Made by a program: the position numbers and the translations under genes
DNA from: Candidatus Omnitrophota bacterium
GTDB taxonomy: Bacteria > Omnitrophota > Gorgyraeia > Zapsychrales > Zapsychraceae
Direction of reading: 5' to 3'
DNA: 64,000 bases
NCBI GenBank assembly: GCA_029261065.1
Contig: JAJDCB010000024.1
Span: 102,364 to 166,363, forward strand
Notes under the pieces: generated by a model
The model's database searches: none
Told to the model about the DNA's origin: nothing
The model's input: only the letters and a program-made list of their open reading frames with translations
Part shown: piece by piece, positions 1 to 64,000 of the stretch
How positions within the stretch are numbered: the stretch's first letter is position 1
Layout of the letters: each line of letters opens with the position of its first letter

Positions 1-1370
1 ATCTGCAACGTATCTCCCTCAGCACTAAACTTTCCCCCTATGGCCAAAAAGACATATCCACAAACGGCAGCAATAATAAATCCCAATCCATTTTTTTGAA
101 TACGTTCAATAATAAGGCCTGTTAACACACAAATAAAACTCACAAATATAAATGTTTCATAGAGGTTTGAGACGGGCGGTCTTTGCAAAATGATAATGCG
201 CATGACAATGGATACGGCATGTAAAACAAAGCCGGAGATAAGTAAGGTGTACAATATTTTATAAAGCCAATTTTTGGAAAAAATTAAGAAAATAAAAAAC
301 AATAAAAATACAACAAAATACAATATTTGGGCATAAAAGAAACCTTTAATACGGTTGTAGATTAGCTCAAGTTCAACGAGATTCGCTAATCTAGGATGAT
401 TGAGTGTTAATCTTTCATAGATGGATTGTTTAAAGAGTCTTGCATTTAAATCAAATTCTAATTGTTGATCATTCCAGTAGTTGATAAGCAATTCTCTTAA
501 TGCCTTATATTCTTGACGCCCTTCTTCTCTCGTTACAGCCGCTCCAATAGCATCCCAAGGGCTAATCCATTTTTCATCATTTTGATACGTAGGAATAATG
601 GTAAAGCTCAAATCACGGTACAAAAGAGACCAATCAAACAAACTTGAAATAACACGAAACGTTTGCCGTTCTGTCTCACTCCATTGATCTTCGGGTAATG
701 TCTCTAGTGGCTTTGATAACACTTGTAATTCATCGGCTTTCTGAGCAACTTCTAAAAAACTAAACTGATGGACCTTCTCTTTAAAACCTAACGCTTCTTT
801 TAGATGAGGATCGGTTATGGCAAAATCCGGATGAGGAAAAGCAAATGAAAAACAAATACTTAAATGCGCGTAACTTTCCATATTCTGATAAAGGCGAATA
901 ATTTCATTTTCTACAATATCCCTTTCTTTGGGGTCAATATTTAAAGCAGCATTAGATAGTTCACGCAACTTTTCAAATTTAGGCTGTAATTGAGAAAAAC
1001 TGTACCTTCTTTTCTTCTCAGGCAATATGCCAAGAGAAGTAGCGATTCCAGGATGATTAATCAAAAACACCTTATCGTATCGTGCTGACTCTGGAGCAAA
1101 AATTAACTTAGATAACCAATTTATAGCCTCTTTCTTTTCAAATCGTGATCGTCCTGAAAATTGAATTAACGTGTTTTTTGCATAAGTTTCAAGCGGCTTA
1201 ATCCGACCATTATCTAAAATTGGAATCGCTTTTAATTCATCAACGTTAGCCACCGTTTTTGGTTTTATTTGACTAAAATTGAAAAAAGCATCCGTCTGTG
1301 CTAAGCAATATGTAGAAATATTTAGTAAAATAAAAACCAAAATTGTCGTTATTAATTTCTTCATCATCAT
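1..1370 (-). CDS. ccsA: Cytochrome c-type biogenesis protein CcsA/ResC-like (System II). 5'-partial: the C-terminus lies beyond the window start. Signal peptide, about 300-aa periplasmic domain, then TM helices.
   Basis: Reverse-strand hand translation from ATG at 1368-1370 (MMMKKLITTILVFILLNISTYCLAQT...) stays open to position 1. The TM region ...SGFVLHAVSIVMRIIILQRPPVSNLYETFIFVSF... matches the conserved CcsA/ResC N-terminal His / P-x-SNLYE motif. ATGA start/stop overlap with the upstream ccsB-like gene. Not in the ORF track because it is truncated. Confidence 0.55.
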   Translation of the reverse strand, partial: MMMKKLITTILVFILLNISTYCLAQTDAFFNFSQIKPKTVANVDELKAIPILDNGRIKPLETYAKNTLIQFSGRSRFEKKEAINWLSKLIFAPESARYDKVFLINHPGIATSLGILPEKKRRYSFSQLQPKFEKLRELSNAALNIDPKERDIVENEIIRLYQNMESYAHLSICFSFAFPHPDFAITDPHLKEALGFKEKVHQFSFLEVAQKADELQVLSKPLETLPEDQWSETERQTFRVISSLFDWSLLYRDLSFTIIPTYQNDEKWISPWDAIGAAVTREEGRQEYKALRELLINYWNDQQLEFDLNARLFKQSIYERLTLNHPRLANLVELELIYNRIKGFFYAQILYFVVFLLFFIFLIFSKNWLYKILYTLLISGFVLHAVSIVMRIIILQRPPVSNLYETFIFVSFICVLTGLIIERIQKNGLGFIIAAVCGYVFLAIGGKFSAEGDTLQ

Positions 1371-2491
1371 CTTTTTCTCTTAAAGGCCATAAACATAAAA
1401 TGAATAACTAAACCCAAAAATGTAATAAGACTCGAGATGTAGGGTAATAAATGCCCTCGATTTTTGACAACTGCGAGCGTTGAATACTTATCCCCATTTT
1501 GTCCTAAACTATATGAGGCTTGGTATAGGGCAAAGCTTTTATATCTTAAGGGTTCATTCATATAAATGAGGACTTCCCGTTTAAGTCCTTGATGCTCAAC
1601 TTCAACAAAACTTTGAAAATGTCTTGGGATCTCTGTTCCGGGGTGAACGGACATATCAAACTTATTTAAATGTATCGTAAAGGGCAATTCATATTTTTTT
1701 CTTCTTAACATCAAGAAATACTCATCCCTCTCAACAATAAAAGACGTTCCTTGAATCTCTCCGCCATACAACATAATGGTGTGTAATTTTTTTCCTTTAT
1801 GAAATATCTCAAATAAGCCACCTGCTATGTTTTTCTCAGGTTCTTTATCTTTGGCAATAGCTTGCAAGGATTGAATGCCTGAAGCATTGAGATACTCGTT
1901 GTTTCCCTCTTGATTAACATAGGCTTGCGCATTGGGATAATAAGATTTAACTTGAACATCTATATTAAACGGTAAAAAGGGATACATCTCTAAAGCTTTA
2001 AAATGATTACTATCAAATGCCAATACCTCTCTTTTATCCTCCTTTGTCTTTTTCCACAAAGCCAATTCCCACTCATGATACGAAACAGAAACATTACTTG
2101 ATTGATTCTCTTTTAGCATTAAATAAGATTCTTGTACTTCATGAAAGGTAACAAAAGCGGCAAAAAAGTAAGTCATTAATCCAAAGTGGATGATCAAAAT
2201 ACCTATTTGAGACATTTTATACACAAAACGCTTTATTGTATTTGCAGTTAAGTTTATAAATAAAACCCAAAGAACTAATCTTGCTCCGGGAAAAGGCAAA
2301 TATCCTAACACAAGAAAATACCAGGAGTAGAAAAACCGCTGCTGAGCTTCATAGAGCCCCGCCTCAACCTGCGCAATCGTTCCCCAAAGCGTGAGTATAA
2401 ATAATAAAATGAGACACACGACTGTAATCTTAATCGATGCTAAAAATTTAATAATTGGATTAGCTTTTAAGCTTTTTCTAAGTTGCGACAT
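1367..2491 (-). CDS. ccsB: Cytochrome c biogenesis protein CcsB/ResB-like (short form)
   Basis: N-terminus MSQLRKSLKANPIIKFLASIKITVVCLILLFILTLWGTIAQ resembles the ResB signature (L-x-S-x-K-x-AI-x-LL...GT). Large periplasmic region, C-terminal TM helices. Translationally coupled (ATGA) to the ccsA-like gene. Confidence 0.5.
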   Translation of the reverse strand: MSQLRKSLKANPIIKFLASIKITVVCLILLFILTLWGTIAQVEAGLYEAQQRFFYSWYFLVLGYLPFPGARLVLWVLFINLTANTIKRFVYKMSQIGILIIHFGLMTYFFAAFVTFHEVQESYLMLKENQSSNVSVSYHEWELALWKKTKEDKREVLAFDSNHFKALEMYPFLPFNIDVQVKSYYPNAQAYVNQEGNNEYLNASGIQSLQAIAKDKEPEKNIAGGLFEIFHKGKKLHTIMLYGGEIQGTSFIVERDEYFLMLRRKKYELPFTIHLNKFDMSVHPGTEIPRHFQSFVEVEHQGLKREVLIYMNEPLRYKSFALYQASYSLGQNGDKYSTLAVVKNRGHLLPYISSLITFLGLVIHFMFMAFKRKR

Positions 2492-2496
2492 AATCT

Positions 2497-3138
2497 TTAT
2501 TTAATGGATTGGCATAATTTGCGAAAGGAATTTTTAAAAACAGACATATCTGATTTTGTACCTTTCATCTTAATAAATATTGATTTTTGTTCGAGTGACA
2601 AAATCGTGGCCATCATTGAAGGTGTTTCTGGAGATTGATTGATTTGTAATTTCGAAAAATCATAAATCGTTACTTCATACCCACCTTTGGATGTTATTTT
2701 TTCCTGGGTTTTTACAAAATTGAGTAACTCTTTTGAAGTTAAATTAATATCAATTTGACGCATCCAACGCATGAGATTGGCTTGCTCCCCTCCAGCATTA
2801 CCAGCTAAAGAAACAATAGAACACTCCATACTTGAACTTACGGATGGGGCCGTAAGTGAGGCCACGCGCATACCACTGCCCTTCTTCTCAACCCAACCTT
2901 CTGGTGTTTGCCATTTAATGTCGGTCTTAACAACAGAATCTTTTAAAGCTTTTTGAATATTAGGATCATCACTTTGCATAGAAGCTTTTAAAGGAACTTC
3001 AGGATCCTTTGGGCTCCTTGTTTCTTCTAAATTGTCATTTAGCTCATGATAGACCCGCATCTTGCCTTTGTCATCGCAAGAAATGATAGTTACTATCAAA
3101 AGAATTAATATACAATATGTTACTGTTCTATTTTTCAT
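2497..3138 (-). CDS. Hypothetical lipoprotein (signal peptide plus lipobox IISC), function unknown
   Basis: MKNRTVTYCILILLIVTIISCDD. No CxxC motif, so not a ResA-type thiol-disulfide oxidoreductase. Tightly packed between hemY and ccsB. Confidence 0.55.
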   Translation of the reverse strand: MKNRTVTYCILILLIVTIISCDDKGKMRVYHELNDNLEETRSPKDPEVPLKASMQSDDPNIQKALKDSVVKTDIKWQTPEGWVEKKGSGMRVASLTAPSVSSSMECSIVSLAGNAGGEQANLMRWMRQIDINLTSKELLNFVKTQEKITSKGGYEVTIYDFSKLQINQSPETPSMMATILSLEQKSIFIKMKGTKSDMSVFKNSFRKLCQSIK

Positions 3139-4514
3139 ATCGTAACGCCTGTGGGTTCATTTTTAAGTTGTAATTCATTAACTCTCAAATACGCTTGTTC
3201 GATACAATCATTAAATGAAATCCCATTAAAATAATTGGAAACAAAATGCAGATGAGGATTTTGGCTTAAGACTTTAATAATCTTGGATTTGGCTTCTTTG
3301 CATTGAGCATTATATTGCGGTATCGCATGCTCAAATCTAACATAATGAATAGCGTAAGGCTTAGCCTTAATATTAAGAGTCCTTTGTAATTCCTGCTTAA
3401 CGAGATCACTCATTTCATCTTTATTATGGGTTAAAACAGAATTTTTCTGAGATTTTCCTAACATGACTCTTAATAAAACGTCATCCGATTGACAACGATT
3501 CTCAAAAATATTACTTTCAAAAAGAACACCTAATACATCTGTTTTCTCACGCGTTGTATTAAGATACCCAAATCCTTTAGGTAAATTTTCTAAATCTTTC
3601 CTTTTATAGACAAAACCCAAAACAGCGATGGGGGCATAAGATATTGATTTTAAAATAGATGATAACTCTGGTAAACATTCTTTTAATAATAGCTCTGTCA
3701 CATAAGCTGGCGTAGATAAAAAAAGTTCGTCAGCGACTATTTCTCGATCTTTTTCATGAATAACATACTGATCATCTTGAGAAGTAATATTTGTAATAGT
3801 TTGATTACAAAAAATAAATTTTTGATATTTCATTTTTAACGCATGGATAAGCGTTCCCATGCCATTTTTAAAAGTGGTTAAATGCCCCTTTGGCATACCT
3901 GCAGATGATTTGCCCTTTAAAGCTATCATGGCCTTAATTAAGGAGCCATACTGCTCTTCTAACGTTTTTATTCTAGGAAAAGCTTCTTTTAGAATAATCT
4001 CTCTGGCATCCCCTCCATAAATACCACGAACCATGGGATCCAAAAAATATTGCGCAAATTCTTCTCCTAACCTACGTTTTCCAAAGTCATATACGCTTTC
4101 TTGATCAATATCTTCTTTTCTCTTAAATGGTTCAGCTAATAAACGAAATTTTGCTTTCGTTGATAATAATGGCGTTGCTATGAGTGATTGGGGTGATGTG
4201 GGAAGCGCATAAAGTTTATTATTTTTGCAGACATAACGTAACTGGGATTCTCTATTGGCTTTAATCAATTCATCTTTTAACCCAAGCTCTTCAATAAATT
4301 CTAGCGTTCTTGGTTTTGAGTTAAGAAATCCATTAGGCCCCGTTTCAAATCTCGCATCCCCATCGATTAATGTCTGAATCGTACCACCAAGATGACCTTT
4401 TTTTTCAAGCAAGCTGACATTTATATCATTATTAAAATCATATTTTCCATTCAAATAATGTAAAACGCTAAGCCCACTAATGCCCCCACCTATTATGACA
4501 ATATTTTTTTTCAT
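3135..4514 (-). CDS. hemY: Protoporphyrinogen oxidase (oxygen-dependent, FAD, HemY-type)
   Basis: N-terminal dinucleotide-binding motif IVIIGGGISGLS. 459 aa. Sits between hemE and the ccs genes. Confidence 0.85.
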   Translation of the reverse strand: MKKNIVIIGGGISGLSVLHYLNGKYDFNNDINVSLLEKKGHLGGTIQTLIDGDARFETGPNGFLNSKPRTLEFIEELGLKDELIKANRESQLRYVCKNNKLYALPTSPQSLIATPLLSTKAKFRLLAEPFKRKEDIDQESVYDFGKRRLGEEFAQYFLDPMVRGIYGGDAREIILKEAFPRIKTLEEQYGSLIKAMIALKGKSSAGMPKGHLTTFKNGMGTLIHALKMKYQKFIFCNQTITNITSQDDQYVIHEKDREIVADELFLSTPAYVTELLLKECLPELSSILKSISYAPIAVLGFVYKRKDLENLPKGFGYLNTTREKTDVLGVLFESNIFENRCQSDDVLLRVMLGKSQKNSVLTHNKDEMSDLVKQELQRTLNIKAKPYAIHYVRFEHAIPQYNAQCKEAKSKIIKVLSQNPHLHFVSNYFNGISFNDCIEQAYLRVNELQLKNEPTGVTI

Positions 4515-4520
4515 GGGAAA

Positions 4521-5513
4521 TTACCGAAAGTCGTGTACTTGCTTGACAATTCTTTTTAAGGTTTCCACTTTGATATCGGGAAATACGCCATGGCTAAGAT
4601 TAAATATGTAACGTTTATATTTTTGGGCTGCTGTCAAAATCCTATTGACTTCAGCTTCGACTTGTTTTTCGTCAGCATATAATAGACCATTGTATAAATT
4701 TCCTTGAATACCCTTTTTTGAATTTAAAAGGATTTGATTATCTTCTATGTTGACATTATGCCCCACTGATAAAAAATCACTCCCCGATTGATCCATGAAT
4801 GCAAGTAAATGATGACAGTTACGCACATAATAAATAGAAGGTAAATCTATATGTTGAAAAATGTCTTGAACGTAAGGTAACACCCATTTCGCATAATCAT
4901 CTGGACGCAATATCTCAGCCCACGAATCAAATAATTGAAAAGCTTTAATGCCTGCTTGTTTTTGAAATTGTAAATAAGAGATGGTATTTTGAGTTATTTT
5001 CTTCATTAAGCGATGAAACATCTCTTGTTCTGTGTGAATAAACTTAAGCGTCTTTGTAAACTGAACGGAACTTCCTCCCTCAATCAAATATGTTAAAACC
5101 GTAAAGGGAGATCCTGCAAAGCCAATTAAAGGAACGTGGGAAGGTAATCGTTTGTTAATAAGCGCAATTGTCTCCCCTAAATATGGTAACTCATTAAATT
5201 CTTTTATTTTTTCTATTTGAAATTCTGTATTGATGAGAGGTCCCTTTTTGTTATCAAATCTTATTTCAAATCCCATAGCAATGGGAAGTGTTAAGATATC
5301 GGCAAAAAGAATGGCCGCATCAACACCTAAAATATCAATAGGCATACAGGTGATTTCAGCGGCAAGTGAAGGGGTTTGAAACATAGCTTCTAAACTATGA
5401 TTTTTTTTGAGCGCTTGATATTCAGGCAAATAACGACCCGCTTGGCGCATAAACCATAGCGGTATCTTGGTATTTGTTCCTTTAAAGGCTTCTAGAAGAT
5501 GTGATTCTTGCAT
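4521..5513 (-). CDS. hemE: Uroporphyrinogen decarboxylase
   Basis: Hallmark N-terminal PLWFMRQAGRYLPEY motif. 330 aa. Confidence 0.93.
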   Translation of the reverse strand: MQESHLLEAFKGTNTKIPLWFMRQAGRYLPEYQALKKNHSLEAMFQTPSLAAEITCMPIDILGVDAAILFADILTLPIAMGFEIRFDNKKGPLINTEFQIEKIKEFNELPYLGETIALINKRLPSHVPLIGFAGSPFTVLTYLIEGGSSVQFTKTLKFIHTEQEMFHRLMKKITQNTISYLQFQKQAGIKAFQLFDSWAEILRPDDYAKWVLPYVQDIFQHIDLPSIYYVRNCHHLLAFMDQSGSDFLSVGHNVNIEDNQILLNSKKGIQGNLYNGLLYADEKQVEAEVNRILTAAQKYKRYIFNLSHGVFPDIKVETLKRIVKQVHDFR

Positions 5514-6883
5514 TAGACTGTCTTGGAAAATTGTTGTTTGGTTTGTTGTTTTTGAAAATATTGATCAAATCCCATACAAATATTGCGCACAAAGATTTTG
5601 CCCATTTCGGTTACTTTTAGACCCTTGTCGTCTTCCAGAAGTAACCCTTCCTCTATACACCACACAATATGATCTCGCTCATCTCTAAAATACTCATCAA
5701 AAGGAATGTGAAACGTTTTATAAAAAACATCCCTTCTAAGCTGAAATTGACACATCAAAGCTCTGATAACCCATTGACGTATTTCATCATCTTCATTCAG
5801 TATCTTTCCGCGCTCAACCGCCAATCGATTTTCACTTAACATTTTGTAATATTCGGGCAATACTTTTACATTTTGAATAAAAGTTTTTCCGATAAAACCA
5901 ATAGAGGTCAGACCTAATCCAATATATTCATCTGCTGGCTTAACGGTATAGCCCATAAAATTACGATAAAGCTCACCCTCATTATAAGCTTGAGCTAATT
6001 CATCGTCTTTCCGTGCAAAATGATCCATTGCAATGGATAGATAATTATTCTCAATAAACGCATCTCTTGCTAATAAAAATAAATCTAATTTCAATTCATT
6101 ATCAGGCAAAGTGATTTGTGACAATTTATTTTGATGTTTTTTCAACCACGGGACATAAGCAAAACTGTATAATGCAATACGATCGGGTGTTAACTTGATA
6201 ACATCTTTAATTGTCTGAGAAAAACTTGCTTGTGTTTGGTAGGGTAAACCATAAATCAAATCAAAATTAATCGAATGAAATTTAAGGTCCCGACACCACT
6301 GATTCACTTCTTTGACCATAGCAAGAGGTTGAATCCGATTGATAGCTTCTTGAACTTTTTGATCAAAATCTTGAACACCAAAGGATATGCGATTAAAACC
6401 AATTTCCTTTAGCGTCACTAATTTTTCATAATCAATGGTTCTTGGATCAATTTCTATGGCTACTTCACTGGATAAATCAACATCGAAATGCTCTTGAACT
6501 TTTTTAAAAAGGGATCTTAATTGTTGGGTATTTAGGTAAGTCGGTGTTCCCCCTCCAAAATGAAGTTGCTTAATAGAGGGCTTTCGTCCGATTTCTTTAG
6601 AAATCAGCTCAATTTCTGTAAAAAGATATTTAAGATATTCATCTCCATATTTGTTTTCCTGCCTACGAATGACAACATTACAAGCGCAAAAAGTGCATAA
6701 CGATTGGCAAAAGGGAATATGGATATATAAAGATAACGTCTTATTAGATTGCCCGAATGAGCGTAATTTCTCACCATAAACAGATTCATTAACCTCATCA
6801 CTCCAAACAGGCGCTGTTGGATAGCTGGTATAACGTGGCCCAGGGATATTATATTTTTTTATGGATTCTCGAGATATGGACAT
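5513..6883 (-). CDS. hemN: Oxygen-independent coproporphyrinogen III oxidase (radical SAM)
   Basis: CxxxCxxC radical-SAM cluster motif (CQSLCTFCAC). 456 aa is HemN length rather than HemW. Shares one nucleotide with hemE. Confidence 0.85.
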   Translation of the reverse strand: MSISRESIKKYNIPGPRYTSYPTAPVWSDEVNESVYGEKLRSFGQSNKTLSLYIHIPFCQSLCTFCACNVVIRRQENKYGDEYLKYLFTEIELISKEIGRKPSIKQLHFGGGTPTYLNTQQLRSLFKKVQEHFDVDLSSEVAIEIDPRTIDYEKLVTLKEIGFNRISFGVQDFDQKVQEAINRIQPLAMVKEVNQWCRDLKFHSINFDLIYGLPYQTQASFSQTIKDVIKLTPDRIALYSFAYVPWLKKHQNKLSQITLPDNELKLDLFLLARDAFIENNYLSIAMDHFARKDDELAQAYNEGELYRNFMGYTVKPADEYIGLGLTSIGFIGKTFIQNVKVLPEYYKMLSENRLAVERGKILNEDDEIRQWVIRALMCQFQLRRDVFYKTFHIPFDEYFRDERDHIVWCIEEGLLLEDDKGLKVTEMGKIFVRNICMGFDQYFQKQQTKQQFSKTV

Positions 6884-6939
6884 AATGACGGTAAATGACT
6901 ATTAATAATAAAGGTAGGATAACAAACATCATTGAGAAT

Positions 6940-7695
6940 TTAAACAGAAAACTTGGCATCTCTGTATTCTCGATTCATGCGAGCAATATTTGAGACGCTT
7001 ATCTCTTTGGGGCAGGCTGCTTCACATTCATATTCATTCGAACAGTTTCCAAATCCTTCTTCATCCATTTTCTCTACCATTTGAACCACACGCTCTTTTG
7101 CCTCCAATTGGCCTTGAGGTAACAAGTTTAAATGGCTTATCTTAGCGGATGTAAATAACATCGCAGATGCATTAGGACAGGCCGCTACACAAGCCCCACA
7201 TCCAATACAAGCAGCAGCGTCAAAAGCTAATTCAGCGTTTTCATGTTTGATAGGTTGATTATTCGCCTCAGGCGCAGAGCCTGTTTTAACAGAAATGTAA
7301 CCACCTGCTGCAATAATACGATCAAAAGAACCTCGATCAACAACTAAATCTTTGATAACGGGAAATCCTTTAGCTCGCCAAGGTTCAATAACAACAGTAT
7401 CTTTATTCTTAAACTTTCGCATATGCAACTGACATAGCGTAGTTGCTTTCTGTGGACCATGCGCCTCTCCATTAACAATGGCCCCACACATGCCACAAAC
7501 ACCTTCACGACAATCGTGATCAAAGGCAATAGGCTCATCCCCCTCAAGGGTTAGCTTTTCATTTAGCACATCAAGCATCTCTAAAAAAGACATACTCGTA
7601 TCGATATCTTTCACTTCATAAGTTTCAAATTTACCCTTATCTTCTGAAATTTTTTGTCGCCAGACTTTTAACGTGAGTTCAATAGTATTTTTCAT
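6940..7695 (-). CDS. sdhB: Succinate dehydrogenase/fumarate reductase iron-sulfur subunit
   Basis: Three Cys clusters (CREGVCGMC; [12 protein letters not shown]; [12 protein letters not shown]). 251 aa. Confidence 0.9.
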
Positions 7696-7696
7696 A

Positions 7697-9607
7697 TTAT
7701 TTATAGCTTCTTTGACTTAAAGGGACTTCTTCAAAGGTTAAAGGTTCTTTGATAAGATTTGGAATTTTTCCAACGCCTTGATATTGCCAGGCCGCTACAT
7801 AAGCAAAATTGTCATCATCCCTTAGGGCCTCGCCCTCCTCCGTTTGAGATTCTTCACGGAAATGTCCTCCACAGGATTCCTTACGGTGTAAGGCATCATA
7901 AATAAGGGTTTCACCAAATTCTAGAAAATCTGACACACGACCAGCACGCTCTAAAGCCTGATTGAGATCTGCATCTGATCCGGGGACATTCACATTCTTG
8001 GAAAACTCATCGCGAATTTCAGGGATTTTCTCCAACGCTTCTTTTAATCCTTTTTCATTACGCGACATCCCACAGTTATTCCAAAGTAACTTTCCTAATT
8101 CTCTATGAAAATCATCAACCGTTTTTTTACCTTCAATTTTTAATATTTTTTGTGTCTTATCTTTGATTTTTTGTTCGGACTCTTTAAATTCAGGAAGATT
8201 CGCATCAATTTGACCAGAAGGGTTTTGCGCTAAATAATCCCCAATTGTATAGGGAATAATAAAATAGCCATCCGCTAATCCCTGCATCAATGCACTTGCG
8301 CCTAAACGATTGGCTCCGTGATCAGAAAAATTGGCCTCCCCTAATACAAAAAGCCCGGGTAAGTTACTCATCAAATTATAGTCAACCCATAACCCGCCCA
8401 TGGTGTAATGAAGGGCAGGATAAATCATCATCGGATCTTGGTAAGGACTAGAATTTGTAATCCGATCATACATCTCAAAAAGATTGCCATAGCGCGCTTT
8501 TATAACATCTTTACCTAATCGATTAATAGCATCAGCGAAATCTAGATAAACAGCTTCCCCTGTTGCTCCAACCCCGAAGCCATCATCACACACATATTTG
8601 GCATTACGCGAGGCTAGATCTCTTGGTACCAAATTCCCAAAGCTTGGATATTTACGTTCTAAATAATAATCTCTTTCATTTTCTGGAATATCTTTAGGTG
8701 ATCGGTCATCTTTGGCTTGTTTCGGTACCCAAACGCGCCCATCATTTCTTAAACTTTCACTCATTAATGTTAATTTCGATTGATAATCACCATGAACAGG
8801 AATGCAGGTTGGATGAATTTGGGTATAACAAGGATTGGCCAGTAACGCGCCTCTTTTGTGAGCTCTCCAAGAAGCCGTTACATTACAAGCTTTGGCGTTG
8901 GTTGATAAATAAAAAGCATTAGAGTAGCCACCCGTCGCTAAAATTACGGCATCCGCTGAATGAGATGTAACCTCTCCTGTTAAAAGATTACGAACAACAA
9001 TTCCGCGAGCAACACCCTTAACAACAACAATATCTAAAACTTCACAACGCGTATGAAGATCAATAGCCCCCTTACCAACTTCTTTCATTAAAGCGCTATA
9101 GGCACCAAGTAAAAGTTGCTGACCTGTTTGACCTCTAGCATAAAAAGTTCTTGAGACTTGTGCGCCTCCAAAGGAACGATTATCTAAGTAACCGGCATAT
9201 TCACGCGCAAAGGGAACGCCTTGAGCGACACATTGATCAATAATGTTATTACTAACCTCAGCCAATCGATGCACATTCGCTTCTCTTGAGCGATAATCAC
9301 CACCTTTAACGGTATCATAAAATAATCTATGAATGCTATCGCCATCATTTGGATAATTCTTAGCTGCATTAATTCCGCCTTGAGCAGCAATACTGTGAGC
9401 GCGCCTTGGACTATCCTGAATACAAAATACTTTGACATTGTAACCTAATTCAGAAAGAGTGGCGGCAGCCGCACTTCCCGCTAAACCTGTGCCAACAACA
9501 ATTACATGATATTTTCTTTTATTCGCTGGATTAACCAATTTGATTTTGGACTTATGATTTGTCCATTTATCTTTCATAGGTCCTTCAGGAATTTTGGAAT
9601 CTAGCAT
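7697..9607 (-). CDS. sdhA: Succinate dehydrogenase/fumarate reductase flavoprotein subunit
   Basis: FAD-binding [12 protein letters not shown]; covalent-FAD/active-site region HYTMGG. 636 aa. Confidence 0.95.
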
Positions 9608-9620
9608 AAGATATACCTTT

Positions 9621-10301
9621 TTAAGATGACAAAAATTGAATTAAGACATACACAGGAATTGAACTAAACGATAATGTAATAACAATAGCTGTCCACTGAC
9701 TTATATTTTTTATAAGCGGTGTATACGTTGGACTACTAAATCCAAAGGTTTGTGCAAAACTTTGTATACCATGATTAAGATGAAAACCTAAAGAAAACAT
9801 CGCGATGATGTAGAGTCCACTATGAATGGGATCCGTAAAAGCATTATAAACAACACCATAAAGACCATAACTCATGCCATCTTGCAAAACGCTTGCATCT
9901 CCATGTTTATCGGTAAACGTGAAATCAAGTAAATGCCATACGACAAATGCAATTAAGATAGTACCCGTAAAAGGCATTAATCGTGTGGATAATGAGCGCT
10001 GATTAGAAGATTTTTTTACGTTATAATTTACCGTACGTGATTTTATGTTTTCTAAAACTATAGAGGCTGTCAACGTCATATGAACAACAAAGACAACTAA
10101 TAATCCAAATTCAACCACATAGAATCCAGGACGTAAATCACTCAACTTTTTAGCATATTTATTAAAGGCTTCAGGCCCTAGGTAGAAAATTAAATTGCCA
10201 GCTAAATGCCCAACGATAAATAAAATAAGCATAAGACCTGTGACAGCAACAATTTGCTTTTTTCCGATAGAAGATTTGAAATAAGATAATAAATTGGACA
10301 T
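9621..10301 (-). CDS. sdhC: Succinate dehydrogenase/fumarate reductase cytochrome b membrane anchor (single 5-TM subunit, type-B enzyme)
   Basis: 226-aa polytopic protein with His-bearing helices, directly upstream of sdhA-sdhB. Single anchor gives a three-subunit architecture. Confidence 0.7.
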
Positions 10302-10371
10302 AACTTTACTCTTTCATTTATGAATAGAAATATTATATCATAAGGCTAATAGAATCTTAAGATAAACATCA

Positions 10372-11487
10372 TTATTTTTCTATTGGATCATACCAAATCC
10401 TATAAATGGCATTGGCATAATCATCTGAAATAAGTAACGCCCCATCAGGCATAACTAAAACATCAACTGGGCGTCCCCAAGGCTTTTCTCCTTCTAACCA
10501 ACCTTCAGCAAAAACTTCGTAATTTACGGGCTTGTTGTTTTGAAGTGTTACTAATGTAATGCGATATCCAATCTTTTTACTTCTATTCCATGATCCATGT
10601 TCTGCTATAAAAATTTGATTGTGATAATTCTCTGGAAACATCTCTCCTGTATAAAATCTCATTCCTAAACTAGCAACATGTGGGCCCAATTCTTGGGCTG
10701 CAGGAGTAAATTCATCACATTTTTCTTTTTTTCCAAACTTTGGATCCGCAATATTTTTACCATGACAATAAGGAAAACCAAAATGCATCCCCTTCTTCGG
10801 CGCATGGTTTAGTTCATCTGGTGGGAGCTCATCTCCTAGCCTATCGCGACCATTGTCCGTAAACCACAACTCATTATTTTTGGGATGCCAGTCAAATCCA
10901 ACAGAATTACGAATTCCTTTTGCATATATTTCCTGATTTTGACCCGTTTTATCCATTCGCATAATCGAAGCAAAACGATCATCCTTTTTTTCACAAACGT
11001 TGCAAGGGGCCCCCACAGGAACATAAAGTTTTTCATCAGGTCCAAAACGAATAAATTTCCATCCATGCCATTTTTCTTTTGGGAGTTGATCATAAACAAC
11101 TATAGGTTTAGGCGGTGCTGACAGATGTTCTTCAATATTGACTAATTTCGTTATTCGACTAATTTCGCTTATATATAAATCTCCATTTTTATAAGCCACA
11201 CCATTTGGAGAATTTAGGCCTTCGGCCAAAATATATATTTGATCCGCTTTGTTATCCTTATTTCTATCAACAATGGCATAAACTTTATCTAGTTTTCGTG
11301 TTCCTACAAAAACGACACCGGAATCGCTCAAACTTAGACTTCTTGCATTAAAAACATTTTTAGCGTAAAAATCTATATGAAAACCATGGGGAAGTTTAAT
11401 TTTATCTAAGGGTGACGCATAAGTGAGGCTTACAAATGGAAGAGTATAGATAAGGAAGATGAAACTAGATCTTAGAAACACATTCAT
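10372..11487 (-). CDS. Secreted PQQ-dependent sugar dehydrogenase family protein (soluble aldose/sorbosone dehydrogenase-like beta-propeller)
   Basis: Signal peptide. Family-typical blocks (GPDGKLYV, PDGALLISDD, YGFPYCHG). Assignment by similarity recall only. Confidence 0.55.
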   Translation of the reverse strand: MNVFLRSSFIFLIYTLPFVSLTYASPLDKIKLPHGFHIDFYAKNVFNARSLSLSDSGVVFVGTRKLDKVYAIVDRNKDNKADQIYILAEGLNSPNGVAYKNGDLYISEISRITKLVNIEEHLSAPPKPIVVYDQLPKEKWHGWKFIRFGPDEKLYVPVGAPCNVCEKKDDRFASIMRMDKTGQNQEIYAKGIRNSVGFDWHPKNNELWFTDNGRDRLGDELPPDELNHAPKKGMHFGFPYCHGKNIADPKFGKKEKCDEFTPAAQELGPHVASLGMRFYTGEMFPENYHNQIFIAEHGSWNRSKKIGYRITLVTLQNNKPVNYEVFAEGWLEGEKPWGRPVDVLVMPDGALLISDDYANAIYRIWYDPIEK

Positions 11488-11494
11488 AGCAAGA

Positions 11495-11905
11495 TCATAT
11501 ATTTTTAGTTTTAGCTTTCAATTTAGGAATATTATTGTAGATAGCTTCTTTCATTTTCATAAGTTCAATGGGTTTATTAATAAAATCATTCATCCCAACA
11601 TCAAAACATTTTTCTTTAACGCCTCTTTCTGTAGAAGCTGTTAGGGCAACAATTGGCAAATCTTTACTTAATTCTTTACGAATAAATCGGGTAGTCTCTA
11701 ATCCGCTCATTTCCGGCATAAGCAAATCCATAAAACAAATATCATAATTATTTTCTTTAATTTTTTTAATGGCCTCCATCCCACTATTGGCTAAATCACA
11801 TTGACATCCTAAAACATCGATGTAGGCACTGATAACTTCACAGTTTGCGATCACATCATCTACAGCAAGTATTTTAATTTTTTTTAGTGCTTTATCTTTT
11901 TCCAT
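11495..11905 (-). CDS. Single-domain response regulator (CheY-like receiver)
   Basis: ILAVDD ... CFMDLLMPEMSG ... VALTA ... INKPI: all canonical receiver positions present. Confidence 0.85.
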   Translation of the reverse strand: MEKDKALKKIKILAVDDVIANCEVISAYIDVLGCQCDLANSGMEAIKKIKENNYDICFMDLLMPEMSGLETTRFIRKELSKDLPIVALTASTERGVKEKCFDVGMNDFINKPIELMKMKEAIYNNIPKLKAKTKNI

Positions 11906-11925
11906 TAAGTCTCCTAAAACAGCAA

Positions 11926-13065
11926 TTAATGTTTAACGAGTGTTTGTTCAATCATTCCAACAAGCTTATTACTTTCTTTTAGTAAGGGCATATTAAAAAC
12001 ATCCACATAAGTCATCTCAAAACGGGTAATACCGCCTTTACCCATAATAGAGATATTTTCTATTGTCGGTAAGAAAAAATCCCAAACCATCTGGATCGTA
12101 TTAATTTGTTTTAAATGATTCTCGTCTGTTAGAGGCGTTAAATCTAGATCCTTACTTCCCTTTTGAAAACCAAACAAAGTATCAGAAAACAAATCTTTGG
12201 AAGCATTTAATGACTTTTGGTTTTTTTCAATATCAATTGAGAGGTAAACCAATAGAATTTCTTTAGAAATTTTCTGAGCCAGCATGCGTTGTTTTCCAGC
12301 TAAATTGAGTTTACTTGAATCTTTTGTGTTACCTTCCTCAGATAACGATTGCGAATCTTTTTCATACATTAAAACTGCTTTATTCATATTTTTAAGTAGG
12401 GTAACACTTTCGATACTTATACGAACTAATTCATCTTGGGTTAATTTATTGTTTTGAACAATTTTTAAATAAATGGGTTCAATCTTTTGAAAAAGTCCAT
12501 CAACAACCTCCAACTGTTGCTTAATCTCTTTACTATAACATTCTTCAAGGGCAAGGGAATCATCCCCCTCTTTTAAAGCCGCAAGCGTTTTCTTAAAGGC
12601 CTTTAAAGTTTTATCTAATTGATCACGATTAGATTGGATATCAATGTTTGATTGAACAAATAACGCTTCTTTAGCCATTTTCTGAGATAACATGCGTTGT
12701 CGACCAGCAAGATTAAGGGTGTGAGCAAATTGTTCTTTGGAAAACATTTTAATCTCCAGGACGGGCGCTGGAGGGGCAACAACAATGGGTGCAACAGCTT
12801 CTGGAATTGTCGCCAGCTCTTCAGCTTTAGGTTCAATAACCTCTGGGGATGGAGGTGTAACCGTTGCTTCAGATATTTCTTCTGGTACTATTTCAATTAC
12901 TGCTTCAGGTATTTCTTCAGGCGTTTTTTCAACAACAACCTTTAACTCCACAGCTTGTGGCTGAACTTCTTCTGCAGCAAGCTGTGATACAAAACAATAT
13001 TGAAAAAGTATTAAACAGATAATATATTTTAATAAATCTATATTTTTTAGTTCCTTAATTTTCAT
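11926..13065 (-). CDS. Periplasmic protein with a Glu/Pro-rich repeat region and two NarX/PilJ-type P-box four-helix-bundle sensor modules; no transmitter domain
   Basis: Signal peptide. EP-rich low-complexity segment. Two copies of the nitrate-sensor P-box: LNLAGRQRMLSQKMAKEALFV and LNLAGKQRMLAQKISKEILLV. Confidence 0.6.
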   Translation of the reverse strand: MKIKELKNIDLLKYIICLILFQYCFVSQLAAEEVQPQAVELKVVVEKTPEEIPEAVIEIVPEEISEATVTPPSPEVIEPKAEELATIPEAVAPIVVAPPAPVLEIKMFSKEQFAHTLNLAGRQRMLSQKMAKEALFVQSNIDIQSNRDQLDKTLKAFKKTLAALKEGDDSLALEECYSKEIKQQLEVVDGLFQKIEPIYLKIVQNNKLTQDELVRISIESVTLLKNMNKAVLMYEKDSQSLSEEGNTKDSSKLNLAGKQRMLAQKISKEILLVYLSIDIEKNQKSLNASKDLFSDTLFGFQKGSKDLDLTPLTDENHLKQINTIQMVWDFFLPTIENISIMGKGGITRFEMTYVDVFNMPLLKESNKLVGMIEQTLVKH

Positions 13066-13187
13066 TTTCTTCTCCCTCTGTCAGATTTTTTTCATGTTTA
13101 TAATTATAGTAACGGAAATACTATTAAATAAAAGTAAAATTCATAATATTACCAGAAGTAGAAAAAAGCTATTTCATTGTATACCAA

Positions 13188-15158
13188 TTACTTATCTTCA
13201 TATTTTTGTTTTAAAGCCTGAATAACATTTGGATCTGCAAGAGTCGTTACATCGCCTAATGCGCGACCTTCTGCAACATCACGTAATAATCGTCTCATAA
13301 TTTTTCCACTTCTTGTTTTAGGAAGTTCAGGGGTAAAAATAATAATTTTAGGACGAGCTATGGCACCAATTTTTTTTGCAACGTGTTCTTTTAGTTCTGA
13401 CTCCAGACTTTCTTCCGCTGAAATTTCTTCTTTTAGAATAACAAAAGCAGCAATCGCTTGGCCCTTTATTTCGTCTGTTATCCCCACCACAGCCGCCTCA
13501 GCTACAGATGAATGATCAACCAAAGCACTTTCAACCTCCATAGTTCCAATATTATGTCCAGCCACATTCATGACATCATCAACTCTTCCTAACAACCAAA
13601 AATACCCTTCTTTATCTTTGTTAGCCCCATCTCCTGGAAAATAAGTACCATCCCATTTGCTCCAATAAGTATCCTTAAACCTTTGATCATCTCCATAAAT
13701 CCCACGCAACATCGAAGGCCATGGCCGCGTAATGGCTAAATAGCCTCCTCCTTCTGTAAGCTCTTCACCGGTTTCATTTAATACGACAGCCTTGATGCCA
13801 GGTAAAGGTCTTGTAGCTGAACCGGGTTTGGTAGCTGTTAAACCAGGCAGTGGTGAAATCATAATACTTCCTGTTTCCGTTTGCCACCACGTATCAACAA
13901 TCGGAATTTTTTCCTTACCAATCTCCTTATGATACCAAATCCAAGCCTCAGGATTAATCGGTTCGCCCACGGTTCCTAATAACTTTAATGAAGACAAGTC
14001 AATATTGTCAATCCATTGGACACCCCATTTCATAAAAGCACGAATGGCTGTTGGTGCCGTATAAAAAACAGAGGCCTTATGTCGTTCAATAATTTTCCAG
14101 AAGCGATTTTTTTCAGGATAATCCGGCGTTCCTTCATAAATCACCTGTGTGACACCATTAGCCATAGGCCCGTATACGATGTAACTATGACCTGTGATCC
14201 AACCCACATCTGCCGTACACCAAAAAATGTCATCATCCGTTAAATCAAACACCATCTTTGATGTGGCTAAAACAGATGTCATGTATCCACCTGTTGTATG
14301 AATAATTCCTTTTGGTTTCCCTGTTGTACCAGAGGTATATAAAATAAATAAGATATCTTCCGAATCCATCTCCTCAGGCGGGCAGAAGTCATCAACGTTA
14401 GTCACTAAGTCATGATACCAATAATCTCTATTTGATTTCATTTCTATAGAATTGTCACATCGCTTCACAACAACAACATTTTCAATAGAAGGGCAGTCTA
14501 AAACAGCTTCATCGCACGTGCTCTTAAGCGGTATAATTTTTCCTCGACGGAAGCCACCGTCTGCCGTTATTAATAATTTTGCTTGTGCATCATTAATTCT
14601 ACCTTTAAGAGAATCAACACTAAACCCGCCAAAAACAACCGTGTGAATTGCGCCAATCCGTGCAGCTGCCAACATCGCATAGATAGCCTCAGGAATCATA
14701 GGCATATAAATAGCAATGCGATCTCCTTTTTTAATACCCAAAGATTTATAGACATTAGCCAACTTGTTAACCGCAAGATAAACATCATCATATGTTATCG
14801 TTAATACATCTTTAGGTTTTCCTTGGTCATTGGTCGGTTCCCCCTCCCAAACCAGGGCCGTTTTAGAACCCTTTCCATTTTTGACGTGACGATCCACACA
14901 GTTATAACAAGCATTTAATTTTCCCTTTATAAACCATTTGGCATACGGCGCCTTCCATTCTAAAATTTTCTCCCATGGAGATATCCAATCTAATTTTTTT
15001 GCCCATTGAGCCCAGTATTCTTCATAATTTGAATCCGCATCTTTATAAACCGAATCGTTATTATAAAAAGCCTGAGCCTGAAAATTTTTTGATGGTACAA
15101 ATTTTCGATTTTCTTCTAATAACACATCAACTGTTTGTTTGGTTTTAGAATCAGACAT
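13188..15158 (-). CDS. acs: Acetyl-coenzyme A synthetase (AMP-forming)
   Basis: AMP-binding motif YTSGTTGKPKG. 656 aa with the typical Acs N- and C-terminal blocks. Confidence 0.95.
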   Translation of the reverse strand: MSDSKTKQTVDVLLEENRKFVPSKNFQAQAFYNNDSVYKDADSNYEEYWAQWAKKLDWISPWEKILEWKAPYAKWFIKGKLNACYNCVDRHVKNGKGSKTALVWEGEPTNDQGKPKDVLTITYDDVYLAVNKLANVYKSLGIKKGDRIAIYMPMIPEAIYAMLAAARIGAIHTVVFGGFSVDSLKGRINDAQAKLLITADGGFRRGKIIPLKSTCDEAVLDCPSIENVVVVKRCDNSIEMKSNRDYWYHDLVTNVDDFCPPEEMDSEDILFILYTSGTTGKPKGIIHTTGGYMTSVLATSKMVFDLTDDDIFWCTADVGWITGHSYIVYGPMANGVTQVIYEGTPDYPEKNRFWKIIERHKASVFYTAPTAIRAFMKWGVQWIDNIDLSSLKLLGTVGEPINPEAWIWYHKEIGKEKIPIVDTWWQTETGSIMISPLPGLTATKPGSATRPLPGIKAVVLNETGEELTEGGGYLAITRPWPSMLRGIYGDDQRFKDTYWSKWDGTYFPGDGANKDKEGYFWLLGRVDDVMNVAGHNIGTMEVESALVDHSSVAEAAVVGITDEIKGQAIAAFVILKEEISAEESLESELKEHVAKKIGAIARPKIIIFTPELPKTRSGKIMRRLLRDVAEGRALGDVTTLADPNVIQALKQKYEDK

Positions 15159-15200
15159 ATCGACTCCTATTTTTTAAAAATATCAAACTACAAATTTAAT

Positions 15201-15740
15201 CTAACGAATGAGACTTAAAACTTTCTTAAAATGTTTATGTTCGGAACTTCGTAATAACTCACATATAATCATTTCGGTGTTTGTTAGGCCAGCGCCTATT
15301 GATTTCATACGGTTGATGGCACTTTTTTTGTTAAATATTGATCTAGAAGAAACGGCATCTTCAACAACTGCAACATTATATTTTGCATTTAATAAATCGA
15401 AGGCCGTTTGATAAACACATACATGTGTTTCAATACCACATACGATAATATCTTTACGTTTCAGAGCTTCTAATCTAGCTTTAAAAGTATCATTTAAATA
15501 GCAACTAAAAGATGTCTTGCTGATAGGTTCATCCTCATCAAAATAATGTGAAATGTGATCAATGGTTTTGCCGATCTTCTCTGGTACTTGTTCTGTAAAA
15601 ATGATTGGTATCTTCAGGATACGGGCCGACTTTACAAGATTAATAATATTGTTGTAGAGCTCGCCCTTTTCAATCATTAACGAAGCAAGCTTACCTTGTA
15701 CATCAATAACCACTAATATACTGTTTTCAATTTTAAACAT
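15201..15740 (-). CDS. Isochorismatase-family cysteine hydrolase
   Basis: Family blocks ILVVIDVQ and the catalytic Cys region IIVCGIETHVCV. 179 aa. Confidence 0.8.
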   Translation of the reverse strand: MFKIENSILVVIDVQGKLASLMIEKGELYNNIINLVKSARILKIPIIFTEQVPEKIGKTIDHISHYFDEDEPISKTSFSCYLNDTFKARLEALKRKDIIVCGIETHVCVYQTAFDLLNAKYNVAVVEDAVSSRSIFNKKSAINRMKSIGAGLTNTEMIICELLRSSEHKHFKKVLSLIR

Positions 15741-15753
15741 TTTTATTAAAAAA

Positions 15754-15781
15754 GGATAACTCTAATGAAATGAAGTTATCC
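15754..15781 (-). terminator. Candidate intrinsic terminator after the upstream cheY: 8-bp stem, 12-nt loop, followed by a T6 run on the minus strand
   Basis: GGATAACT-ctaatgaaatga-AGTTATCC is a perfect inverted repeat. The minus-strand transcript then reads TTTTTTAATAAAA just before the isochorismatase ATG. Stem is AT-rich (3 GC pairs). Confidence 0.3.
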
Positions 15782-15885
15782 GATTAATACCTTAATTGTA
15801 TGTAAATAACATATTTATTTGATTTTTTTAAGCATCTGCATTTTCTTCTATTTTAATGACGTAATATCATAAAAAAATGTTCCAA

Positions 15886-16248
15886 TCAAGTTAACGCCTT
15901 AGAAATCGCCTCAAGAACTCTTGCATCATCAAATGGTTTAACAACATAATCAACAGCCCCTAAACGAATTGCTTTCATTAAGGATTCTCTTTGGTCAATG
16001 GCTGTAACCATTATAATTTTTGCAGCCTTGTCAAAGGCAAGAATTTCTTCTAAAGCTTCAATACCAGTTTTCTCAGGCATAACTATATCCATTGTAACTA
16101 AATCAGGCTTTAGATCCTTGTATAACTTCACAGCTTCTTCACCGTTGTTCGCCTCACCTACAACCTCATAACCCTGTTCTGTCACAATATTCTTTAACTT
16201 TAAACGAATGATTGGCGCATCATCAGTTAATAATAATTTTTTTGACAT
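15886..16248 (-). CDS. cheY: Chemotaxis response regulator CheY
   Basis: LLLTDD ... VTMDIVMPEKTG ... IIMVTA ... YVVKPF. 120 aa, single domain. Confidence 0.85.
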   Translation of the reverse strand: MSKKLLLTDDAPIIRLKLKNIVTEQGYEVVGEANNGEEAVKLYKDLKPDLVTMDIVMPEKTGIEALEEILAFDKAAKIIMVTAIDQRESLMKAIRLGAVDYVVKPFDDARVLEAISKALT

Positions 16249-16265
16249 AACTATGCTCCATTTTT

Positions 16266-16916
16266 CTACTTTTCTTGCGCATAAAATTTAGTGGTAGATA
16301 TCCCCAATAATCGAATTTGTTCTATAATTTTTGCCATTTCATTGACGGATAACTGAAGATTTTTTACAAGAGGCTTTAAATCCTCCCTCTCCTCATCAGA
16401 TTTGAATTGATTTAATTTAGCTTCCAAAACGTCCAAAGACCCCATTAAGACTGCTAAGGGCTGACTTATTTTATTCGTATGCTCACCTGCCACATCTAAA
16501 ATTGACTTTGCAGATGTCATTTCAATGGCAATAAGATGCGTATTGACACGAGCTATTAATTCTTCAGAAGATGTCCCCTTTTGAACAAAATCATTTGCTC
16601 CGGTTTTTAATAACATCACTCTCACATCATGTGATTCATTAGCCGTAATCATAATAACAACAATATGTTGTAACTCTGGGTTCGAACGTACCTTTTTTAA
16701 AAGTTTTTCACCATTTATATCAGGCATTTCATAGTCGCATAAAACGAGATCTACCTTATTATTTTCTAAATATTTTAACCCCTCACTACCAGAACCAGCA
16801 ACTGAAACCGTATACCCAGCCCCATCTAACATCGCTTTGTAAAGATCTCGTGAAGCCTGGGCATCATCAACAACTAATATTTTGTAATCTTTCTTTTTTC
16901 TTTTTAGAATGACCAT
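16266..16916 (-). CDS. Response regulator: N-terminal receiver plus about 90-aa C-terminal helical domain of unknown type (contains a His in ...AGEHTNKISQPLAVLMGSLDVLEAKL...)
   Basis: Receiver hallmarks ILVVDD, LVLCDYEMPDING, IMITA, FVQKG. The C-terminal region is helical/coiled-coil with no recognisable DNA-binding or enzymatic motif. Confidence 0.75.
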   Translation of the reverse strand: MVILKRKKKDYKILVVDDAQASRDLYKAMLDGAGYTVSVAGSGSEGLKYLENNKVDLVLCDYEMPDINGEKLLKKVRSNPELQHIVVIMITANESHDVRVMLLKTGANDFVQKGTSSEELIARVNTHLIAIEMTSAKSILDVAGEHTNKISQPLAVLMGSLDVLEAKLNQFKSDEEREDLKPLVKNLQLSVNEMAKIIEQIRLLGISTTKFYAQEK

Positions 16917-16943
16917 AGGTTCCTATTTTTGTTAGTAGCTCAA

Positions 16944-17351
16944 TTACACTAATTGAATATCTGATTCATTAAGCCTTGAATTTCTCAATTTTATTATTTC
17001 AATTATCTGTTTAAACATCTCCATATGAAAGGGTTTAAATATAAAATCTAGAGCCCCACTGCTTAATACTTCTTTAACTTGTGATTCTGTTGCATAACCA
17101 GCCATCATAACGGTAGTTAACAATGGATTACGCATGTGTATTGTTTTCATCAATGACATACCATTGATCATAGGAAGTCTCAGCTCTATTAAAACAACTT
17201 GATATTTCTTTTTACTCATTATTAGCATAGCTTCATCAGCATTAGAAGCAAAATCTGCACTAATATTATTAAGATTTAAATAATCAACAACGCACTTTGC
17301 AAATAATACATTGTTATCTACAACTAAAACATTGAAATCATTTGTTTTCAA
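16944..17351 (-). CDS. Atypical receiver-domain protein with Glu in place of the phospho-acceptor Asp
   Basis: Receiver fold positions VLVVDNN ... VVLIELRLPMINGMS ... TTVMMAGYAT ... IFKPF. The position equivalent to CheY Asp57 is Glu (LIELRLP). 4-bp overlap with the downstream gene. Confidence 0.7.
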   Translation of the reverse strand: MKTNDFNVLVVDNNVLFAKCVVDYLNLNNISADFASNADEAMLIMSKKKYQVVLIELRLPMINGMSLMKTIHMRNPLLTTVMMAGYATESQVKEVLSSGALDFIFKPFHMEMFKQIIEIIKLRNSRLNESDIQLV

Positions 17352-17947
17352 ATTCCAGCCCCAAAACCTAGAATGCGTTCACTCCCATCAATTGGCAGTA
17401 AATACATATGACAGTTTAATTCTGTTTCAACAATCTCAAATAAACTTTCTATTAATAAAATTTTATCTTCCTGCAAAGCCATATCCATTATTAACTCAGA
17501 GAAAAGTGTTCCAGAGAAATCACGTATAACAGAAGGTGGCTCAGGTAACATCTTTATCTGAAAGTCTGATGCAAAAACATTAGAGATGGCACTTGATAAT
17601 ATATTACCAATTTCCTGAACAGTACTTGAAACATATTCATCATATGCTTTTGTTGTACCAACCTTTTGTCCTATAAATAGATCTGTTAATATGAAAGCAT
17701 CTTCTAGTTGAACATAAAATAAAAATTTAAAGGGCGCATCGCCCGACAACAAAATAAATGATCCAATGGCCTCGAAGTCAGATTGATTTACGCTAGCCGT
17801 TATCTCTGTAATATCTACAAAATTGACATTCTTTAATTCAATTTTTGCAGTTGTGTTAAGCATCTTAGTCAATACTTCTGAGGATTTTTCAATGCTGTGT
17901 TCAGCGACTAGCTGTACCGCACGATTTACATTTTCATTTGATTCCAT
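17348..17947 (-). CDS. cheC: CheC/CheX-family CheY-P phosphatase (single recognisable active-site motif)
   Basis: S-x3-E-x2-N motif (STVQEIGN) followed by a Pro about 19-20 residues later. 199 aa. Position immediately upstream of cheD as in cheC-cheD operons. First-half motif degenerate. Confidence 0.55.
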   Translation of the reverse strand: MESNENVNRAVQLVAEHSIEKSSEVLTKMLNTTAKIELKNVNFVDITEITASVNQSDFEAIGSFILLSGDAPFKFLFYVQLEDAFILTDLFIGQKVGTTKAYDEYVSSTVQEIGNILSSAISNVFASDFQIKMLPEPPSVIRDFSGTLFSELIMDMALQEDKILLIESLFEIVETELNCHMYLLPIDGSERILGFGAGI

Positions 17948-17951
17948 TTAA

Positions 17952-18437
17952 TTAAAATTCCTCTGGTTCTTCACCAAAAACACGACAATGAACCTTACCA
18001 GTATCCAAAAAAAAATCAACTTGAACACCCTTATCTCCACCCGTTTTTGAGTTTATGATACGAATGTTGTGTTGTTTTAGAATAATTTTTGTAGCATCAA
18101 TGTTTTGTTCACCTATATTACTAGTTACCATCCTCAAAACTTTTCCTCCACCAAAAATCTTTGCCGTCAAAGAGTCTTTAGGGATTGTGTATTGTTTTTT
18201 CATTGATTCTAGTAAATCATGGATGCCTGTATCTGCAAACTTAGCACGTTTAAAAGTGGGTTTTTCATGATGACCGGATGAGTCCGGTAACATTATGTGC
18301 AGCATACCACCAATTTTTTTACTATCATCATATAAACATATGGCTATACACGAACCTAATGTTGTACGAATAACATATGGAGCTTCACCAATTTTATAGT
18401 CTCCTATACCAACGACTAACTTATTATTTTCTGTCAT
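17952..18437 (-). CDS. cheD: Chemoreceptor glutamine deamidase CheD
   Basis: VVGIGDYKIG ... LGSCIAICLYD ... GGMLHIMLPDS; catalytic Cys and His blocks present. 161 aa. Confidence 0.85.
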   Translation of the reverse strand: MTENNKLVVGIGDYKIGEAPYVIRTTLGSCIAICLYDDSKKIGGMLHIMLPDSSGHHEKPTFKRAKFADTGIHDLLESMKKQYTIPKDSLTAKIFGGGKVLRMVTSNIGEQNIDATKIILKQHNIRIINSKTGGDKGVQVDFFLDTGKVHCRVFGEEPEEF

Positions 18438-18490
18438 GTCTTAATTAGTAGTTTTGAATTTGAGATAGAATTTCGATAAGATAAACTTGT

Positions 18491-21286
18491 TTAGCGAACA
18501 TTAACTTTTTGCTGCGCTTCACGGATAATTGATGTTGCATCTAAAATAAGAGCTATACTTCCATCTCCTAAAATCGACGCACCACTTATGCCTTGGACAT
18601 CTGAAAAATGGTCCGGCAAAGATTTAATAACAATTTCGTCTTCTCCAATTAACCGATCAACTTCCACTCCAATTGTTTCATCCCCATCTGTAAGAACCAC
18701 GATTTTCCTTGAATTTTTATTTTCATTACTTTTGGTATTCATCCTTAAAATTGTTTCTAGATCAACTAGGCTTAAGGCATGACCTCTTAATTTTACTGTT
18801 GTATTTCCCTCTACTGAGAAAATGGAGTCGTCTTCAACTTTAATAATTTCAGAAACACATTCTAATGGCATAGCAAAAACTTGATTATTGATAACCACTA
18901 AAAGAGCTTGAATAATGGCTAAAGTAAGAGGAATCTTAATGCTAAAATTTGTTCCTCGACCAAGTTCAGTATCGATTTCTACCGTTCCATTTAATTCTTC
19001 AATAGTTCTACGCACAACATCCATACCAACACCACGACCTGAAATACCGGTAATTTGTGCAGCTGTACTAAAACCTGGCATAAATATGATTTGAAATTTT
19101 TCTTTCTCTGTCATTTGATCTAGCTTTTCTTGTGTCAGTATTCCTTTTTCTAAAGCTTTTTCAGATAGTTTGTTTGAGTCCAACCCTTTACCATCATCAT
19201 TAATTTGGATACATATATTATTTCCTTCATAAGATGCTGACAATTTAACTGTTCCCGCTGCTGGTTTATCTGTTAGAGCTCTATCTTCGGTTGTTTCTAT
19301 ACCGTGATCAACAGAATTTCTAATCATATGTGTTAAAGGGTCCCCCAATTCATCAACAATTTTTTTATCAAGCTCTGTTTCTTCACCATAAATCTCTAAA
19401 TTAATATCTTTTTTTAATTCTTTAGCAATATCGCGAACCAACCTTTTAAAACGAGTAAAAACGCCCTCAATAGGAACCATCCTCGTTGACATCACACCTG
19501 ATTGGATGTCGCTTGATAATTTACTCAAAGCGCTGGTCGCCTCATCGAGACTATAAAGTTTTGTGTTAACCTCTTTCATTGAAAGTTTGTTCGATAAATT
19601 AAACATCTCAGATTCCAGTAAGCCAAAAATTTTATTCAATCTATTTGCATTTGCATTCTCATCCCCGAGTGATTGGGATGAATTTTTTCTTAACGCCATC
19701 TTTAATTCAGCAATTTTTCCACCAACTTGACTTAAACGCGTAACATTTTCCTTTGATTGTGAAACTTCATGTTTAACCTCACTAACCAACTGTGCAAATT
19801 TTGCTCTCGTAATTACAAGTTCTCCTGCTAAATTCATAAGGCTATCTAGCCTCCTAGTATCGATACGCATTGTTGTCACTTCAACGCCAGCAGTTTTGGT
19901 TGTTGATGGTGTTTCTTTTTCTTTCATAGCAACCTCTTTTTTTACAGTTTTTGTTGGATTTGCCGTTTTTGTCGTAGGAGCAACTTCTTGAACTAAAGAG
20001 ACTTCTTCTTTTTCAATATTAATTACTTCAATTTGATCAATGCTAATGGCAATATCAATGTCCTTTAACAATTTTGAGGTTGTCAAAATGACACCAACGT
20101 ATACGGCCGTTTCTACATTATCATCGATTAATTCGACATCAGGTTTACAATGAATAATTTCTCCTAGCATGGCTAATTTTTCATTACAAACATTTGCTTT
20201 AATGTTTTTTGTTACACAATTTGCATCAACAGCATAACTGACTCGAAACACATTTAATCCATCTTTTGTTGCATTCTCTTTTAAAGCTGTCAAGTTTTCA
20301 GGCAAATCACTAAATAATTGTGAAACATCAACAGAGTCACCTGTCGTTTCATTAAGAGATTTAGTTGATTTTTCAAGTTTTAATTTATCAATACATTTTT
20401 GAAGCTTTTGAATGACATCAGTATTATTCAAAAGGGCATAGTTTGTTTCGCGAATTTGAGCTGCGGAGTTTTTTATCCAATCAATCCCTATAAATAATGT
20501 AGAAACTATATCCGATTCAGGAACTAGCTTTTCTTCCCTGTATTTTGACAACAAATCTTCCATTTTATGCGCAACAAGTTCAATATCGTTTCTTTTAATT
20601 ATGCCAGATGAGCCTTTGATGGTATGTGAAATTCGAAATAATTCATTAACAGCTTCAATAGGATCAACTTTATTTTCTTCAAGTTGAATCATAACTTCAT
20701 TAAAACGATCAATATTTTGAAATGTATCATCTAAATAAGCTCCCACATATTTTAAAAAATCCTCGCTAGGGGCAGCTACTTCAGTCGCGGCTTCTACAGG
20801 CGGCGTTATTTTTTCTTGAGAAACACCAGCTTCTTCACTTGTCGTTTTAGCAGAATCTGTTTTCCCTGATGTTCCATCTAAAACGGCTTTTATTTCAGTA
20901 ACAACATCAGTGGTGTCCCCTTCATCCGTACCATCCGATTTTAAACGGTCCAATAAAGAACTCAATGTATCAAAAGCGTTGAATAAAACATCTATAATAT
21001 CAATTGTAAGCACAAGTTCACTATTTCGAACACGATCAAGAATGGTTTCCATCTCATGCGTTAATCCTGAAATATTTGAAAAATCAAGAAAACTTGCGGT
21101 GCCCTTAATCGTATGTGCCGCCCGAAACATTGTGTTTATCATATCTACAGAGACTTCTTCATCATTCTTAAGAATTTCTTCAGCTTTAAGAAGATTATCA
21201 TTTAACTCTTGTAGATATTGTTCACTTTCTGAGAGGAATTCAGCAATAATTTCGCTTCTATCATCGTCTATCTCTGAGTCACTCAT
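18491..21286 (-). CDS. cheA: Chemotaxis histidine kinase CheA with two N-terminal Hpt (P1) domains
   Basis: Two H-x-x-K-G phospho-His motifs (AAHTIKGTASFL; ISHTIKGSSGII) separated by a Ser/Thr/Glu-rich linker. HATPase_c blocks (HGIE..., GRGVGMDVVR) and a C-terminal CheW-like P5 domain. 931 aa. Confidence 0.95.
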   Translation of the reverse strand: MSDSEIDDDRSEIIAEFLSESEQYLQELNDNLLKAEEILKNDEEVSVDMINTMFRAAHTIKGTASFLDFSNISGLTHEMETILDRVRNSELVLTIDIIDVLFNAFDTLSSLLDRLKSDGTDEGDTTDVVTEIKAVLDGTSGKTDSAKTTSEEAGVSQEKITPPVEAATEVAAPSEDFLKYVGAYLDDTFQNIDRFNEVMIQLEENKVDPIEAVNELFRISHTIKGSSGIIKRNDIELVAHKMEDLLSKYREEKLVPESDIVSTLFIGIDWIKNSAAQIRETNYALLNNTDVIQKLQKCIDKLKLEKSTKSLNETTGDSVDVSQLFSDLPENLTALKENATKDGLNVFRVSYAVDANCVTKNIKANVCNEKLAMLGEIIHCKPDVELIDDNVETAVYVGVILTTSKLLKDIDIAISIDQIEVINIEKEEVSLVQEVAPTTKTANPTKTVKKEVAMKEKETPSTTKTAGVEVTTMRIDTRRLDSLMNLAGELVITRAKFAQLVSEVKHEVSQSKENVTRLSQVGGKIAELKMALRKNSSQSLGDENANANRLNKIFGLLESEMFNLSNKLSMKEVNTKLYSLDEATSALSKLSSDIQSGVMSTRMVPIEGVFTRFKRLVRDIAKELKKDINLEIYGEETELDKKIVDELGDPLTHMIRNSVDHGIETTEDRALTDKPAAGTVKLSASYEGNNICIQINDDGKGLDSNKLSEKALEKGILTQEKLDQMTEKEKFQIIFMPGFSTAAQITGISGRGVGMDVVRRTIEELNGTVEIDTELGRGTNFSIKIPLTLAIIQALLVVINNQVFAMPLECVSEIIKVEDDSIFSVEGNTTVKLRGHALSLVDLETILRMNTKSNENKNSRKIVVLTDGDETIGVEVDRLIGEDEIVIKSLPDHFSDVQGISGASILGDGSIALILDATSIIREAQQKVNVR

Positions 21287-21307
21287 ATTTTAGTCCTTCC
21301 TTAACCT

Positions 21308-22357
21308 TTAGTTTAGGTTACAGATTTTTGAGATGGCTTTACTAAAATTTTGAATATCTAATTCTAAATCAACAGCACCAGCGTTGTTAGCAGCTTTTGG
21401 CATTCCGTAAACAACACAGCTTTCTTCATCTTGCCCAAGAACATAGGCACCTTTTTCATGTAATTTGACCAGCCCTTTTGTTCCATCATCACCCATACCT
21501 GTTAATATCAATCCTAATATACTCCCTTTAAAATTTTCACTTACAGAGTCAAATAGCACATTACACGATGGACAAAAACCAGAAACTTTTTCTTCTCCAG
21601 CTAAAGATAAATAAGGACCCGTGGAACCAGATTTAAGTCTCATTTGAACTCCTCCACGCGCTAGATAACACCAACCTTTTTTTATTTTGTCTCCCTCTTC
21701 TGCTTCTTTGACATTAATTTTTGATAATTTGTCTAATCTTTCAGCAAAACTTTTTGTAAATTTTTCAGGCATATGTTGAACCCAAACGATCGGAGGACAT
21801 TCTTCTGCTAAATGTGGTAAAAATGCAGTTGATGCCTGAACCCCTCCTGTTGACGATCCTAGTGCAATTAGATCAATTTTTCTCTTAGGTAGTACGCTTA
21901 AATCAAATATCTTCTTTTTCGTTATGTTGCCATCTGGTGCTGTTTTATTAATAAGCTTAAACTTATTACGTAAAATAATACCCTCTATTTTACGAACAAG
22001 AGTATGAATTATCTCATCAATGCCTAAGGCATCCGATGCTGGTTTGACAAGATAATCAACAGCCCCATATTCTAAGGCTTTAATAGTTACTCTAGAGCCT
22101 TCATTCGTCAAAGAACTAAACATAAAAACAGGTAGTGGACAATCCTTCATGATACATCTCAAGGCTTCAAGACCATTCATGACAGGCATTTCGCAATCTA
22201 ATATTAACAAATCAGGCTTTTTTAATTTAACTAAATCAATAGCTTCTTTGCCATTTTTGGCCTGACCAACAACCGAAACTTTTCCTGTAGCTTCTAATTT
22301 TTCTTTTAAAACACTTCTTAAAAAAGCAGAATCATCTGCTAAAAGTACATTAGTCAT
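21308..22357 (-). CDS. cheB: Chemotaxis methylesterase/deamidase CheB (receiver plus methylesterase)
   Basis: N-terminal REC (VLLADDSAFLR ... LLILDCEMPVMNG). C-terminal catalytic triad blocks GSSTGG, VQHMP, GMGDDG. Confidence 0.95.
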   Translation of the reverse strand: MTNVLLADDSAFLRSVLKEKLEATGKVSVVGQAKNGKEAIDLVKLKKPDLLILDCEMPVMNGLEALRCIMKDCPLPVFMFSSLTNEGSRVTIKALEYGAVDYLVKPASDALGIDEIIHTLVRKIEGIILRNKFKLINKTAPDGNITKKKIFDLSVLPKRKIDLIALGSSTGGVQASTAFLPHLAEECPPIVWVQHMPEKFTKSFAERLDKLSKINVKEAEEGDKIKKGWCYLARGGVQMRLKSGSTGPYLSLAGEEKVSGFCPSCNVLFDSVSENFKGSILGLILTGMGDDGTKGLVKLHEKGAYVLGQDEESCVVYGMPKAANNAGAVDLELDIQNFSKAISKICNLN

Positions 22358-22363
22358 ACAATA

Positions 22364-23179
22364 TTAAGTTGATTTCTGAAACATACTCGAACGAATGAGT
22401 GTAAAATTTGAATTTATATCATTGATAGTTTCCGACAAACTTATAAACAAATAACCGTTCGATGCAACATTTTTTTCAACATTTGAAACAATTTCTTGTT
22501 TTGCTGGTTGATCGAAATAGATAAGAACATTTCTCATAAATATAATATCAAATTCTTTTTCAGAAAAGGCCTTTTTTAAATTGTGATTTGAAAATTGAAC
22601 CTTATTTTTTATAGAGTCAATAACTTTATATTCTGGTTTCGAGCCTTTAGATGCTTCTTCAATAGTAAAATATTTTGACACAAGAGAGTCCGGTGTTTGT
22701 CTTAAGCTTCTTTCATCATAGACGGCATTTCTAGCAAAGCTAACAACAGACGTATTGATATCTGAGGCAAAAATAGAATAGGTTATGCGTGAATTTTTTT
22801 TTGTAAATTCTTTTAAAAGAATAGAAAGGGAATAGGGCTCTTCGCCTGTCGAACAGGCAGCACACCAAATTTTAATTTTTGACTTTTTTTCAGCAAGAGT
22901 AGGAAGAACGACATCATACAAATAATTCATTTGAACAGAATGTCTAAAAAAATATGTTTCATTTGTCGTTATAGCATTTATAAATTCTTCAGTTTCTTCA
23001 CTATTAGGTTTCTTAACAACATCAATATACTCAGCAAAATCTTTTAAACTTAGTTCATTAACACGTTTGCCTATACGAGCACTCACCAAATGCTTTTTTG
23101 AGTCTCGTAACATGACCCCTGTTTTTTGATACATCAAATCTCGAATTTTTTTAAAATCAATATCTGAAATATCTTCCAT
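22364..23179 (-). CDS. cheR: Chemotaxis protein methyltransferase CheR
   Basis: CheR N-terminal helical domain plus SAM-MTase core (IWCAACSTGEEPYSL). 271 aa. Confidence 0.9.
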   Translation of the reverse strand: MEDISDIDFKKIRDLMYQKTGVMLRDSKKHLVSARIGKRVNELSLKDFAEYIDVVKKPNSEETEEFINAITTNETYFFRHSVQMNYLYDVVLPTLAEKKSKIKIWCAACSTGEEPYSLSILLKEFTKKNSRITYSIFASDINTSVVSFARNAVYDERSLRQTPDSLVSKYFTIEEASKGSKPEYKVIDSIKNKVQFSNHNLKKAFSEKEFDIIFMRNVLIYFDQPAKQEIVSNVEKNVASNGYLFISLSETINDINSNFTLIRSSMFQKST

Positions 23180-23184
23180 TGGTT

Positions 23185-23697
23185 TTATTTAGTATTACCT
23201 ACTCCTATTTCTCTAATGACATCTTCTTGTAACTTGCCTAAATCAATAATTGTCACCATTCTCCCTTCAAGTTCGCCAATACCAACAACGCAATCTTTAT
23301 CAATATTTGAGGCAACAGATGGGGCTGGGTCTATTTTTGATTTTGACAATTTAATGTTTTCTAATATTTCATCAACAATAAAACTAAAAGAAACACTACC
23401 GACCTCAGCGACAACAATTTTTGTTTTTTCACTAAAGGCAACATCCGCCAAATTAAACTTAATTCTTAAATCAAAAACACTGATTACGCTACCTCGAATA
23501 TTTATAACGCCTAAGACAAACTTAGGCATTTGAGGAATGTGCGTAATCATTTGAACACGATTGACTTCTTGAATATCAATAATCCTAACGGCATATTCTT
23601 CGTTTGCAAGTTTAAAACAAACGAATTGCTCCACATCATCAGAATCTTCCACATTTTGAATGTCTAACATATTGTCAACTGTTAAGTCTTCTACCAT
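23185..23697 (-). CDS. cheW: Chemotaxis coupling protein CheW
   Basis: 170-aa CheW-like domain (FVCFKLANEEYAVRIIDIQEV...VINIRGSVISVFDLR). Confidence 0.9.
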   Translation of the reverse strand: MVEDLTVDNMLDIQNVEDSDDVEQFVCFKLANEEYAVRIIDIQEVNRVQMITHIPQMPKFVLGVINIRGSVISVFDLRIKFNLADVAFSEKTKIVVAEVGSVSFSFIVDEILENIKLSKSKIDPAPSVASNIDKDCVVGIGELEGRMVTIIDLGKLQEDVIREIGVGNTK

Positions 23698-23721
23698 TGT
23701 TAATCCTTATCTAGAAGGTTT

Positions 23722-25980
23722 TTAACCAAAACTTAATTTTTCTTCATCATTATTATCTTTGGCTCTTGCTTTAGTTTGTGTGTTTCCTTTTTTAGCAGTA
23801 ATTGTTACAGGTTTTGAAGGCAGCTCTGTTGTATCGTTAGATTTTGTTTGAGTGGACTCTCTAGATTCTCCACCATCTTCCGATACACGAAACCGACCAA
23901 CAAGGTCAATAAGTGTTGCCGATTGTGCTGCCATTTGTTCTGAAGAGGATGCCAATGACTCAGAAGCGGTAGCATTCCCCTCGGTAATGGCTGTATTTTC
24001 TTCCATGGTAGCTGCTTGTTCAGATGTTGCATTAGAAATACTTTTTAACTGCTCTGCAACACTAGTAATATCCACAAGCATTTCTTTTAAACTATCACCA
24101 GCTTCTTTGGATAGATTAACACCTTGTTCAACTTGGTTAGAACTCTCAACGATAAGATTCTTAATATCTTTAGCAGACTCAGCACTTCTTTCTGCTAACT
24201 TTCTTACCTCATCAGCAACCACAGCAAAGCCCTTACCATGCTCACCAGCCCGAGCAGCTTCAATGGCCGCATTTAAAGCAAGTAAATTTGTTTGATCTGC
24301 AATGTCTGTTATTATTTCTACGGCTTCCGTTATCTGCTTTGAGCTTTTTTCTATTGAGCCTATAGCTTCAATAGTATTATCCATACCTTCAGCCGTTTTT
24401 TCCGCTTTCTTGGACACACTTTGAGCCGAATCATCAGCAGATGATGCACTGGTTGAGTTAGATTGGACTGAACTTGATAATTCTTCAAAACTTGCAGATT
24501 GCTGTTGCGCACCATCTGAAATTTTACTAGCACTTGTAGCAATCTCGTCAGTTCCTAAATTTAATTGTTGAGATGAAGATTTCACTTGTATTATGATATC
24601 TTCAATTTTAGTTACAAATTTGTTAAAATTATTAGCCAAGTCTCCTAATTCATCTTTATTCGCTATCTGTATTCTTTTTGTTAAATCCCCTTCGCCTTCT
24701 GCAATATCCTGCATATTTTTATTTATATAATTAATTGGTTGCGTAATCGATTTACTAACAAAAATACCTGTTACAGCAACAATACCAGCAATGATAAGTG
24801 CGACAAGAAGAACTTGCCAGGTTAAACTTTTTATAGGCGCCATAATTTCACTTAATTCAACCTCGGAAATTAAAAACCAATCTAGCCCTTCAATATCTAT
24901 TGTTGAATATGAAGATACAACTTTTTTTCCTTTATAATTTACATCTTCTATTGTACCGGTTTCTCCAGCCACAGCATTTTTACTAGACTCATTTTCAACC
25001 TTAATTTTTTGAATGGTTGATTCTTCTGAAAATCTGGAATCCGATTTAAAAAATTTATCAGAACCAATTATGAAACTTTCACCTGTTTCACCCATACCAG
25101 AGTGCTCTTGAACTACTTCATTAATCCCATCAACAGGCATTTGAAAAACTAAAGCTCCTAGTAGCGTGTCTCCATCATATATTGGTGAAGCTGTAAAAGA
25201 GGCGGGTGCATTGTAAGAGGGCTCATAAAAATCAAAATCGACAATATTAACAAAATCTTTTTGTCCACTTAACAACGCCTCTTTCGCCGCTCTTGCAAAA
25301 TTTGTATTGCTATATGGTCCATTAAACAATGAAGTTGCATAATCAACTTCCTTAAAAACAGAATATACAATGGCCCCATTTACAGGTTCAACCAAAAAGA
25401 TATCGTAATAACCAAATTCTTGCAAATAAGAACGAATTATAGCGTGATATTGTTCATGCAATTTAGAATATATTGTACTATCATTGGCTTTTTCTAAGGC
25501 TTCTTTGGCACCAATAGGATGTGAATTATTTGCAATGTAGTGATATTGCAAGACTTTTGCTGCAACTGTTTTTGGCATCCAACGATCAACAGCACTGGTG
25601 TCTGAACCATCTGTGTTAGCCTGTTGATATGTATATCGGTCTCTTAGTTTCCCATCGATCGTAGATTTATTTTCCTTATAAAAGTCACCTTCTGAATCTT
25701 CAATTTTTGAATAAGCATACGAAAATTGTTTCATTGCCTGAACTATCATACCATTCTGTGAAAAAGTTTTTACCTGGCCCTTATATGAAGCCATATTATC
25801 TTCCAAAGATTTTTTCTTAATGGCACTAACAGCTTCTAATTTTTTTTGTAAAACGTCCGAAGTCATTTTTGAAGCCGATTTAATACTTAAAATTGAAACA
25901 ATTAGCAAAGGAATCAAACCCAATGCCATAAAAAAGAAAATCAATTTTGTTTTAATTTTGAATTTTTTAAAAATGTTCAT
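23722..25980 (-). CDS. mcp: Methyl-accepting chemotaxis protein with about 350-aa periplasmic double-Cache-like sensor, HAMP and MCP signalling domains; Ser/Thr-rich C-terminal tail
   Basis: TM1 [21 protein letters not shown] and TM2 [19 protein letters not shown]. Highly conserved hairpin tip region ...[35 protein letters not shown].... No C-terminal NWETF-like pentapeptide. Confidence 0.95.
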
Positions 25981-26379
25981 TTAAGAACCTCCAATTGTGT
26001 TTGTAGATTTAATATATTTTGTAAGCGTCCATTGATCAGTATCATCAATGCCGTCAAAGGAAACAGCAACGTCATATAAATTGCCTGGTTGCTCCTTTTG
26101 GCAACGTTTAACACAAGCAATTAATTCTAAAGGCTTTTCATAAGAAAGCTCCTCGGGTTTATAAAAAGTAGAGCTATATTTTTTAAAATGTGGTATATAA
26201 ATTTTTAAATTCAAAATTTCTTTTTTAGAATAGCTTTTTTTTGAATAAAACAAAAGACCACCAACACTAATATTTTTTGTCTTAGAATTTTCTTGAGTGC
26301 TAAAATTATTTCGCCTTTGACAATCTAAGGAAAAATGTTTATTCAATCGGCTGTATTTTCTTTTCTCACTTATAGACAT
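25981..26379 (-). CDS. Single-domain PilZ (c-di-GMP-binding) protein embedded in the che operon
   Basis: Canonical PilZ motifs RxxxR (RKYSR) and D/NxSxGG (NISVGG). 132 aa. 10-nt overlap with cheV upstream and abuts the MCP gene downstream. Confidence 0.75.
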   Translation of the reverse strand: MSISEKRKYSRLNKHFSLDCQRRNNFSTQENSKTKNISVGGLLFYSKKSYSKKEILNLKIYIPHFKKYSSTFYKPEELSYEKPLELIACVKRCQKEQPGNLYDVAVSFDGIDDTDQWTLTKYIKSTNTIGGS

Positions 26380-27296
26380 AATTTATCAACAGTTTCAACA
26401 AGCAAATCGATTTCTGGTTTTGTTAATTGCCCATTAGCACCAACTTTTCTACACTTATCGGCCAACTCATCCGTTATCATAGAAGAAAAGACAACGCACG
26501 GTAAATCCTTTAAGTCTTTCTCTGCGCGAACCTTACTAATTAAATGCAATCCATCCATCTGCGGCATTTCTATATCTGTAATAAGTAAATTGCAAAAATC
26601 ACTTACATCTTTAAAACCTTCTGATTTTACCTCGTCTTGAAAGGCATTCCATGCCTTTTCACCATCTGTAAAAGCCTTAACTTTGTATCCAGCTGTTGAA
26701 ACATAATCAACCAATAATTGACGTATATATGCAGAATCTTCTGCTATAAAAATTTGTTTAGTTGATCTATCGACTTGATTTGTTGATTTTGGCTTAGCAT
26801 CGGCAACGCCTTCTAATCCAGCTTCGGGATTGATGATAGAAGCAATTTTTTCAAAATCTAGCAGAAATAGTATTCGATCTTCTATTTTGATAACTCCAAC
26901 AGCATATCCCATTTTAGAATTAACTAATCCCGACGGGGCACCAACATCCTTCCAAGAAATACGATGAATGCGGGTTACTTCATTAACCCAAAAACCTGCT
27001 TGAAGTTTATTGAATTCAGTAACAATAATACGACTGGCTTTTGGGTCGTAATCAACATCAATTTTTAATTGTTTAGCAAGTGTAACAACAGGCGTAATTC
27101 TACCACGTAAATTAACGACGCCAGCTACGGATTCATGAGAATCAGGAACAGGAACAATACCAATATTTGCCCGAATAATCTCTCTTACCTTGGCAACATT
27201 AATTCCATAATATTCATTTCCGATTTTAAACTCAATAATTTCTAACTCATTCGTTCCTGCCTCTAACAGAATTTGCTGCTTATTATTTTCGCTCAT
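26370..27296 (-). CDS. cheV: Chemotaxis protein CheV (CheW-like domain plus C-terminal receiver)
   Basis: N-terminal CheW-like (LEIIEFKIGNEYYGINVAKVREI). C-terminal REC (IFIAEDSAYIRQ ... LLITDIEMPQMDG ... VVFSS ... LTKPE). Confidence 0.9.
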   Translation of the reverse strand: MSENNKQQILLEAGTNELEIIEFKIGNEYYGINVAKVREIIRANIGIVPVPDSHESVAGVVNLRGRITPVVTLAKQLKIDVDYDPKASRIIVTEFNKLQAGFWVNEVTRIHRISWKDVGAPSGLVNSKMGYAVGVIKIEDRILFLLDFEKIASIINPEAGLEGVADAKPKSTNQVDRSTKQIFIAEDSAYIRQLLVDYVSTAGYKVKAFTDGEKAWNAFQDEVKSEGFKDVSDFCNLLITDIEMPQMDGLHLISKVRAEKDLKDLPCVVFSSMITDELADKCRKVGANGQLTKPEIDLLVETVDKLCL

Positions 27297-27417
27297 TTTA
27301 TGATCCTTATTTACTATTTGATTATGTTATTAATATAATCTACTGTTGATGTAAGTCAATAAAAAAGCAATATTTTTCACATCTTATACAAAACAACTAG
27401 GGAACCAATAGGTGGTG

Positions 27418-27771
27418 CTATAACGAATCTAAAATTTTTTTTGCTATCTCAACTGTTATTGGTTTTTTAATTAAAGAGATTGCGCCATTATCCTGTAATA
27501 TTTTCTCTCTCTCGTCGGTAGCTTCTACAGTAGTTACGATTAATTTTTGGTTTGGAAATTTAGCTTTAATATTTTTTAAAATTGTCAATCCATCTTCTGC
27601 GCCTAAATTATCATCAAGGATAATCAAATCAAAATTTTCTTGTTTATCTAATAAAGCATAAAGCCCGTCAGGATCTAATGTTGTTTTGACATCAGCACCA
27701 CACTCTAAAAAAAGATTTTTATGCTTGTTTAGTGCGAACTCGCCATTATCCAATAAACAAATTTTTGCCAA
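27418..27771 (-). CDS. Single-domain receiver protein
   Basis: ICLLDNGEF ... LIILDDNLGAEDG ... LIVTTVEA ... LIKKPI. Confidence 0.75.
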   Translation of the reverse strand: MAKICLLDNGEFALNKHKNLFLECGADVKTTLDPDGLYALLDKQENFDLIILDDNLGAEDGLTILKNIKAKFPNQKLIVTTVEATDEREKILQDNGAISLIKKPITVEIAKKILDSL

Positions 27772-27786
27772 TTTGATATCCTTTTT

Positions 27787-28143
27787 TTAAGCTATCTTTG
27801 ATTTAAAATCCAAATATGCACTTTTTAACTGTGGGCAGAGTTTACTTATTTCTGCAATATCACTTTCCGCTTTTGAAAGTTCATCAATACTAGCAGCAAT
27901 TTTTGAAACATGATCTATTCTTAAATTTGCATACACACCCTTTATTCTGTGCGCTATCGCTTGTATATCTTCATGATTTTGTTGTTCAATTCCTTTTTCT
28001 AAAGCTATTAAGTCAGTATCACATTGCGTAAATGAAGAAATTAATATACTCTTATAAACATCTACAGGAATACTTAACTCACCACTTTTTTCTTTAAGAA
28101 AACTATCTAGATCAAAGTCATTGTTTTCATTTTCATTTGACAT
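27787..28143 (-). CDS. Stand-alone histidine phosphotransfer (Hpt) protein
   Basis: Hpt H-x-x-K-G motif (IAHRIKGVYANL) in a 118-aa all-helical protein. Confidence 0.7.
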   Translation of the reverse strand: MSNENENNDFDLDSFLKEKSGELSIPVDVYKSILISSFTQCDTDLIALEKGIEQQNHEDIQAIAHRIKGVYANLRIDHVSKIAASIDELSKAESDIAEISKLCPQLKSAYLDFKSKIA

Positions 28144-28163
28144 AAATTTGTCCTAATTTTAAA

Positions 28164-28331
28164 TTAAAATAAATTTAAACTTTTTTGCGTATCATCTTCT
28201 TGGATGTTATTTTTATTGAAATTTTTTGCCAAGATTATAACAAGAGAAACGATAACTATGGCTATAATCACAAATGATATAACCACCCATAATTGTGTTC
28301 TTTTCTTTTTTGGATCATAAAATATTGACAT
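28164..28331 (-). CDS. Possible small single-TM membrane peptide (55 aa), absent from the ORF track (below 60 aa)
   Basis: Hand translation: MSIFYDPKKKRTQLWVVISFVIIAIVIVSLVIILAKNFNKNNIQEDDTQKSLNLF. Fills the otherwise empty 196-bp gap between the Hpt gene and the tandem-CheX gene. No clear SD. Confidence 0.2.
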   Translation of the reverse strand: MSIFYDPKKKRTQLWVVISFVIIAIVIVSLVIILAKNFNKNNIQEDDTQKSLNLF

Positions 28332-28340
28332 ATCTAAAAT

Positions 28341-30014
28341 TTAAGCTTCAAAGGTCTTGATTTTTTTCATCGCATCGTCTAATTTTTTTGCCGCATCCTT
28401 AGCAGATACAGTTACAATCTTCAATGTGATTTTAGACTCTTTTTTTTCTTCCTCTTCATTATTTGCTTTTTGAGCAACAGAATCATTGACTGTTTTTAAC
28501 TCATCTAATCTATTAACTTCATTACTCTTATCTTCTAAACTTGTATCATTAGAATCAGATTTTTCTGGTTGAGCAGCTTCTACTGCTTTATTTAAGGCTT
28601 CAAGAGGGTCTCTATCCTCATCGCTCTTATTTAAAGGTTCATCATCAGATTTTGTTTTTGATTCATCAAGCGCGTTTTGAAGTGCTGTTAAAGGATCAGA
28701 TTTTTCTTCTTTAGAGTCTTCAGTAGAATTACCAGGTGCCTTATTGGAATCATTAACAGCATTTTGAAGCATCGCTAAAGGATCTGCATTAGCTTCCTTC
28801 GCTTGTACACTCTTTTCGTCAGTTGGAGCAATTTTACTCAAAGCATCTAGCGCTTGTAACTTAGAGTCATTGACTGGTGTTTGGGCTGCAGAACCTTCAC
28901 TACTTTCCATAACTTTGTAAGTAAATATTATTAGAAATTGAAAATCCTCACATTTAAAATTCATTTCTAAATTGGATGTTTTTTCGGTATCACCAGAAAA
29001 TTCTAGATCAACGCCCATTACAGTAGATGGAATACTTATGTCAAAACCATAAGCTCCTTCAGCCCCCCCTAATTTCGTTTTAGCACCTCCGGCAATCATA
29101 TTAATTAATTCACCAACTCCATCCGTAACATCGGAATCAACTTCCTCAATGTCCATATATAACATTTTTGAAACAATGAGGCACGCTGCTTTTGAAGATA
29201 AACAAGCAGCGATATTTCCTTCAACCTTACCAGTCACACCAATAGAACTGACAATCCCTTCATCAGCAGAAGGCAGTATTTTCTCGTCAGTTTCTTCGAC
29301 ACTCAAAGTAAGCGTGGCTGAAAATGTATCAACGACAGCTTCTCTTAAAGCGTCTTTTAATGCCTCTTGAATTTCCATATCAGAAAATTTCCTTTCACTA
29401 GATACATTTTGATTATTGCTGATAATTGGCGTATCAACAATATTTTTTTCATCTTTTTTCAATTCAAGAGAAGAGCTATCCCCTGAAGCATCCAAAGCCG
29501 TTAATTTGTCTAATGCAGAAGTGGACGCTTCATCAACTTTAGCTGTATTTAGTTTATAATCTAAAATAGCAAGTATTTCTATATTATCTACTTTGTACTT
29601 TTTTAATATTTCGATTGTTTTGCCTTGACTATTTGACTTAACAATTTTTTTACCTCGAACGGTAGTTGGAATACTAATATCAAAAGGATGTTCTTTATCT
29701 GGTCCACCGATCCGATTTTTCATCCCACCAGCAATCATGTTAAGCAACTCGCCTATACCGTCTTTGACATCACTGTTAAGTTCCTCAATTTCCATATACA
29801 ACATTTTAGACACAATCTCACAGGCAATTTTTTCTGACATATAAATAGAAACAGTGCCTTCAAGAGATCCCGCTATTCCAATAGAACATATAAGGCTCTC
29901 CTCTACAGGTGAGATTGTGTCATCTAGGACTTCGGCTGATAACGCCATAGTTGTTTGAAAGACATCCAGAACAGATTCATTCAAAGTTACAATTAAATCA
30001 TCATGATAGGACAT
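28341..30014 (-). CDS. Tandem CheX-domain protein (two CheC/CheX-type phosphatase domains) with a long acidic C-terminal tail carrying repeated DPLxALQNA motifs
   Basis: Two D-x3-E-x2-N motifs each followed by Pro about 23 residues later (DGIGELLN...P and DGVGELIN...P) within two clearly paralogous ~150-aa halves. Tail has DPLAMLQNAV, DPLTALQNAL, DPLEALNKAV. Confidence 0.75.
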   Translation of the reverse strand: MSYHDDLIVTLNESVLDVFQTTMALSAEVLDDTISPVEESLICSIGIAGSLEGTVSIYMSEKIACEIVSKMLYMEIEELNSDVKDGIGELLNMIAGGMKNRIGGPDKEHPFDISIPTTVRGKKIVKSNSQGKTIEILKKYKVDNIEILAILDYKLNTAKVDEASTSALDKLTALDASGDSSSLELKKDEKNIVDTPIISNNQNVSSERKFSDMEIQEALKDALREAVVDTFSATLTLSVEETDEKILPSADEGIVSSIGVTGKVEGNIAACLSSKAACLIVSKMLYMDIEEVDSDVTDGVGELINMIAGGAKTKLGGAEGAYGFDISIPSTVMGVDLEFSGDTEKTSNLEMNFKCEDFQFLIIFTYKVMESSEGSAAQTPVNDSKLQALDALSKIAPTDEKSVQAKEANADPLAMLQNAVNDSNKAPGNSTEDSKEEKSDPLTALQNALDESKTKSDDEPLNKSDEDRDPLEALNKAVEAAQPEKSDSNDTSLEDKSNEVNRLDELKTVNDSVAQKANNEEEEKKESKITLKIVTVSAKDAAKKLDDAMKKIKTFEA

Positions 30015-30030
30015 AGCCTATATCCTTATG

Positions 30031-30420
30031 TTAACCCGCTGCGTTTAAAATTGGATCAATAGCTGCTTTTAATTGATCTGGTGTAAAGGGTTTTGGTATA
30101 TAACCAGCCAAATTTGGATTAGCTGCTTTTGCCTCTGCAATTTTATCATCTGTTCCCTCAGTTGTAACCATAATGACAGGTATTTCGGCAACGGCAGGCA
30201 CTTTAGCCACAGCACCGACAAATTCAATACCAGACATATTAGGCATGTTCCAATCGCACAAAACTAGGGCAACATCTTGGAAATTACCTGCTAAGGTTTC
30301 TATACCTACCGCCCCATCAGGTGCTTCTAAGATTTCATTTTCAAACCCAGCTTTTTTAATAATTTGAACAATCATTTTTCTTTGGACTCCTGAATCATCA
30401 ATAACTAGAATTTTTTTCAT
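30031..30420 (-). CDS. cheY: Chemotaxis response regulator CheY (second copy)
   Basis: ILVIDDSGVQRKMI ... LVLCDWNMPNMSG ... VIMVTT ... YIPKPF. Confidence 0.85.
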   Translation of the reverse strand: MKKILVIDDSGVQRKMIVQIIKKAGFENEILEAPDGAVGIETLAGNFQDVALVLCDWNMPNMSGIEFVGAVAKVPAVAEIPVIMVTTEGTDDKIAEAKAANPNLAGYIPKPFTPDQLKAAIDPILNAAG

Positions 30421-30458
30421 TTCTTAACTCCCTTTTATTTGGATAATTATAAAAGTTA

Positions 30459-31040
30459 TTAGCTCTTAATTTTGTCTATCGGTAACAAAACAAAATCAAC
30501 AACTAAAACCTTCTTTTTCTTTATGAAGAAACTCATTTCTGTTAACTTTTCTTCATTATAATTAAATTCCACACCCTCAGGCACATCATTTCTATATTTT
30601 AAAGGGGCAGAAATAATTAACTCACCATAACCTTCATTTTTGATATCATTTTTAGTTTTTCCAGAAATAACATTATGAATTTCACCGCAATTATCCATAA
30701 CAAACTCTTCATCTTCATCATCAAACCCAGTTTGCCCCAAGGCTTTTAATAGCTCCCGAGCATAAACCTCTTCTACATAAAAAACCATAGTTCCACAGGT
30801 ATCTTTACTGTCAAATTTTGATTTATCAGCATAAAAATTAATAACTGAAATAAAACAGGGTCCATTAAATTTCTGAAGACCAAAAACTCTCATGCGGCTT
30901 TCATATTCAATGATATCTTTTTCCTCAAATTCAGGATCCTGGGAGAAAATAGCGCTAGCCATTGTTTCGCAGGTTTCTTCAACGGCTTTCATAACAATTT
31001 TAATTATTGGGTCATTTTGAATAACATCTTCTTCACTCAT
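30459..31040 (-). CDS. cheX: CheX-type CheY-P phosphatase
   Basis: Exact CheC/CheX/FliY consensus D-x3-E-x2-N-x22-P present once: DNCGEIHN followed by 22 residues then P. 193 aa. Confidence 0.7.
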   Translation of the reverse strand: MSEEDVIQNDPIIKIVMKAVEETCETMASAIFSQDPEFEEKDIIEYESRMRVFGLQKFNGPCFISVINFYADKSKFDSKDTCGTMVFYVEEVYARELLKALGQTGFDDEDEEFVMDNCGEIHNVISGKTKNDIKNEGYGELIISAPLKYRNDVPEGVEFNYNEEKLTEMSFFIKKKKVLVVDFVLLPIDKIKS

Positions 31041-31064
31041 TTATTTAAACAACTCCTTATTTAG

Positions 31065-32933
31065 TTAATCATTCAAAACATTACTTACATCGAAACGTAA
31101 ATTATCTCTTAAAGTGTTTCTCTTAGTCTCAACAGCTTCTTCTTCCTCTTGGCTTGATTCAAACGTTTCAATATCTGATTGCGTTGATAAAAGATTATCA
31201 AAATATTTATCCATTTGCGTATTAAGCAATCTTTCTACTTTTTCACCTCTTAAAACTTCATCTTTTTTAGTTTTTTGAATTTCCCCTTTGTTGATATTTG
31301 CAAAATCAAATGCCAATTTGTTTAGTACAAAGATAGAATCTTTAAGGTAATGAGAAATTTTCATACTATTATTAAAGTTGACAACATCTTTCGAAGGATC
31401 TGTGGCATTTTGCTTTAATTTATCTAAAACATTATTAAGTTGATCAATTTGTTTTAAATTTCTCAAATATATCTCTTCGATAAACTGAAAATTATTTTGC
31501 GACCTCTCTACATATTGTGACAAATCCTGCAAATTATTTAATGATGAACTTTTGTAATGGTTAAAGTGCTTTACCCCTTTTAATATTCCCTCATTTGTCA
31601 TATTAACGGCTTTAGTCATTTTCTGAGAGAGAATAAGCAAGTCTTTTACGTCCGAGGTAGAGTCAGTACCTTTTTTTGCTTTGGTCCGTTTAGGAGCTTG
31701 TTTATCTTTTCTTTCAATTTTTCTAATAATTTTCTCAATCTGTTTTGAAACGCCTTGCATGGTCTGCGTTAAATCATTTAAGTTATTGGAATGAGCATAA
31801 TAACCAACGATGCTCTTATTGACATCTTGAACTTGTTGGTGTTGATCTTTTATTATCTGTTTATTCTTTTGATATTGAATGTAGACCTCTTTAATCTTAG
31901 TTTGATTCCCCTCCATTTGTGCTGTCAATTTTGTAATTTCGTTCTCAACGTTTTTTGTTAAAACATTTCTATCGTGATAGGATGTTAATGCCATGTAAAA
32001 AGACTCGATAAATTCTTTAACATATTGCGTTAATCTTCTCGTTTCACCCTGTAATTCCGTTGTTGATTCTTTATAACTGCCTAAAATGTTGCGTACATAG
32101 TAAGCAATGAGTAGCAAGAATATAAAAATTGATCCAAGAATTAATATTTGAAATGTTTTGCTTCCGTTATTTTTTAATACTGTAGAATAGACTTTAGCAT
32201 CATAATTTTGTCGATTTTTGCTATCTAATCGTCTTAACCCTAAATGCAAACTTAAAAATGTAGTCTCGAGAATCTTTTTAGAATTATTTATTGACCTTTC
32301 ATATTCACTATTTAATTTTGTGGCATAAACCTCAAGCTTGTCTAACCTGTCTATAAGTTCAAGTTTTATAGCTCCGATCTCTTCTATTCCGTTTACGGCA
32401 TTAACAACTAGAGAAAGTTCATTTAACGCATACCCCAACAAACGATCTTTTTGGGCCAAACTTTCGTTTTGTTCAACAAATAAATTCACAGCATCTAACA
32501 TCTTTTGTGTTTCCCCACCTTCACCTTCTGGATTAGGAAACTTTAGATTAAGTTGATTGATTTGAAACTCTAAAACTGCTTTTCTTTTATTATCGAGATA
32601 ACCAATATTTCTTATCTCACTTTTTATTTTTAATAATTTCTTTGAGTCAATTTCAGGAAAGCCGTTGAGATGAGAAATCAAAAGATTAATTTTTTTATCA
32701 ATTACTTTTTCGTGAGACCCAGAGTGAGGAGAATTTTCAAATACCTGATCTGTTAGGGATTGGACACCATTTAATTGCTGAGTTGAGAAATCTAATCGTG
32801 CTCGAATACGATCAAATTTTTGATGGCTTGAGTTTAATTCGATGAGTGATTGAGGACGTGTCAACATGTACGTGACACCAATCATAAATATAAATACAAA
32901 ATATAGTAAAAATCGAAGAATAGTTTTATTCAT
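31065..32933 (-). CDS. Two-TM membrane protein with about 225-aa periplasmic helical region and about 350-aa cytoplasmic coiled coil; no recognisable MCP signalling, HAMP or kinase motifs
   Basis: TM1 ILRFLLYFVFIFMIGVTYML, TM2 FQILILGSIFIFLLLIAYYV. Cytoplasmic part is heptad-rich with an acidic C-terminus. Sits inside the che supra-locus. Confidence 0.6.
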   Translation of the reverse strand: MNKTILRFLLYFVFIFMIGVTYMLTRPQSLIELNSSHQKFDRIRARLDFSTQQLNGVQSLTDQVFENSPHSGSHEKVIDKKINLLISHLNGFPEIDSKKLLKIKSEIRNIGYLDNKRKAVLEFQINQLNLKFPNPEGEGGETQKMLDAVNLFVEQNESLAQKDRLLGYALNELSLVVNAVNGIEEIGAIKLELIDRLDKLEVYATKLNSEYERSINNSKKILETTFLSLHLGLRRLDSKNRQNYDAKVYSTVLKNNGSKTFQILILGSIFIFLLLIAYYVRNILGSYKESTTELQGETRRLTQYVKEFIESFYMALTSYHDRNVLTKNVENEITKLTAQMEGNQTKIKEVYIQYQKNKQIIKDQHQQVQDVNKSIVGYYAHSNNLNDLTQTMQGVSKQIEKIIRKIERKDKQAPKRTKAKKGTDSTSDVKDLLILSQKMTKAVNMTNEGILKGVKHFNHYKSSSLNNLQDLSQYVERSQNNFQFIEEIYLRNLKQIDQLNNVLDKLKQNATDPSKDVVNFNNSMKISHYLKDSIFVLNKLAFDFANINKGEIQKTKKDEVLRGEKVERLLNTQMDKYFDNLLSTQSDIETFESSQEEEEAVETKRNTLRDNLRFDVSNVLND

Positions 32934-33077
32934 AATTTATTTAGTTAGTTAATAATAATTAATTATACCGTAACTAAATGGTTATGAAACAATTATTGTG
33001 TTTATTTTTTGTTTAAGAAAAGAAAGCAATGAGTGGATTTTAAGTAGGTAATTCCTAGTCTTATTTGTCTTTTTAAA

Positions 33078-33485
33078 TTAGACGAATCGAAAATCAGACA
33101 TTTTACTTTTTGCTTCAAGAATAACATTAACAATGTCTGCTCTACTAACAATACCAACTAATTTCCCATCCTTCGTAATCGGAACACGACGAATATGATT
33201 TCTTATAAAAAACTTACAAATATCAATGGCATCATCATTTTCGTTAAAAGAGATAACATCTACAGTCATGTAATCTTCTACGTTGTTTTTAATATCGAGA
33301 TTTTTGTCGAGTAAAATACGTAACACATCTTTTTCTGTAAGAATACCTACAATAGATTCATGTTCGTCAACCACGGGTAAACCGCTGACTTTATTTTTAG
33401 AAAGCAAATCTAGAGCCTCATAAATCGGTGTTTTTGCTGATACCGTGTGGATATTTGTACTCATGATAGACTGAATTGAAAGCAT
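33078..33485 (-). CDS. CBS-domain pair protein
   Basis: Two CBS motifs (VSGLPVVDEHESIVGILTEKDVLR; IRRVPITKDGKLVGIVSRADIV). Strong SD AAAGGAGG about 7 nt upstream of the ATG. Confidence 0.85.
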   Translation of the reverse strand: MLSIQSIMSTNIHTVSAKTPIYEALDLLSKNKVSGLPVVDEHESIVGILTEKDVLRILLDKNLDIKNNVEDYMTVDVISFNENDDAIDICKFFIRNHIRRVPITKDGKLVGIVSRADIVNVILEAKSKMSDFRFV

Positions 33486-33684
33486 TTTTGCCTCCTTTAA
33501 AATTGGTTTGATTTCAAGTCTGAAAATAAAAAAGTCCGAGAATGAAACCCTTAATGCAGACTATATAAGTATAATACGTATTTAACACATGCGAAAGGCA
33601 AAATAGCAATTCAATTATTACTTCATAAGTTGTTGAAATTAAAAGGCTTACAAAGTAAAAATTATCTAAAACATGAGATTTATC

Positions 33685-34158
33685 CTAATATAACAATTTT
33701 TCGATGGCAGAAAGCAATTCTGGCGTCTGAAACGGCTTTTTCATATAAAAATCAACCCCCGCATCCATCGCCTTTTCCTTCGATTCATCGTCCACCGAAC
33801 CTGTAAGCATTATGACCGGAATTAAAGGTTCCTTAAATTGATCCTTGATTCTAGCTGTTAACGCGGATCCATCCATATCTAATAATTGTCCATCTGTAAT
33901 CACCAAATCAGGCTTATTCATTTGCAGGACATCAAGTGCCTCTTGGCCAGACAAGGCCGTTAAAACTTCAAAATTTTTTGATCGAAGGATGTATGCCAAT
34001 AATTTAATAAGATCTGGGGCATCATCGATAATGAGAATTTGAAAAGATTGTTTCTTCACAACTTCACTAACTTTTTGTAGAAGGCAATAAAAAGAAGAAT
34101 GTTGAACCTTTACCAAGTTCTGACTCAACCCACATTTTGCCACCATGACGTTCAACAA
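33685..34158 (-). CDS. Receiver-domain response regulator. Real start probably GTG at 34059 (about 124 aa) rather than the track start, which overlaps the kinase gene by 92 nt.
   Basis: ILIIDDAPDLIKLL ... LVITDGQLLDMDG ... VIMLTG ... YMKKPF. In-frame GTG 7 nt after the kinase stop codon gives MKKQSFQILIIDD. Confidence 0.8.
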   Translation of the reverse strand: MLNVMVAKCGLSQNLVKVQHSSFYCLLQKVSEVVKKQSFQILIIDDAPDLIKLLAYILRSKNFEVLTALSGQEALDVLQMNKPDLVITDGQLLDMDGSALTARIKDQFKEPLIPVIMLTGSVDDESKEKAMDAGVDFYMKKPFQTPELLSAIEKLLY

Positions 34159-35893
34159 TAATTTTTGATATTACCAAACCTAAACCGGTATTTCCCGACT
34201 CTCTTCTCGCACCCGTCGTTAACTGTCCGAATATTCTAAATAATTTTGAAATATCTTCTTTTTTAATCCCAACGCCTGTATCTTTAATTGCAATACAGAT
34301 AATGCCTTGCTGCACACTAGAAATAATGGAAACTCCACCCTTTTTTGTAAATTTTGTTGAATTTTCAATCAAATTTAACAAAACCTTCTCAATTTTTTCT
34401 TCATCAAACATGCAAACTGGTAACTCTTTATCTAATTTCAGAGTGATTTCAAGTCCTTTCTCTACAATTGCTGGCTCGCATTTATCTTTAACGCTTTTAA
34501 TTAAATCATTAATATTTCCTTGAGCTAATTTAAAATTTGTTTTTCCCATTTCAAGCTTTTGATAATCAACAACATCATTGATGAGACAGTCCAATCTATC
34601 TAAATTTCTTTTTGCTGTATTTAAAAAGTCTTGTTGCTCTTCGCTAATATCACCGGCCGAACCATCCAAAATTATACCTATACTCCCTTGAACAGCTGTT
34701 ATTGGACTTTTTAATTCATGGGCAACCATATTTAAAAAATCATCTTGCATCTTTGATGCCTTTTCAATACCTTTTTCAGCAATTTTTCGCTTACTTACAT
34801 CATTAAGGACCCCGATAGATCCCGTCACAACACCTTCTTCATTCTTTAATATACTTAAAGTTAATCCAACATCAATTATCTTATTATCTTTTCTTTTTAT
34901 TTTTGTTTCAATATTATGCCGACTTCCTGATTTACGAAAATCCGCTGATCTAATTTTCTTCCATTCCTCAGGTGGATAGAGCAAACTCACTTGTTGCAAG
35001 TACAACTCTTTTTTTCCCATACCTAAAAGCTCTTCCGTATTTTTATTCCAAGAAACAATCCTTTCTTGATCATCAACAAACATAATCGAGACGCCGGAAT
35101 TTTCAAATATTAATTTGTAGCGCTCCTCAGCTTCTTTTGCATCAACTTCCACTTGATTTAGTTCTCTGTCTCGATTAGAAAAATTTGTAATATCCGTAAT
35201 GACAACCAGTATTCTCGAAGGCTTACCATTTTCATCTCTAATTAAATTTTCAGACACCAAACCAATCTTGATGGAGTTATCTTTTGTTCGCAATTCTATT
35301 TCATAAGGTTCTAAATCTTCGCCTTCGAGTCGATCGGAAAATTTTTCTAATATTCTCATTTTGCTATCTTTTGGAATAAAGGGTAACATTAAAATATTTC
35401 TCCCCACATATTCCTGTATATCATATTGCAACCAGTCTGATAATTTATTATTTAACTTCACAATCTTTCCGTTTATGTCCACCACAACAATTGCTTGTGG
35501 GGATAGGTTAAATATCATTTGATAATCGAGAGGCTGTGGCAAACTTTGTCCTTTGAGACTAAGGTTTTCTTCAATAAGAAGTCTCGCGACATTGACACTA
35601 TTACTCCCTAAAATATCAGCATGAGCAGGCTTCTTCTCTTTTAATTCTTCATGAATATCTAATTTTCCAGAAACATCAAAAACGATATTTAAGGTTGGAT
35701 CTTTAAGAAAAGGATTAAAATCGGAAGCTATTTGAAGACCTAATCGATTGGCCAATTCAATGGCGGGGGTATCCAATTCGGAGGCAACAACAGCAAGGAT
35801 ACGCACGGTTGTTGTGTTACTTAAAATTTCAAGCAGAGACTTACAATCATCGCCTGATCCAATAATAAGAGCGCTATATCCGCTATTTGACAT
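34067..35893 (-). CDS. Cytoplasmic sensor histidine kinase (N-terminal unknown domain, PAS, PAS, HisKA, HATPase_c)
   Basis: H-box MVAHELKSPITAV. ATP-lid blocks (LIENSTKFTKKGG; DTGVGI; GNTGLGL). Two PAS-like segments. No TM helices seen. Confidence 0.9.
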   Translation of the reverse strand: MSNSGYSALIIGSGDDCKSLLEILSNTTTVRILAVVASELDTPAIELANRLGLQIASDFNPFLKDPTLNIVFDVSGKLDIHEELKEKKPAHADILGSNSVNVARLLIEENLSLKGQSLPQPLDYQMIFNLSPQAIVVVDINGKIVKLNNKLSDWLQYDIQEYVGRNILMLPFIPKDSKMRILEKFSDRLEGEDLEPYEIELRTKDNSIKIGLVSENLIRDENGKPSRILVVITDITNFSNRDRELNQVEVDAKEAEERYKLIFENSGVSIMFVDDQERIVSWNKNTEELLGMGKKELYLQQVSLLYPPEEWKKIRSADFRKSGSRHNIETKIKRKDNKIIDVGLTLSILKNEEGVVTGSIGVLNDVSKRKIAEKGIEKASKMQDDFLNMVAHELKSPITAVQGSIGIILDGSAGDISEEQQDFLNTAKRNLDRLDCLINDVVDYQKLEMGKTNFKLAQGNINDLIKSVKDKCEPAIVEKGLEITLKLDKELPVCMFDEEKIEKVLLNLIENSTKFTKKGGVSIISSVQQGIICIAIKDTGVGIKKEDISKLFRIFGQLTTGARRESGNTGLGLVISKIIVERHGGKMWVESELGKGSTFFFLLPSTKS

Positions 35894-35900
35894 TCTTAAT

Positions 35901-38645
35901 TTAGTCCGTTTTAAGATTTGCTTGTTTTAATAATTTAGAAACGCAGGATAATAATCCATCACGATTAAATGGTTTGGAAAGATGTTCATCTGCACCAGCT
36001 TTTTTAGCAGAATTAATAAGACTTAACGATGTATGTGATGTTAGTAATATTATGGGAATAATAGCTGTCTCTAGGCGAGATTTCAAAATGTTGATTGCTT
36101 CAACTCCATTCATTCCCGGCATATCATAATCAATGACAATCAAATCAGGCTTTTCTTTAAAAGTAGTCACCACACCTTCTTTACCATTACTTGCCTTTAT
36201 AACACTGTATCCTGAAAATTCCAAGATTTTTACAATAATCTTTTGGACATCTTCATCATCTTCAACAACCAAGATTCGAGACCCACTACTTTTTGGTTTC
36301 TCACGCACTTGGGGCTTGATTATTTTCTTTTTCTTTTCGACAATTATTTCTTCTTTTGGTGCACTCTCCTCCGAAATAATATCTTTAACAATATTTTCTT
36401 CTGGTTCTTGAGTTTCAAAAACAATAGGTTCTTTTTCAGCTTCAACAAAAGGCACATCTTCCGAAACAATCGGTACTTCTGAAACTTCTATTTTTGACTC
36501 AAGGGCAGCCTCAAGAGCTAATTGCTCTTCATCCAAATCTATAGCATCTTCTTCATCTAACTCAACCTCATTGCTTGTTTCATTTGTTTCGATTTCCTTA
36601 TCTTCCTCTTGATTTTCAACGGCTTCTTCAGGTTCTATGGTTTGATCTTCTTTTAATATTTCAACAGGTTCTATTTTTTTTACTTTTTTAACAACTTTAG
36701 CTTTCTTTACTTCTTTGACTTCCTCAACAGCTTCCTGCGCCTCTATTTCCTCCAACTCCGCTACAGGTTCTGTTCTTTTTGGCACTTTTTTCTTTTTAAC
36801 CACTTCAATTTCTTCAGATAACTCATCGTCAATATCGTCGTTAACCTCCATAGTTCTATGTGACAGTTCAGAATCATCCTCCTCCACAGGCGGCAATGTC
36901 TCGGCCCCCTTGGTTAATGTCCCTACAGATTTTGTAACCTCTTCAAAAGTTGTAATCCCTTGAGCAATTTTCTCTATCGCAGAAATTTTTATCGCTTTAA
37001 ATCCACCCCTTATAGCTGTTTTTCTAATTAAAGCTTCATTCGATCCTTTTGCAATAATGTCTTTTAATTCTTGTGTAATTTTTAAAACCTCAAATACGGC
37101 TGTTCGTCCAAAATAACCTGAATAACCACACTGTTGACATCCATCCCCTTTATAAAATTTTGTAATATTATACTCATCGATCAAATCTTGATATTCTTCT
37201 AAATAATCAGCATCAGGCGTATATTCAACCTTACATTTGCTACAAATAACTTTTACTAACCGTTGACTAACAATTAAAATAACAGCTGAACCAATCATAT
37301 AAGGATCAATACCAATATCAGCCAATCTTGAAATTGTAGCAATGGTGCTATTGGTATGCAGAGTGGATAATACAAGATGACCTGTAATAGAAGCTTTTAA
37401 TGCTATTTCAGCCGTTTCTAAATCCCTAATTTCTCCAATAAGAATAACGTTAGGGTCTTGACGTAAAATACTTCTTAATCCAGAAGCAAACGTGACACCT
37501 CGAGCAGGATTAACTTGAATTTGATTAATCCCCTCATTAACAAATTCAACAGGATCTTCAATCGTAACAATATTGGTTGTTTCACTTTTTACATAATTTA
37601 GAGCAGCGTATAACGTAGACGTTTTACCAGATCCTGTTGGTCCTGTTACAAGAACCATGCCTTGCGGCTGAGTAATCGCTTTTTGAAAAGCATTCGCCTC
37701 TTTTTCATTAAATCCAATTTTTTCCATATCCGTCTTAGCTTCAGCAGCATCAAGAATTCTCGCTACAACTTTTTCACCGTAATACGTTGGAATCGTTGAG
37801 ATACGAAAATCCACCTTTCGTCCCTGGACAAGCAAATTAATGCGACCATCTTGAGGTTTCACATCTTGAGCGATATCTAAATTTGCCAATATTTTAATAC
37901 GCGCAATCATCTTTGAATGCACGTTTTTAGGAACCTTCATAATATTTTTTAAATCACCATCAACACGATACCTAACATCAACATTTCCTTCTCGTGGTTC
38001 TAAATGAATATCACTGGCCCTTACTTTAATCGCATCACTTAATATTAAATTGATTAATTTTACGGTGGGACTACTATTTTCTTCTGTTTCAGCAATATCA
38101 ACCGTCTGACCGCCAGACATTTCAATATGAATACCACTAGGATCTTCTTCTTGAACAGCAGCTTCAGCTTCTTCCTCAGCACTCTCATCAACAACATCAT
38201 TCATCGCATCAAATAATTTATCATTAGATTGATAATACTCTTCAATATGTGTGTTAATTTCGCTTCTTGGAGCCAAGACGGGTTTTATAGGGACATCGTA
38301 AATATATCTTAAATCATCAAGAGCAACTACATCGTGAGGATTGCTCATGGCCAAAATTAAATTATCATCTTCTAAACAAATAGGAAATACGCCATGACGT
38401 TTGGCTAATTCGTAATTCATTTTTTTAACAACTTCAGGATCCAGATTCCCATTTTCAATATGATAAACTTGCATCTTAAACAAATCAACAGAAATGTCTA
38501 ACAGCTGTTTTTCCTTAACATAGCCTAACTCTATTAAAGCTTCATGAACTGGCACTTTTAAAACTAAATGTTTTGCTTTAGCTTCTTTAAGTTGCTCTTC
38601 GCTTATTAATTGGTTTTTTAATAGTTTATCAACTAAAGATGCCAC
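35901..38645 (-). CDS. GspE/PilB-family type II secretion / type IV pilus assembly ATPase fused to a C-terminal receiver domain through an about 215-aa Glu/Lys-rich linker
   Basis: N-terminal T2SE_N/MshEN-like domain. Walker A GPTGSGKT. Tetracysteine CSKC...CQQC. C-terminal REC: RILVVEDDEDV ... LIVIDYDMPGMNG ... IILLTS ... LSKPF. Start is GTG (38643-38645) with strong SD AAGGGAG 5 nt upstream. Confidence 0.9.
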   Translation of the reverse strand: MASLVDKLLKNQLISEEQLKEAKAKHLVLKVPVHEALIELGYVKEKQLLDISVDLFKMQVYHIENGNLDPEVVKKMNYELAKRHGVFPICLEDDNLILAMSNPHDVVALDDLRYIYDVPIKPVLAPRSEINTHIEEYYQSNDKLFDAMNDVVDESAEEEAEAAVQEEDPSGIHIEMSGGQTVDIAETEENSSPTVKLINLILSDAIKVRASDIHLEPREGNVDVRYRVDGDLKNIMKVPKNVHSKMIARIKILANLDIAQDVKPQDGRINLLVQGRKVDFRISTIPTYYGEKVVARILDAAEAKTDMEKIGFNEKEANAFQKAITQPQGMVLVTGPTGSGKTSTLYAALNYVKSETTNIVTIEDPVEFVNEGINQIQVNPARGVTFASGLRSILRQDPNVILIGEIRDLETAEIALKASITGHLVLSTLHTNSTIATISRLADIGIDPYMIGSAVILIVSQRLVKVICSKCKVEYTPDADYLEEYQDLIDEYNITKFYKGDGCQQCGYSGYFGRTAVFEVLKITQELKDIIAKGSNEALIRKTAIRGGFKAIKISAIEKIAQGITTFEEVTKSVGTLTKGAETLPPVEEDDSELSHRTMEVNDDIDDELSEEIEVVKKKKVPKRTEPVAELEEIEAQEAVEEVKEVKKAKVVKKVKKIEPVEILKEDQTIEPEEAVENQEEDKEIETNETSNEVELDEEDAIDLDEEQLALEAALESKIEVSEVPIVSEDVPFVEAEKEPIVFETQEPEENIVKDIISEESAPKEEIIVEKKKKIIKPQVREKPKSSGSRILVVEDDEDVQKIIVKILEFSGYSVIKASNGKEGVVTTFKEKPDLIVIDYDMPGMNGVEAINILKSRLETAIIPIILLTSHTSLSLINSAKKAGADEHLSKPFNRDGLLSCVSKLLKQANLKTD
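35904..36281 (-). other. Receiver (REC) domain portion of the GspE-REC fusion protein (approximate coordinates)
   Basis: Last about 126 residues contain all receiver signature positions (DD, D, T/S, K). Confidence 0.8.
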
Positions 38646-38738
38646 AACATCTCCCTTGGGTGTAGTAACACTTATATTATGACTACAGAATATACACTCT
38701 TACTTAGTTTAGCATTCGAAGTATATTTATTGTAACTC

Positions 38739-38766
38739 ATTATACTTCATAATATTTAGCGGGCAA
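38739..38766 (-). promoter_or_regulatory. Candidate sigma70-like promoter for the GspE-REC / kinase / receiver transcription unit
   Basis: Minus strand reads TTGCCC-N16-TATAAT (perfect -10). About 90 nt upstream of the GTG start. By eye only. Confidence 0.2.
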
Positions 38767-38833
38767 ATGTTAAATCAGTTTTTTTATAATTTGATTTAAA
38801 ACTATTAGGTAGGATTAATAACATGTGGACAAA

Positions 38834-40219
38834 TTAATCTAAAAAATCTAACATATCTTTAACATGCACAAATTTCTCACGCGGTTTGCCTTTAGGTTGA
38901 CCACGTTTTATTTCTTCATCATCAATTTTCTTCCATTCTTCAAAATTAACGTAACGAACATTATTCTCTTTTAGTAATTCTTCAAGCATTTTATTATCAG
39001 GATTTTTACAAGGATTCAATTCTTTGAGATCATCCAATAAATGCTTTATGGTTTCTTCAGAATCTGGTTTATTCGTACCAATAATGCCAGAAGGCCCTCT
39101 TTTAATCCAACCAACAGTGTATAAACCTGGATAAATCTGCTCTGAATCAGATACGCGTCCTTCTGTATTCGGTATAATCCCAGCCTGCTCTTGAAAAGGC
39201 AAACCTGTTATCGGCACACCTCTATAACCAATACTTCTAAAAATAATGCCACACTTTAATTCTTCCTTTTCACCCGTCCCTTTTGATTTTTGATGATTAG
39301 GCTCTCCAACTAACACATTTTTCTCCAAATAAATCTTCCCAACTTTATTCTCATCATCTATTCCATAAATCGCAGCAGGACTCTTTTTAAAATGCAGAAC
39401 AAACCGTTTATTCTTTTTAGGCTCTTCTCTTTGAGCAAAATCTTCTAAAATCGAACAATTTTTCTTCTTCGGTGCATTTTTGGGATCTTCTAATTCAATT
39501 TGACTCGGATAACTTAATTCCATATCTTCTTTTCTTACGATGGGATCACAATTGGCTAGCTCGCCAAATTCTCTTAATTCGACAGGAGTAAAGGCTGCTT
39601 GCGCTGGGCCCCTTCGCCCAACGACATGAACGGTCTTGACTTTACTTTTAGATAACACATCTAAAGCATTTTGAGTGATATCCGTTTCTTTAAGTTCATC
39701 TATTGTTTTCGTCAATATTCTTGCCACATCCAACGCCACATTCCCTTGACCGATAATAACGGCTGTTTCGCAAGATAAATCAAAAACGTTTTCTTGAAAA
39801 TCTGGATGACCATTGTACCAAGCCACAAATTCTGTTGCCGTATGATTTCCCTTAAGTTCTGAGCCATGAATACCCAATTTACGATCGGTCTCAGCTCCAT
39901 TTGCAAAAACCAAAGCGTCAAAATACTTCCTTAGTTGGTGAACCGTTAAATCTACTCCAATTTCAACATTACCATAATAAAAAAATTGATCGTGAGCTGC
40001 AGTCTTTTCATATACTTTTATGACATTTTTAATCTTACTATGGTCTGGAGCGACTCCGAAACGGACAAGACCATAAGGCGTAGGTAAACGTTCAAACATG
40101 GACACAGAAATGGTTAAATCAGATTTATAAAGGGAATCTGCCGCATAGAATCCACTTGGACCACTTCCTATTATAGCAACTCTTAAAGGACGCTCTGGCG
40201 TTCCTAAATTATTTGGCAT
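38834..40219 (-). CDS. fpr: Ferredoxin--NADP(+) reductase, adrenodoxin-reductase/FprA-like
   Basis: VAIIGSGPSGFYAA dinucleotide-binding motif; second NADP site IIGQGNVALDVARIL. 461 aa. Confidence 0.8.
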   Translation of the reverse strand: MPNNLGTPERPLRVAIIGSGPSGFYAADSLYKSDLTISVSMFERLPTPYGLVRFGVAPDHSKIKNVIKVYEKTAAHDQFFYYGNVEIGVDLTVHQLRKYFDALVFANGAETDRKLGIHGSELKGNHTATEFVAWYNGHPDFQENVFDLSCETAVIIGQGNVALDVARILTKTIDELKETDITQNALDVLSKSKVKTVHVVGRRGPAQAAFTPVELREFGELANCDPIVRKEDMELSYPSQIELEDPKNAPKKKNCSILEDFAQREEPKKNKRFVLHFKKSPAAIYGIDDENKVGKIYLEKNVLVGEPNHQKSKGTGEKEELKCGIIFRSIGYRGVPITGLPFQEQAGIIPNTEGRVSDSEQIYPGLYTVGWIKRGPSGIIGTNKPDSEETIKHLLDDLKELNPCKNPDNKMLEELLKENNVRYVNFEEWKKIDDEEIKRGQPKGKPREKFVHVKDMLDFLD

Positions 40220-40343
40220 GTATTACTCCAACGTTTTATTTGTTTGTTGATAGGCCCCTAAAATATAAGAATTTTTCGATAACAGCTTTTCTATCCTCCC
40301 ACCCCAAATCTTTATTGTCAACACACAATTATAGTTTTATTCC

Positions 40344-40371
40344 TTGACATTAAAGAGTGTTTTGTTAATCT
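40344..40371 (+). promoter_or_regulatory. Candidate sigma70 promoter for pntAA-pntAB-pntB in the 200-bp divergent region
   Basis: TTGACA (40344-40349) - 16 nt - TAATCT (40366-40371), about 48 nt upstream of the pntAA ATG. Confidence 0.3.
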
Positions 40372-40419
40372 GAATCTAATTAAATTTTACTAAATGTTTA
40401 ACTTTCTGGACGTCACATT

Positions 40420-41553
40420 ATGCTTATTGGAGTACCCAAAGAGACACAACCAGGTGAAAAAAGGGTTGCCTTAGTCCCAACACAAGCTGAAAAATTAATC
40501 AAAAAAGGTTTTGATATTCAAGTTGAATCAGGCCTTGCAAGTAGTATTGGTGTTGATGATACAGCTTTTACTAAAGTTGGGGTGAAGCTCACTGATAGAA
40601 AAAATCTCTTAAAAACATCAGAACTTCTTATTCGATTACGTAAACCCGCCCTTGATGAAGTTAGTCAAATAAAAACCAATGTCCTACACATCAGCTTTCT
40701 CGATCCTTTTAACGAAAGAAAGCTTGTAGAAGAATTTGCAAAACATAACATCAGCGCCATTAGTATGGAAATGATTCCTCGGACAACTATTGCACAAAAA
40801 ATGGATGCGTTAAGCTCACAAGCTAATCTAGCAGGTTATGTCGCTGTAATTTTAGCCACTGAAAGACTAAATAAAATTTTACCCATGATGATGACACCAT
40901 CAGGGACAATCACCCCCTCTCGCGTTTTCATTATTGGGGCCGGTGTTGCTGGTTTACAGGCCATTGCTACAGCTAAAAGACTTGGAGCTCGCGTTGAAGC
41001 TTTTGACACACGCCCTGTTGTCGAAGAACAAGTACAATCTCTTGGAGCCAAATTTGTTAAAATCGATTTAGGCGATACGGGTCAAACAAAAGATGGTTAT
41101 GCGAAAGCCTTGAGTCCTGAACAAATTGAAAAACAACGTCAAGGCATGGCCAAAGTATGTGCGAATTCCGATATCGTTATAACAACGGCCCAACTATTTG
41201 GACGTAAAGCTCCTGTCATCTTATCAAAAGATATGGTGGCTCAAATGAAACCTGGAAGTATTATTATTGATATGGCTGTTGAAACAGGCGGAAACGTTGA
41301 AGGATCTAAACTAGATGAAGAGGTTGATGTCAATGGGGTTCGCATCATTGGATTAGGAAACTTACCAGGCCGCGTTGCAATCAATGCCAGTCAAATGTAT
41401 TCAAGTAATCTTTCCAATCTTATTGAAAGCTACTGGGACACAGATAAAAAGACTTTTAATCTGGATGTAACGAATGAAATAATTAAAGGTTGTCTCATTA
41501 CCCATGAAGGACAAATCATAAACGAGATGATAAAAAATCATTATAGCAAATAA
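40420..41553 (+). CDS. pntAA: NAD(P) transhydrogenase subunit alpha part 1 (dI, NAD(H)-binding)
   Basis: Alanine-dehydrogenase/PNT fold. GAGVAGLQAIATAKRLGA Rossmann motif. 377 aa. Confidence 0.9.
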   Translation: MLIGVPKETQPGEKRVALVPTQAEKLIKKGFDIQVESGLASSIGVDDTAFTKVGVKLTDRKNLLKTSELLIRLRKPALDEVSQIKTNVLHISFLDPFNERKLVEEFAKHNISAISMEMIPRTTIAQKMDALSSQANLAGYVAVILATERLNKILPMMMTPSGTITPSRVFIIGAGVAGLQAIATAKRLGARVEAFDTRPVVEEQVQSLGAKFVKIDLGDTGQTKDGYAKALSPEQIEKQRQGMAKVCANSDIVITTAQLFGRKAPVILSKDMVAQMKPGSIIIDMAVETGGNVEGSKLDEEVDVNGVRIIGLGNLPGRVAINASQMYSSNLSNLIESYWDTDKKTFNLDVTNEIIKGCLITHEGQIINEMIKNHYSK

Positions 41554-41567
41554 TTAAGGATTTCTTT

Positions 41568-41876
41568 ATGGATGCAAATACCCTTATTTTTCTCTTCTTT
41601 ATTTTAGCCCTTTCCATTTTTCTAGGCTTTGAACTCATCTCGAAAGTACCAGCAACGTTACACACACCTCTTATGTCAGGATCGAATGCCATTTCTGGAA
41701 TAACCCTAGTTGGTGCAATCACATCAGCTGGTGGTGAAGGAAACCAGATCAGCATTCTTTTAGGCACGTTGGCCGTTTGTTTTGCTACGATTAATGTCGT
41801 TGGAGGCTATATGGTGACTGATCGGATGTTGGCTATGTTTAAGAAAAAAGATTCATCCACGGGAGATAAGAAATAA
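41568..41876 (+). CDS. pntAB: NAD(P) transhydrogenase subunit alpha part 2 (membrane)
   Basis: 102-aa 3-4 TM protein between pntAA and pntB. Confidence 0.85.
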   Translation: MDANTLIFLFFILALSIFLGFELISKVPATLHTPLMSGSNAISGITLVGAITSAGGEGNQISILLGTLAVCFATINVVGGYMVTDRMLAMFKKKDSSTGDKK

Positions 41877-41877
41877 C

Positions 41878-43242
41878 ATGGATATTTATATCAACATCAC
41901 CTATATCATTGCAGCCGTCCTTTTCATTTTTGGTTTAAAAAAATTAGGATCACCCGCCTCTGCTCGCCAAGGAAATTTAATTTCAGCTGTAGGCATGTTA
42001 TTAGCTGTGATGGCAACATTACTCACTCAAGGTTTAAGTTTTCAATGGATTGCTATTGGCTTTGGTGTTGGTGCCCTCCTAGGTATTTTTTCAGCAAGAC
42101 TTATAGCAATGACAGCGATGCCTGAGATGGTAGCTCTCCTTAATGGGACAGGCGGCATTGCAAGTTTATGTGTTGGTTGGTCCGTTTATCATTACATGCC
42201 TGATAACGATTTATTTACAAGTGTTACTATTTTTCTTTCTGTATTAATTGGTGGGGTCACCTTTACAGGGAGTATTGTTGCTTGGGGAAAATTGAGTGAA
42301 AAATTACCAGGAAAACCTATACTTTATGCAGGACAAAAATTTGTTAATATCATTATCCTTCTGGGAATTTTAAGCTGTGGCGTTTTATATTCTTTAAATC
42401 CAGCGAGCAGCTATACCCTCTTTATTATTGCCGTAATCCTATCATTACTCTTAGGGATATTAGTTGTCATCCCTATTGGTGGCGCTGATATGCCCGTCGT
42501 TATTTCTCTTTTAAATAGTTATTCTGGCATTGCCGCTTGTGCCGCTGGTTTTGTTATTCAAAATAATATTCTTATCGTCGCCGGTTCTTTAGTTGGAGCG
42601 AGTGGTATCATCTTAACGCAAATCATGTGTAAAGCCATGAATCGTTCCATAACGAATGTTTTATTTAGCGGTTTTGGATCCACGGGTTCGAAACAATCAA
42701 CGGGAATTGAAGGTGAAGTTAAACCTATTACTGTTGAAGATGCTTTTTTTATTCTGGAAGCCGCATCAAGTGTTGTTTTCATTCCAGGCTACGGTATGGC
42801 TGTTGCTCAAGCACAACATACTGTGAGAGAATTAGCTGAACTTCTTGAAAGTAATGGTGCTGAGGTTCGCTTTGCGATTCATCCTGTGGCAGGTCGAATG
42901 CCTGGACATATGAATGTTTTATTAGCTGAAGCTAACGTTTCCTATGATCAACTATTTGAAATGGATGATATTAACCCCATAATGGAAACTATGGATGTTG
43001 CTGTAGTTATTGGCGCCAATGACGTTGTCAATCCTGCCGCACGCCATGATGAAAACTCCCCTATCTATGGCATGCCCATCATTAATGCCGACAATGCCAA
43101 AACTGTTTTCGTTTTAAAACGATCCATGAATACAGGTTTTGCTGGTGTTCAAAATGAACTTTTCTTTTATGAGAATACGCGGATGTTATTTGGGGATGCT
43201 AAAGCTTCTATTCAAGGGTTGGTGGCAGAGTTTAAAGATTAG
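41878..43242 (+). CDS. pntB: NAD(P) transhydrogenase subunit beta
   Basis: N-terminal membrane domain plus C-terminal NADP(H)-binding dIII (GYGMAVAQAQH ... VIGANDVVNPAA). 454 aa. Confidence 0.95.
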   Translation: MDIYINITYIIAAVLFIFGLKKLGSPASARQGNLISAVGMLLAVMATLLTQGLSFQWIAIGFGVGALLGIFSARLIAMTAMPEMVALLNGTGGIASLCVGWSVYHYMPDNDLFTSVTIFLSVLIGGVTFTGSIVAWGKLSEKLPGKPILYAGQKFVNIIILLGILSCGVLYSLNPASSYTLFIIAVILSLLLGILVVIPIGGADMPVVISLLNSYSGIAACAAGFVIQNNILIVAGSLVGASGIILTQIMCKAMNRSITNVLFSGFGSTGSKQSTGIEGEVKPITVEDAFFILEAASSVVFIPGYGMAVAQAQHTVRELAELLESNGAEVRFAIHPVAGRMPGHMNVLLAEANVSYDQLFEMDDINPIMETMDVAVVIGANDVVNPAARHDENSPIYGMPIINADNAKTVFVLKRSMNTGFAGVQNELFFYENTRMLFGDAKASIQGLVAEFKD

Positions 43243-43634
43243 ACGCGTTTAAGACTTCTTCGTTTGGTGGTTGCATTCTTTCTCGTTGTAGCTGTATAAT
43301 TTTTGGCCGTTCTTTTTCGTTTGTAATCGGGGAAATTAATTGCGATGAGATTATGTGAGGATCGAGTTTTTTCTTCTATACGAATTATTTTGCCCATACC
43401 TTTAAAAATTTGTAAAACTCCAGACATTACAACAATTACTTCTAACGTCTCACCCGCCTTATAGTCAATTTCGGAATAAAACGACAAACCACTTAAACTC
43501 ATATCATGTGTAGTTGAAAGATGCCAAGATTTGTCAATTTTTTTTCGTCGAGATTTTGACAGACGATATTGGATACTTAAGACACGTTTGGCCCTAATTG
43601 TTGCTCTTCTTTCTTCGTTTGATGATTTAACCAT
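43239..43634 (-). CDS. Single-domain PilZ (c-di-GMP-binding) protein with basic C-terminal tail
   Basis: RxxxR (RATIR) and DxSxxG (DMSLSG) motifs. Its stop overlaps the convergent pntB stop. Confidence 0.7.
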   Translation of the reverse strand: MVKSSNEERRATIRAKRVLSIQYRLSKSRRKKIDKSWHLSTTHDMSLSGLSFYSEIDYKAGETLEVIVVMSGVLQIFKGMGKIIRIEEKTRSSHNLIAINFPDYKRKRTAKNYTATTRKNATTKRRSLKRV

Positions 43635-43710
43635 AATGATAGAATATAGGTATCTCTAAGTTTCGTCAAGGTTTATGTAGGGCTTTAATGCAATTTTAAA
43701 ATAGCCTTTG

Positions 43711-44211
43711 TTAGATATCATTTAATTCTTTAATGTCATAACGAATATCAATTTCCCTTAATTGAGAATTTTCTTTAAGAGGAATTTCATAAAGGATATG
43801 GTCAAATAAACAAATACCGAACTCTCCTTCTCGACAATAAAATAAACTAATATGGGCAAAAACTTTATTTCCAGTAAAAGACCGCTTTATACGAAAACTC
43901 TGTTTCTTTTTTTTAATGATAAACTTCTTATAAAACCGCCCCTTATCATCATAAATTTCGATATGTGGTGAGGCCTCATATAAGGGTTTATAATTTTGAG
44001 GATACGAAAATTGAAGATTTAGTTGATTAACTCGTGCTGAAATTGGGTGCGAAAAAGAAATTTTTTCACCCAAAAAATTTTCAAAATCAAAAACGAATTC
44101 TTCTTTTATATCACTTCCTTCATCGTTTGTCTTAGCTTGCACGCATGTAGTTATACATACTATGCTTAAAACAAACAAAATAATACGTGAATATGTAAAT
44201 ATTGTTTTCAT
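43711..44211 (-). CDS. Secreted hypothetical protein (signal peptide)
   Basis: MKTIFTYSRIILFVLSIVCITTCVQA. No recognisable motif. Confidence 0.5.
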   Translation of the reverse strand: MKTIFTYSRIILFVLSIVCITTCVQAKTNDEGSDIKEEFVFDFENFLGEKISFSHPISARVNQLNLQFSYPQNYKPLYEASPHIEIYDDKGRFYKKFIIKKKKQSFRIKRSFTGNKVFAHISLFYCREGEFGICLFDHILYEIPLKENSQLREIDIRYDIKELNDI

Positions 44212-44222
44212 GATGTAGAAAA

Positions 44223-45617
44223 TTATTGTTTTTTAGGCCTTATCATATCTTTAGGTTCTACATACTTATCAAAATCAGCTTCGCTGATATAACCTAAAGT
44301 GACTGCAGCTTCTTTGAGTGTCGTGTTTTCCTTATAGGCTTTTTTAGCAACTTCTGCGGCCTTATCATAACCAATATGGGGATTAAGAGCCGTAACGAGC
44401 ATTAAAGAGTTTCTTAAGTTTTTCTCTATATTTGCAATATTCGCCTCAATCCCTTCAACACAATTTTCTCGAAAACTATCAGAGCCATCGGCAAGCAATC
44501 GAATCGATTGTAATAAATTATAAATCATCACAGGCTTGTAAACATTTAATTCAAAATTTCCGCTAGCTCCTGCAATGCCAATGGTTGTATCATTTCCCAT
44601 GACTTGCGCACACACCATCGTTAACGCTTCGCATTGTGTGGGATTCACTTTTCCTGGCATAATGGAGCTACCAGGTTCATTTGCTGGTAATGTAATTTCT
44701 CCAATTCCACATCGTGGCCCTGATCCCAACCAGCGCACATCATTAGCGATCTTCATAAGAGATACAGCAATTGTTTTTAACGTTCCGCTAAATTCAACTA
44801 TGGCATCATGCGCCGCCAACGATTCGAATTTATTGGGAGCCGTTATAAAAGGTCTATTTGTTAACTCCGCAATTTTTTGAGCAACTGTTTGAGCAAAGTC
44901 AGGGTGCGAATTTAACCCCGTTCCTACAGCCGTTCCCCCAAGAGCTAATTCACACAAGCTTGGCAAACTTGACTCAATGCGCTTAAGAGCATTCTCTAAC
45001 TGAGTAGCATAACCAGAAAATTCGTCTCCAAGTGTTAAGGGAGTAGCATCCATTAAATGCGTACGTCCAATCTTTATAATATCTTTAAAATCGTGACTCT
45101 TTGTCTCAAAGACATCTTTTAAAGCAGACACACAAGGAATAAGGCGCGCGAATACTTCTTCTACAGCTGCAATATGCATTGCTGTTGGAAAGGTATCATT
45201 GGAGGATTGCCCTTTATTCACATCATCGTTGGGATGAATAGGATCTTTGCTTCCTAATTTTCCACCAGCTAATTCAATAGCACGATTAGCAATGACCTCA
45301 TTAGAATTCATGTTACTTTGGGTACCACTACCCGTCTGCCACACAACTAAAGGAAAATGATCATTTAGCTTTCCCTCAATCACTTCATCAGCTGCTTTTA
45401 CAATAAGATCCGCCTTCTCTTTAGAAAGAACTCCTAATTGAGCATTAACTAAAGCGGATGCTTTCTTGACAATTCCAAAGGCTTTTATCAATTCAGGAGG
45501 AAATGTTTCGCCTCCAATTTTAAAGTTTTTAAGTGAACGAGCCGTCTGTGCCCCGAAGTACATATCATTGGGAACACTAAGCTCACCCATACTATCTGTT
45601 TCAATTCGAGAATCCAT
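44223..45617 (-). CDS. fumC: Fumarate hydratase class II
   Basis: Signature [16 protein letters not shown]. 464 aa. Confidence 0.95.
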
Positions 45618-45625
45618 GGTTACTC

Positions 45626-46402
45626 CTATTTAGTTAATTTAGAGCTCATCGCACTGAAAATATCTATCGGAATAGGAAAAAGTGTTGTTGTGTTATTTTC
45701 ACTTCCTATTTCAACCAACGTTTGCAAATAACGTAATTGTAAAGCCATCGGATACTTTTGCATTAAATCAGCAGCCTGACAAATTTTCTCCGCAGCCTGA
45801 AACTCACCTTCTGCTGCAATAATTTTAGCACGACGTTCCCGCTCAGCCTCTGCTTGACGAGCCATCGCACGCCTTAAATCTTCGGAAATATCAACATGTT
45901 TAATTTCAACATTATGAACCTTTACACCCCAAGGATCTGTTTGCTTATCAAGAATAACCTGCAACTTTGCATTAATAGCTTCCCTTTGACTTAAAAGATC
46001 ATCTAATTCAACTTCACCTAAAACACTTCTAAGGGAAGTTTGCGCCATTTGATTGGTTGCATATTGAAAATCTTGAACCTCATTAATCGCTTTTATGGGA
46101 TCCATAACACGAAAGTAAGCAACTGCATTAACCTTAGCTGAGATATTGTCTTTCGTTATAATATCCTGTGGAGGCACATCAAGTGTTATAATTCTCAAAC
46201 TTACCTTAACAGCTTGTTCAAAAGGCCAAGCCACAATCGTTAAACCTGGTCCACGAGGTGCAGGAACAACGCGCCCTAAAAAATAAACCACCAAACGCTC
46301 ATATTCTCTTGGGAACTTAACCCAGTTATATAATAAAGTAAAAATAAGACCTGCAATAATTAAAAAAACTGGCATATCACTTCTCCTTGTTTTGAGAATC
46401 AA
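45626..46402 (-). CDS. SPFH/band-7 (stomatin/prohibitin-like) membrane protein
   Basis: N-terminal TM. SPFH core. C-terminal coiled coil with Ala/Glu-rich [22 protein letters not shown]. Confidence 0.85.
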
Positions 46403-47882
46403 TTTTAGAAATTGTTAAGTTAAGTCCCTCGATGCTTTTAACGACAACGGCCATTCCTTTTTTAATGTCACCGTCATCGGCAATAGCATTCCAAATAGTG
46501 CCATGAACAAATACCTTTCCATATTGGGAGGCTGAGAATTGAGTTAAAGCCTCACCTTTCTTGCCAACGATTCCCGCTTCACCTGTTTGAACTTTTAATT
46601 TTCTAAATTTGACAAAGATACGAAGAAAATAAAAAGCAACACATCCTGAGATGACTACGACACTAAAAATAGCTGATTGTGAAACACGCATAATAGGATC
46701 AACAGATTCAAATAAAAGCATAGAACCTAATACAAGACAGACTAATCCCCCTAACGTCAATAGACCAAATCCTGGGATAAAGGCCTCTGAAACTAATAAC
46801 ACTAAACCCAAAACCATTAAAGAAAGGCCTGCATAATTAGTAGGTAATGTCTGCATACTATAAAAAGCCAAAATTAAAAATATCGATCCTAATATTCCAG
46901 GAACCCCAACGCCAGGATGTGTAATTTCATAGAGCAGACCATAAAAACCAAAAATCATCAAAAAATATGCGATATTAGGACTTGCCAATATATTAAAAAA
47001 TTGCTGACGCATATCCATTTTAGACTCTTTTATCTCAGCATATTTCGTTTCCAATGTGATCAGCTCACCGTTAACCTTTAATTGATATCCATCTAACTGT
47101 TCTAATAAATCATTTCGATTTGCGGCTAAAATTTCAATAACACCTTTTTCGTGAGCTTCATCTGCCGTAATCGAATCACTTTTTGTAACACTTTGAACCG
47201 CCCACTCTACATTTCGATTTCTTTCATTTGCAATTGATTTAATAAAGGCAACCGTATCATTTAAGATTTTACTAGCCATGGGATTCTCATCCTCGATGAA
47301 AGTTTCATCTTCTTTATCGTCTGAAATGTTCTTTGTTTCGGAATTTTCTTCTTCCTCCAAATGTTCAACATCTTCTTTTAAACCCTGACGTTGGTTTTTA
47401 AGTTCATCAATCAATTCTTTAAGCTCTGACCAATCTCCTCTGCCCTTAGGTGCTTTTCCTCCTCCTAATTGAACAGGATGTGCAGCTCCAATATTGGTTG
47501 ATGGAGCCATTGCTGCTATGTGGCTTGCATATGTTATGAAAACTCCGGCTGATCCAGCCCGAGATCCGTTAGGAGCTATGTAGACTATAATAGGAACCTT
47601 GGCTCTCAGCATCCTTTTAACAATCAAACGCGTTGATGAGAGAAGTCCTCCGGGAGTATCTAACTCGATGATAAGGGCTTTTGCATTATCACTTTCAGCA
47701 TATGTAATCGCATCTGTAATATACTCAGCTGTGACAGGATTAATCGAATCATCTTCTAAGCTAATGAGATGAAAGATGTTTTGGGGTAAACTTTGTGTTT
47801 GCTTTGAAAGAAAAATTAAAAATAAACCAACGCATAGGATAAGAAGATACGGAAAACAACGTTGGCTTTTAGTTTTTGTCAT
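46377..47882 (-). CDS. NfeD-family membrane-bound ClpP-class serine protease (long form, C-terminal OB-fold)
   Basis: N-terminal ClpP-like domain. Acidic insert. Multi-TM segment. C-terminal NfeD beta-barrel ([27 protein letters not shown]). Overlaps the SPFH gene by 26 nt. Confidence 0.8.
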
Positions 47883-47900
47883 AAAATATTTAACGATTGA

Positions 47901-49355
47901 CTACGCATGATGTTGAAGATAGTGGGTAAGAAGTCGCACCCCCGCTCCTGTAGCGCCATGAGAGAAATACCATCTCTCTGCGCCATCAACAAAAGAAGTC
48001 CCTGCAATATCCAAATGAGCCCAAGGGGTAGCTTCTGTAAATTGTCTTAAAAACTCTGCAGCCGTTAACGTACCTGCTGCTCCTCTGGGGGTACCTAAAT
48101 TTTTAATATCGGCAATCTCGGATTTTACGGAATCTTTAAGTTCTGGATAAGTAGGTAATCGCCATACCCGATCATTCGTTTCGTTGGAGCTATAAACTAA
48201 ATCTCTTGAAAGATTATCATCTGTAGTAATGAGTCCGGTATAATCATGACCCAAGGCCACAACACAGGCGCCTGTTAGTGTAGCAATATCAATAATTCGT
48301 TTTGGTTTATAATTTTTAACCGTGTAACTAATAGCATCCGCTAAAACAAGCCTTCCCTCAGCATCTGTATTGGCAACTTCAACAGATTTTCCAGCATATC
48401 CTATGATGACATCCCCTGGCTTATACGCCTTAGATCCTGTCACGTTTTCAGCTACACCAAGAACAAAAATAGCGTTCTTTTTTAATTTTAGATCCAATGT
48501 ATTTTTCAAAGCACCCACGACAGCGGCCGCACCACTCATATCAATACGCATCGATTCAATACCGCCTGTAGGTTTTAAATTTAATCCCCCTGTATCAAAT
48601 GTTAATCCCTTTCCAACTAAGGCTGTAAAATCTCCTTTTTTGGCTGACCCTTGATATTTAACAATGATTAATTTCGGTTCATTGACACTACCTTGATTAA
48701 CAGCTAAATGAAAGCCCAATCCCTTTTGCTTCATTTCCTTCTTATTTAAAATTTCAAGAGAAATATTTTTCTTTCCCTTAATAAGCGCCCGAACAACTTT
48801 TTCAAAATGAGTTGATGTAACACTATCGGCATTATCATTGACTAAATCACGAGCAAGATTATTTCCTTCACAAATAGTAACCGCATCTTGATAAAGCTTT
48901 TTCTTAAGAGCAATAAGAAACACATTTTTTTGTTCCTCTTTTTCTTTTTTTGATTTTTTCGAAAAATATTTATTCCACTTATAGCTCCCTATCATGATGG
49001 ATTCTATTAGGGGAACGATAATAGAATCTTTTTGTTGATGAGCAATTAACTCTAATGTATTACAATGAGTTAAGAATGATGAGATTAGGGCATTTTTTAC
49101 AGAAATCTTTAAAGATGTCTGTGTTCTTTCATTGTCTTTACCTACACCAACAAATAATAACGTTTGTTTCTTATGGACCGCAGGACATAGCTGCCCATTT
49201 TCTGCTTTAAATAATTTATTATCAACTAAAGGTTTTAGGAGAGATCGTATCTGTGCGGGCAGATGTGTTAACGTATTCTTTTTTATCTGTTCTTCACTTA
49301 ATAAAATAATACAGGCCTGCTTATCATACAGAGCTTTGGAACGAAAAGTAATCAC
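47901..49355 (-). CDS. pepA: Leucyl (cytosol) aminopeptidase, M17 family
   Basis: M17 signature NTDAEGRLVLADAI. Metal-binding residues present. 484 aa. Confidence 0.9.
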   Translation of the reverse strand: MITFRSKALYDKQACIILLSEEQIKKNTLTHLPAQIRSLLKPLVDNKLFKAENGQLCPAVHKKQTLLFVGVGKDNERTQTSLKISVKNALISSFLTHCNTLELIAHQQKDSIIVPLIESIMIGSYKWNKYFSKKSKKEKEEQKNVFLIALKKKLYQDAVTICEGNNLARDLVNDNADSVTSTHFEKVVRALIKGKKNISLEILNKKEMKQKGLGFHLAVNQGSVNEPKLIIVKYQGSAKKGDFTALVGKGLTFDTGGLNLKPTGGIESMRIDMSGAAAVVGALKNTLDLKLKKNAIFVLGVAENVTGSKAYKPGDVIIGYAGKSVEVANTDAEGRLVLADAISYTVKNYKPKRIIDIATLTGACVVALGHDYTGLITTDDNLSRDLVYSSNETNDRVWRLPTYPELKDSVKSEIADIKNLGTPRGAAGTLTAAEFLRQFTEATPWAHLDIAGTSFVDGAERWYFSHGATGAGVRLLTHYLQHHA

Positions 49356-49393
49356 GTCTTTATATCCTCTCTCTTTTTTAATTATTTATTAAA

Positions 49394-50683
49394 TTAACGT
49401 TGATCTATAGGAACAAACGGACGTTCCGTCGCCCCAGTATAAATTTGTCGTGGTCGACCAATTTTTGACTTTGGATTTTCTTTCATTTCTTTCCAATGAG
49501 CAATCCATCCTGGCATACGTCCAATCGCAAACATGACTGTAAACATATCTGTTGGAATTCCTATAGCCTTATAAATGAGACCACTATAAAAATCGACATT
49601 CGGATAAAGTTTGCGTTTAACAAAATATTCGTCTTTAAGTGTTGCCTCCTCCAGTTTGAGGGCAATTTCCAAAAGTGGATCATGGATTCCTAATTTATCG
49701 AATAGTTCATGCGTTCTCTTTTTAATAATGATACTTCGTGGATCAAAATTTTTATAAACCCTATGACCAAATCCCATCAATCTATAGGAATCATCAGGGT
49801 CCTTGGCTTTATCAATAAATTTTTGAACATCACCGCCGGCTTGATGAATTTCCTCCAACATCTCAAGAACCTTTTGATTAGCGCCACCATGTAATGGCCC
49901 CCACAACGCACACACTCCCGCCGAAATGGAAGCAAACATATTCGCCCAAGAACTCCCCACCAATCGTACTGTTGAAGTACTACAATTTTGTTCATGATCA
50001 GCATGTAATATTAAAATTGAACGTAAAGCGCTAACAATAATATCATCAATAGGAAATTCTTTTTCTTTTGTTGAAAACATCATATGTAAAAAATTAGCAA
50101 TATATGATAAATCACTACGTGGTGGGACAAAATCTTGATTAAGACTTTGTTTATATGTATAGGCAGTTATTGTACGCACCTTTGATAACAATTGTGCAGC
50201 TGTTTTTTTCATCTCTTCCTGACTGGGTTCAGGCGCTAATAGTTCTGGATAGTAACCTGATAGGGAACAAATCATAGCAGATAAAAGCCCCATAGGGTGC
50301 CCCCCTTGAGGATAACCGCTAAAGGAGCTTATCATATCTTTATGCAAGTCAGCGTGGGCTGTAAAAGACTGTGAAAATTGTGATAATTCATCCTTTTTAG
50401 GTAACTCACCTTCAATAAGCAGGTAGGCTGTTTCGACAAAACTCGATTGTTCAGCAATTTGTTCTATAGGATAACCTCTATAGCGTAGAATACCCTTCTC
50501 TCCATCCAAATATGTAATGGCACTGGTGCATGAGCCAGTATTACCAAACCCATTATCAACTGTGATATAAGAAGTCTCGCCACGTAACTTCGTTATATCA
50601 ATACCCTTTTCATTCTCTGTACCAATAATCACAGGAAAGTCGTAACTTTTTCCATCAATAACAATTTGAACTTTTTCATCCAT
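49394..50683 (-). CDS. gltA: Citrate synthase
   Basis: GFGHRVYKNFDPR signature and catalytic His/Asp blocks. 429 aa. Confidence 0.95.
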   Translation of the reverse strand: MDEKVQIVIDGKSYDFPVIIGTENEKGIDITKLRGETSYITVDNGFGNTGSCTSAITYLDGEKGILRYRGYPIEQIAEQSSFVETAYLLIEGELPKKDELSQFSQSFTAHADLHKDMISSFSGYPQGGHPMGLLSAMICSLSGYYPELLAPEPSQEEMKKTAAQLLSKVRTITAYTYKQSLNQDFVPPRSDLSYIANFLHMMFSTKEKEFPIDDIIVSALRSILILHADHEQNCSTSTVRLVGSSWANMFASISAGVCALWGPLHGGANQKVLEMLEEIHQAGGDVQKFIDKAKDPDDSYRLMGFGHRVYKNFDPRSIIIKKRTHELFDKLGIHDPLLEIALKLEEATLKDEYFVKRKLYPNVDFYSGLIYKAIGIPTDMFTVMFAIGRMPGWIAHWKEMKENPKSKIGRPRQIYTGATERPFVPIDQR

Positions 50684-50889
50684 AAATATACTCCATTTAA
50701 TTTTGAGAGGTTGATCTGGGTTTATTTCTTGTGATAAGGATCAATCGGTTTTGTTCTTCACAGTTAACTTTTTTGTTCTATCACATAGATTTGAAACAGA
50801 ATAACAATAAATCAAAACACATTCCGCTGATTCCTATTACCATTATATTATGAAAAAGCATTTATTCAAGATGATTCACACAGGAGTCA

Positions 50890-52146
50890 TTATTTTTTTA
50901 ATTTTATTACATTTTTTAGCTTAAAAAATACAAAAATGAATGCAATTGCGGCAATACTTGAAATCAAATGTAAAACTAGCTTCTCCCATCTATTGTTTAC
51001 AGGTGTAATATTCGGTTTTTCTATTGTAAACATATTACTCATCATAGTTGATATTTGCGATGATTCAAACTTATATTCTTCTAATTCCTTTAAATAAGTA
51101 TCAACTAACTTATTGGTTTCCTTTTTTATTTTTATATAGCTATTATCATTTAAAGATGCCGTAACATCATCTATATAATAATGATTCATTATAGATAAAA
51201 GCATGCGTTTTCTATTTTCGAGAAACAACTTTCTTATAGCTAGAGAAAAATCAAGTTCTAACTCCATTGTTAGCTTATTTTTAAGTTGTTCTTTTAACTG
51301 ATCAATAATAAGAGTTTTATACTTGTTAATTTTTTTTGTTTTTTCTTGCGACTCCACATTTCTTGAACTTAAAATCGCGCTTACCTTTTGTTCGAATTCA
51401 AGCTCTAGAATACGACGTTCTAAATTAAAATATAAAAAATTGTCTTTAGAAACTTCTTTTATTAAACTCTCAAAAAGTTGATGGGTATTATGAGAAAGAA
51501 GTACATTTTTGTATTTATTAATGTCACGTATAACCTTATTGATTTCTGTCTCTATTTTCATAGATGCTAATAACAAAATCGTATCCAAAGTTTCTTTATC
51601 CTCTTTATTAAGGACTAAGACCTTTTTATTAAAAGGAAACATATAAAGCGTTTGTTCGTTGAGGATAATGTCATCAATTTTTTTAGAAAATTTATGTTGA
51701 AGGCGATCCAATTTATCCACGGTGTATTGGTTAATATCATCCATTTTCTGTTCGACAAACACGTCTCCAAAAGCAGCCGCCATCAAAGCCGCTTTTTTAG
51801 GATTATCGGAAATGACACTTATTGCAACTTTATTGCTCGCAATTTTTTCAACATTAACATTAGATTGCAAGGATATAGAGGAATCATAGACAAAATCCTG
51901 TGTATTCCTCTCATCCACGGGCATCACATGTGTTTTGGTTATAATTCGATTGACTACAGGTAAACTTCTAATAAACTGTATTTCCTTATTGATATCAAGA
52001 TCTCTACCTTCAAAGTTTTTAAGTGATAAAAAGATTTTAGCCTCATAAACATTTTTGTGGAATAACTGATAACAAAACACAATAATATTAACGATAAGTA
52101 GGATTTTTAAAATTGTAAATTTTTTATTCTTTAACAGTTGAAGCAT
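50890..52146 (-). CDS. Membrane-anchored coiled-coil protein (N- and C-terminal TM helices), unknown function
   Basis: TM FTILKILLIVNIIVFCYQLF near the N-terminus and LVLHLISSIAAIAFIFVFFKL at the C-terminus. 6-nt gap to the upstream gene. Confidence 0.55.
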   Translation of the reverse strand: MLQLLKNKKFTILKILLIVNIIVFCYQLFHKNVYEAKIFLSLKNFEGRDLDINKEIQFIRSLPVVNRIITKTHVMPVDERNTQDFVYDSSISLQSNVNVEKIASNKVAISVISDNPKKAALMAAAFGDVFVEQKMDDINQYTVDKLDRLQHKFSKKIDDIILNEQTLYMFPFNKKVLVLNKEDKETLDTILLLASMKIETEINKVIRDINKYKNVLLSHNTHQLFESLIKEVSKDNFLYFNLERRILELEFEQKVSAILSSRNVESQEKTKKINKYKTLIIDQLKEQLKNKLTMELELDFSLAIRKLFLENRKRMLLSIMNHYYIDDVTASLNDNSYIKIKKETNKLVDTYLKELEEYKFESSQISTMMSNMFTIEKPNITPVNNRWEKLVLHLISSIAAIAFIFVFFKLKNVIKLKK

Positions 52147-52152
52147 TTAAAT

Positions 52153-53340
52153 TTAATCCTCTTTCATTTCATCAAGCATCTTCTTTAATTGTTCTGAATC
52201 CAAATCATCCTGTGACTTCTCAGCTAAGTCTTCTTCATCGCTCGGCTCTTTAACACTCCCCTTATCCTCACTCAATTCTGCTGCAACTTCAGTTTCCTCA
52301 GGTTTAACTATTTGTTCAAAATAAGCCTCCACACTAGCATTTGGAAAATTTTCGTCATTAACCAAAGACTCTTCATTATTCTGCTCGTTTTGTTCTTTAG
52401 TTGTAAAGGCTTGGCCAATTATCGTATCTGATGATGTATTAAAAAGAGGAGCATCATTCTCTGAAGCAACAGACTCTTCATCTCCAGTAGGTAATAGTAG
52501 CTTTTCTTCATCTGAATCTATTGATACTTCAGGCAAATTTTCACTTTGATCTATTTCATCATCAACGGGCTTTGGGGAGGTTTTCCCTTTTTCGATATCA
52601 TCTACTATTTGTAGAATATTGGCGTCACTATCATCAGGTATTTCCAATTCCATAATTTCTGCTGTAGCCTCTTTATCAACTGTCTTTTTAGTTTCATTTA
52701 TTTTCGTATTCTCTTTTGGTTTTTTTTCTACAGTAGTTTGCGTTGGTTTCTCTTCCTTAGGCCTATTAAATAAATAATAAAATTTTTTAAGCAAAATATA
52801 ATTAACGATAAAACCAAGGACTATTAGAACCAAAAATTGAAGTAAAAATCTAATACTAACCATCTCTTTAAGTTGATAAAAATAGCCAGGCATTAGACTT
52901 TCAACGGCAATAATACTTTTCAGTTGGCGATTATACAGAAATCGAATATGTCTTACTGATTCAAAATTTTGCTCATAAGTATTTTCTGGGTATGAAATCC
53001 AGCCCTCTTTAAACTTTTGCATTTCAAAAACAATTTTGCTCTTATACATCCGCCAATAATTGTCCTTTTTCTCTCTATCAAGAATCATAGCCCCTGTCGC
53101 TTGATCAGTAATATATACCAAAACATTTTTTGAATACAATTCTTTTAAATCAATGTCTGGCGAATCTAATTTAGAATTTAAATAAACGGCGAGATTATCT
53201 AAGTTTTTTTTCTCAAGCAGGGTAGTTTTTTGAAGATGAATAAAGAGTTGATGAATTGTAATGGAAGAAAAGGCACAAATAAAAAAGAAACAGTATATTA
53301 TGAAAAGAAATTTAAATGTATTATTTTTTTTATTTGGCAT
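52153..53340 (-). CDS. Two-TM membrane protein with about 140-aa extracytoplasmic domain and long acidic disordered C-terminal tail
   Basis: TM1 FKFLFIIYCFFFICAFSSITI, TM2 FLLQFLVLIVLGFIVNYILL. Tail rich in E/D/K/S/T. 46 nt downstream of the giant gene. Confidence 0.55.
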   Translation of the reverse strand: MPNKKNNTFKFLFIIYCFFFICAFSSITIHQLFIHLQKTTLLEKKNLDNLAVYLNSKLDSPDIDLKELYSKNVLVYITDQATGAMILDREKKDNYWRMYKSKIVFEMQKFKEGWISYPENTYEQNFESVRHIRFLYNRQLKSIIAVESLMPGYFYQLKEMVSIRFLLQFLVLIVLGFIVNYILLKKFYYLFNRPKEEKPTQTTVEKKPKENTKINETKKTVDKEATAEIMELEIPDDSDANILQIVDDIEKGKTSPKPVDDEIDQSENLPEVSIDSDEEKLLLPTGDEESVASENDAPLFNTSSDTIIGQAFTTKEQNEQNNEESLVNDENFPNASVEAYFEQIVKPEETEVAAELSEDKGSVKEPSDEEDLAEKSQDDLDSEQLKKMLDEMKED

Positions 53341-53386
53341 TGCAATATACTGTTTTGACGATACATATGCATTTGGTTAACAAGTA

Positions 53387-56300
53387 TTATTCGTAAGCTT
53401 CTATAAGATCCAAAGCATTATTAATTTCACTTTGTAATTCTTGAAAAACTGGATTTTGATCCCTGGGCTTATCAAATATGGTTGTTTTATCACGTTCTTG
53501 AGAAAGCAATTCTTCATACTTCTTTTTTGAATCATCTAAATCTTTAGTTAGATTGTGAATCGCTTCCTGTAAGGAGGATCTTTCCTTCATTAAAGAAAAA
53601 AGCTCACTATCTAATACTCTTTTCTGGTTTTTCAACTCATCATTAACAGACTTTTGCTCTGATAAGAGACCTTCTGTATCATTAATCTTCTTTTTAAACT
53701 CTTCAATATCTTTCTGTAGTGGACGCACATTAGTTAAAACCTTACTTTTAAAGGCTTCATCCATATTACTCATTTTGTCTTCAAGTTCATTTACCTGTTT
53801 TTGTAAAGGCACTCGAGCCTCCATAACTTTATTTTTAATCTCCCCTTCATGCGCATCTACTTCTTTTGTCAAATCATCCACTTTATATTTAAGGCTCTTT
53901 TTTTCAGACTCTTCTTGAGCCAATTCTGTTTCTAAAACATTTAACTTTTGCTTCATACGAGACAAAATTTCATCTTTCTCAGAAAGCAATTCTTTAGACT
54001 TTTCCAATTTTTTGTTAATTTTACTCATTTCTTCATTTAAGCTTAAGGCTCCAGAGCTCTCAATTTCTCTAACTTCATTCTCTTTTTCGATTAACTTTGC
54101 GGTTAAATTCTCAATTTCTTTTCTTAAAACTGATTCAGCAGCTTTAATTTTTGAAGGTAAAGCCTCTTCTGTATTTTTTAATTTTGATATCGTTGACTGA
54201 AGGAGACCTTCTGTATTCTCTCTTTCCGATTGAATATCTATTAATTGTTTCTTAATATTATCGAGGTTTCGATCCTTTTCAGCTATCAAAGCTTCCCGAT
54301 CCATAAGAGATTGTTTTAAGGATCGCACTTTCTGATCAACATCACCCTTACTTTGTTCCTTGATTTTTATAAAATCAAGGCGAACGTTTTCAATTTCACT
54401 TTTAAGAGAAGCAACTTCTGTATTCTTCTCATTTTCTAAGTTTTGATATTTTACTAATACTTCATCCCTCTCTTTAAGAGCTAATTTATAATCAGACTCT
54501 AATCCCGTCTTTAATTTTGTTTGACCAGTTTTTAATTCTGCAACAACCTTCTGATTTTCAATAACTTCTTGCTGGGCTAACTTAAGTCTACTTTCTAAAT
54601 CCAACATCTCCTTATAATATTCCTCCTTCTCTGCCTTAACCAATTTATAGTCTGTCTCCAAAGTCTTGTTTAATTTTGATTGATTTCTTTTTAACTCATC
54701 AACTATTTCTTTATTCCTAAAATTTTCTTTTTCAAACAACGCAGCTTGATCTTTTAACTCTACAATCTTTTGCAAATACTGATCTTTTTCTCTGTTAAAG
54801 ATAGACACCTTCATATCAGATTGATCATTCAATACGCTAATTTTGTTCTCAAGCTCTGTTGTCTTTTTCTGATATTCAGCAATTTTATTTCTTAATTCCT
54901 TAAAATCACTATCCTTAGTCTCAAGTTCTTTTTTAACCTTCGACATATTGCCATCAATCCCATTAAGTTGTTTTTGCAACTTATCATTTTCAATAACAGA
55001 TAAATTGAATTCTTCCTCTAATCGTTGTTTTTGTAATACAAGCTTATCTGTGTGTTGTTTTTGTTCAAGATTAATTTGATTAGAAGCCTTTAGCCGCTCA
55101 TTTAGACTCTCTTGTTGATATATTAAATCTTTTCTTAATGCCGCAATTTCTTGATCAAATTTGTCTTGAATTTGATTATTCTGTGTTTCTAATTGACTAT
55201 TAGTCCTTTTAAGGTCATTACTTTGATTTTCAGCCTCTCTAATTTTTCGCATTAAATCTTGTTTCTCATTATCAAAATTTTTTAACTGTACAGAGTTTAA
55301 TTTCTCACCCTCTTTTAAAACATCAAGACTCCTCTTTAGACCATTGATTCTTTCTAATAATGGTTTTTCAATAAGAGTTATTTTATCTGCAAACCCAATC
55401 TTCAAATTATTGACATCCTTTTGTAAATTAGAAGCACTGTTATTTAAGTTTTCATTCTCTTTTGTCAAGGACGAGACCTGGTTAATTAAATTCGAATTTT
55501 TTGATTTATAATCTGTCAAATTCGCTAACTGATTGTTAACAATATTTTGAAGATCTTTATTTTCATCAGCAGATTTAAGAAGCTTCTTATCCAAACTCAA
55601 TTTAAGATTAGAAAGAGTTTCTCGGTACTTTTCTTCAATTTCTTTTCTTTGCTCAGAAAGATCATTACGTAAGTTTTCATTTTTACTCATTACGAGATTA
55701 TTGGATCTATTTAATTCTTCAAATTTATCAGAAGCTTCCTTAAGACTTGCCTGATATCTTCTATTTTCTTCTTTTTCTACTGCCAAATTTTGAGATAATT
55801 CTGTTAATTCTGTCGTTTTAGAAACTAATTGTTTGTTCAACTTATCCAATTTCCCACCAAATTCTACCGTAGATGTATTATTTTTAGATTCCAACTGTTT
55901 AAGACGCGCGAGTAAACTTGTTTTTTCATTCTCTAAAGCAGAAAATCGGTTACTTGTCTCCTTTAATTGAGAGTTTAAATCTTGATTTTTGTTTTCTAGC
56001 TCCTGATTAACAGCCATATGATCGTTTAATTTAAGCTTTCCAGCCTCTATTTCTTTGAGTAACGGTGCCTTTTCCTCATTAATGCGTTGAGGTATAACAC
56101 TAGTGACATCACGCAACTTTATTTCTAACTTTGAGTTCTCTGTTTGCCATTTGGAATTCGTTTCCTTTTCGTTATTTAATCGAGTAAGAAGATCGTTGTT
56201 CTCATCATTAAGCAGTGACATTTCTTGAGAATTTGTTTTAATTTGGTTCGAAAGATTCGTTTTCTGCTTTTTAAAATCTTCAATTTCTTTTCTTAAAGGA

Positions 56301-59300
56301 GCTTGGGCCATCTCAACTAAACTTGGGATATCACTTTCCCTTTGTTTAAGCTGCTCTTCTAATAGAGATATATTATTACTTTTCTTGACAAGATCTTCTT
56401 CAAATGTGCTAACAAGTCCCTGCAGCTCCTTTTTTTCGACTACTAGTTGTTCTTCGGTAATTTTTAACGTGCTATATGAATTTTGAATTTCTTGATTTTT
56501 ATTCTTTAATTCTTGAATTTGACTATTTAATTGAGAAGTTTCACCTGCAAACTTCTCACTAGAGGCCTTTATCTGATTTAATAGATTCTTTTTTAATTGA
56601 GCAATTTCTTCATTTAACGCCTCTTTAGATTGTTTACTTTTTAAATTCAAACCCACAATAGACTCTTGTGCTTTTTGTAATTTATTAGATAATTGAGATA
56701 TTTCAGACTCAAAATCTCTATTTTTGCCATTTAATGAAGCAATTTCATTTACAAGTTTAGAATTATTACTTTTAAGTTCATTTTTCTGCGCACTAAAAAC
56801 TTGGATTTCTTCTTCTTTTTCTCTTATAAATTTTTGCTTAATATTCTTTATACGGGCCTCCATTTCATTTTTTTCATTAAACAAGGCTGTATATTCAATA
56901 CTCTTATCTTTAAATTGTTTTAATAACGTTTCTTTTTCCTTTAAATTCTGAGATATTACAAGCTCTTTATTTTTTAATTGCGAACTTATATCTGTTATTT
57001 TTTTTTCTAAAATGGATTCTTGTAATTCTAAAGGCTTTCGAGCTTCAGCCAATTGTTTGGGAATGTTATTTTCAATTTCTTGTTTAACTTTGGCCAAATT
57101 TTCTAATTTTTCATTTAACTGAATAACGTTTTGACCTAATTTTTCTAAATCCGTTTTGTATTTATTATTTGAATTGGTGAGTCTTTGTATTGTCTTTACT
57201 TGAGCTGAATTTTGCTGATCTTTCTTTTGAAAGGTAAGTTGCAGCTCTTTATATTTTTCATTTAACTGAATTAGCCTCTGATCAACTTTTCCTAAGTCCG
57301 CTTTATATTTATTGTTTGAACTGGTGAATGCATCTATTGTCTTTTCTTGAGCTAAGTTTTGCTGATCTTTCTTTTGAAAGGTAAGTTGCAGCTCTTTATA
57401 TTTTTCATTTAACTTCTCAAGTGTCACATTTAATTTCTTAAAATTTAATTGAGAGCTGTTCACTTGATTCGAAGCCTTCTTAACATCTGACTCTAACTGC
57501 GCAATAATCTTTGTTTTATCTAAAAGGTTTGCATTTAATTCACTTTTCTGAGTATTAATATTACCCAATTTTTTCTCAAATTCCGATTTTGCTGAATCTA
57601 GAAGCTGCTGATTTTTTAAAACAATTTGATCCACTTTCGCCTTTAAGGCATCTACTTGAGCTAATAAATTTGTTTCTTTTTGTGATTTTACTTCTAGACT
57701 ATTTGATAAGCCCTTTATTTGCTTCTCTAAAGACGCAACATGAGCTTCTTTATCTTTAGTAATGTTTTCAGCATTTTTTAGTTTCATCTCATTTTGACTT
57801 ATATTATCTCTAAGGGTTTGCTTTTGAACTTCATGTTTATCGGTTAATGCTTCAAAAGCCTTTACATTTTCTTTCTTCAAAGTTTCAATTCTTGTGTTTA
57901 ATTGCGCAACAGCATCATTTGCCTTGCCTAATTTTGTGATAATATCTGTTTTGTTTTCTTCTAAATTTCTTGAGTTCTTAATTTCATTGTTTAAATTTTC
58001 ATTAACACCCCTTAAATGCCCTTCTAACGTTTTAATTTCATTTAACAAAGGTGTGGTCTCTTTCGATATTAGAGCAGGCATAGCTTCTTTGGTTGCTTTC
58101 AAGGTGGTCTCTACAGCTACTTTTTGCTTAACTAAATCCTCTTGTTGAACTTTTAAATTTGTTAAATTCGACTGTAAAGAAGCATAAGACTTCGTTAACT
58201 CTTGAAATTTTTGTGTATTTTGTTTAATAGCACCTTTTTTTTCCTCTAATAAATTCTTAAAAGACAACAACTGCTCATTTAATGGCTTTTTAACCAATTC
58301 GATCGTTTTTGGAATTTCATTTTTTATCTTAACAATTTTATTTTCTAAATCATTAATAACATTTGCTTGATTTTTCAACTCTTTGGCTTGTGCCTTATTC
58401 ACAACTTCTTTTTTTGTAACTGTATCCCTTAAATTGGCTACATCTTTAGATTTACTCTTTATAGTCTTAGTTATTTGCTCATTACTATCCTTTAAACTTT
58501 TAATTTGAAGCTGATAATCTTTTTCTAATTTCGATAACTTTAAATTTGCAGCTGTTTTATCTTTTTTCCAATCTGCGTTTGCTTTAACCCATCTGTTGTC
58601 TTTTTCACTAATCGCACCAGATAAATCTTTTATTTTGTTATTAAGATCGGCATTTTTATTATTTAATACTAAAAATGTTTTTTCCTGTTCCTTTATAAAT
58701 ACATTTTTTTGCTTAAAACCTTCTGTTAATTGAGCAATTTCGCTTAATAAGGGAGCCTTTTGTGCATCAATCATTCCAGGAATATTTGCCTTTGTCGTAT
58801 TTAAATTTTCAGTTAATTTTGCTACGTTCTCATTAGACGTTGATAGCTGACTGTCCGTGTCGTTAAGCTTGTTAACTAATTCTTTGCTTTGAGCATTTAA
58901 AGAATCATACGCCCCATTACGCTCATAAAGCTCATTTTTTATTTTTACAATTTGATCCTTAAGAACCCCCATCTCTTTAAAAAGCGGTTCTTTAGCCTTC
59001 TTTATCTGAGCAGGGATAGTCTGCTTTACAGAGGTTAATTCTTCACCCTTTTGATTTAACAAATCTTGTAATTTCTTTCGATTTGCCGCATCTAATTTTT
59101 GTTGACTTAATAACCGCCCTTTTTGTTTCTCCATTTCAGAGACGGAGTTCTGATAACTCTCCAAAGCCTTTGTTAACTCAACTATTTTGTTATCTGATTC
59201 CTTTAATTTAAATTGTAATGGATCACGAACCTTAGCAATCTGTTGTGGAACACTCATTTTCAGATTATTAAAATTTTCCGTTAATTTATTAATATCGCTA

Positions 59301-62300
59301 ATTTTCTTTTTATTCTGAATGCTTAACGTTTCTATAGCCGTATTATTCTTTGATAATTCATCCCTTTGCTTCTCTATAAGAGCATCTTTGGTCTTTCCAG
59401 ATGTAGCAAATTGATTTATCTTCTGATTTAAGCCATTAATCTTATTCTCTAATGGCTTCTTGGCTTGCGCAATTTGTGATGGATAAGCCGCTTCTTTTTC
59501 TTTGATGATATTCGCATAATTCTTCACTTTCTTCTCTAGATTAGTCTTTACTGATGAAACCTTCATCACGGATTCTTCAGAGTCTTGTAGAAGTTTATTT
59601 AATTCAGAGATTGAAATACTCTTATCTTCTATATCATCAGTTAGAACACTTAATTGTTTTTGTTGTGCAGCAATCTTCTCATTTAAAGGCTTTAAGGATG
59701 CAAGAAGATCACGATTATATTTTTTATTGGCAACAACTAGGGCGTTATCTAATTCAGAGGCCTTAGTTTGAAAGTGATCGGACTGCTCTTTTAAAGCATC
59801 CATTTTTTGCTTTAAACTATTGCGTTGTAGCTCAGCATTGCGGATTGATTTATCTTTGTTTTCTACACTTTGAGTAAGTTGTTTCACCTGCCTATTTAGA
59901 GATGAATTTTCCTTCTCTAAAGGTGTCTTTGCCAAAGAAATCTGTTGAGGGATGCTTTTCTTTAATCGATCAGAACTTGCTAGCTGGGCATCTAACTTTT
60001 TTTGATATTCGCTAATAACTTCCGTTTGCGTTAAGACTTTTTGAGTTAACGTTTCTTTTTCTTTATTTAAAAAGACTAACGACTTCTCCCTTGCTTTATT
60101 TGCATTATCTAGAGTATTTACTTTGTTAAGTAACTGTGAGGCTTTCTCCTCTAACGGTCGCGTGGCTTCACTAAGTTGCTGGGGAATCGATTTAACAGTA
60201 TCATCCAATTTCTTCTCAAGAGCTGTCTTTGCTTTAGATAGAAAAGATTCGCTTTCTTGTAATTTCGTATAGCTTTCTTTTAAACGTAATTGATCTGCGT
60301 TTAATTTTTGTAAAAGCGATGCCTTTTCAGATAAATTCACAGTTAATTGCTGAAGTTTTTCTTCCAATGGTTTTTTGGCTTGTTGTATTTCAAGCGGTTT
60401 ATTCTTTAAAGTATTGCTTAGTTTTGCTTGCGAGAGATTTAAATTTTGCTCATACTTTTTTATCTCAACACTTGACTTTTGTAATTGGCTTATTAAACTT
60501 TCCTTCTCTAAATTTAAATTTTTTAATAGTTTTTTGTTTTCTTCATTAATTTTTAAATATTCGGATTCCATAGATTTGGCATTTGCTTTGCTTTGCTTCA
60601 AAGCATCAGCTAAGCGCGAACTATTGCCTTCATAAGTCCTCTTCTCTTCAGCTAAAGATTTTTGCAAATCAGAGACTTTAGAATTTAAAGGATCTCTCAC
60701 CGCATTTACTTTTAGAGGAATACTTGCTTCTAACTGTTCGAACTTCTTAGCCAACTGATATAATTGCTTCTCCGTATTATCTTTGGCCACCTTTAAAGAT
60801 TTAAAGCTATTCGTCATAGTCTTATTTTCATTTACAATTTCTTGAACACTTACTTGACTGCTCTTTAAATTTTCCGTTGTTGTTATAAGACTCTTTGTTA
60901 ATTCTTTAATCCTGGCTTCTAATGGCTGCTTTACTTTTTCAATTTCTGTAGGAATGCTCGAGATAAGCTCAGCATTCTTTTGTTCCAAACCGCCCTTTGA
61001 TTTTGACAATAAAAGATTTTGTTCTTTTAATTTTTGAAGTTCTGTGATCTTTTGCTTATTCCCTTTATCCAGCTCAACAATGAGTCCATCCTTTTTATTT
61101 AATTGCGCATCGCTTAAAGATAATTTCTTATTTAATTCAGCCATTTGAGCTTTAAGCGGCTCTTTCGCTAATTCAACTTTTGAAGGTAAAGATTTTTTTA
61201 GTGCATCCAATTCTTTACTCAGTTGATTAACCTCAGCATTTAAATTATTCCTCAAAGTAAAAAGTTTTTCTTTATCAGAATTTAACGAATTAACTTTATT
61301 GCTATAATTTTTTAAATTTAGATTTCTTTGTGACAGAGTCTCTTTTAGATCAGCAACAGTGTTTTCAAGCGGCAATTTGGCTTCTTTTAGTTTTGCTGGC
61401 CAAGCTTGATTTTGTTTTGAGAGTTCTGAAGCGAGCTTTTTTCTCTCTGACTCTACTTTGATGAGCGTATCTTTAAGCTCTAGAAGACTATTTTCTTTTG
61501 CAGTATTTAGTTGTTTAAGTTTCTCCTCAGAGCTTTTAAAACTTACTTCTTTCAATTGTAACGTTTTATTTTGCTCCGCTATTCTTTTCTCTAAAGGTAA
61601 CGTTGCTTTTCTTATCTCTACAGGTAATTTTTTCTTAAACAGATCAAATTCTTTAACAATTGCTTTTCTTTGATTCTCAGAATTACGGAAGGCTGTATTT
61701 CTATTATCAAGATTATTTTGAAGATCTGAAATTGTTTTCACTAAAGGCGTACGCACAGATTGAATTTGATTAGGCAACGCTGCATTTAATTGTTTAATTT
61801 CATCTTTAAGAACTACAACCTCTTTATTACTTGCATCTAAGGCTTGTTTTCTCTGATTTGAAATAGCCGCTAATTTACTCTTTTCAGCTGAACTAGAAAG
61901 TTCTTTCTCTTTTGAAACAAGTAATTGTTTTTGGAAGCTTTGTAATTGTTCTTCTAAAGGTTTCTTAACACGACTTATTTCAGCAGGAATAGAGGCTTGT
62001 AACTTTTTAACTTCAGAAGTTAAAGCAGCAACCTTTGAATCTTTTGTTTCAAGAGCACCACCCTGTACTTTTAATTGAGTCACTAAAACAGAGATCTTGC
62101 TAAGTAGAGGCTCTTTGCTATCTTTAATTTGCTTTGGAATATTCCCTTTTAGAGCTCTTAATTGAGAATCTTTGGTTTTAATCTCTTTTGAAAGGGCTGT
62201 AAAATTAGCTTGGATGTTACTGTATTTGCTGAGAGTCTCTTTTCTGGATTGCGATTCTTTGGACAATTGCGATTCTTTTAAAGCAAGCTGCTTCTCTAAT

Positions 62301-64000
62301 TCCTTCATAGATGCTTGAATGAGTTTTAATTGTTCTTCTAGAGGAGCTTTAGCCTCTTTCACTAGTTGAGGAACAGCTTGTTCTTTACTTTTCAGTTGAC
62401 TCTTTATCTGAATATTTTCATTTTTTAAATTTTTAAGTGCGGTATTTGATACTTGCAATGTTTTTTGAGTATCACCTTCTAATGTTTGAAATTGCTTTTT
62501 AGAATTTTCTAATTCTGCGTTTAATGTTGATAATTTGCTTTTTTGTGCGTCACTATCCTTACCTAAACGTTGAATTTTTTCATTTGCAGCTTTCAATTTT
62601 ACCTGCGTCGCTTCATAATCGTTGCTTATCGATGTCGTTTCAAGCTTATGTTTTTTTTGTTCTTCTACCACTAATTTTTTTAAATTTTCAAGTGCGGTAT
62701 TTGATACTTTCAATTTTTTCTGAGCATCACTTTCTAATATTTGAAATTGCTTTTTAGAATTTTCTAATTCTGCGTTTAGTGTTGATAATTTGCTTTTTTG
62801 TGCATCACTATCCTTACCTAAACGTTGAATTTTTTCATTTGCAGCTTTTAATTTTGCCTGAGACGAATCATAATCTTTACCTTTTGAAGTCGTTTCAAGC
62901 TTATGTTTTTCTTGTTGTTGTGCCACTGATTTTTTCAAATTTTCTAATTCTTTTTTTAAGAAAATCTCACTTTTTGTAAATTCGCCGCTTACCCTTTCTT
63001 TTTCCGTATTTGCCGTTAGAAGTTGCTTATTTAATTCTTTAAGGTCATTGCTTAACTCAACTATCTGGTTATTAAGTTGGGCATTGACTTGCTTATCTCT
63101 TTTACTTATAGCTTTTTGATTAGTTAATGTCGTTTTTAATTCTTTAAGGGATGCTTCTAAAGGTTTTTTAACCAGCTCGATTTTTTGGGGAATTTCGTCA
63201 GTCTTTGTTTTTAGCTGTATTTTTAAGTTTTTAACTTCTTTTTCTGAAGAATCATTTTGTGCTAGAAGATTATTTTTTTCTTGCCTTAGTTGATCAATAA
63301 CTTTTTGATCATTTTCCATCAAAGCTTCTTTGGATTGCAGCGACTTCTTTTTCTCTTTTAATTTCTTAGACAATTCAGAGATTTGAAAATTTAAAGGCGC
63401 TACAACTTCTTTCTTTTGCTGCACCATACTGGCATTGAGCTCAACCAATTGGGATGTAAGACTTTCCTTTTTGGCCATTAGTAAGGCTTGCTTTTCTTCA
63501 GACGATTTCTTTACTGATAAAAGTTCGCTAGAAAATTTATTCCCCAAACTATCTACCTCTTTAAAATGGGCTTGCTGTTGCCTTGCAAGTTTATCATTTA
63601 GATTTTTCAAATCAGCTTCTAAAACTTGAGTCATGGACTTTTTGCGTGCCATTTCTTTTTTTAATTTATCAATTTGTTTTTGATAGTCGCTTACTTCACT
63701 CGATTTTTTGGAAATATTTTCATTTAATTTGGTAATATCCGTTTTATATTTACTCTCATTTTGTTCAAGCAACTTTTTATTTGAAACTTTTAGCGTTGTT
63801 AAATCCTTATTTAACAACTTTACCTTTTCTTCTAATGGCGTTTTAGCTGATGCAATCTTTTTAGGTAAATTTATTTCTAAATTTTTAATTTTTGATGTTA
63901 ATTTCGCAACCTCTGCATCTAATCGCTCATTATTGACCCGTTCGCCTTTTATCTGTTTATCCAACAACTCTTTATCCTTCTTAATGTCATGTAATGTTTT
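53387..64000 (-). CDS. Giant coiled-coil repeat protein, more than 3,530 aa. The ORF is open at the window end, so the real N-terminus lies beyond 64000.
   Basis: One uninterrupted minus-strand ORF of more than 10.6 kb. The in-frame sequence upstream of the track's TTG start (63965-63967) has no stop up to 64000. Composition K/E/Q/L/N/S-rich with heptads. A recurring motif appears at least 25 times: [IL]P-x-[QK]-[IL]-x-x-[AV][KR]-x-PL-[EL]. Confidence 0.85.
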   Translation of the reverse strand, partial: KTLHDIKKDKELLDKQIKGERVNNERLDAEVAKLTSKIKNLEINLPKKIASAKTPLEEKVKLLNKDLTTLKVSNKKLLEQNESKYKTDITKLNENISKKSSEVSDYQKQIDKLKKEMARKKSMTQVLEADLKNLNDKLARQQQAHFKEVDSLGNKFSSELLSVKKSSEEKQALLMAKKESLTSQLVELNASMVQQKKEVVAPLNFQISELSKKLKEKKKSLQSKEALMENDQKVIDQLRQEKNNLLAQNDSSEKEVKNLKIQLKTKTDEIPQKIELVKKPLEASLKELKTTLTNQKAISKRDKQVNAQLNNQIVELSNDLKELNKQLLTANTEKERVSGEFTKSEIFLKKELENLKKSVAQQQEKHKLETTSKGKDYDSSQAKLKAANEKIQRLGKDSDAQKSKLSTLNAELENSKKQFQILESDAQKKLKVSNTALENLKKLVVEEQKKHKLETTSISNDYEATQVKLKAANEKIQRLGKDSDAQKSKLSTLNAELENSKKQFQTLEGDTQKTLQVSNTALKNLKNENIQIKSQLKSKEQAVPQLVKEAKAPLEEQLKLIQASMKELEKQLALKESQLSKESQSRKETLSKYSNIQANFTALSKEIKTKDSQLRALKGNIPKQIKDSKEPLLSKISVLVTQLKVQGGALETKDSKVAALTSEVKKLQASIPAEISRVKKPLEEQLQSFQKQLLVSKEKELSSSAEKSKLAAISNQRKQALDASNKEVVVLKDEIKQLNAALPNQIQSVRTPLVKTISDLQNNLDNRNTAFRNSENQRKAIVKEFDLFKKKLPVEIRKATLPLEKRIAEQNKTLQLKEVSFKSSEEKLKQLNTAKENSLLELKDTLIKVESERKKLASELSKQNQAWPAKLKEAKLPLENTVADLKETLSQRNLNLKNYSNKVNSLNSDKEKLFTLRNNLNAEVNQLSKELDALKKSLPSKVELAKEPLKAQMAELNKKLSLSDAQLNKKDGLIVELDKGNKQKITELQKLKEQNLLLSKSKGGLEQKNAELISSIPTEIEKVKQPLEARIKELTKSLITTTENLKSSQVSVQEIVNENKTMTNSFKSLKVAKDNTEKQLYQLAKKFEQLEASIPLKVNAVRDPLNSKVSDLQKSLAEEKRTYEGNSSRLADALKQSKANAKSMESEYLKINEENKKLLKNLNLEKESLISQLQKSSVEIKKYEQNLNLSQAKLSNTLKNKPLEIQQAKKPLEEKLQQLTVNLSEKASLLQKLNADQLRLKESYTKLQESESFLSKAKTALEKKLDDTVKSIPQQLSEATRPLEEKASQLLNKVNTLDNANKAREKSLVFLNKEKETLTQKVLTQTEVISEYQKKLDAQLASSDRLKKSIPQQISLAKTPLEKENSSLNRQVKQLTQSVENKDKSIRNAELQRNSLKQKMDALKEQSDHFQTKASELDNALVVANKKYNRDLLASLKPLNEKIAAQQKQLSVLTDDIEDKSISISELNKLLQDSEESVMKVSSVKTNLEKKVKNYANIIKEKEAAYPSQIAQAKKPLENKINGLNQKINQFATSGKTKDALIEKQRDELSKNNTAIETLSIQNKKKISDINKLTENFNNLKMSVPQQIAKVRDPLQFKLKESDNKIVELTKALESYQNSVSEMEKQKGRLLSQQKLDAANRKKLQDLLNQKGEELTSVKQTIPAQIKKAKEPLFKEMGVLKDQIVKIKNELYERNGAYDSLNAQSKELVNKLNDTDSQLSTSNENVAKLTENLNTTKANIPGMIDAQKAPLLSEIAQLTEGFKQKNVFIKEQEKTFLVLNNKNADLNNKIKDLSGAISEKDNRWVKANADWKKDKTAANLKLSKLEKDYQLQIKSLKDSNEQITKTIKSKSKDVANLRDTVTKKEVVNKAQAKELKNQANVINDLENKIVKIKNEIPKTIELVKKPLNEQLLSFKNLLEEKKGAIKQNTQKFQELTKSYASLQSNLTNLKVQQEDLVKQKVAVETTLKATKEAMPALISKETTPLLNEIKTLEGHLRGVNENLNNEIKNSRNLEENKTDIITKLGKANDAVAQLNTRIETLKKENVKAFEALTDKHEVQKQTLRDNISQNEMKLKNAENITKDKEAHVASLEKQIKGLSNSLEVKSQKETNLLAQVDALKAKVDQIVLKNQQLLDSAKSEFEKKLGNINTQKSELNANLLDKTKIIAQLESDVKKASNQVNSSQLNFKKLNVTLEKLNEKYKELQLTFQKKDQQNLAQEKTIDAFTSSNNKYKADLGKVDQRLIQLNEKYKELQLTFQKKDQQNSAQVKTIQRLTNSNNKYKTDLEKLGQNVIQLNEKLENLAKVKQEIENNIPKQLAEARKPLELQESILEKKITDISSQLKNKELVISQNLKEKETLLKQFKDKSIEYTALFNEKNEMEARIKNIKQKFIREKEEEIQVFSAQKNELKSNNSKLVNEIASLNGKNRDFESEISQLSNKLQKAQESIVGLNLKSKQSKEALNEEIAQLKKNLLNQIKASSEKFAGETSQLNSQIQELKNKNQEIQNSYSTLKITEEQLVVEKKELQGLVSTFEEDLVKKSNNISLLEEQLKQRESDIPSLVEMAQAPLRKEIEDFKKQKTNLSNQIKTNSQEMSLLNDENNDLLTRLNNEKETNSKWQTENSKLEIKLRDVTSVIPQRINEEKAPLLKEIEAGKLKLNDHMAVNQELENKNQDLNSQLKETSNRFSALENEKTSLLARLKQLESKNNTSTVEFGGKLDKLNKQLVSKTTELTELSQNLAVEKEENRRYQASLKEASDKFEELNRSNNLVMSKNENLRNDLSEQRKEIEEKYRETLSNLKLSLDKKLLKSADENKDLQNIVNNQLANLTDYKSKNSNLINQVSSLTKENENLNNSASNLQKDVNNLKIGFADKITLIEKPLLERINGLKRSLDVLKEGEKLNSVQLKNFDNEKQDLMRKIREAENQSNDLKRTNSQLETQNNQIQDKFDQEIAALRKDLIYQQESLNERLKASNQINLEQKQHTDKLVLQKQRLEEEFNLSVIENDKLQKQLNGIDGNMSKVKKELETKDSDFKELRNKIAEYQKKTTELENKISVLNDQSDMKVSIFNREKDQYLQKIVELKDQAALFEKENFRNKEIVDELKRNQSKLNKTLETDYKLVKAEKEEYYKEMLDLESRLKLAQQEVIENQKVVAELKTGQTKLKTGLESDYKLALKERDEVLVKYQNLENEKNTEVASLKSEIENVRLDFIKIKEQSKGDVDQKVRSLKQSLMDREALIAEKDRNLDNIKKQLIDIQSERENTEGLLQSTISKLKNTEEALPSKIKAAESVLRKEIENLTAKLIEKENEVREIESSGALSLNEEMSKINKKLEKSKELLSEKDEILSRMKQKLNVLETELAQEESEKKSLKYKVDDLTKEVDAHEGEIKNKVMEARVPLQKQVNELEDKMSNMDEAFKSKVLTNVRPLQKDIEEFKKKINDTEGLLSEQKSVNDELKNQKRVLDSELFSLMKERSSLQEAIHNLTKDLDDSKKKYEELLSQERDKTTIFDKPRDQNPVFQELQSEINNALDLIEAYE
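57111..57420. repeat. About 2.1 tandem copies of a 147-bp (49-codon) unit inside the giant gene
   Basis: tgctgatctttcttttgaaaggtaagttgcagctctttatatttttcatttaac occurs at 57213 and 57360. tcatttaac anchors at 57111, 57258 and 57405. Protein LNEKYKELQLTFQKKDQQN(L/S)AQ...IQLNEK is repeated. Confidence 0.75.
62430..62940. repeat. Two tandem copies of a 255-bp (85-codon) unit inside the giant gene, about 90% identical (coordinates +/- a few bp)
   Basis: Anchors aagtgcggtatttgatact at 62435 and about 62690. Protein copies ...KLKAANEKIQRLGKDSDAQKSKLSTLNAELENSKKQFQ(I/T)LE(S/G)D(A/T)QK... are near-identical. Confidence 0.8.

Follow-up and report, generated by a model that had tools for sequence, protein, structure and literature searches.

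In a window of 64,000 nucleotides from a contig of a Candidatus Omnitrophota bacterium (JAJDCB010000024.1), the open reading frame at 28341-30014 on the reverse strand is real, and encodes a protein of 557 aa in which two CheX domains are joined in one chain and followed by a tail carrying several copies of a short helical motif. The protein is a variant form of an already known enzyme that ends chemotaxis signalling, and does not represent a new system. We document here its domain content, its intact active-site signatures, the history of its fusion, the family-wide occurrence of the motif and its copy number. The proposal that we draw from these, to which we would give about an even chance, is that the protein is a fused XA-XB phosphatase of CheY~P in which the motif helices tether a partner, most likely the CheY encoded upstream.

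Domain architecture

The protein and its parts are as follows:

28341-30014, reverse strand: whole open reading frame, 557 aa, comprising CheX-A, linker, CheX-B and motif-bearing tail
29535-30014, reverse strand: CheX-A domain, residues 1-160 (Pfam CheX; AF2 pLDDT 76-96)
29379-29486, reverse strand: junction linker, residues 177-212, predicted disordered (AF2 pLDDT below 50; coding-like codon usage)
28905-29378, reverse strand: CheX-B domain, residues 213-370 (Pfam CheX; AF2 pLDDT 83-98; Foldseek)
28344-28889, reverse strand: tail, residues 376-557, short helices between disordered linkers (composition; AF2)

In the AF2 model CheX-A and CheX-B are joined by a 47-aa disordered linker. The tail had been described in an earlier note as acidic, disordered and about 190 aa long. 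It is indeed net acidic (41 D+E against 27 K+R) and mostly predicted to be disordered, its linkers having pLDDT below 50, yet it is also rich in lysine, and its length is 182 aa. It has no match in Pfam, NCBIfam or PDB sequences. An identical protein is recorded at NCBI, as a singleton cluster. When the full-length sequence was used in a word-indexed search, it found only itself and one relative; an exhaustive search gave 1764 matches from 1.84 billion representatives, of which the best 150 were examined.

Two CheX domains with intact active sites

Pfam CheX (PF13690) matches the protein twice, once in each half (E 1.5e-37, 128 bits against a cutoff of 27), and residues 1-156 align with residues 213-368 at 45% identity (70/156, E 9e-46). 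The earlier reading of two halves, each with a CheC/CheX signature, is thus borne out, as both contain D-x3-E-x2-N...P:

29667-29762, reverse strand: active-site signature A, D85-x3-E89-x2-N92-x23-P116, read in the sequence as D85-GIG-E89-LL-N92...P116
29028-29123, reverse strand: active-site signature B, D298-x3-E302-x2-N305-x23-P329, read in the sequence as D298-GVG-E302-LI-N305...P329

The spacing from N to P is 23 residues in both halves, not 22. Among 134 relatives, the columns equivalent to signature A are invariant or nearly so, while in signature B N305 is invariant and D298, E302 and P329 are at least 90% conserved.

The AF2 model has the CheX alpha/beta fold, with the two signatures on helices 81-102 and 294-317. 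Foldseek comparison with the PDB finds 6vpw, 1squ, 1xko, 3hm4 and 3hzh (TMt 0.72-0.85, E 1e-7 to 3e-9). Both halves keep the conserved glycines in the turn at the dimer interface, which in CheX runs through the central beta-sheets. The model predicts that the two CheX domains pack together as a single body, since the two-domain part (residues 1-375) has a pLDDT of 86 and a pTM of 0.80. CheX family members are dimeric CheY-P phosphatases, and the dimer is seen in crystal structures (PMC12887009). Given the pTM and these crystal dimers, a covalent double phosphatase is plausible. We infer phosphatase activity on CheY~P from homology and from the adjacent cheY.

By its sequence the protein is a member of the CheX family, and not the Thermotogales CheX equivalog: NCBIfam NF041094 (CheX_Thtogales) gives 102.7 bits, below the equivalog cutoff of 280. 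It is not a CheC, because there is no Pfam CheC match at E <= 0.01 and each of the two sites has a CheX domain to itself. Nor does it look like FliY: there is no FliMN_C match, and the chain opens directly with the CheX helix, without an LSQxEIDALL peptide. Elsewhere in the locus, the neighbouring cheX at 30459-31040 contains the exact D-x3-E-x2-N-x22-P signature that had been noted before, and the cheC-like gene at 17348-17947 has one canonical site (S108..E112..N115..P), so that the earlier count of four CheC/X-type catalytic sites in the locus stands.

Origin of the double CheX

The two halves were at first attributed to an internal duplication. This is very probably the wrong history: relatives carry two separate cheX genes at this position and M213 aligns with the start of the second, and a fusion of old, adjacent cheX paralogues accounts better for the gene. 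Four related loci, representing three distinct relatives (L006/L007, L010 and L011), have here a CheX of about 183 aa (XA) and then a tailed CheX (XB), with M213 corresponding to Met1 of the XB genes (Met1 of 15 relatives). What may be the former start of the second gene can be seen in the window:

29376-29395, reverse strand: start of the former cheX-B gene, either a relic or perhaps still in use, consisting of AAAGGAAA (29388-29395), with an SD-like AGGA 11 nt upstream of M213, and the M213 ATG (29376-29378)

It is very unlikely, in our view, that a lineage-specific internal tandem duplication of one cheX gave both halves. Such an origin would fit with the score of 135 bits between the two halves (45% identity), slightly above the 112-121 bits that half 1 reaches with the XA proteins of the related loci, and with the stretch KMLYM(E/D)IEE, which the halves share and which is not seen in relatives. 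It is also allowed for by a neighbour-joining tree of 76 CheX domains (200 bootstraps), which gives no resolution around either half, including any grouping of half 1 with XA. However, the order and number of genes are exactly those of the relatives in which the two genes are separate; half 2 is closest to the tailed CheX of the related loci (127-144 bits), and half 1 is slightly nearer to XA than to XB, against which it scores 98-106 bits. The C-terminal thirds of the halves show, respectively, XA-type (Y-x-[VF]-[DE]-x-I) and XB-type (NF-x-C-E-D) features, the third-codon (synonymous) positions between the halves are saturated (third-codon identity 0.2-0.6), and M213 with its upstream AGGA resembles an old gene start.

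Recent gene conversion between the halves was also considered and rejected: codon identity rises weakly at residues 65-84, and the synonymous sites are otherwise saturated.

The fusion is known from one assembly, and no other fused member of this CheX subfamily was found among the best 150 of the 1764 matches. Both the singleton status of the protein, which comes from one contig, and the lack of a second fused member in that set are what would be expected if the fused frame were an assembly or sequencing artefact concealing two genes. We consider this most improbable, and include in that judgement the related suggestion that the tail is a spacer without a specific partner. The junction of 36 codons has coding-like usage in frame (0.41 bits/codon, reached by 0/2000 shuffles), with stop codons in both other frames, and stays open in frame in 2.6% of shuffles. 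It is moreover longer than the gaps between XA and XB, which are 25 nt in L010 and 39 nt in L011, while the genes in L006 share one base. A tail serving only as a spacer is hard to reconcile with a motif that is conserved across about 90 proteins while the spacers diverge.

Motif copies in the linker and tail

The exact pattern DPLxxLxxA occurs three times, at residues 411, 440 and 469, with a spacing of exactly 29. Shuffled tails contain on average 0.00075 copies, and three or more copies were reached in 0/20,000 shuffles. The tail motifs are genuine short linear motifs that composition does not explain, as the earlier note had supposed in setting them apart from random low complexity. Its count of at least three copies of a DPLxALQNA type was correct for the exact copies and too low overall: a position matrix (PSSM) built only from 72 other proteins finds six sites of at least 7 bits, each with a null frequency of at most 8e-4. 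They start at residues 164, 385, 409, 438, 467 and 538; the first lies in the linker between the domains, the next four in the tail, and the last in a conserved terminal helix:

29490-29525, reverse strand: linker copy, residues 164-175, STSALDKLTALD (PSSM 10.9 bits, null 1.6e-4), corresponding to the C-terminal motif of the separate XA genes
28827-28862, reverse strand: residues 385-396, KLQALDALSKIA, first copy after CheX-B (7.0 bits; AF2 helix 384-395)
28755-28790, reverse strand: residues 409-420, NADPLAMLQNAV (9.5 bits; AF2 helix 412-422, pLDDT about 78)
28668-28703, reverse strand: residues 438-449, KSDPLTALQNAL (7.6 bits; AF2 helix 441-453)
28581-28616, reverse strand: residues 467-478, DRDPLEALNKAV (9.9 bits; AF2 helix 470-480)
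28344-28403, reverse strand: terminal helix, residues 538-557, AKDAAKKLDDAMKKIKTFEA (14.4 bits; AF2 pLDDT about 90)

The XA C-termini with which the linker copy can be compared are KLEALARLSQLEGM, HLDAMQTLNALINNKN and AEAMAKLSQLVDGD. In the copy at 385-396, L392 is invariant in alignment A5. In all, the protein has six or seven copies. The AF2 helices coincide with the motifs, beginning after the Asp N-cap. TRF finds no tandem repeat in the tail at the DNA level, the 87-nt units being 44-60% identical; the spacers have diverged between copies, which implies that only the motif is being kept.

It is worth adding that the high pLDDT of the terminal helix, at about 90, could mean that this helix folds back onto the CheX body instead of binding CheY, which would speak against a CheY tether.

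The motif across the CheX subfamily

The motif was found de novo in 72 short CheX relatives as [DSN]-[AP]-x-[DE]-x-L-x-x-[LA]-[ILMV]. These have one copy each, lying 0-19 aa from the C-terminus, with the leucine at position 8 (L8) present in 69/72. Among long-tailed relatives it occurs in 19/20, in one to seven copies, and 12/20 have two to seven. The ending KLDxAMKxFK is found in eight long-tailed members of A5, and in a variant form in more distant long-tailed relatives. The motif is an N-capped amphipathic helix and, judged from these alignments, is a C-terminal hallmark of the whole CheX subfamily and not special to this tail.

Searches of the protein collection and the PDB with tail and motif profiles returned only members of the query, or the GCN4 zipper at E 0.8. 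An alignment of the tails alone (A3) was set aside, as MAFFT had forced the tail onto CheX columns. No published description of the motif or tail was found in the literature searched. A MinD-like, membrane-targeting role was considered for the terminal helix, but the helix has almost no net charge in relatives, which makes such a role unlikely.

Neighbouring genes and related loci

The genes surrounding the fused gene are:

30031-30420, reverse strand: CheY-type receiver CheY129, 129 aa, 16 nt upstream of the fused gene (Pfam Response_reg; best NCBIfam match CheY)
30459-31040, reverse strand: X0, a divergent CheX-like protein, 193 aa (Pfam CheX E 2.7e-8)
28164-28331, reverse strand: small single-pass membrane ORF, 55 aa, MSIFYDPKKKRTQLWV..., conserved immediately downstream
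27418-28143, reverse strand: Hpt protein (27787-28143) and receiver (27418-27771) (Pfam), following the module in the window, L006 and L011

The order X0, CheY129, XA, XB-tail, small membrane gene is the same in the window as in L006/L007, L010 and L011. CheY129 is 76-83% identical across the related loci, as against 42-46% for XB over the domain. X0 is 47-54% identical to its counterparts in L006, L010, L011 and L012, and there are further counterparts in L007, L008, L009 and L015. Homologues of the small membrane ORF occupy the same position in L006/7, L008/9, L010 and L012. A PilZ gene is also present in this che cluster.

The adjacency of cheY and cheX recurs across the loci examined. P0051 is a natural CheY-CheX fusion, without the motif, and P0079 and P0135 are fusions of CheX, motif and receiver; in P0079 the motif is thus retained despite a fused receiver domain, an observation that runs against a CheY tether. 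The same is true of the motif-bearing CheX genes with no cheY nearby, in L012 and L016. A search of genome contigs gave only a canonical cheY-cheX pair, in an Elusimicrobia MAG. In metagenomes, the CheY129 alignment picked up a single close locus, which is truncated (L017), together with 79 generic CheYs, and the motif is absent from the 21 loci with a CheX ORF in that search.

Possible function of the helices

Our preferred scheme starts from two anciently diverged neighbouring cheX paralogues, which would act in one chain as a CheY~P phosphatase. In relatives the separate XA and XB products probably form a heterodimer; in the fused protein the catalytic domains would pack into a covalent pseudo-dimer in which both E-x2-N active sites are intact. 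A C-terminal helix motif, at the end of a flexible linker, would have come with each of the ancestral genes, and the motif would then have multiplied in the XB tail, giving six or seven docking helices on about 230 disordered residues. The motif probably grabs a partner protein. The helices may tether this partner to the catalytic body, the most likely candidate being the CheY encoded 16 nt upstream, and would thereby raise the local concentration of substrate, an effect known from the peptides at the C-terminus of CheZ and the N-terminus of FliY. CheY129 is the likely substrate as well as the candidate partner of the motif, and tethering of CheY~P, by analogy with CheZ or FliY, is our best guess. 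In favour of CheY are the recurring cheY-cheX adjacency, the higher identity of CheY129 than of XB across loci, the CheY-CheX fusion P0051 without the motif, the fusions P0079 and P0135, and the FliM-N-like LDDAAIQEML in the equivalent linker of 2xCheX-FliN proteins.

A different partner (CheA, CheW, CheV, Hpt, X0 or the small membrane protein) is possible, if doubtful; the helices would then serve to localise the phosphatase instead of capturing its substrate. X0 and the small membrane ORF accompany motif-bearing CheX even where cheY is missing (L012), an Hpt protein and a receiver follow the module in three of the loci, as listed above, and the motif has no statistical similarity to known CheY-binding peptides. 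On the other hand, L008 retains both X0 and the membrane gene, yet its CheX, which is fused to CheY, has lost the motif. This loss would be expected of a motif that holds CheY, whereas binding to X0 or the membrane protein would leave it without explanation. Furthermore, L016 has two motif-bearing CheX genes and none of these partners within 4.5 kb.

We think it unlikely that the helices instead fold back on the CheX domains, in cis or between subunits, and so stabilise the XA:XB pair or gate the active-site helix, as a competitive auto-inhibitor, until a signal releases them. The terminal helix reaches its pLDDT of about 90 after 50 disordered residues, and such a high pLDDT after disorder usually indicates packing against a folded part. 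Regulation of CheX by a helix also has a precedent in Vibrio cholerae, where AlphaFold modelling predicted binding and modulation of CheX by one helix of PlzC, a PilZ protein (PMC12799141). As noted, this che cluster has a PilZ gene. However, the internal copies have pLDDT of about 78 and the linker copy only 42-69, which argues against stable docking in cis, and several identical helices for one or two grooves would be an odd design.

As an extension of the tethering of CheY, the tail might form a multivalent CheY(~P)-binding array, acting as a high-capacity sponge or scaffold as well as an enzyme, with six or seven helices for two catalytic sites. This seems to us improbable. Such an array might even be the nucleus of a localised assembly that includes the conserved small membrane protein, and an internal start at M213 could add a second isoform, by analogy with CheA-short. 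If this reading were true, the array would determine both how strong the chemotactic signal is (its gain) and how fast it decays, a mechanism undescribed for any CheY phosphatase.

Comparison with known phosphatases

The usual picture of CheX is of a minimal phosphatase, about 150 aa long, which reaches CheY~P by diffusion. The CheX proteins of T. maritima (1XKO/1SQU), B. burgdorferi (3HZH) and V. vulnificus (6VPW), all PF13690, have the same fold as the window protein; the active-site helix D/S-x3-E-x2-N-x21-23-P is common to CheX and both halves, and the window gene likewise adjoins cheY in a che cluster. The dimeric organisation of CheX (PMC12887009) appears to be mimicked by two domains in one chain. 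The characterised proteins differ in being about 150-160 aa long, with one domain and no tail, whereas the window protein has two non-identical domains, the 47-aa linker and the 182-aa motif tail in 557 aa.

In E. coli, CheZ has a C-terminal CheY-tethering helix on a flexible linker. The window protein resembles it in layout: a catalytic body, a disordered linker and a short acidic amphipathic end helix with a D-L-L-x-x-L core, encoded directly downstream of cheY. AF2 puts helices on the motifs and gives the sequence between them a pLDDT below 50. CheZ ends in ...DDLLDSLGF, and many of the CheX relatives in ...DLLNQLI or ...EDLLKGLIGG. The catalytic folds are unrelated, and CheZ has one tether per chain, compared to six or seven here. 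The E. coli CheZ peptide QDQVDDLLDSLG scores 2.2 bits with the motif matrix, making it the second-best site in CheZ and placing it in the top 0.4% of the null, which is not significant. E. coli FliM residues 4-18 do not match, scoring -3.3 to -4.4 bits, and a search of the PDB with the motif profile recovered neither the CheZ peptide nor FliM-N.

FliY, a CheC-like phosphatase, binds CheY through an N-terminal peptide and also has a FliN domain. Both FliY and the 2xCheX-FliN proteins (P0071, P0096, P0106 and P0139) combine CheC/CheX-type domains with a short CheY-docking helix attached through flexible sequence, and the 2xCheX-FliN proteins have a FliM-N-like LDDAAIQEML in the equivalent linker (P0096). 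Two CheX domains in one chain are found both in these and in plain 2xCheX proteins (P0057 and P0110). The window protein differs from FliY and 2xCheX-FliN in having no FliN domain, and the tandem proteins belong to other CheX subfamilies, at 23-30% identity, without the [DSN]-[AP]-x-[DE]-x-L-x-x-L-[ILMV] array.

The locus and its roughly 90 relatives thus make up a CheX subfamily with a conserved candidate docking helix on a flexible tether, up to seven-fold, which has come to the design principle of CheZ and FliY from a different scaffold. Should CheY be the partner, chemotaxis would have a third independent case of a tethered phosphatase, and the first whose tether is multivalent. The subfamily provides a natural series, with one to seven copies and with separate or fused subunits, of ready-made variants for asking how tether number and linkage tune signal termination. 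The closest comparison is the unfused module of related uncultured bacteria, with XA of 181-184 aa and XB-tail of 297-390 aa (P0005, P0006 and P0009), which shares the gene order, the motif, the terminal KLDxAMKxFK helix and tails with about three to seven copies. It differs in that XA and XB are separate genes; among the loci compared, a single reading frame with a 36-residue junction is found only in the window genome.

Two CheX domains in one protein

The protein described here is a fused heterodimeric CheX carrying what its sequence suggests is a multivalent tether.

28341-30014, minus strand: fused CheX ORF, open over 557 codons

An earlier note had described it as a tandem CheX with two active-site signatures and two paralogous halves, and both points are borne out. 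The Pfam CheX profile matches the protein twice (E 1.5e-37; 128 bits, cutoff 27), half 1 (residues 1-156) aligns with half 2 (213-368) at 45% identity (E 9e-46), and the catalytic signature is kept in each (D85..E89..N92..P116 and D298..E302..N305..P329), at alignment columns that vary little or not at all among 134 relatives. The AlphaFold2 model based on this alignment contains two confident CheX domains, for which Foldseek gives TM-scores of 0.72-0.85 against the solved CheX structures 6vpw, 1squ, 1xko, 3hm4 and 3hzh. The NCBIfam Thermotogales CheX equivalog scores 102.7 bits, well under its 280-bit cutoff, and the protein is therefore a member of the CheX family rather than an equivalog of the characterised enzymes. 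By homology, its two active sites are expected to dephosphorylate CheY~P.

Residues 1-375 were also modelled alone, giving a pLDDT of 86 and a pTM of 0.80, with only the linker disordered. Because such a pTM needs a confidently fixed relative orientation, we infer that the two domains pack as an intramolecular pseudo-dimer, in agreement with crystal structures in which CheX is dimeric (PMC12887009).

Origin of the tandem

The loci that encode the closest relatives share a module consisting of a divergent CheX-like gene (X0, ~190 aa), a 129-aa CheY, a short CheX of 181-184 aa with one motif (XA) and a tailed CheX of 297-390 aa (XB), often followed by a 54-58-aa membrane protein and then by Hpt and receiver genes. 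The window has the same gene order, small membrane ORF included, and differs in having XA and XB in one reading frame. The earlier note had attributed the tandem to internal duplication of one cheX; several lines of evidence support instead a fusion of XA and XB. Met1 of the XB genes aligns with M213, the methionine that starts half 2, and the motif in the interdomain linker corresponds to the C-terminal motif of XA. Half 2 finds its best match in XB (127-144 bits), and half 1 scores higher against XA (112-121 bits) than against XB (98-106 bits). As a caveat on fusion, half 1 matches half 2 at 135 bits, slightly above its match to XA, and a neighbour-joining tree of the CheX domains is unresolved. 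Recent duplication or gene conversion between the halves is ruled out by their third-codon identity of 0.2-0.6.

The fused protein is a singleton from one contig, and an assembly artefact could in principle have joined the two genes. However, codon usage across the 36-codon junction resembles that of coding sequence (a level reached by 0 of 2000 shuffles). The junction is open in frame in only 2.6% of shuffles and is longer than the XA-XB gaps of 25 and 39 nt in loci L010 and L011, so the fusion looks genuine and evolved. Also in favour of a fusion, the fused ORF contains an SD-like AAAGGAAA 11 nt ahead of the M213 ATG (29376-29395, minus strand). The two together may be what is left of the original start of cheX-B, and the site could still drive an internal 345-aa isoform comprising CheX-B and the tail.

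Tandem CheX proteins found elsewhere (plain 2xCheX, 2xCheX-FliN and HEAT-2xCheX) belong to different subfamilies and lack this tail. It is worth adding that P0096, P0071, P0106 and P0139, in which two CheX domains precede a FliN (FliMN_C) domain, are by their predicted domain order FliY-like switch proteins built from CheX, not CheC; the P0096 linker carries two FliM-N-like LDDAAIQ(E/A)(M/R)L peptides.

The tail and its motif

The tail (residues 376-557) contains 41 D+E and 27 K+R and is modelled by AlphaFold2 as a disordered chain (pLDDT <50) broken up by short helices, as the acidic, disordered tail of the earlier description would lead one to expect. DPLxxLxxA occurs at residues 411, 440 and 469, a spacing of exactly 29 residues, and the modelled helices begin directly after D411, D440 and D469. 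Three copies were reached in 0 of 20,000 composition-preserving shuffles of the tail (mean 0.00075), and the repeats thus exceed compositional bias. The observation of a tandem CheX with tail motifs is solid. At the DNA level the three 87-nt units share only 44-60% identity, and Tandem Repeats Finder detects no repeat in this stretch, which indicates old copies in which the motif alone was kept.

An exhaustive HMMER search across 1.84 billion representatives gave 1764 matches, the top ones being single-domain CheX proteins that align to half 2 plus tail, from M213 exactly. Many matches are 180-200 aa long, their CheX domain being joined by ~15-25 aa of polar linker to a helix at the C-terminus. 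A Gibbs search of 72 such short relatives yielded the motif x-x-[DSN]-A-x-[DE]-x-L-x-x-L-[ILMV], located 0-19 residues from the C-terminus, with Leu8 present in 69 of the 72. With [DSN] as the N-cap residue, A or P in position N1 and D or E in N3, its layout is that of a helix capping box with a hydrophobic stripe after it. A matrix trained only on these 72 proteins, leaving out the window protein, finds six sites in the latter at 7-14 bits, each in the top 0.08% of a null of ~18,800 positions from the window's other proteins.

Motif sites in the fused CheX protein
aa 164: interdomain linker
aa 385, 409, 438 and 467: tail
aa 538: terminal helix

The motif is also found in 19 of 20 long-tailed relatives outside the matrix training, 12 of which have two to seven copies. 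A KLDxAMKxFK helix ends all eight long-tailed members of a separate CheX alignment, and variants of it close more distant long-tailed relatives; the terminal helix of the window protein has a pLDDT of ~90. The motif is absent from 21 loci with a CheX ORF near a generic cheY and from the Elusimicrobia locus L005, and is hence specific to this CheX subfamily. No account of a C-terminal extension or motif in CheX was found in the searchable literature; the CheX homologues treated in a large recent survey are 153-aa proteins (PMC12887009).

The top matrix match outside the CheX protein, at residues 624-635 of the MCP (23722-25980, minus strand), scores 15.2 bits, which is the null maximum. It sits within the MCP signalling domain and is probably due to chance.

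A candidate partner for the helices

In their properties the helices resemble docking motifs, being short, capped, amphipathic and conserved amid drifting spacers on a flexible chain. The best candidate partner would be the CheY encoded 16 nt upstream.

30031-30420, minus strand: CheY, candidate partner (best NCBIfam match CheY)

This CheY carries the DD, DWNMPNMSG, T and GY-x-x-KPF hallmarks and is 76-83% identical across loci, where XB is only 42-46% identical over its domain. The motif has been lost from P0051, in which CheY and CheX are naturally fused, and two CheX-motif-receiver fusions were found. CheZ has a C-terminal CheY tether and FliY an N-terminal peptide, and the candidate tether would parallel both. 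This analogy is tentative: with the matrix, the E. coli CheZ peptide reaches only 2.2 bits and FliM-N scores below zero, and tail and motif profiles found no match in the PDB. The helices might instead dock another partner for localisation, or regulate the CheX body by folding back onto it, for which a predicted PlzC helix-CheX contact in V. cholerae is a precedent (PMC12799141).

The conservation of CheY is unusual, its neighbouring genes being only 35-55% identical across the same loci, and its alpha4 and beta5 segment (AEAKAANPNLAGY..KPFTP) is invariant in five orthologues.

Neighbouring genes

X0 in the window (30459-31040, minus strand) is a divergent 193-aa CheX-like protein with the exact D-x3-E-x2-N-x22-P reported for it earlier. 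It has no NCBIfam match and only a partial Pfam CheX match, is 47-54% identical to its module counterparts in L006, L010, L011 and L012, and has further counterparts in L007, L008, L009 and L015. Directly upstream of the CheX/CheY module, a 622-aa protein (31065-32933, minus strand) has an N-terminal hydrophobic segment and a long polar, coiled-coil-like sequence; it has no Pfam or NCBIfam match and is a singleton in the protein collection.

An apparent intergenic gap of 197 nt is occupied by a 55-aa single-pass membrane ORF (28164-28331, minus strand), which reads MSIFYDPKKKRTQLWV..., followed by a TM helix and a short polar stretch at the end. No Pfam or NCBIfam family matches it significantly. 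In L006/7, L008/9, L010 and L012, homologues of 54-58 aa that begin with the same M-x-(I/F)-(F/L)-(Y/W)-DP-K are encoded directly 3' of the CheX genes.

The che cluster includes a PilZ-domain gene (25981-26379, minus strand) whose first 10 nt overlap the end of cheV, and a PilZ protein has been linked to CheX control in Vibrio (PMC12799141). One of the search matches, P0128, has an N-terminal region of PilZ-like appearance (RRHPR...NVSAGG), not called as PilZ by Pfam, fused to two CheX domains.

A 216-aa protein (16266-16916, minus strand) joins a receiver to a HisKA-like fragment without an ATPase domain, CheA (18491-21286, minus strand) has two Hpt matches and a P2 domain, and a stand-alone Hpt is encoded at 27787-28143; the three together suggest a branched phosphorelay. 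Upstream of the che genes there is an MshE/T2SSE-type secretion ATPase with a C-terminal receiver domain (35901-38645, minus strand), adjoined by a PAS histidine kinase and a receiver. A giant ORF of 3526 codons (53387-63967, minus strand) reaches almost to the window end.

L012 (Logan SRR15505515) is without CheY, XA and the 622-aa gene. Compared with window positions 33078-40219 it shows wider synteny (Pyr_redox_2, CBS, X0, XB-tail and the small TM gene), and, of the relatives available, it probably stands closest to the window's organism.

Follow-up and report, generated by a model that had tools for sequence, protein, structure and literature searches.

A PilB-like ATPase and a response-regulator receiver are encoded as one polypeptide in a Candidatus Omnitrophota genome, and this fusion gene (pilB-REC) is confirmed as real. 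It lies at positions 35901 to 38645, on the minus strand, of the 64 kb stretch of DNA that was analysed (the window). The 914 amino acid product consists, from the amino terminal end, of an MshEN domain, an N2/CTD ATPase, a long linker and a receiver, as the open reading frame and matches to Pfam, NCBIfam and PDB indicate. The reading preferred here, at a probability of roughly 0.6, is that the protein is a hexameric motor of the PilB type (type IVa pilus assembly) whose regulatory input is the attached phosphorylatable receiver. PilB-REC could show two-component signals acting directly on a pilus motor.

The family is widespread yet unstudied. At least 120 protein clusters (at 90% identity) have the MshEN-T2SSE-REC architecture, most of them from Candidatus Omnitrophota, and the majority are of a short type of about 700 amino acids. 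Database names are generic: 'ATPase, T2SS/T4P/T4SS family', 'PilB' or 'response regulator'.

Fusion gene and domain structure

Could a sequencing or assembly error have joined two genes? Separate open reading frames for the ATPase and the receiver are found in two related loci, L094 and L114, but nothing else favours such an artefact and its probability is negligible. The reading frame is continuous over 914 codons, a Logan contig from an independent assembly encodes an identical protein, a relative (P0002) aligns to the protein over 100% of the length, and the best database matches are fused in the same three-domain order in 120 of 120 cases. An artefact is excluded on these grounds, and the original prediction of a one-gene fusion free of frameshifts holds. 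Translation starts at a GTG codon with a Shine-Dalgarno sequence, AAGGGAG (38657 to 38651), 5 nt upstream. The 5' intergenic region (38646 to 38833, minus strand) also has a promoter-like TTGCCC-16-TATAAT (38766 to 38739), which is a consensus match only, the region's total count being not above that of shuffles.

The N-terminal MshEN/N1 domain (residues 1–140; 38226 to 38645, minus strand; pLDDT 81–94) is matched by Pfam MshEN (PF05157) at residues 58–140 with 69.1 bits against a gathering threshold of 23.1. The T2SSE (PF00437) ATPase core (residues 188–571; 36933 to 38084, minus strand; pLDDT mostly above 90) scores 439 bits against a threshold of 24.9 (E 1.4e-131). It has the Walker A motif GPTGSGKT at residues 335–342, E363/D364 in the Asp box, E405 in Walker B, H430 in the His box and a tetracysteine zinc site at C468, C471, C503 and C506. 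All of these align to PilB 5zfr and are invariant across the family; the Walker A lysine and the four cysteines are unchanged in 120/120 best homologues. As the catalytic residues are all invariant, motor activity is under selection. The core was predicted to match models of PilB and GspE, and it does so, though below both equivalog cut-offs: the best NCBIfam model is PilB TIGR02538 (615.4 bits, cut-off 675.65), and GspE TIGR02533 gives 544 bits (cut-off 630.25). The best PDB matches are PilB structures (5zfr, 3jc8 and 5tsg, over residues 4–572), and the ATPase core is best described from these comparisons as PilB-like.

The MshEN signature for c-di-GMP binding is a tandem 24-residue motif, RLGxx(L/V/I)(L/V/I)xxG(L/V/I)(L/V/I)xxxxLxxxLxxQ (Wang et al., 2016, PMC5013675). 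In the 914 amino acid protein it is degenerate. The first motif has S, V, Q, K and H at R1, G3, G10, L21 and Q24, and the second has P, H, S and L at R1, G3, L21 and Q24. The Arg and G3 positions are missing from both motifs in this protein and likewise in the rest of the family; judged by its residues, PilB-REC is without the usual MshEN c-di-GMP site.

The C-terminal receiver (residues 791–914; 35904 to 36275, minus strand) matches Pfam Response_reg (PF00072) at residues 791–901 with 91 bits against a threshold of 30.2, and a (beta-alpha)5 pattern is predicted with pLDDT 86–98 through residue 910. It carries the acidic pair D796/D797, the phospho-acceptor D839, T869 and K891-P892. Among the 120 best homologues D796, D839, T869, K891 and P892 are invariant, and 119 have an acidic residue at position 797 (E in 101, D in 18). 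The window protein departs from the family at D+2, at T+1 and at the switch residue three positions before the conserved Lys, where the aromatic residue (Y in 117/120, F in 2/120) is missing and His888, found in the window protein only, takes its place. Histidine at the switch position is known in some active receivers, e.g. Spo0F, so His888 does not disqualify the receiver. These results bear out the expectation of a complete PilB/GspE-type ATPase with N-domain, Walker A and tetracysteine motif, and of a receiver with all phospho-acceptor signature residues.

Linker and role of the receiver

ATPase and receiver are separated by an acidic linker (residues 572–790; 36276 to 36932, minus strand), the long Glu/Lys-rich low-complexity segment that had been noted at the outset. 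Its 219 residues include 54 Glu, 14 Asp and 28 Lys; the AF2 model is largely disordered here (for the most part at pLDDT below 50) apart from short helices at 606–617, 629–650 and 705–716, and gives no inter-domain contacts. The linker DNA contains no significant tandem repeat. Linker lengths in the family have a median of 22 amino acids and are tightly held at 20–23 in more than 100 members; only P0001 (218) and P0002 (181) have long ones. By this comparison the long linker is a trait of the window protein's lineage (itself and one relative) and lies outside the family design. A flexible tether of about 219 residues would hold the local receiver concentration high yet loosen the geometry, and in the window protein it argues against rigid allosteric coupling.

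Might the tethered receiver then be a phosphate sink, or serve to localise or dock the ATPase at a signalling array or the cell pole? Or might the nucleotide state of the motor modulate a phosphorelay, with PilB as a signalling protein? The flexible tether of the window protein suits recruitment or a sink better than rigid allostery, and the loci are unusually rich in receivers, Hpt domains and hybrid kinases, which suggests multi-step relays. Large coiled-coil proteins, possible scaffolds, are co-transcribed upstream in L003, L090 and L091, and in Myxococcus xanthus a signalling role of PilB in EPS regulation is reported (PMC5544727). Such roles are nevertheless improbable, since motor activity is under selection and the short linker of the other members fits a defined intramolecular contact.

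Kinase and free receiver partners

The fusion was thought to head a transcription unit with a PAS-PAS histidine kinase and a second receiver, and the unit proves to be tight, with 7 nt spacers. The kinase gene (34067 to 35893, minus strand) begins 7 nt past the pilB-REC stop and encodes a cytoplasmic PAS-PAS HisKA protein of 608 amino acids by Pfam, with the H-box HELKSP at 392, a putative cognate kinase. The third gene encodes a stand-alone receiver, also identified by Pfam. Its open reading frame as listed (from TTG 34158) overlaps the kinase by 92 nt; GTG 34059, 7 nt past the kinase stop, is a more plausible start and gives a protein of about 124 amino acids (33685 to 34059, minus strand). 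The fused and the free receiver are reciprocal best matches within the window (pairwise 66 bits).

Is this arrangement kept elsewhere? A small free receiver usually accompanies fusion and kinase in related loci, and its gene follows the kinase in L003, L090, L091 and L092. A PAS or kinase gene stands immediately 3' of the fusion in 13 Omnitrophota-type loci. In 12 related loci (L003, L005, L086–L094 and L097) there is one kinase whose transmitter core is orthologous to that of the window's kinase; the scores are bimodal, with 203–246 bits for the orthologous kinases and at most 156 for all others. Throughout the family the fusion and this transmitter core are inherited together, and the sensor domains vary. 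On these gene neighbourhoods the constant partner of the fusion is a dedicated HisKA kinase, not CheA. The adjacent HisKA kinase is also the more likely phosphodonor of the fused receiver, because its orthologue is kept in the 12 loci while che genes are absent within 10 kb in most of the family.

The chemosensory locus

The fusion sits, as described in the original prediction, at the edge of a large che locus, whose genes lie downstream at about 15.9–31.0 kb. By Pfam, the locus (15886 to 31040, minus strand) encodes CheX, a receiver, CheX-CheX, Hpt, a receiver, CheW-REC, PilZ, MCP, CheW, CheR, CheB, CheA, CheD, CheC and three receivers. A CheV-like protein is also present in the cluster, the PilZ gene kept within it is c-di-GMP-competent, and a protein with only the PilJ N-domain is encoded at 11926 to 13065. 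CheA has two Hpt domains, P2, dimerisation, HATPase and CheW domains. Between the unit and the che genes are gaps of 199 and 144 bp and two unrelated genes (31065 to 33485, minus strand) that are not found in L003 and L091. One encodes a CBS-pair protein (33078 to 33485, minus strand) and the other a 622 amino acid protein with two TM segments and a coiled coil, assigned to no family (31065 to 32933, minus strand).

The adjacency is no coincidence: the order PilB-REC, PAS kinase, one or two receivers, CheX, CheW-REC, PilZ, MCPs, CheW, CheR, CheB and CheA recurs in L003 and L091 at about 50% protein identity, and in L026, a distant fusion from Acidobacteriota, the gene stands directly at the head of a REC-CheA-CheW-MCP-REC-CheB-CheR array. 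In L003 and L091 the che cluster runs straight on from the unit, with gaps of at most 83 bp in L003. From gene order, the che link is real but specific to one subclade (the window, L003 and L091), with an independent recurrence in L026.

Does CheA phosphorylate the fused receiver? The neighbouring CheA may act directly on this receiver, as it would on a CheY, so that the che pathway gates the pilus motor and the PAS kinase serves the free receiver only. The continuity of unit and che cluster in L003 and L091, with the same order in the window, speaks for this, as do the Hpt and P2 domains of the window CheA, and L026 has no classical kinase within 10 kb. However, the short-type members, the majority, keep the orthologous HisKA kinase with no che genes within that distance. 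The best NCBIfam receiver models for the fused domain are of the PhoB, MtrA, NtrX and PleD type, with CheY not in the top 25 matches; the closest paralogue in the window is the free receiver of its own unit and not a che-cluster receiver; and the intervening genes and gaps part the unit from the che genes. Direct phosphorylation by CheA is therefore an unlikely account, though the one to be taken most seriously after the preferred one. A Che phosphorelay that gates a pilus or secretion motor, as first proposed, stands as far as the recurrent adjacency goes, but the constant partner is the HisKA kinase and the che link belongs to one subclade.

Pilus machinery and other filament systems

The fusion was first proposed to drive a type IV pilus or type II secretion machine. 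No pilC, pilT, pilM–Q, pilD, prepilin or T2SS machinery gene is present in the 64 kb window, and the putative link to a pilus machine comes from relatives. In L099, pilC is 29 bp past the fusion, in L090 it is 2.5 kb past, and L063 has pilB-REC, pilD and pilC in order; these neighbours are compatible with a pilus and also with a T2SS. More generally, pilC lies within 5 kb in only 2 of 19 Omnitrophota-type loci, pilT never adjoins the Omnitrophota-type fusions, and the fusions are usually outside pilB-pilT-pilC operons. All classes of Omnitrophota commonly carry T4aP genes (PMC10066038).

The fused clade is a paralogue apart from unfused PilBs, which include those of Omnitrophota MAGs within pil operons (L041, L051 and L067); another locus, L049, has an unfused PilB and no pilC detected in the available sequence. 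The fused clade may have a specialised or pilus-unrelated role. Does the ATPase drive another type IV filament machine, a T2SS-like system or an undescribed apparatus tied to giant coiled-coil proteins and the membrane protein U445? A big coiled-coil gene and U445 are immediately upstream of the fusion in L003, L090 and L091, with U445 1–7 bp away, and a giant coiled-coil homologue is near the fusion in L089 and in the window. T2SS/T4P genes frequently border the loci for giant proteins in Omnitrophota (bioRxiv 10.64898/2026.06.07.730766). The scores below both equivalog cut-offs, the paralogy and the absence of adjoining pilT also fit such a machine. Against it, the best structural and HMM matches are to PilB rather than GspE, and a simple hydropathy scan finds no signal peptide or TM segment in the giant proteins, which look cytoplasmic. 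A different machine is accordingly a doubtful explanation.

Proposed mechanism and significance

In the preferred reading, a pilus motor with its own receiver, the dedicated kinase would phosphorylate D839 of the tethered receiver. The phosphorylated receiver would then dock on the ATPase of its own hexamer and switch motor activity or engagement of the PilC/PilM platform, and the free sibling receiver would act as a sink or antagonist, a rival for the phosphoryl groups in the way that PilH is to PilG. In the window subclade, pilus extension would be an output of chemoreceptor signalling. This signalling is probably integrated with the unit via shared receivers, the CheX phosphatase or CheA cross-phosphorylation, as the three-gene unit heads the che operon there. 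The extension to most Omnitrophota-type PilB-REC proteins, and to the convergent fusions in Acidobacteriota, Calditrichota and Deltaproteobacteria MAGs, of a built-in phospho-switch that directly starts and stops pilus extension is tentative, at somewhat less than even odds.

If the reading is true, a two-component or chemosensory pathway ends in the motor as its response regulator, the pilus counterpart of CheY on the flagellar switch. Host attachment in Omnitrophota is believed to be mediated by type IV pili, and in these ultra-small, host-dependent bacteria the fusion could be a decision point for prey or host attachment. Two Omnitrophota genome surveys have no text matches for flagella or chemotaxis; PilB-REC gives rise to a concrete hypothesis on the target of the phylum's unstudied che clusters. 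Motor-receiver, one soluble kinase and one free receiver also constitute a minimal three-protein system for biochemistry and structure.

Comparison with known systems

The PilB structures of Geobacter (5tsg, 5zfr and 6olj) and M. xanthus (3jc8) share N1 (MshEN), N2 and CTD with the fusion, together with Walker A/B, the Asp and His boxes and the tetracysteine site, and their alignment is end to end, at about 440 bits. The fusion differs from them by its added linker and receiver, its score below the TIGR02538 cut-off, its separate clade and its usual place outside pilB-pilT-pilC operons. Within the family, the window protein stands apart by its tether.

Was the fusion new, as first supposed? 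No characterised C-terminal PilB-receiver fusion was found in the searchable literature, and to that extent the supposition stands, but the architecture is common and its reverse order was already tabulated. REC-MshEN-T2SSE proteins such as Geobacter metallireducens Gmet_3473 are catalogued, uncharacterised, in Supplementary Table 4 of Wang et al. (2016; PMC5013675), where the C-terminal receiver order is not listed. Compared by domain order, both types join a receiver covalently to a PilB/GspE/MshE-type ATPase; the receiver of the Gmet_3473 type is ahead of MshEN, whereas PilB-REC opens with MshEN and has the receiver (791–901) after the CTD. Regulatory modules also attach to or dock on this motor family in the c-di-GMP control of MshE/PilB and in PilZ-FimX-PilB. 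Here, in contrast, the MshEN motif is degenerate and the attached regulator is a two-component receiver.

REC proteins that regulate PilB in trans are reported from cyanobacteria, Pseudomonas and Xanthomonas. Pilus extension is there under the control of phosphorylatable receivers, which frequently form an antagonistic pair served by a single kinase: Pseudomonas PilG/PilH (Pil-Chp), Synechocystis PixG/PixH and other PATAN-REC proteins, and Xanthomonas DrdR/EmvR. The fused and free receivers of the window resemble this antagonistic-pair logic. Those regulators are separate proteins, however, and some act indirectly, whereas the receiver of PilB-REC is built into the motor polypeptide. The kinase conserved with it belongs to the HisKA sensor kinases and is not a CheA/ChpA, and the window CheA is without the C-terminal receiver of ChpA; its cluster has CheC, CheD, CheX and a CheV-like protein. 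Work on how T4P motors respond to CheY-like regulators is still under way in Pseudomonas, Myxococcus, cyanobacteria and Xanthomonas, where the regulators are separate and control is partly indirect.

Unfused counterparts with a receiver gene directly 3' of pilB are found in metagenomes as split pilB/REC/pilT/pilC operons (L126, L140, L147, L148, L161, L163 and L167) and in L114, which belongs to the fused clade but is split; in L021 the order is HK-REC-pilB-pilT-pilC. Apart from L114, the split-operon PilBs are 38–41% identical to the fused clade, and their receivers, as separate polypeptides, have K-x-(H/S)-(F/M) where the fused clade has K-P-F. The natural fusion, taken with the matching split operons, is evidence of the Rosetta-stone kind that PilB can be the direct target of a receiver.

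The fused gene and its protein

The pilB-REC gene (35901-38645, minus strand) is a single unbroken frame of 914 aa that starts with GTG, and the Shine-Dalgarno sequence AAGGGAG lies 5 nt 5' of this codon. Pfam places an MshEN domain at residues 58-140 (69 bits), T2SSE at residues 188-571 (439 bits, E 1.4e-131) and Response_reg at residues 791-901 (91 bits). The Walker A motif GPTGSGKT occupies residues 335-342, the tetracysteine consists of C468, C471, C503 and C506, and the receiver signature is complete (D796/D797, the phospho-acceptor D839, T869 and K891-P892). The original prediction of a GspE/PilB-type ATPase fused to a receiver is thus confirmed by domains, motifs and the continuous ORF. 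Could two separate genes have been joined by a frameshift or misassembly? This is ruled out by the continuous ORF, by an independently assembled Logan contig that encodes the identical protein and by the best matches, 120/120 of which are fused; the probability of an artefact is negligible. A promoter and terminator scan gave counts no higher than those of shuffled sequences, and one match is suggestive by position alone.

The linker between ATPase and receiver (residues 572-790, about 219 aa) has 54 Glu, 14 Asp and 28 Lys residues. In an AlphaFold2 model run with a 79-sequence alignment, pLDDT is mostly above 90 in the MshEN, ATPase and receiver domains and mostly below 50 in the linker, where short helices are found at 606-617, 629-650 and 705-716. 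A search for tandem DNA repeats in the linker gave none that is meaningful. A repeat array or rigid single helix was therefore rejected as a description of the linker.

The receiver also departs from its relatives at the aromatic switch position. His888 (codon 35982-35984) takes the place of the Tyr found in 117 of 120 relatives (Phe in two others), and it occurs alongside a uniquely long linker. In addition, position D+2 is Asp (Met or Thr usual) and T+1 is Ser (Ala usual).

A family of receiver-fused ATPases

At least the best 120 clusters (90% identity) all have the MshEN-T2SSE-REC architecture, and the catalytic lysine, the four cysteines, D796, D839, T869, K891 and P892 are invariant in them. 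Where a member is named by organism, the source is mostly a Candidatus Omnitrophota MAG; Elusimicrobia, Firestonebacteria and unclassified bacteria account for a few. The database labels are generic ('ATPase, T2SS/T4P/T4SS family', 'PilB', 'TadA' or 'response regulator'). Since the nearest relative among the best matches listed is just 49% identical over its full length, the host would appear to represent a rather isolated lineage. Relatives of the citrate synthase encoded in the window are 68-79% identical, and all those named by organism are Omnitrophota.

Is the long linker a family trait? The median length is 22 aa and the minimum 20; a long linker is found only in pilB-REC (218 aa by this measure) and in one other family protein, P0002 (181 aa). 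The remaining members of ~900 aa have an enlarged N-terminal region (254-345 aa) and no long linker, and the notion was rejected. Also rejected was the motif [VI]RYR[IV]DG[DYE]L as a marker of the fused family: it separated fused from unfused proteins within the first set, but many unfused PilBs in metagenomes match it as well. These matches revealed the split operons described below.

A neighbour-joining tree of ATPase cores, computed without support values and indicative only, places the Omnitrophota-type fusions in one clade apart from unfused PilBs, with the fused proteins longer than 830 aa, that of the window included, in one subclade. Elsewhere in the tree are the unfused PilBs of Omnitrophota MAGs (L041, L049, L051 and L067). 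Those of L041, L051 and L067 lie within pil operons with pilC; no pilC was detected in the available L049 sequence. This separation is indicative of a paralogous fusion lineage. Other C-terminal receiver fusions, 37-42% identical, are present in MAGs labelled Deltaproteobacteria (L014), Acidobacteriota (L026), Frankiaceae (L036) and Calditrichota (L063), and take up at least two further positions. Because the tree is without support values, an independent origin of the receiver fusion at least 2-3 times is only indicated.

Type of ATPase

NCBIfam ranks pilB-REC as PilB (TIGR02538, 615 bits), GspE (544), TfpB (473) and ComGA (267). The expected match of the ATPase core to GspE/PilB models is therefore found, though both scores are under the equivalog cut-offs (675.65 for PilB, 630.25 for GspE). 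The closest solved structures, aligned over residues 4-572 at ~440 bits, are Geobacter PilB (5zfr, 5tsg, 6olj) and M. xanthus PilB (3jc8), followed by Thermus PilF and Vibrio EpsE. Ranking and structures together point to a PilB-like assembly ATPase and not a PilT-type retraction ATPase.

Functional MshEN domains are marked by a c-di-GMP-binding signature (Wang et al. 2016, PMC5013675). In the window protein and family-wide, both motif copies are without the Arg and the first Gly, and c-di-GMP control via the MshEN of pilB-REC was rejected, as the motif is absent.

A kinase that accompanies the fusion

The gene that starts 7 nt past the pilB-REC stop encodes a soluble PAS-PAS HisKA kinase with the H-box HELKSP (34067-35893, minus strand). 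It is followed by a free receiver of 124 aa, third gene of the unit (33685-34059, minus strand), whose GTG at 34059 lies 7 nt past the kinase stop. Mechanical ORF calling extends the receiver to 33685-34158 (minus strand), with a TTG start and a 92-nt overlap with the kinase; GTG 34059 is the most plausible start, and the receiver it gives resembles in length the orthologues in three related loci (L003, L091, L092), which have 115-121 aa. The fused and free receivers of the window are reciprocal best matches (66 bits). A CBS-pair gene comes after the free receiver.

Twenty-six non-redundant fused loci were compared, the window included; 19 are of the Omnitrophota type (at least 47% identity), and 13 of these have a gene for a PAS protein or kinase directly after the fusion. 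When the DHp-CA core of the window kinase was compared with the kinases of the loci, exactly one scored 203-246 bits in each of 12 loci (L003, L005, L086, L087, L088, L089, L090, L091, L092, L093, L094 and L097), and all other kinases, whatever their locus, at most 156. The orthologous transmitters bear varied sensors (PAS, dCache, HAMP-PAS, REC), and they are found directly downstream of the fusion, two genes away or upstream. One orthologous core per locus with differing sensors is the signature of what would be a dedicated, co-inherited partner with exchangeable inputs. In the long subclade (window, L003, L090, L091, L092) the kinase gene is followed by one for a small receiver, and in 10 short-type loci a receiver is immediately ahead of the fusion.

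Two of these loci have features of their own. In L094 (1616-4985) PilB-REC is in two ORFs, one of 304 aa and a PilBcore-REC 36 bp later, followed by the orthologous kinase; a frameshift or pseudogene in this metagenomic contig is the likely explanation. In L087 (1617-9558) a complete V/A-type ATPase operon is immediately upstream of REC, PilB-REC and PAS-HK.

Chemosensory genes

The che locus of the window has the order CheX, REC, CheX-CheX, Hpt, REC, CheW-REC, PilZ, MCP, CheW, CheR, CheB, CheA, CheD, CheC and three receivers. Of the Omnitrophota-type loci compared, the window, L003 and L091 alone have che genes after the fusion unit. In L003 a one-strand array with gaps of at most 83 bp begins with a 924-aa coiled-coil gene and continues via U445 (a protein family treated below), PilB-REC, PAS-HK, REC and REC to CheX, CheW-REC, PilZ, two MCPs, CheW, CheR, CheB and CheA; the L091 order is the same. 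Independently, the acidobacterial fusion L026 is followed by REC, CheA, CheW, MCP, REC, CheB and CheR, with no classical kinase. The proposed link to the chemosensory pathway is real but secondary to a dedicated kinase. CheA as direct donor to the fused receiver fits L026 and is compatible with control by the dedicated kinase; given the single orthologous kinase in each of 12 loci, it is considered rather unlikely.

Several neighbouring genes deserve mention. Unusual che accessories are encoded in 27418-30014 and 16266-16916 (both minus strand): one protein of 557 aa contains CheX twice, a weak receiver comes after a stand-alone Hpt protein, and a protein of 216 aa combines REC with a HisKA-like part but has no ATPase domain. 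The small PilZ between the CheW-REC and MCP genes (25981-26379, minus strand) has intact RxxxR and (D/N)xSxxG c-di-GMP motifs and is conserved in L003 (10704-11111) and L091 (13229-13633); a second PilZ gene (43239-43634, minus strand) adjoins Pnt genes. A 622-aa protein without Pfam or NCBIfam match (31065-32933, minus strand) is encoded 24 bp ahead of CheX. Its topology is chemoreceptor-like: a TM segment at the N-terminus, ~230 aa that are probably periplasmic, another TM segment, then a long tail of coiled coil. L003 and L091, syntenic as they are, lack it. Finally, at 11495-13065 (minus strand), a stand-alone receiver follows a protein of 379 aa that has two N-terminal sensor domains of the PilJ type and no MCP signalling domain; genes for acetyl-CoA synthetase and isochorismatase lie between these and the che locus.

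Pilus genes and coiled-coil proteins

Which machine does the ATPase serve? A Pfam search of all larger ORFs in the 64-kb window gave no T2SSF/PilC, PilT, PilM-Q, secretin or prepilin peptidase gene, and a six-frame scan of it no prepilin motif; the flanks encode central metabolism (Sdh, heme synthesis, acetyl-CoA synthetase, PntAB, fumarase, citrate synthase). In other fused loci pilC (T2SSF) is 29 bp after the fusion (L099) or 2.5 kb downstream (L090 and its near-duplicate L096), and L063 has the order pilB-REC, pilD (A24 peptidase domains), pilC. For comparison, of 74 loci with an unfused PilB, about 55 have pilT and/or pilC no more than ~2 kb away.

Split operons in seven metagenomic loci (L126, L140, L147, L148, L161, L163, L167) consist of an unfused PilB, a stand-alone receiver at -49 to +49 bp, then pilT and pilC. 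L021 has the order HK, REC, pilB, pilT, pilC, and in L114, a member of the fused clade with a core 55% identical to the family protein P0010, the receiver is a separate gene 104 bp downstream. PilB-receiver pairs, fused or split, are thus recurrently linked with pilC, pilD and pilT, and with che operons in one subclade and one distant lineage. In the receivers of the seven split operons the motif that follows the conserved Lys is unusual, with K-V/S-H-F or K-A-S-M-I-P in place of K-P-F, which suggests a distinct pilus-associated subfamily. In L041 (Omnitrophica GWA2_41_15, 2-5777), a 361-aa REC-HD-GYP protein begins 3 bp after two tandem unfused PilB paralogues (564 and 573 aa) and is followed by pilC, which places a further two-component/c-di-GMP regulator inside an Omnitrophota pil operon.

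Large coiled-coil genes lie just upstream of PilB-REC in L003 (479-3253), L090 (2-4201) and L091 (867-5717), with U445 alone between. U445 proteins (about 390-460 aa, no Pfam match) carry MVRYP at the N-terminus and have a Pro-rich stretch, a single TM segment and a coiled coil. Their genes (L003 3260-4597, L091 5724-7103, L090 4208-5461, L089 6900-8081) lie 1-7 bp ahead of pilB-REC in three genomes. The window has a related 3526-aa ORF (53387-63967, minus strand) with no TM segment, to which Pfam gives just sub-threshold coiled-coil matches; its homologue in L089 is the giant ORF that adjoins PilB-REC (1-6864; 25% identity over 2500 aa, E 3e-54). The window ORF is ~15 kb upstream of pilB-REC, with metabolic genes between. 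A 418-aa window protein with TM segments at both ends (50890-52146) matches U445 marginally (E 1e-4). A machine other than a type IVa pilus, possibly tied to the co-transcribed coiled-coil and U445 proteins, would accord with these arrays and with the scores under the equivalog cut-offs; the best model and structure matches, which are to PilB and not GspE, make it improbable. The pilC and pilD-pilC neighbours of L099, L090 and L063 suit a pilus and a T2SS alike.

A model for motor control

A motor controlled by a dedicated kinase and a built-in receiver is the favoured reading, with a probability of roughly 0.6. The HisKA kinase would phosphorylate D839, and the phosphorylated receiver, docked on the hexamer, would alter motor activity or platform engagement. 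The free receiver may act as phosphate sink or antagonist, and in the window's subclade the che system may feed into the same node. That the linker is held to 20-23 aa in over 100 members speaks for a defined contact within the molecule. In the window protein the flexible tether, as modelled, would relax the receiver-ATPase geometry; given this tether and the divergent switch residues, coupling may be altered in this lineage. The tether would also suit a fused receiver that serves as sink, localisation or reverse-signalling module, a reading that the short, constrained linker of the family leaves with little probability.

Comparison with known systems

A description of MshEN-T2SSE-REC was sought in the literature, with subscription journals mostly beyond reach, and none was found. 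A 2024 review of PilB cofactors (PMC11656802) has no mention of a receiver-fused PilB, and the lead GSU0435 was irrelevant. Two Omnitrophota surveys cover type IVa pili and giant ORFs (PMC10066038; bioRxiv 10.64898/2026.06.07.730766), and text searches of them gave no match to PilB, 'response regulator', chemotaxis or flagella. The suggestion that the fusion is undescribed therefore holds for the literature within reach but not for the architecture as such, which domain databases certainly hold and which is common in uncultured bacteria, with a reverse-order cousin already catalogued. Supplementary Table 4 of Wang et al. 2016 (PMC5013675) lists REC-MshEN-T2SSE (Gmet_3473), GAF-MshEN-T2SSE and MshEN-T2SSE-cNMPbind, and MshEN-T2SSE-REC is absent from it. 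In the Gmet_3473 type the receiver is ahead of MshEN, whereas in pilB-REC it comes after the ATPase.

PilB-REC is of interest as a natural Rosetta stone for how a receiver might control PilB directly, and as a candidate switch of behaviour in Omnitrophota. Regulation of PilB by receivers acting in trans is established (PilG/PilH, the cyanobacterial PATAN-REC proteins, Xanthomonas DrdR and EmvR), as is its regulation by c-di-GMP via MshEN or PilZ-FimX. Beside these, MshEN-T2SSE-REC is an uncharacterised twist on a known regulatory theme, and no new kind of system.

Follow-up and report, generated by a model that had tools for sequence, protein, structure and literature searches.

A giant, probably exported coiled-coil protein with a periodic two-proline motif in Candidatus Omnitrophota

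The window, a 64,000-nucleotide stretch of DNA from a Candidatus Omnitrophota bacterium, contains most of a gene for a 3,913-residue, probably exported, rod-shaped protein. A jointed-rod architecture for this protein is well supported: the heptads of its coiled coil would be replaced about every 78 residues (11.6 nm) by a 22-residue joint. The protein belongs to a family of giant coiled coils, characterized by a P-x8-P motif, that is unnamed and unstudied and has so far been seen only in the Omnitrophota.

On the minus strand the reading frame is free of stops from position 64000 to the termination codon at 53387-53389 (3,537 codons plus the stop). The window translation is identical to a database protein, P0001 (3,913 amino acids), over P0001 residues 377-3913, and the last 90% of the protein is encoded within the window. 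The N-terminal 376 residues (1,128 nt) lie beyond the window edge, with the start codon ~1,128 nt outside. The initial annotation had described a single open reading frame running to the edge with its N-terminus outside, and both points are confirmed.

53387..64000, minus strand, giant gene, 3' 10.6 kb, coding for residues 377-3913 of the 3,913-residue protein

The two-proline joint and the architecture of the rod

The window fragment contains 54 prolines, 46 of which are arranged in 23 pairs exactly nine residues apart. In every one of these pairs (23/23) the second proline is followed by leucine, giving P-x8-P-L, a pattern that arose by chance a mean of 0.82 times, and at most 6 times, in 20,000 residue shuffles. 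A position matrix retrieved four further, degenerate copies scoring above every shuffle (first-proline positions 193, 2871, 3282, and 3389), and a fifth, in register and with the second proline only, is located at 1429. The window part thus holds ~28 joint copies, 23 strict and ~5 degenerate, in keeping with the "at least 25" copies of a conserved motif, with prolines nine residues apart, that had been noted initially. That annotation did not recognize the motif, and indeed searches of Pfam, NCBIfam, and the PDB gave no match between it and any curated family.

The joint would be a conserved segment of 22 residues, L-x3-L-x2-L-x2-S-[ILV]-P-[QE]-K-[IV]-x2-[AV]-[RK]-x-P-L-E-x-K-[ILV]-x2-L. A periodicity of 70-110 residues had been proposed; the motif is periodic, but its spacing is sharper, with a modal start-to-start distance of 78 residues in 10 of the 22 intervals between strict copies. 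Two further intervals between strict copies measure 156 residues, and the motif at 2637 is separated from the degenerate copy at 2871 by 234. Other short intervals between strict copies are 71 (three times), 50 (twice), 75, and 107 residues. Past residue ~2000 the motif is missing from long stretches of 245, 339, and 411 residues. Listed below are the joints along the gene, with residue positions referring to the window translation.

63821..63868, minus strand, joint motif 1, LPKKIASAKTPLEEKV, first proline at residue 46
63380..63427, minus strand, degenerate joint, MVQQKKEVVAPLNFQI, position 193, second proline only, 78 residues before motif 2
63146..63193, minus strand, joint motif 2, IPQKIELVKKPLEASL, first proline 271
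62327..62374, minus strand, joint motif 3, VPQLVKEAKAPLEEQL, first proline 544
62093..62140, minus strand, joint motif 4, IPKQIKDSKEPLLSKI, first proline 622
61943..61990, minus strand, joint motif 5, IPAEISRVKKPLEEQL, first proline 672
61730..61777, minus strand, joint motif 6, LPNQIQSVRTPLVKTI, first proline 743
61580..61627, minus strand, joint motif 7, LPVEIRKATLPLEKRI, first proline 793
61355..61402, minus strand, joint motif 8, WPAKLKEAKLPLENTV, first proline 868
61142..61189, minus strand, joint motif 9, LPSKVELAKEPLKAQM, first proline 939
60908..60955, minus strand, joint motif 10, IPTEIEKVKQPLEARI, first proline 1017
60674..60721, minus strand, joint motif 11, IPLKVNAVRDPLNSKV, first proline 1095
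60353..60400, minus strand, joint motif 12, KPLEIQQAKKPLEEKL, first proline 1202
60140..60187, minus strand, joint motif 13, IPQQLSEATRPLEEKA, first proline 1273
59906..59953, minus strand, joint motif 14, IPQQISLAKTPLEKEN, first proline 1351
59672..59719, minus strand, degenerate joint, YNRDLLASLKPLNEKI, position 1429, in the 78-residue register, second proline only
59438..59485, minus strand, joint motif 15, YPSQIAQAKKPLENKI, first proline 1507
59204..59251, minus strand, joint motif 16, VPQQIAKVRDPLQFKL, first proline 1585
58970..59017, minus strand, joint motif 17, IPAQIKKAKEPLFKEM, first proline 1663
58736..58783, minus strand, joint motif 18, IPGMIDAQKAPLLSEI, first proline 1741
58268..58315, minus strand, joint motif 19, IPKTIELVKKPLNEQL, first proline 1897
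58034..58081, minus strand, joint motif 20, MPALISKETTPLLNEI, first proline 1975
57017..57064, minus strand, joint motif 21, IPKQLAEARKPLELQE, first proline 2314
56282..56329, minus strand, joint motif 22, IPSLVEMAQAPLRKEI, first proline 2559
56048..56095, minus strand, joint motif 23, IPQRINEEKAPLLKEI, first proline 2637
55346..55393, minus strand, degenerate joint, FADKITLIEKPLLERI, position 2871, 3 x 78 residues past motif 23
54113..54160, minus strand, degenerate joint, LPSKIKAAESVLRKEI, position 3282, first proline only
53792..53839, minus strand, degenerate joint, IKNKVMEARVPLQKQV, position 3389
53702-53749, minus strand, half-motif NVRPLQKDI

Column statistics on 17 in-register units place the core residues at -12, -8, -5, -1, +3, +6, +10, +14, +17, +21, and onward relative to the first proline, and in these units the a/d hydrophobic seam is unbroken across the motif. 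The hydrophobic period of the giant protein is 3.5-3.6, with a power ~3x that of shuffled sequence. The original description of a giant coiled coil punctuated by a two-proline motif is supported, and the protein is almost purely helical and heptad-based. Across 21 of the 23 motifs the heptad register advances by +1 (mod 7), whereas at control positions the shift is mostly 0. The composition is L32/I28/N19/V14 at the a positions and L65 at the d positions, and such a pattern of leucine at d with Leu/Ile/Val/Asn at a favors a parallel, in-register, probably two-stranded coiled coil. In an AlphaFold2 model, fragment residues 1495-1728 (three units) form a single helix, H2-233, with a pLDDT of 88.5; the run used a single chain and a shallow pseudo-alignment built from the internal repeats, a setting that is blind to oligomeric state and kinks and tends to over-extend helices. 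Searches of Pfam and NCBIfam with the giant protein returned only sub-threshold coiled-coil noise.

The mature chain would thus be essentially one α-helix with a heptad seam, forming a rod of ~0.55 µm when fully extended. The core spacing within the joint, 3-4-4 / 3-4-4, can be described as two 11-residue hendecads or as two "stutters," and the paired prolines, nine residues (~180 degrees) apart, would point to approximately opposite sides of the helix. At each joint the core would be kept, with the supercoil locally unwound and the rod probably kinked, such that stiff segments of eight heptads would be chained by identical joints rather than folded back into bundles. Assuming normal two-stranded geometry, 56 heptad plus 22 hendecad residues would turn the rope by ~180 degrees. 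Such a turn per unit would bring all of the dimer joints to one side, an arrangement suited to side-by-side docking or assembly at intervals of 11.6 nm.

The initial annotation had the prolines breaking the helix into segments, with an architecture reminiscent of spectrin or the apolipoproteins, and neither idea is supported. A chain split by its prolines into fold-back helices, either spectrin-like bundles or apolipoprotein-like amphipathic belts, would be a string of compact domains. The proline-initiated "P-L-x-E-E" helix starts resemble the punctuation of apolipoproteins A-I and E, the second proline sits in a context resembling a helix N-cap, and a few family members contain minimal units of 29 residues. 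Against this, the jointed rod is preferred because the seam is continuous through the motif, the +1 register shift is constant, and the AlphaFold2 helix is straight, uninterrupted, and of high confidence. Moreover, adjacent segments of unequal length (78/50/71/50/75/71) prevent matched antiparallel packing, the periodicity of 3.5-3.6 is not a pure 11/3 amphipathic pattern, and neither Pfam Spectrin (PF00435) nor Apolipoprotein (PF01442) matched at E ≤ 0.1. Folding back of the chain is therefore quite improbable. The spectrin repeat, a three-helix bundle of ~106 residues, is set aside given a 78-residue unit with one seam, and the apolipoprotein A1/A4/E family given a dominant 3.5-3.6 period with a/d heptads. 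The helical repeats of apolipoproteins A-I, A-IV, and E likewise start with proline in a "P-L-x-E-E"-like context, and these prolines are thought to kink the chain. Their 11/22-mer amphipathic helices bind lipid and lack a heptad core, however, whereas the giant protein has a heptad-based period of 78 residues and P-x8-P.

The full-length protein and the integrity of its gene

P0001 begins with a segment resembling a Sec-type signal peptide, MKNRKYPFYKITLILITFNICFLTPHLYA, QKDD, and passes directly into coiled coil; the cleavage site before QKDD was read by eye from the sequence. The KD(19) maximum of 1.65 falls at this N-terminus, which is the sole hydrophobic segment of P0001. A cleavable Sec-type signal peptide would allow the protein to leave the cytoplasm, although the segment could instead serve as an uncleaved membrane anchor. 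A sequence scan of P0001 revealed no cysteine and no LPXTG (LP.TG occurs nowhere), and no secretion or outer-membrane anchoring domain was found with Pfam or NCBIfam. At the opposite end lies a conserved domain in which a helix, QEAIHNLTKDL.., is followed by a proline-containing linker and a terminal helix, ELQSEINNALDLIEAYE (53390-53440). This C-terminus aligns with those of 12 other family members, and the consensus of the 13 reads [QE]EAIYxLTxK[LI] ... [LI][KR]xE[IV]xxA[LM][DE]LI[EK].

53390..53569, minus strand, conserved C-terminal domain, last ~60 residues, defined by alignment of 13 family C-termini

Database entries for family members carry the names "hypothetical," "SbcC" (Exonuclease SbcC), and "chromosome segregation ATPase." That these names are correct, and the protein is a cytoplasmic chromosome protein of the SMC/SbcC/Rad50 type or else an intermediate-filament-like cytoskeletal protein, is extremely unlikely. 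In favor are the labels themselves, a match to NCBIfam SMC_prok_B with E = 1.3e-55, and a weak match to Pfam Filament. The SMC_prok_B score, however, is 188.8 bits versus a curated cutoff of 567, and it is distributed over 15 stretches that correspond to the coiled-coil arm only. Neither an ATPase head nor a hinge domain was matched in Pfam or NCBIfam, Pfam SMC_N and AAA gave no match in the window fragment or in the N-terminal 376 residues, and Walker A/B head domains are absent from P0001. The full-length protein runs from its N-terminal signal peptide straight into coiled coil, and signal-peptide-like N-termini are seen across the whole family. What SMC, SbcC, and Rad50 share with the giant protein is long coiled coils, which give composition-driven profile matches; it differs from them in lacking ATPase heads, hinge, and zinc hook and in being exported rather than cytoplasmic.

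The 78-residue units are old and diverged, with ~20% amino acid identity, and the sole nucleotide repeats in the gene are two recent tandem duplications.

62421..62930, minus strand, recent tandem duplication, 2 x 255 nt, 90% identical, motif-free rod stretch
57106..57399, minus strand, recent tandem duplication, 2 x 147 nt, 85% identical, motif-free rod stretch

Collapse of the 78-residue repeat in the assembly is unlikely because the units are so diverged and are not repeated at the DNA level. Window positions 50343-56822 were recovered with 0 mismatches in a separate Logan assembly of run SRR15505515. Misassembly is common for giant repetitive genes, this one contains the two duplications, and a scaffold gap splits the homolog at locus L085, but an artifact, whether through repeat collapse or expansion or as a pseudogene frame open by chance, is scarcely credible given units of only ~20% identity, 6.5 kb matched exactly by the independent assembly, and at least 12 independent loci, with GC contents of 31-52%, that share the architecture, the period, and the terminal domains.

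The protein family and its gene neighborhood

A repeat profile searched against 1.84 billion representatives retrieved P0001 and its family, with 245 matches at E ≤ 1e-3, 46 at ≤ 1e-10, and 12 at ≤ 1e-30. The family consists of ~46 sequence clusters and is defined by [ILV]-P-x2-[ILV]-x2-[AV]-[KR]-x-P-L at a modal spacing of 78, a description that the window protein fits. In 20 other members there are 141 more instances of the motif; of the 125 intervals between them, 56 measure 78 residues and 86 are congruent to 1 mod 7. Conserved polar positions across the family are K+2 (48%), R/K+7 (72%), and E+11 (55%). Common to the members are the signal peptide, the same motif at a 78-residue period, and a C-terminal domain ending in ..ALDLIE..; the N-termini are signal-peptide-like, many of them ending in alanine ahead of glutamine (A, then Q).

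All members and partners with an organism label belong to Candidatus Omnitrophica/Omnitrophota, and the citrate synthase encoded in the window is nearest to those of Omnitrophota MAGs (72%). The Omnitrophota are very small bacteria about which little is known. Other giant proteins have been described in the phylum, namely the "Archaeovorins" and dockerin-type proteins, which reach at least 20-147 kaa with many transmembrane helices (bioRxiv 10.1101/2023.11.21.568195; PMC10066038; bioRxiv 10.64898/2026.06.07.730766). The two types are defined by a size of at least 20-30 kaa, many transmembrane helices, and SecA-DEAD/HEAT/TPR/GT or dockerin/TSP3 domains (bioRxiv 10.1101/2023.11.21.568195; bioRxiv 10.64898/2026.06.07.730766). 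Their enzymatic, HEAT, TPR, or dockerin domains are numerous, and no coiled-coil class is mentioned in these papers (bioRxiv 10.1101/2023.11.21.568195; PMC10066038; bioRxiv 10.64898/2026.06.07.730766). They resemble the present protein in phylum, in unusually large open reading frames, and in being proposed to act at the cell surface. A protein of 3,913 residues with one hydrophobic segment, pure coiled coil, and no such domains is not of the Archaeovorin or dockerin type.

Directly upstream of the strict-motif members is a partner gene encoding a small secreted protein of 246-312 residues with a β-barrel and a coiled coil; its predicted structure consists of the barrel, a linker, and a long helix of 100 residues. 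The partner is present at 10 distinct loci (L082, L083, L085, L086, L087/L088/L092, L089, L090, L093, L094, and L096). Among the loci examined it is missing from three divergent members; L098, the closest syntenic relative, has no partner gene. This evidence comes from the loci of relatives, the upstream region of the window gene itself lying beyond the window edge. The barrel shows marginal similarity (E about 1e-3), best to FlgT, a protein of the periplasmic flagellar ring, and to the LPHT ring, and barrels of this type are also found in F1-ATPase N-termini, the fold match being weak and generic.

Two genes of the same orientation follow the giant gene, and no minus-strand terminator-like site was found between it and the first of them.

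52153..53340, minus strand, downstream gene 1, 395 aa, starting 46 nt past the giant gene stop
50890..52146, minus strand, downstream gene 2, 418 aa, Wzz/PCP-like, a transmembrane segment at each end and no kinase domain

The product of the first has an N-terminal transmembrane segment, an external domain of ~130 residues, a second transmembrane segment, and an acidic low-complexity tail of ~200 residues. It matches no Pfam or NCBIfam family significantly and is homologous to unannotated genes of 362 and 342 residues at L085 (1e-17) and L083 (6e-16), which sit in GT4 / unknown / AAA_22 / HD_5 clusters adjoining family members. The second, whose topology was read from the sequence, aligns by tblastn (8e-38, residues 3-382) with a Wzz-GNVR-AAA_31 gene of L085; its match to Pfam Wzz, over residues 2-55, is weak and falls short of the curated cutoff (E = 0.017), and it matches nothing in NCBIfam. 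Homologs of these two membrane proteins recur near family members in EPS-type clusters of other genomes; the role originally suggested for them, anchoring or exporting the giant protein, is conjectural. Genes for glycan and polysaccharide assembly and export (GT4, Wza, Wzc/PCP, Wzy_C, and PMT_2) and for c-di-GMP (HD-GYP) regulators recur near family members. The proximity of T2SS or T4P genes is no more than loose (L083; window 35901-38645). The linkage with polysaccharide genes could reflect inherited synteny rather than function.

Possible location and function of the rod

The final location of the protein (periplasm or surface) and its function are matters that we infer from the foregoing, and the giant protein is probably a ~0.55 µm structural fiber of the cell envelope or surface. 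It may act as a coat, as a tether, or as a scaffold for a matrix, and may carry glycans or lie within exopolysaccharide, with its production coupled to the surface-polysaccharide genes. Of the surface fiber originally guessed at, the extracytoplasmic part gains support from the Sec-type signal peptides of P0001 and its homologs; placement on the surface remains a suggestion.

It is possible, though unlikely, that the exported rod stays between the membranes and runs along the envelope of the small cell as a scaffold or ruler instead of an external fiber. Its joints would then follow the curvature, and it would serve as a skeleton, spacer, or track organizing machinery of the envelope, for example the PCP/Wza polysaccharide exporter. 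Such a placement is consistent with a signal peptide combined with no recognizable outer-membrane secretion or anchoring module, with the marginal likeness (E about 1e-3) of the partner barrel to FlgT and the LPHT ring, and with the periplasmic coiled-coil domain of the adjacent PCP-like protein. Omnitrophota cells measure 0.2-0.3 µm (PMC10066038), and a 0.55 µm rod would be comparable to the circumference of such a cell. However, no domain that would bind peptidoglycan or a membrane was found, the barrel match is of the generic kind that also retrieves F1-ATPase N-termini, and the neighboring Wzy_C, PMT_2, and GT4 genes suit a glycosylated surface layer at least equally well.

For a structural fiber, the closest analogs in mode of action are the streptococcal M proteins and the YadA/BadA stalks of trimeric autotransporter adhesins. 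These are Sec-exported, parallel, in-register rods with non-heptad irregularities that function as surface fibers, and their genes often lie near surface-glycan genes, as here. The giant protein has no sequence homology to them, is ~10 times longer than an M protein, and displays no LPXTG, YadA-type β-barrel anchor, or head/neck domains in Pfam, NCBIfam, or a sequence scan, whereas they lack its periodic two-proline joint. The Staphylothermus tetrabrachion stalk, with its 11-residue repeats, Thermotoga Omp-alpha, and Braun's lipoprotein Lpp are also exported coiled-coil rods of the envelope, 10 to 100 times shorter and held by lipid, SLH, or transmembrane anchors, and they are not known to have a periodic double-proline joint. 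The myosin rod, paramyosin, and tropomyosin have leucine at d and a mixture of Leu, Ile, Val, and Asn at a, and their stutters or skips at a fixed long period create an axial repeat for assembly or partner binding. They are eukaryotic and cytoplasmic, with a proline-free rod, no homology, and periods of 28/196 and about 39 residues versus 78 here.

A more specific proposal, and a distinctly doubtful one, is that the 78-residue unit is a half-turn of a two-stranded supercoil and the rod an extracytoplasmic ruler or track with ~30 identical docking sites at 11.6-nm intervals. The half-turn would arise from 56 heptad residues that each add ~+3.7 degrees, less ~1 degree for each of the 22 hendecad residues, or ~180 degrees in all. 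Docking sites would be built from the exposed, conserved S(-2), K(+2), R/K(+7), E(+11), and K(+13), and may bind the secreted β-barrel partner or glycans from the neighboring Wzy_C/PMT_2-type enzymes. Packed laterally, such rods would provide ultra-small cells with a fibrous, possibly glycosylated coat. If so, this would be a bacterial surface layer whose building block is a jointed coiled coil, in place of the globular proteins of an S-layer lattice.

A giant protein with a periodic double-proline joint

The giant ORF extends along the minus strand of the window from position 64000 to a stop codon at 53387-53389, a run of 3,537 open codons whose translation is rich in Lys, Leu, Glu, Asn, Ser, and Gln, contains no Cys, and includes only 54 prolines. 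Because the full-length database protein, P0001, matches this translation identically over residues 377-3913, the size of the protein can be set at 3,913 residues instead of the "more than 3,530" of the initial annotation. As read from the sequence, its N-terminus, MKNRKYPFYKITLILITFNICFLTPHLYA|QKDD, combines a basic n-region with a hydrophobic core and has a small residue at position -1, with Gln next. This stretch is the sole hydrophobic segment of P0001.

Within the window translation, 46 of the 54 prolines fall into 23 pairs, the partners of which are exactly nine residues apart, and in all 23 a leucine follows the second proline. Shuffling of the residues gave a mean of 0.82 such pairs and a maximum of 6 in 20,000 trials versus the 23 observed. 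A position matrix derived from these copies revealed four more degenerate ones, each scoring above all shuffles, and an in-register copy at 1429 that retains the second proline alone. The start-to-start spacing between strict copies is 78 residues in 10 of the 22 intervals, and the degenerate copies are bridged by multiples of 78 residues. The remaining short intervals measure 71, 50, 75, and 107 residues, and long stretches devoid of the motif occur in the C-terminal 40% of the protein. The giant ORF and recurring proline motif reported in the initial annotation are thus borne out, with the pattern being sharper than described.

The 78-residue units share ~20% amino acid identity with one another and are not repeated in the DNA. 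Indeed, the only nucleotide repeats in the giant gene are two recent tandem duplications, as listed here.

Tandem duplications in the giant gene (minus strand)
62421-62930, two copies of 255 nt, 90% identity, in a motif-free part of the gene
57106-57399, two copies of 147 nt, 85% identity, in a motif-free part of the gene

Growth of the rod by in-frame segment duplication is ongoing; the 78-residue units are ancient.

When 17 in-register units were stacked, the core hydrophobic columns, numbered relative to the first proline, were found at -12, -8, -5, -1, +3, +6, +10, +14, +17, +21, +24, +28, +35, +38, and onward. Outside of the motif their spacing alternates between 3 and 4, corresponding to heptads. 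Across the motif it is 3-4-4/3-4-4, which corresponds to two hendecads in succession or, in other terms, to a "stutter" at each proline. Given this spacing, the seam is continuous through the motif, and the 78-residue unit is built from eight heptads and two hendecads. A register tracker recorded a shift of +1 mod 7 in 21 of the 23 motifs and mostly 0 at control positions, and the local Fourier power of the hydrophobicity peaks at 3.5-3.6 residues with approximately three times the shuffled value. An AlphaFold2 prediction for three units, calculated from a shallow alignment of non-overlapping internal triplets, displays one unbroken helix with a pLDDT of 88.5; this single-chain model is blind to oligomer state and kinks, and as a prediction it argues against a reversal of the chain at the prolines. 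The initial annotation had envisioned helix-breaking prolines and spectrin-like segments, a view contradicted by the continuous seam, the register shift, and the single-helix model.

Leucine occupies 65 of the approximately 136 d positions, and the a positions contain Leu, Ile, Asn, and Val in the numbers 32, 28, 19, and 14, respectively. Such a pattern is typical of parallel two-stranded ropes, and asparagine at a positions favors in-register dimers. On the basis of its a/d composition, the protein would probably form a parallel, in-register two-stranded rope.

The family and its partner

When a profile of 27 internal units was run against 1.84 billion representative proteins, 245 of them matched at E ≤ 1e-3, of which 46 reached E ≤ 1e-10 and 12 reached E ≤ 1e-30, P0001 being the best match. 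The homologues range from 1,300 to 4,143 residues in length and derive from genomes with GC contents of 31-52%. Twenty of these proteins contain 141 instances of the motif, with the consensus L-x3-L-x2-L-x2-S-[ILV]-P-[QE]-K-[IV]-x2-[AV]-[RK]-x-P-L-E-x-K-[ILV]-x2-L. The interval between motifs is 78 residues in 56 of 125 cases, the next being 71 and 29, and 86 of the 125 are congruent to 1 mod 7. Exposed positions of the joint are conserved as well (S-2, K+2, R/K+7, E+11, and K+13), a finding that fits either local stabilization of the helix at the prolines or a repeated docking site. In distant members such as P0048 the motif is reduced to its second half, [KR]-x-P-[LY]-E-x-K-[IL].

Both ends of the family proteins are capped. 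The N-termini of the homologues are signal-peptide-like, many ending in ..A|Q, and a conserved C-terminal domain of ~60 residues ends with ..E[IV]xxA[LM][DE]LI[EK]..; the version in the window protein is ELQSEINNALDLIEAYE. The family members with labels (P0004, P0008, P0009, and P0023) all belong to Candidatus Omnitrophica or Omnitrophota, a taxonomic restriction that derives from the minority of matches with an organism label, the rest being unlabelled metagenome proteins. In their sources the homologues are named "hypothetical protein", "Exonuclease SbcC", or "chromosome segregation ATPase".

Two of the database entries are shortened by annotation artefacts. P0002 (locus L085, GCA_964541845.1, 6.9-10.0 kb) begins after a scaffold gap of Ns, and the true gene starts ~3 kb further upstream with a signal peptide. 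P0005 (1,738 residues; L083, GCA_040960315.1) is without the signal peptide of its cluster-mate P0151 (1,774 residues). The 539-residue P0021 is unlike the family in that it has no signal peptide, its ends are Pro/Ser-rich, and it is possibly eukaryotic. It carries ~10 tandem half-motifs, A-[AK]-x-P-L-E-x-K-I-A-x-L-E, at a spacing of ~22 residues, which may be convergent or very distantly related.

A partner gene accompanies the strict-motif subfamily. At four loci found via the giant gene (L082, L083, L085, and L086), a gene for a protein of 246-292 residues lies directly upstream of it. The encoded protein has a signal peptide and a conserved N-domain (GEIINVNYKYKIAFTDL..GD.VEV..YLEVSE..ISKL), which a variable linker joins to a coiled coil at the C-terminus. 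A search with the partner returned 28 proteins, all named ones being from Omnitrophota, and wherever a partner locus extends downstream (L087/L088/L092, L089, L090, L093, L094, and L096) it continues with a coiled-coil giant bearing a signal peptide. In the longer of these giants, P-x8-P motifs are visible at 78-residue spacing. A called partner gene is absent at three divergent members (L097, L098, and L099). The AlphaFold2 model of the partner contains a six-stranded β-barrel (pLDDT > 90), a disordered linker, and a helix of ~105 residues. The best PDB matches in Foldseek were the Vibrio flagellar LPHT ring, FlgT, and the N-terminal barrel of F1-ATPase, and since the best E-value was only ~1e-3, the barrel fold is considered generic. 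A C-terminal docking motif shared by giant and partner was rejected (hhalign probability 1.3%).

With regard to known systems, Pfam and NCBIfam searches of the giant gave sub-threshold, composition-driven matches only, with Filament and Tup_N also below cutoff. A profile search of the PDB returned generic coiled coils on profile columns 23-77 only, the motif columns never being covered. In the way it would work, the giant comes closest to coiled-coil proteins that form fibrils on bacterial surfaces, such as M proteins and the stalks of trimeric autotransporters, and the rods of myosin, paramyosin, and tropomyosin likewise contain periodic register discontinuities. The proline punctuation is reminiscent of the apolipoproteins. 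Membership in established classes was rejected in each case: for spectrin there is no profile match and there are no three-helix bundles, for the apolipoproteins a profile match to the curated family is lacking, and for LPXTG/TAA proteins the giant has neither an LPXTG motif nor a β-barrel anchor. Previous reports on Omnitrophota giant genes (bioRxiv 10.1101/2023.11.21.568195; PMC10066038; bioRxiv 10.64898/2026.06.07.730766) describe multi-TM, multi-domain proteins of at least 20-147 kaa and do not mention a coiled-coil class. The giant differs from these published proteins, and membership in the Archaeovorins was rejected. A full-text literature search combining Omnitrophota and coiled coil returned nothing relevant. 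The coiled-coil giant family appears to be undescribed.

Genomic surroundings

In the window, a gene for a 395-residue protein starts 46 nt after the giant gene, and one for a 418-residue protein starts 6 nt after that. No terminator-like site was found on the minus strand between the three genes, and no tRNA or Rfam features were found in the window. The 395-residue protein comprises a TM segment, an external domain of ~130 residues, a second TM segment, and an acidic tail. By eye the external domain resembles a Cache domain, with no match to a Pfam family; the cytoplasmic tail (52153-52750) contains ~200 residues and is acidic, of low complexity, and rich in D/E/S/K. A homologue of the protein is the "unknown" gene in a GT4/unknown/AAA_22/HD_5 block (1e-17, 6e-16) that lies downstream of the giant in L083 and L085, and in L085 runs on into Wza, Wzz-GNVR-AAA_31, Wzy_C, and GT2. 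The 418-residue protein has TM segments at both ends and a weak Wzz match, and shares homology with the Wzz/GNVR portion of the PCP in L085 (8e-38).

Neighbors related to glycans, EPS, and c-di-GMP recur among the family loci. SurE and a response-regulator-HD_5 (HD-GYP-type) gene are found upstream in L087, L097, and L098, CysDN and Fur are also recurrent, and Wzy_C, PMT_2, and nucleotide-sugar genes are present in L090 and L099. In L090, L099, and L085, genes for Wzy_C-domain and PMT_2 (GT-C glycosyltransferase) proteins adjoin the giant or partner genes. Wzy_C is also a domain of protein O-oligosaccharyltransferases, and these neighbors hint that the putative fibre may itself be glycosylated.

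The chromosomal position of the giant is conserved in a relative, as L098 (GCA_023247445.1) shares the gene order of window positions 40420-53387: giant, citrate synthase, M17 aminopeptidase, Band7, fumarase, and PntA/PntB. The giant of L098 is only 1,887 residues long and its motif is reduced to the half with the second proline, and the locus is without the genes for the 395- and 418-residue proteins. Part of the synteny may reflect common descent, not function. The closest relatives of the window citrate synthase are from Candidatus Omnitrophota MAGs (at 72%, 66%, and 63%), and the giant gene is absent from the citrate-synthase-linked loci of the nearest Omnitrophota MAGs (L002-L005), where the ORFs of 757-900 residues encode, among others, a hybrid kinase and an aconitase-like protein.

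Elsewhere in the window, positions 11926-13065 and 16266-30420 hold a complete chemosensory gene cluster, all on one strand. By Pfam it encodes a PilJ-type receptor, a response regulator, CheC-like, CheD, CheB, and CheR proteins, CheA (Hpt-P2-dimerisation-HATPase-CheW), an MCP with HAMP, and a CheW-REC fusion. Reading alone adds CheY-like and CheX-like genes at 28341-31040. For a phylum that has been described as reduced and dependent on hosts, this amounts to a great deal of signalling. At 35901-38645 lies a 914-residue GspE/PilB-type secretion ATPase, apparently fused, as read from the translation, to a C-terminal receiver (REC) by an acidic, E/K/V-rich linker of ~250 residues. Positions 1367-10301 carry genes for haem biosynthesis (URO-D, radical-SAM, and amine-oxidase-type), a ResB-like protein, and a succinate dehydrogenase/fumarate reductase operon; the radical-SAM and amine-oxidase-type genes are perhaps similar to HemN and HemY. 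In combination with the genes for citrate synthase, fumarase, and PntAB located elsewhere in the window, these genes point to a respiratory, TCA-capable metabolism.

A proposed extracytoplasmic fibre

Judged from its sequence, the giant would be an exported, fibrous coiled coil. Its undescribed family is marked by a joint that is both unusual and conserved and, in strict-motif members, by a dedicated partner. Following export via Sec, the giant would form a parallel, probably two-stranded rope of ~0.55 µm (3,883 residues × 0.1485 nm). At each joint, 22 residues of hendecad packing would locally unwind the supercoil, and the two prolines, nine residues (~180°) apart, would introduce kinks of opposite direction, thereby producing a jog or flexible joint and no reversal. 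With standard Crick geometry for dimers and 3.63 residues per turn, the computed rotation is ~+206° for the 56 heptad residues and ~-22° for the 22 hendecad residues, giving a net of ~184° per unit, a value that is sensitive to the helix parameter (120° at 3.60 residues per turn). One unit would then represent one half-pitch, and all of the joints of a dimer would lie on the same side. Confidence is high for the architecture of a jointed coiled-coil rod.

Considering its predicted export, the partner gene, and a neighborhood of surface-glycan and HD-GYP genes, we regard an envelope or surface structural fibre as the best explanation for the giant. It might serve as a coat, a tether, or a scaffold for the matrix, and it might carry glycans or lie within EPS. 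That the protein has such an extracytoplasmic fibre role is about as likely as not; for architecture and role taken together the balance is tipped modestly in favor. The main rival, a rod that stays periplasmic and acts as a scaffold or ruler, is judged less likely. Fold-back bundles are unlikely, the predicted single helix speaking against chain reversal, and a polyprotein cut at each motif is improbable in light of the continuous core and the conserved family end caps. An SMC-like protein is also unlikely, for there are no ATPase heads and the SMC_prok_B score is 188.8 bits versus a cutoff of 567. An artefact is likewise unlikely; an independent Logan assembly from run SRR15505515 is identical to window positions 50343-56822.

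The Omnitrophota are abundant, uncultured, and mostly ultra-small bacteria. Earlier work on their "giant genes" was restricted to multi-domain membrane giants, and the coiled-coil family constitutes a separate, phylum-restricted, and mis-annotated one, the definition of which sets right the names "SbcC" and "chromosome segregation ATPase" used in databases. The joint represents a conserved natural design rule, namely prolines nine residues apart, each in a stutter, tolerated within a continuous core at a fixed 78-residue period. As far as we have found, this rule is new to the literature, and it puts to the test ideas about the part that discontinuities play in the pitch, flexibility, and axial registration of long coiled coils. 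For the organism, a putative half-micrometre exported rod with end caps, links to surface-glycan and c-di-GMP genes, and, in strict-motif members, a partner provides a concrete candidate for a cell coat or tether, one that can be searched for in cryo-ET and metaproteomic data.
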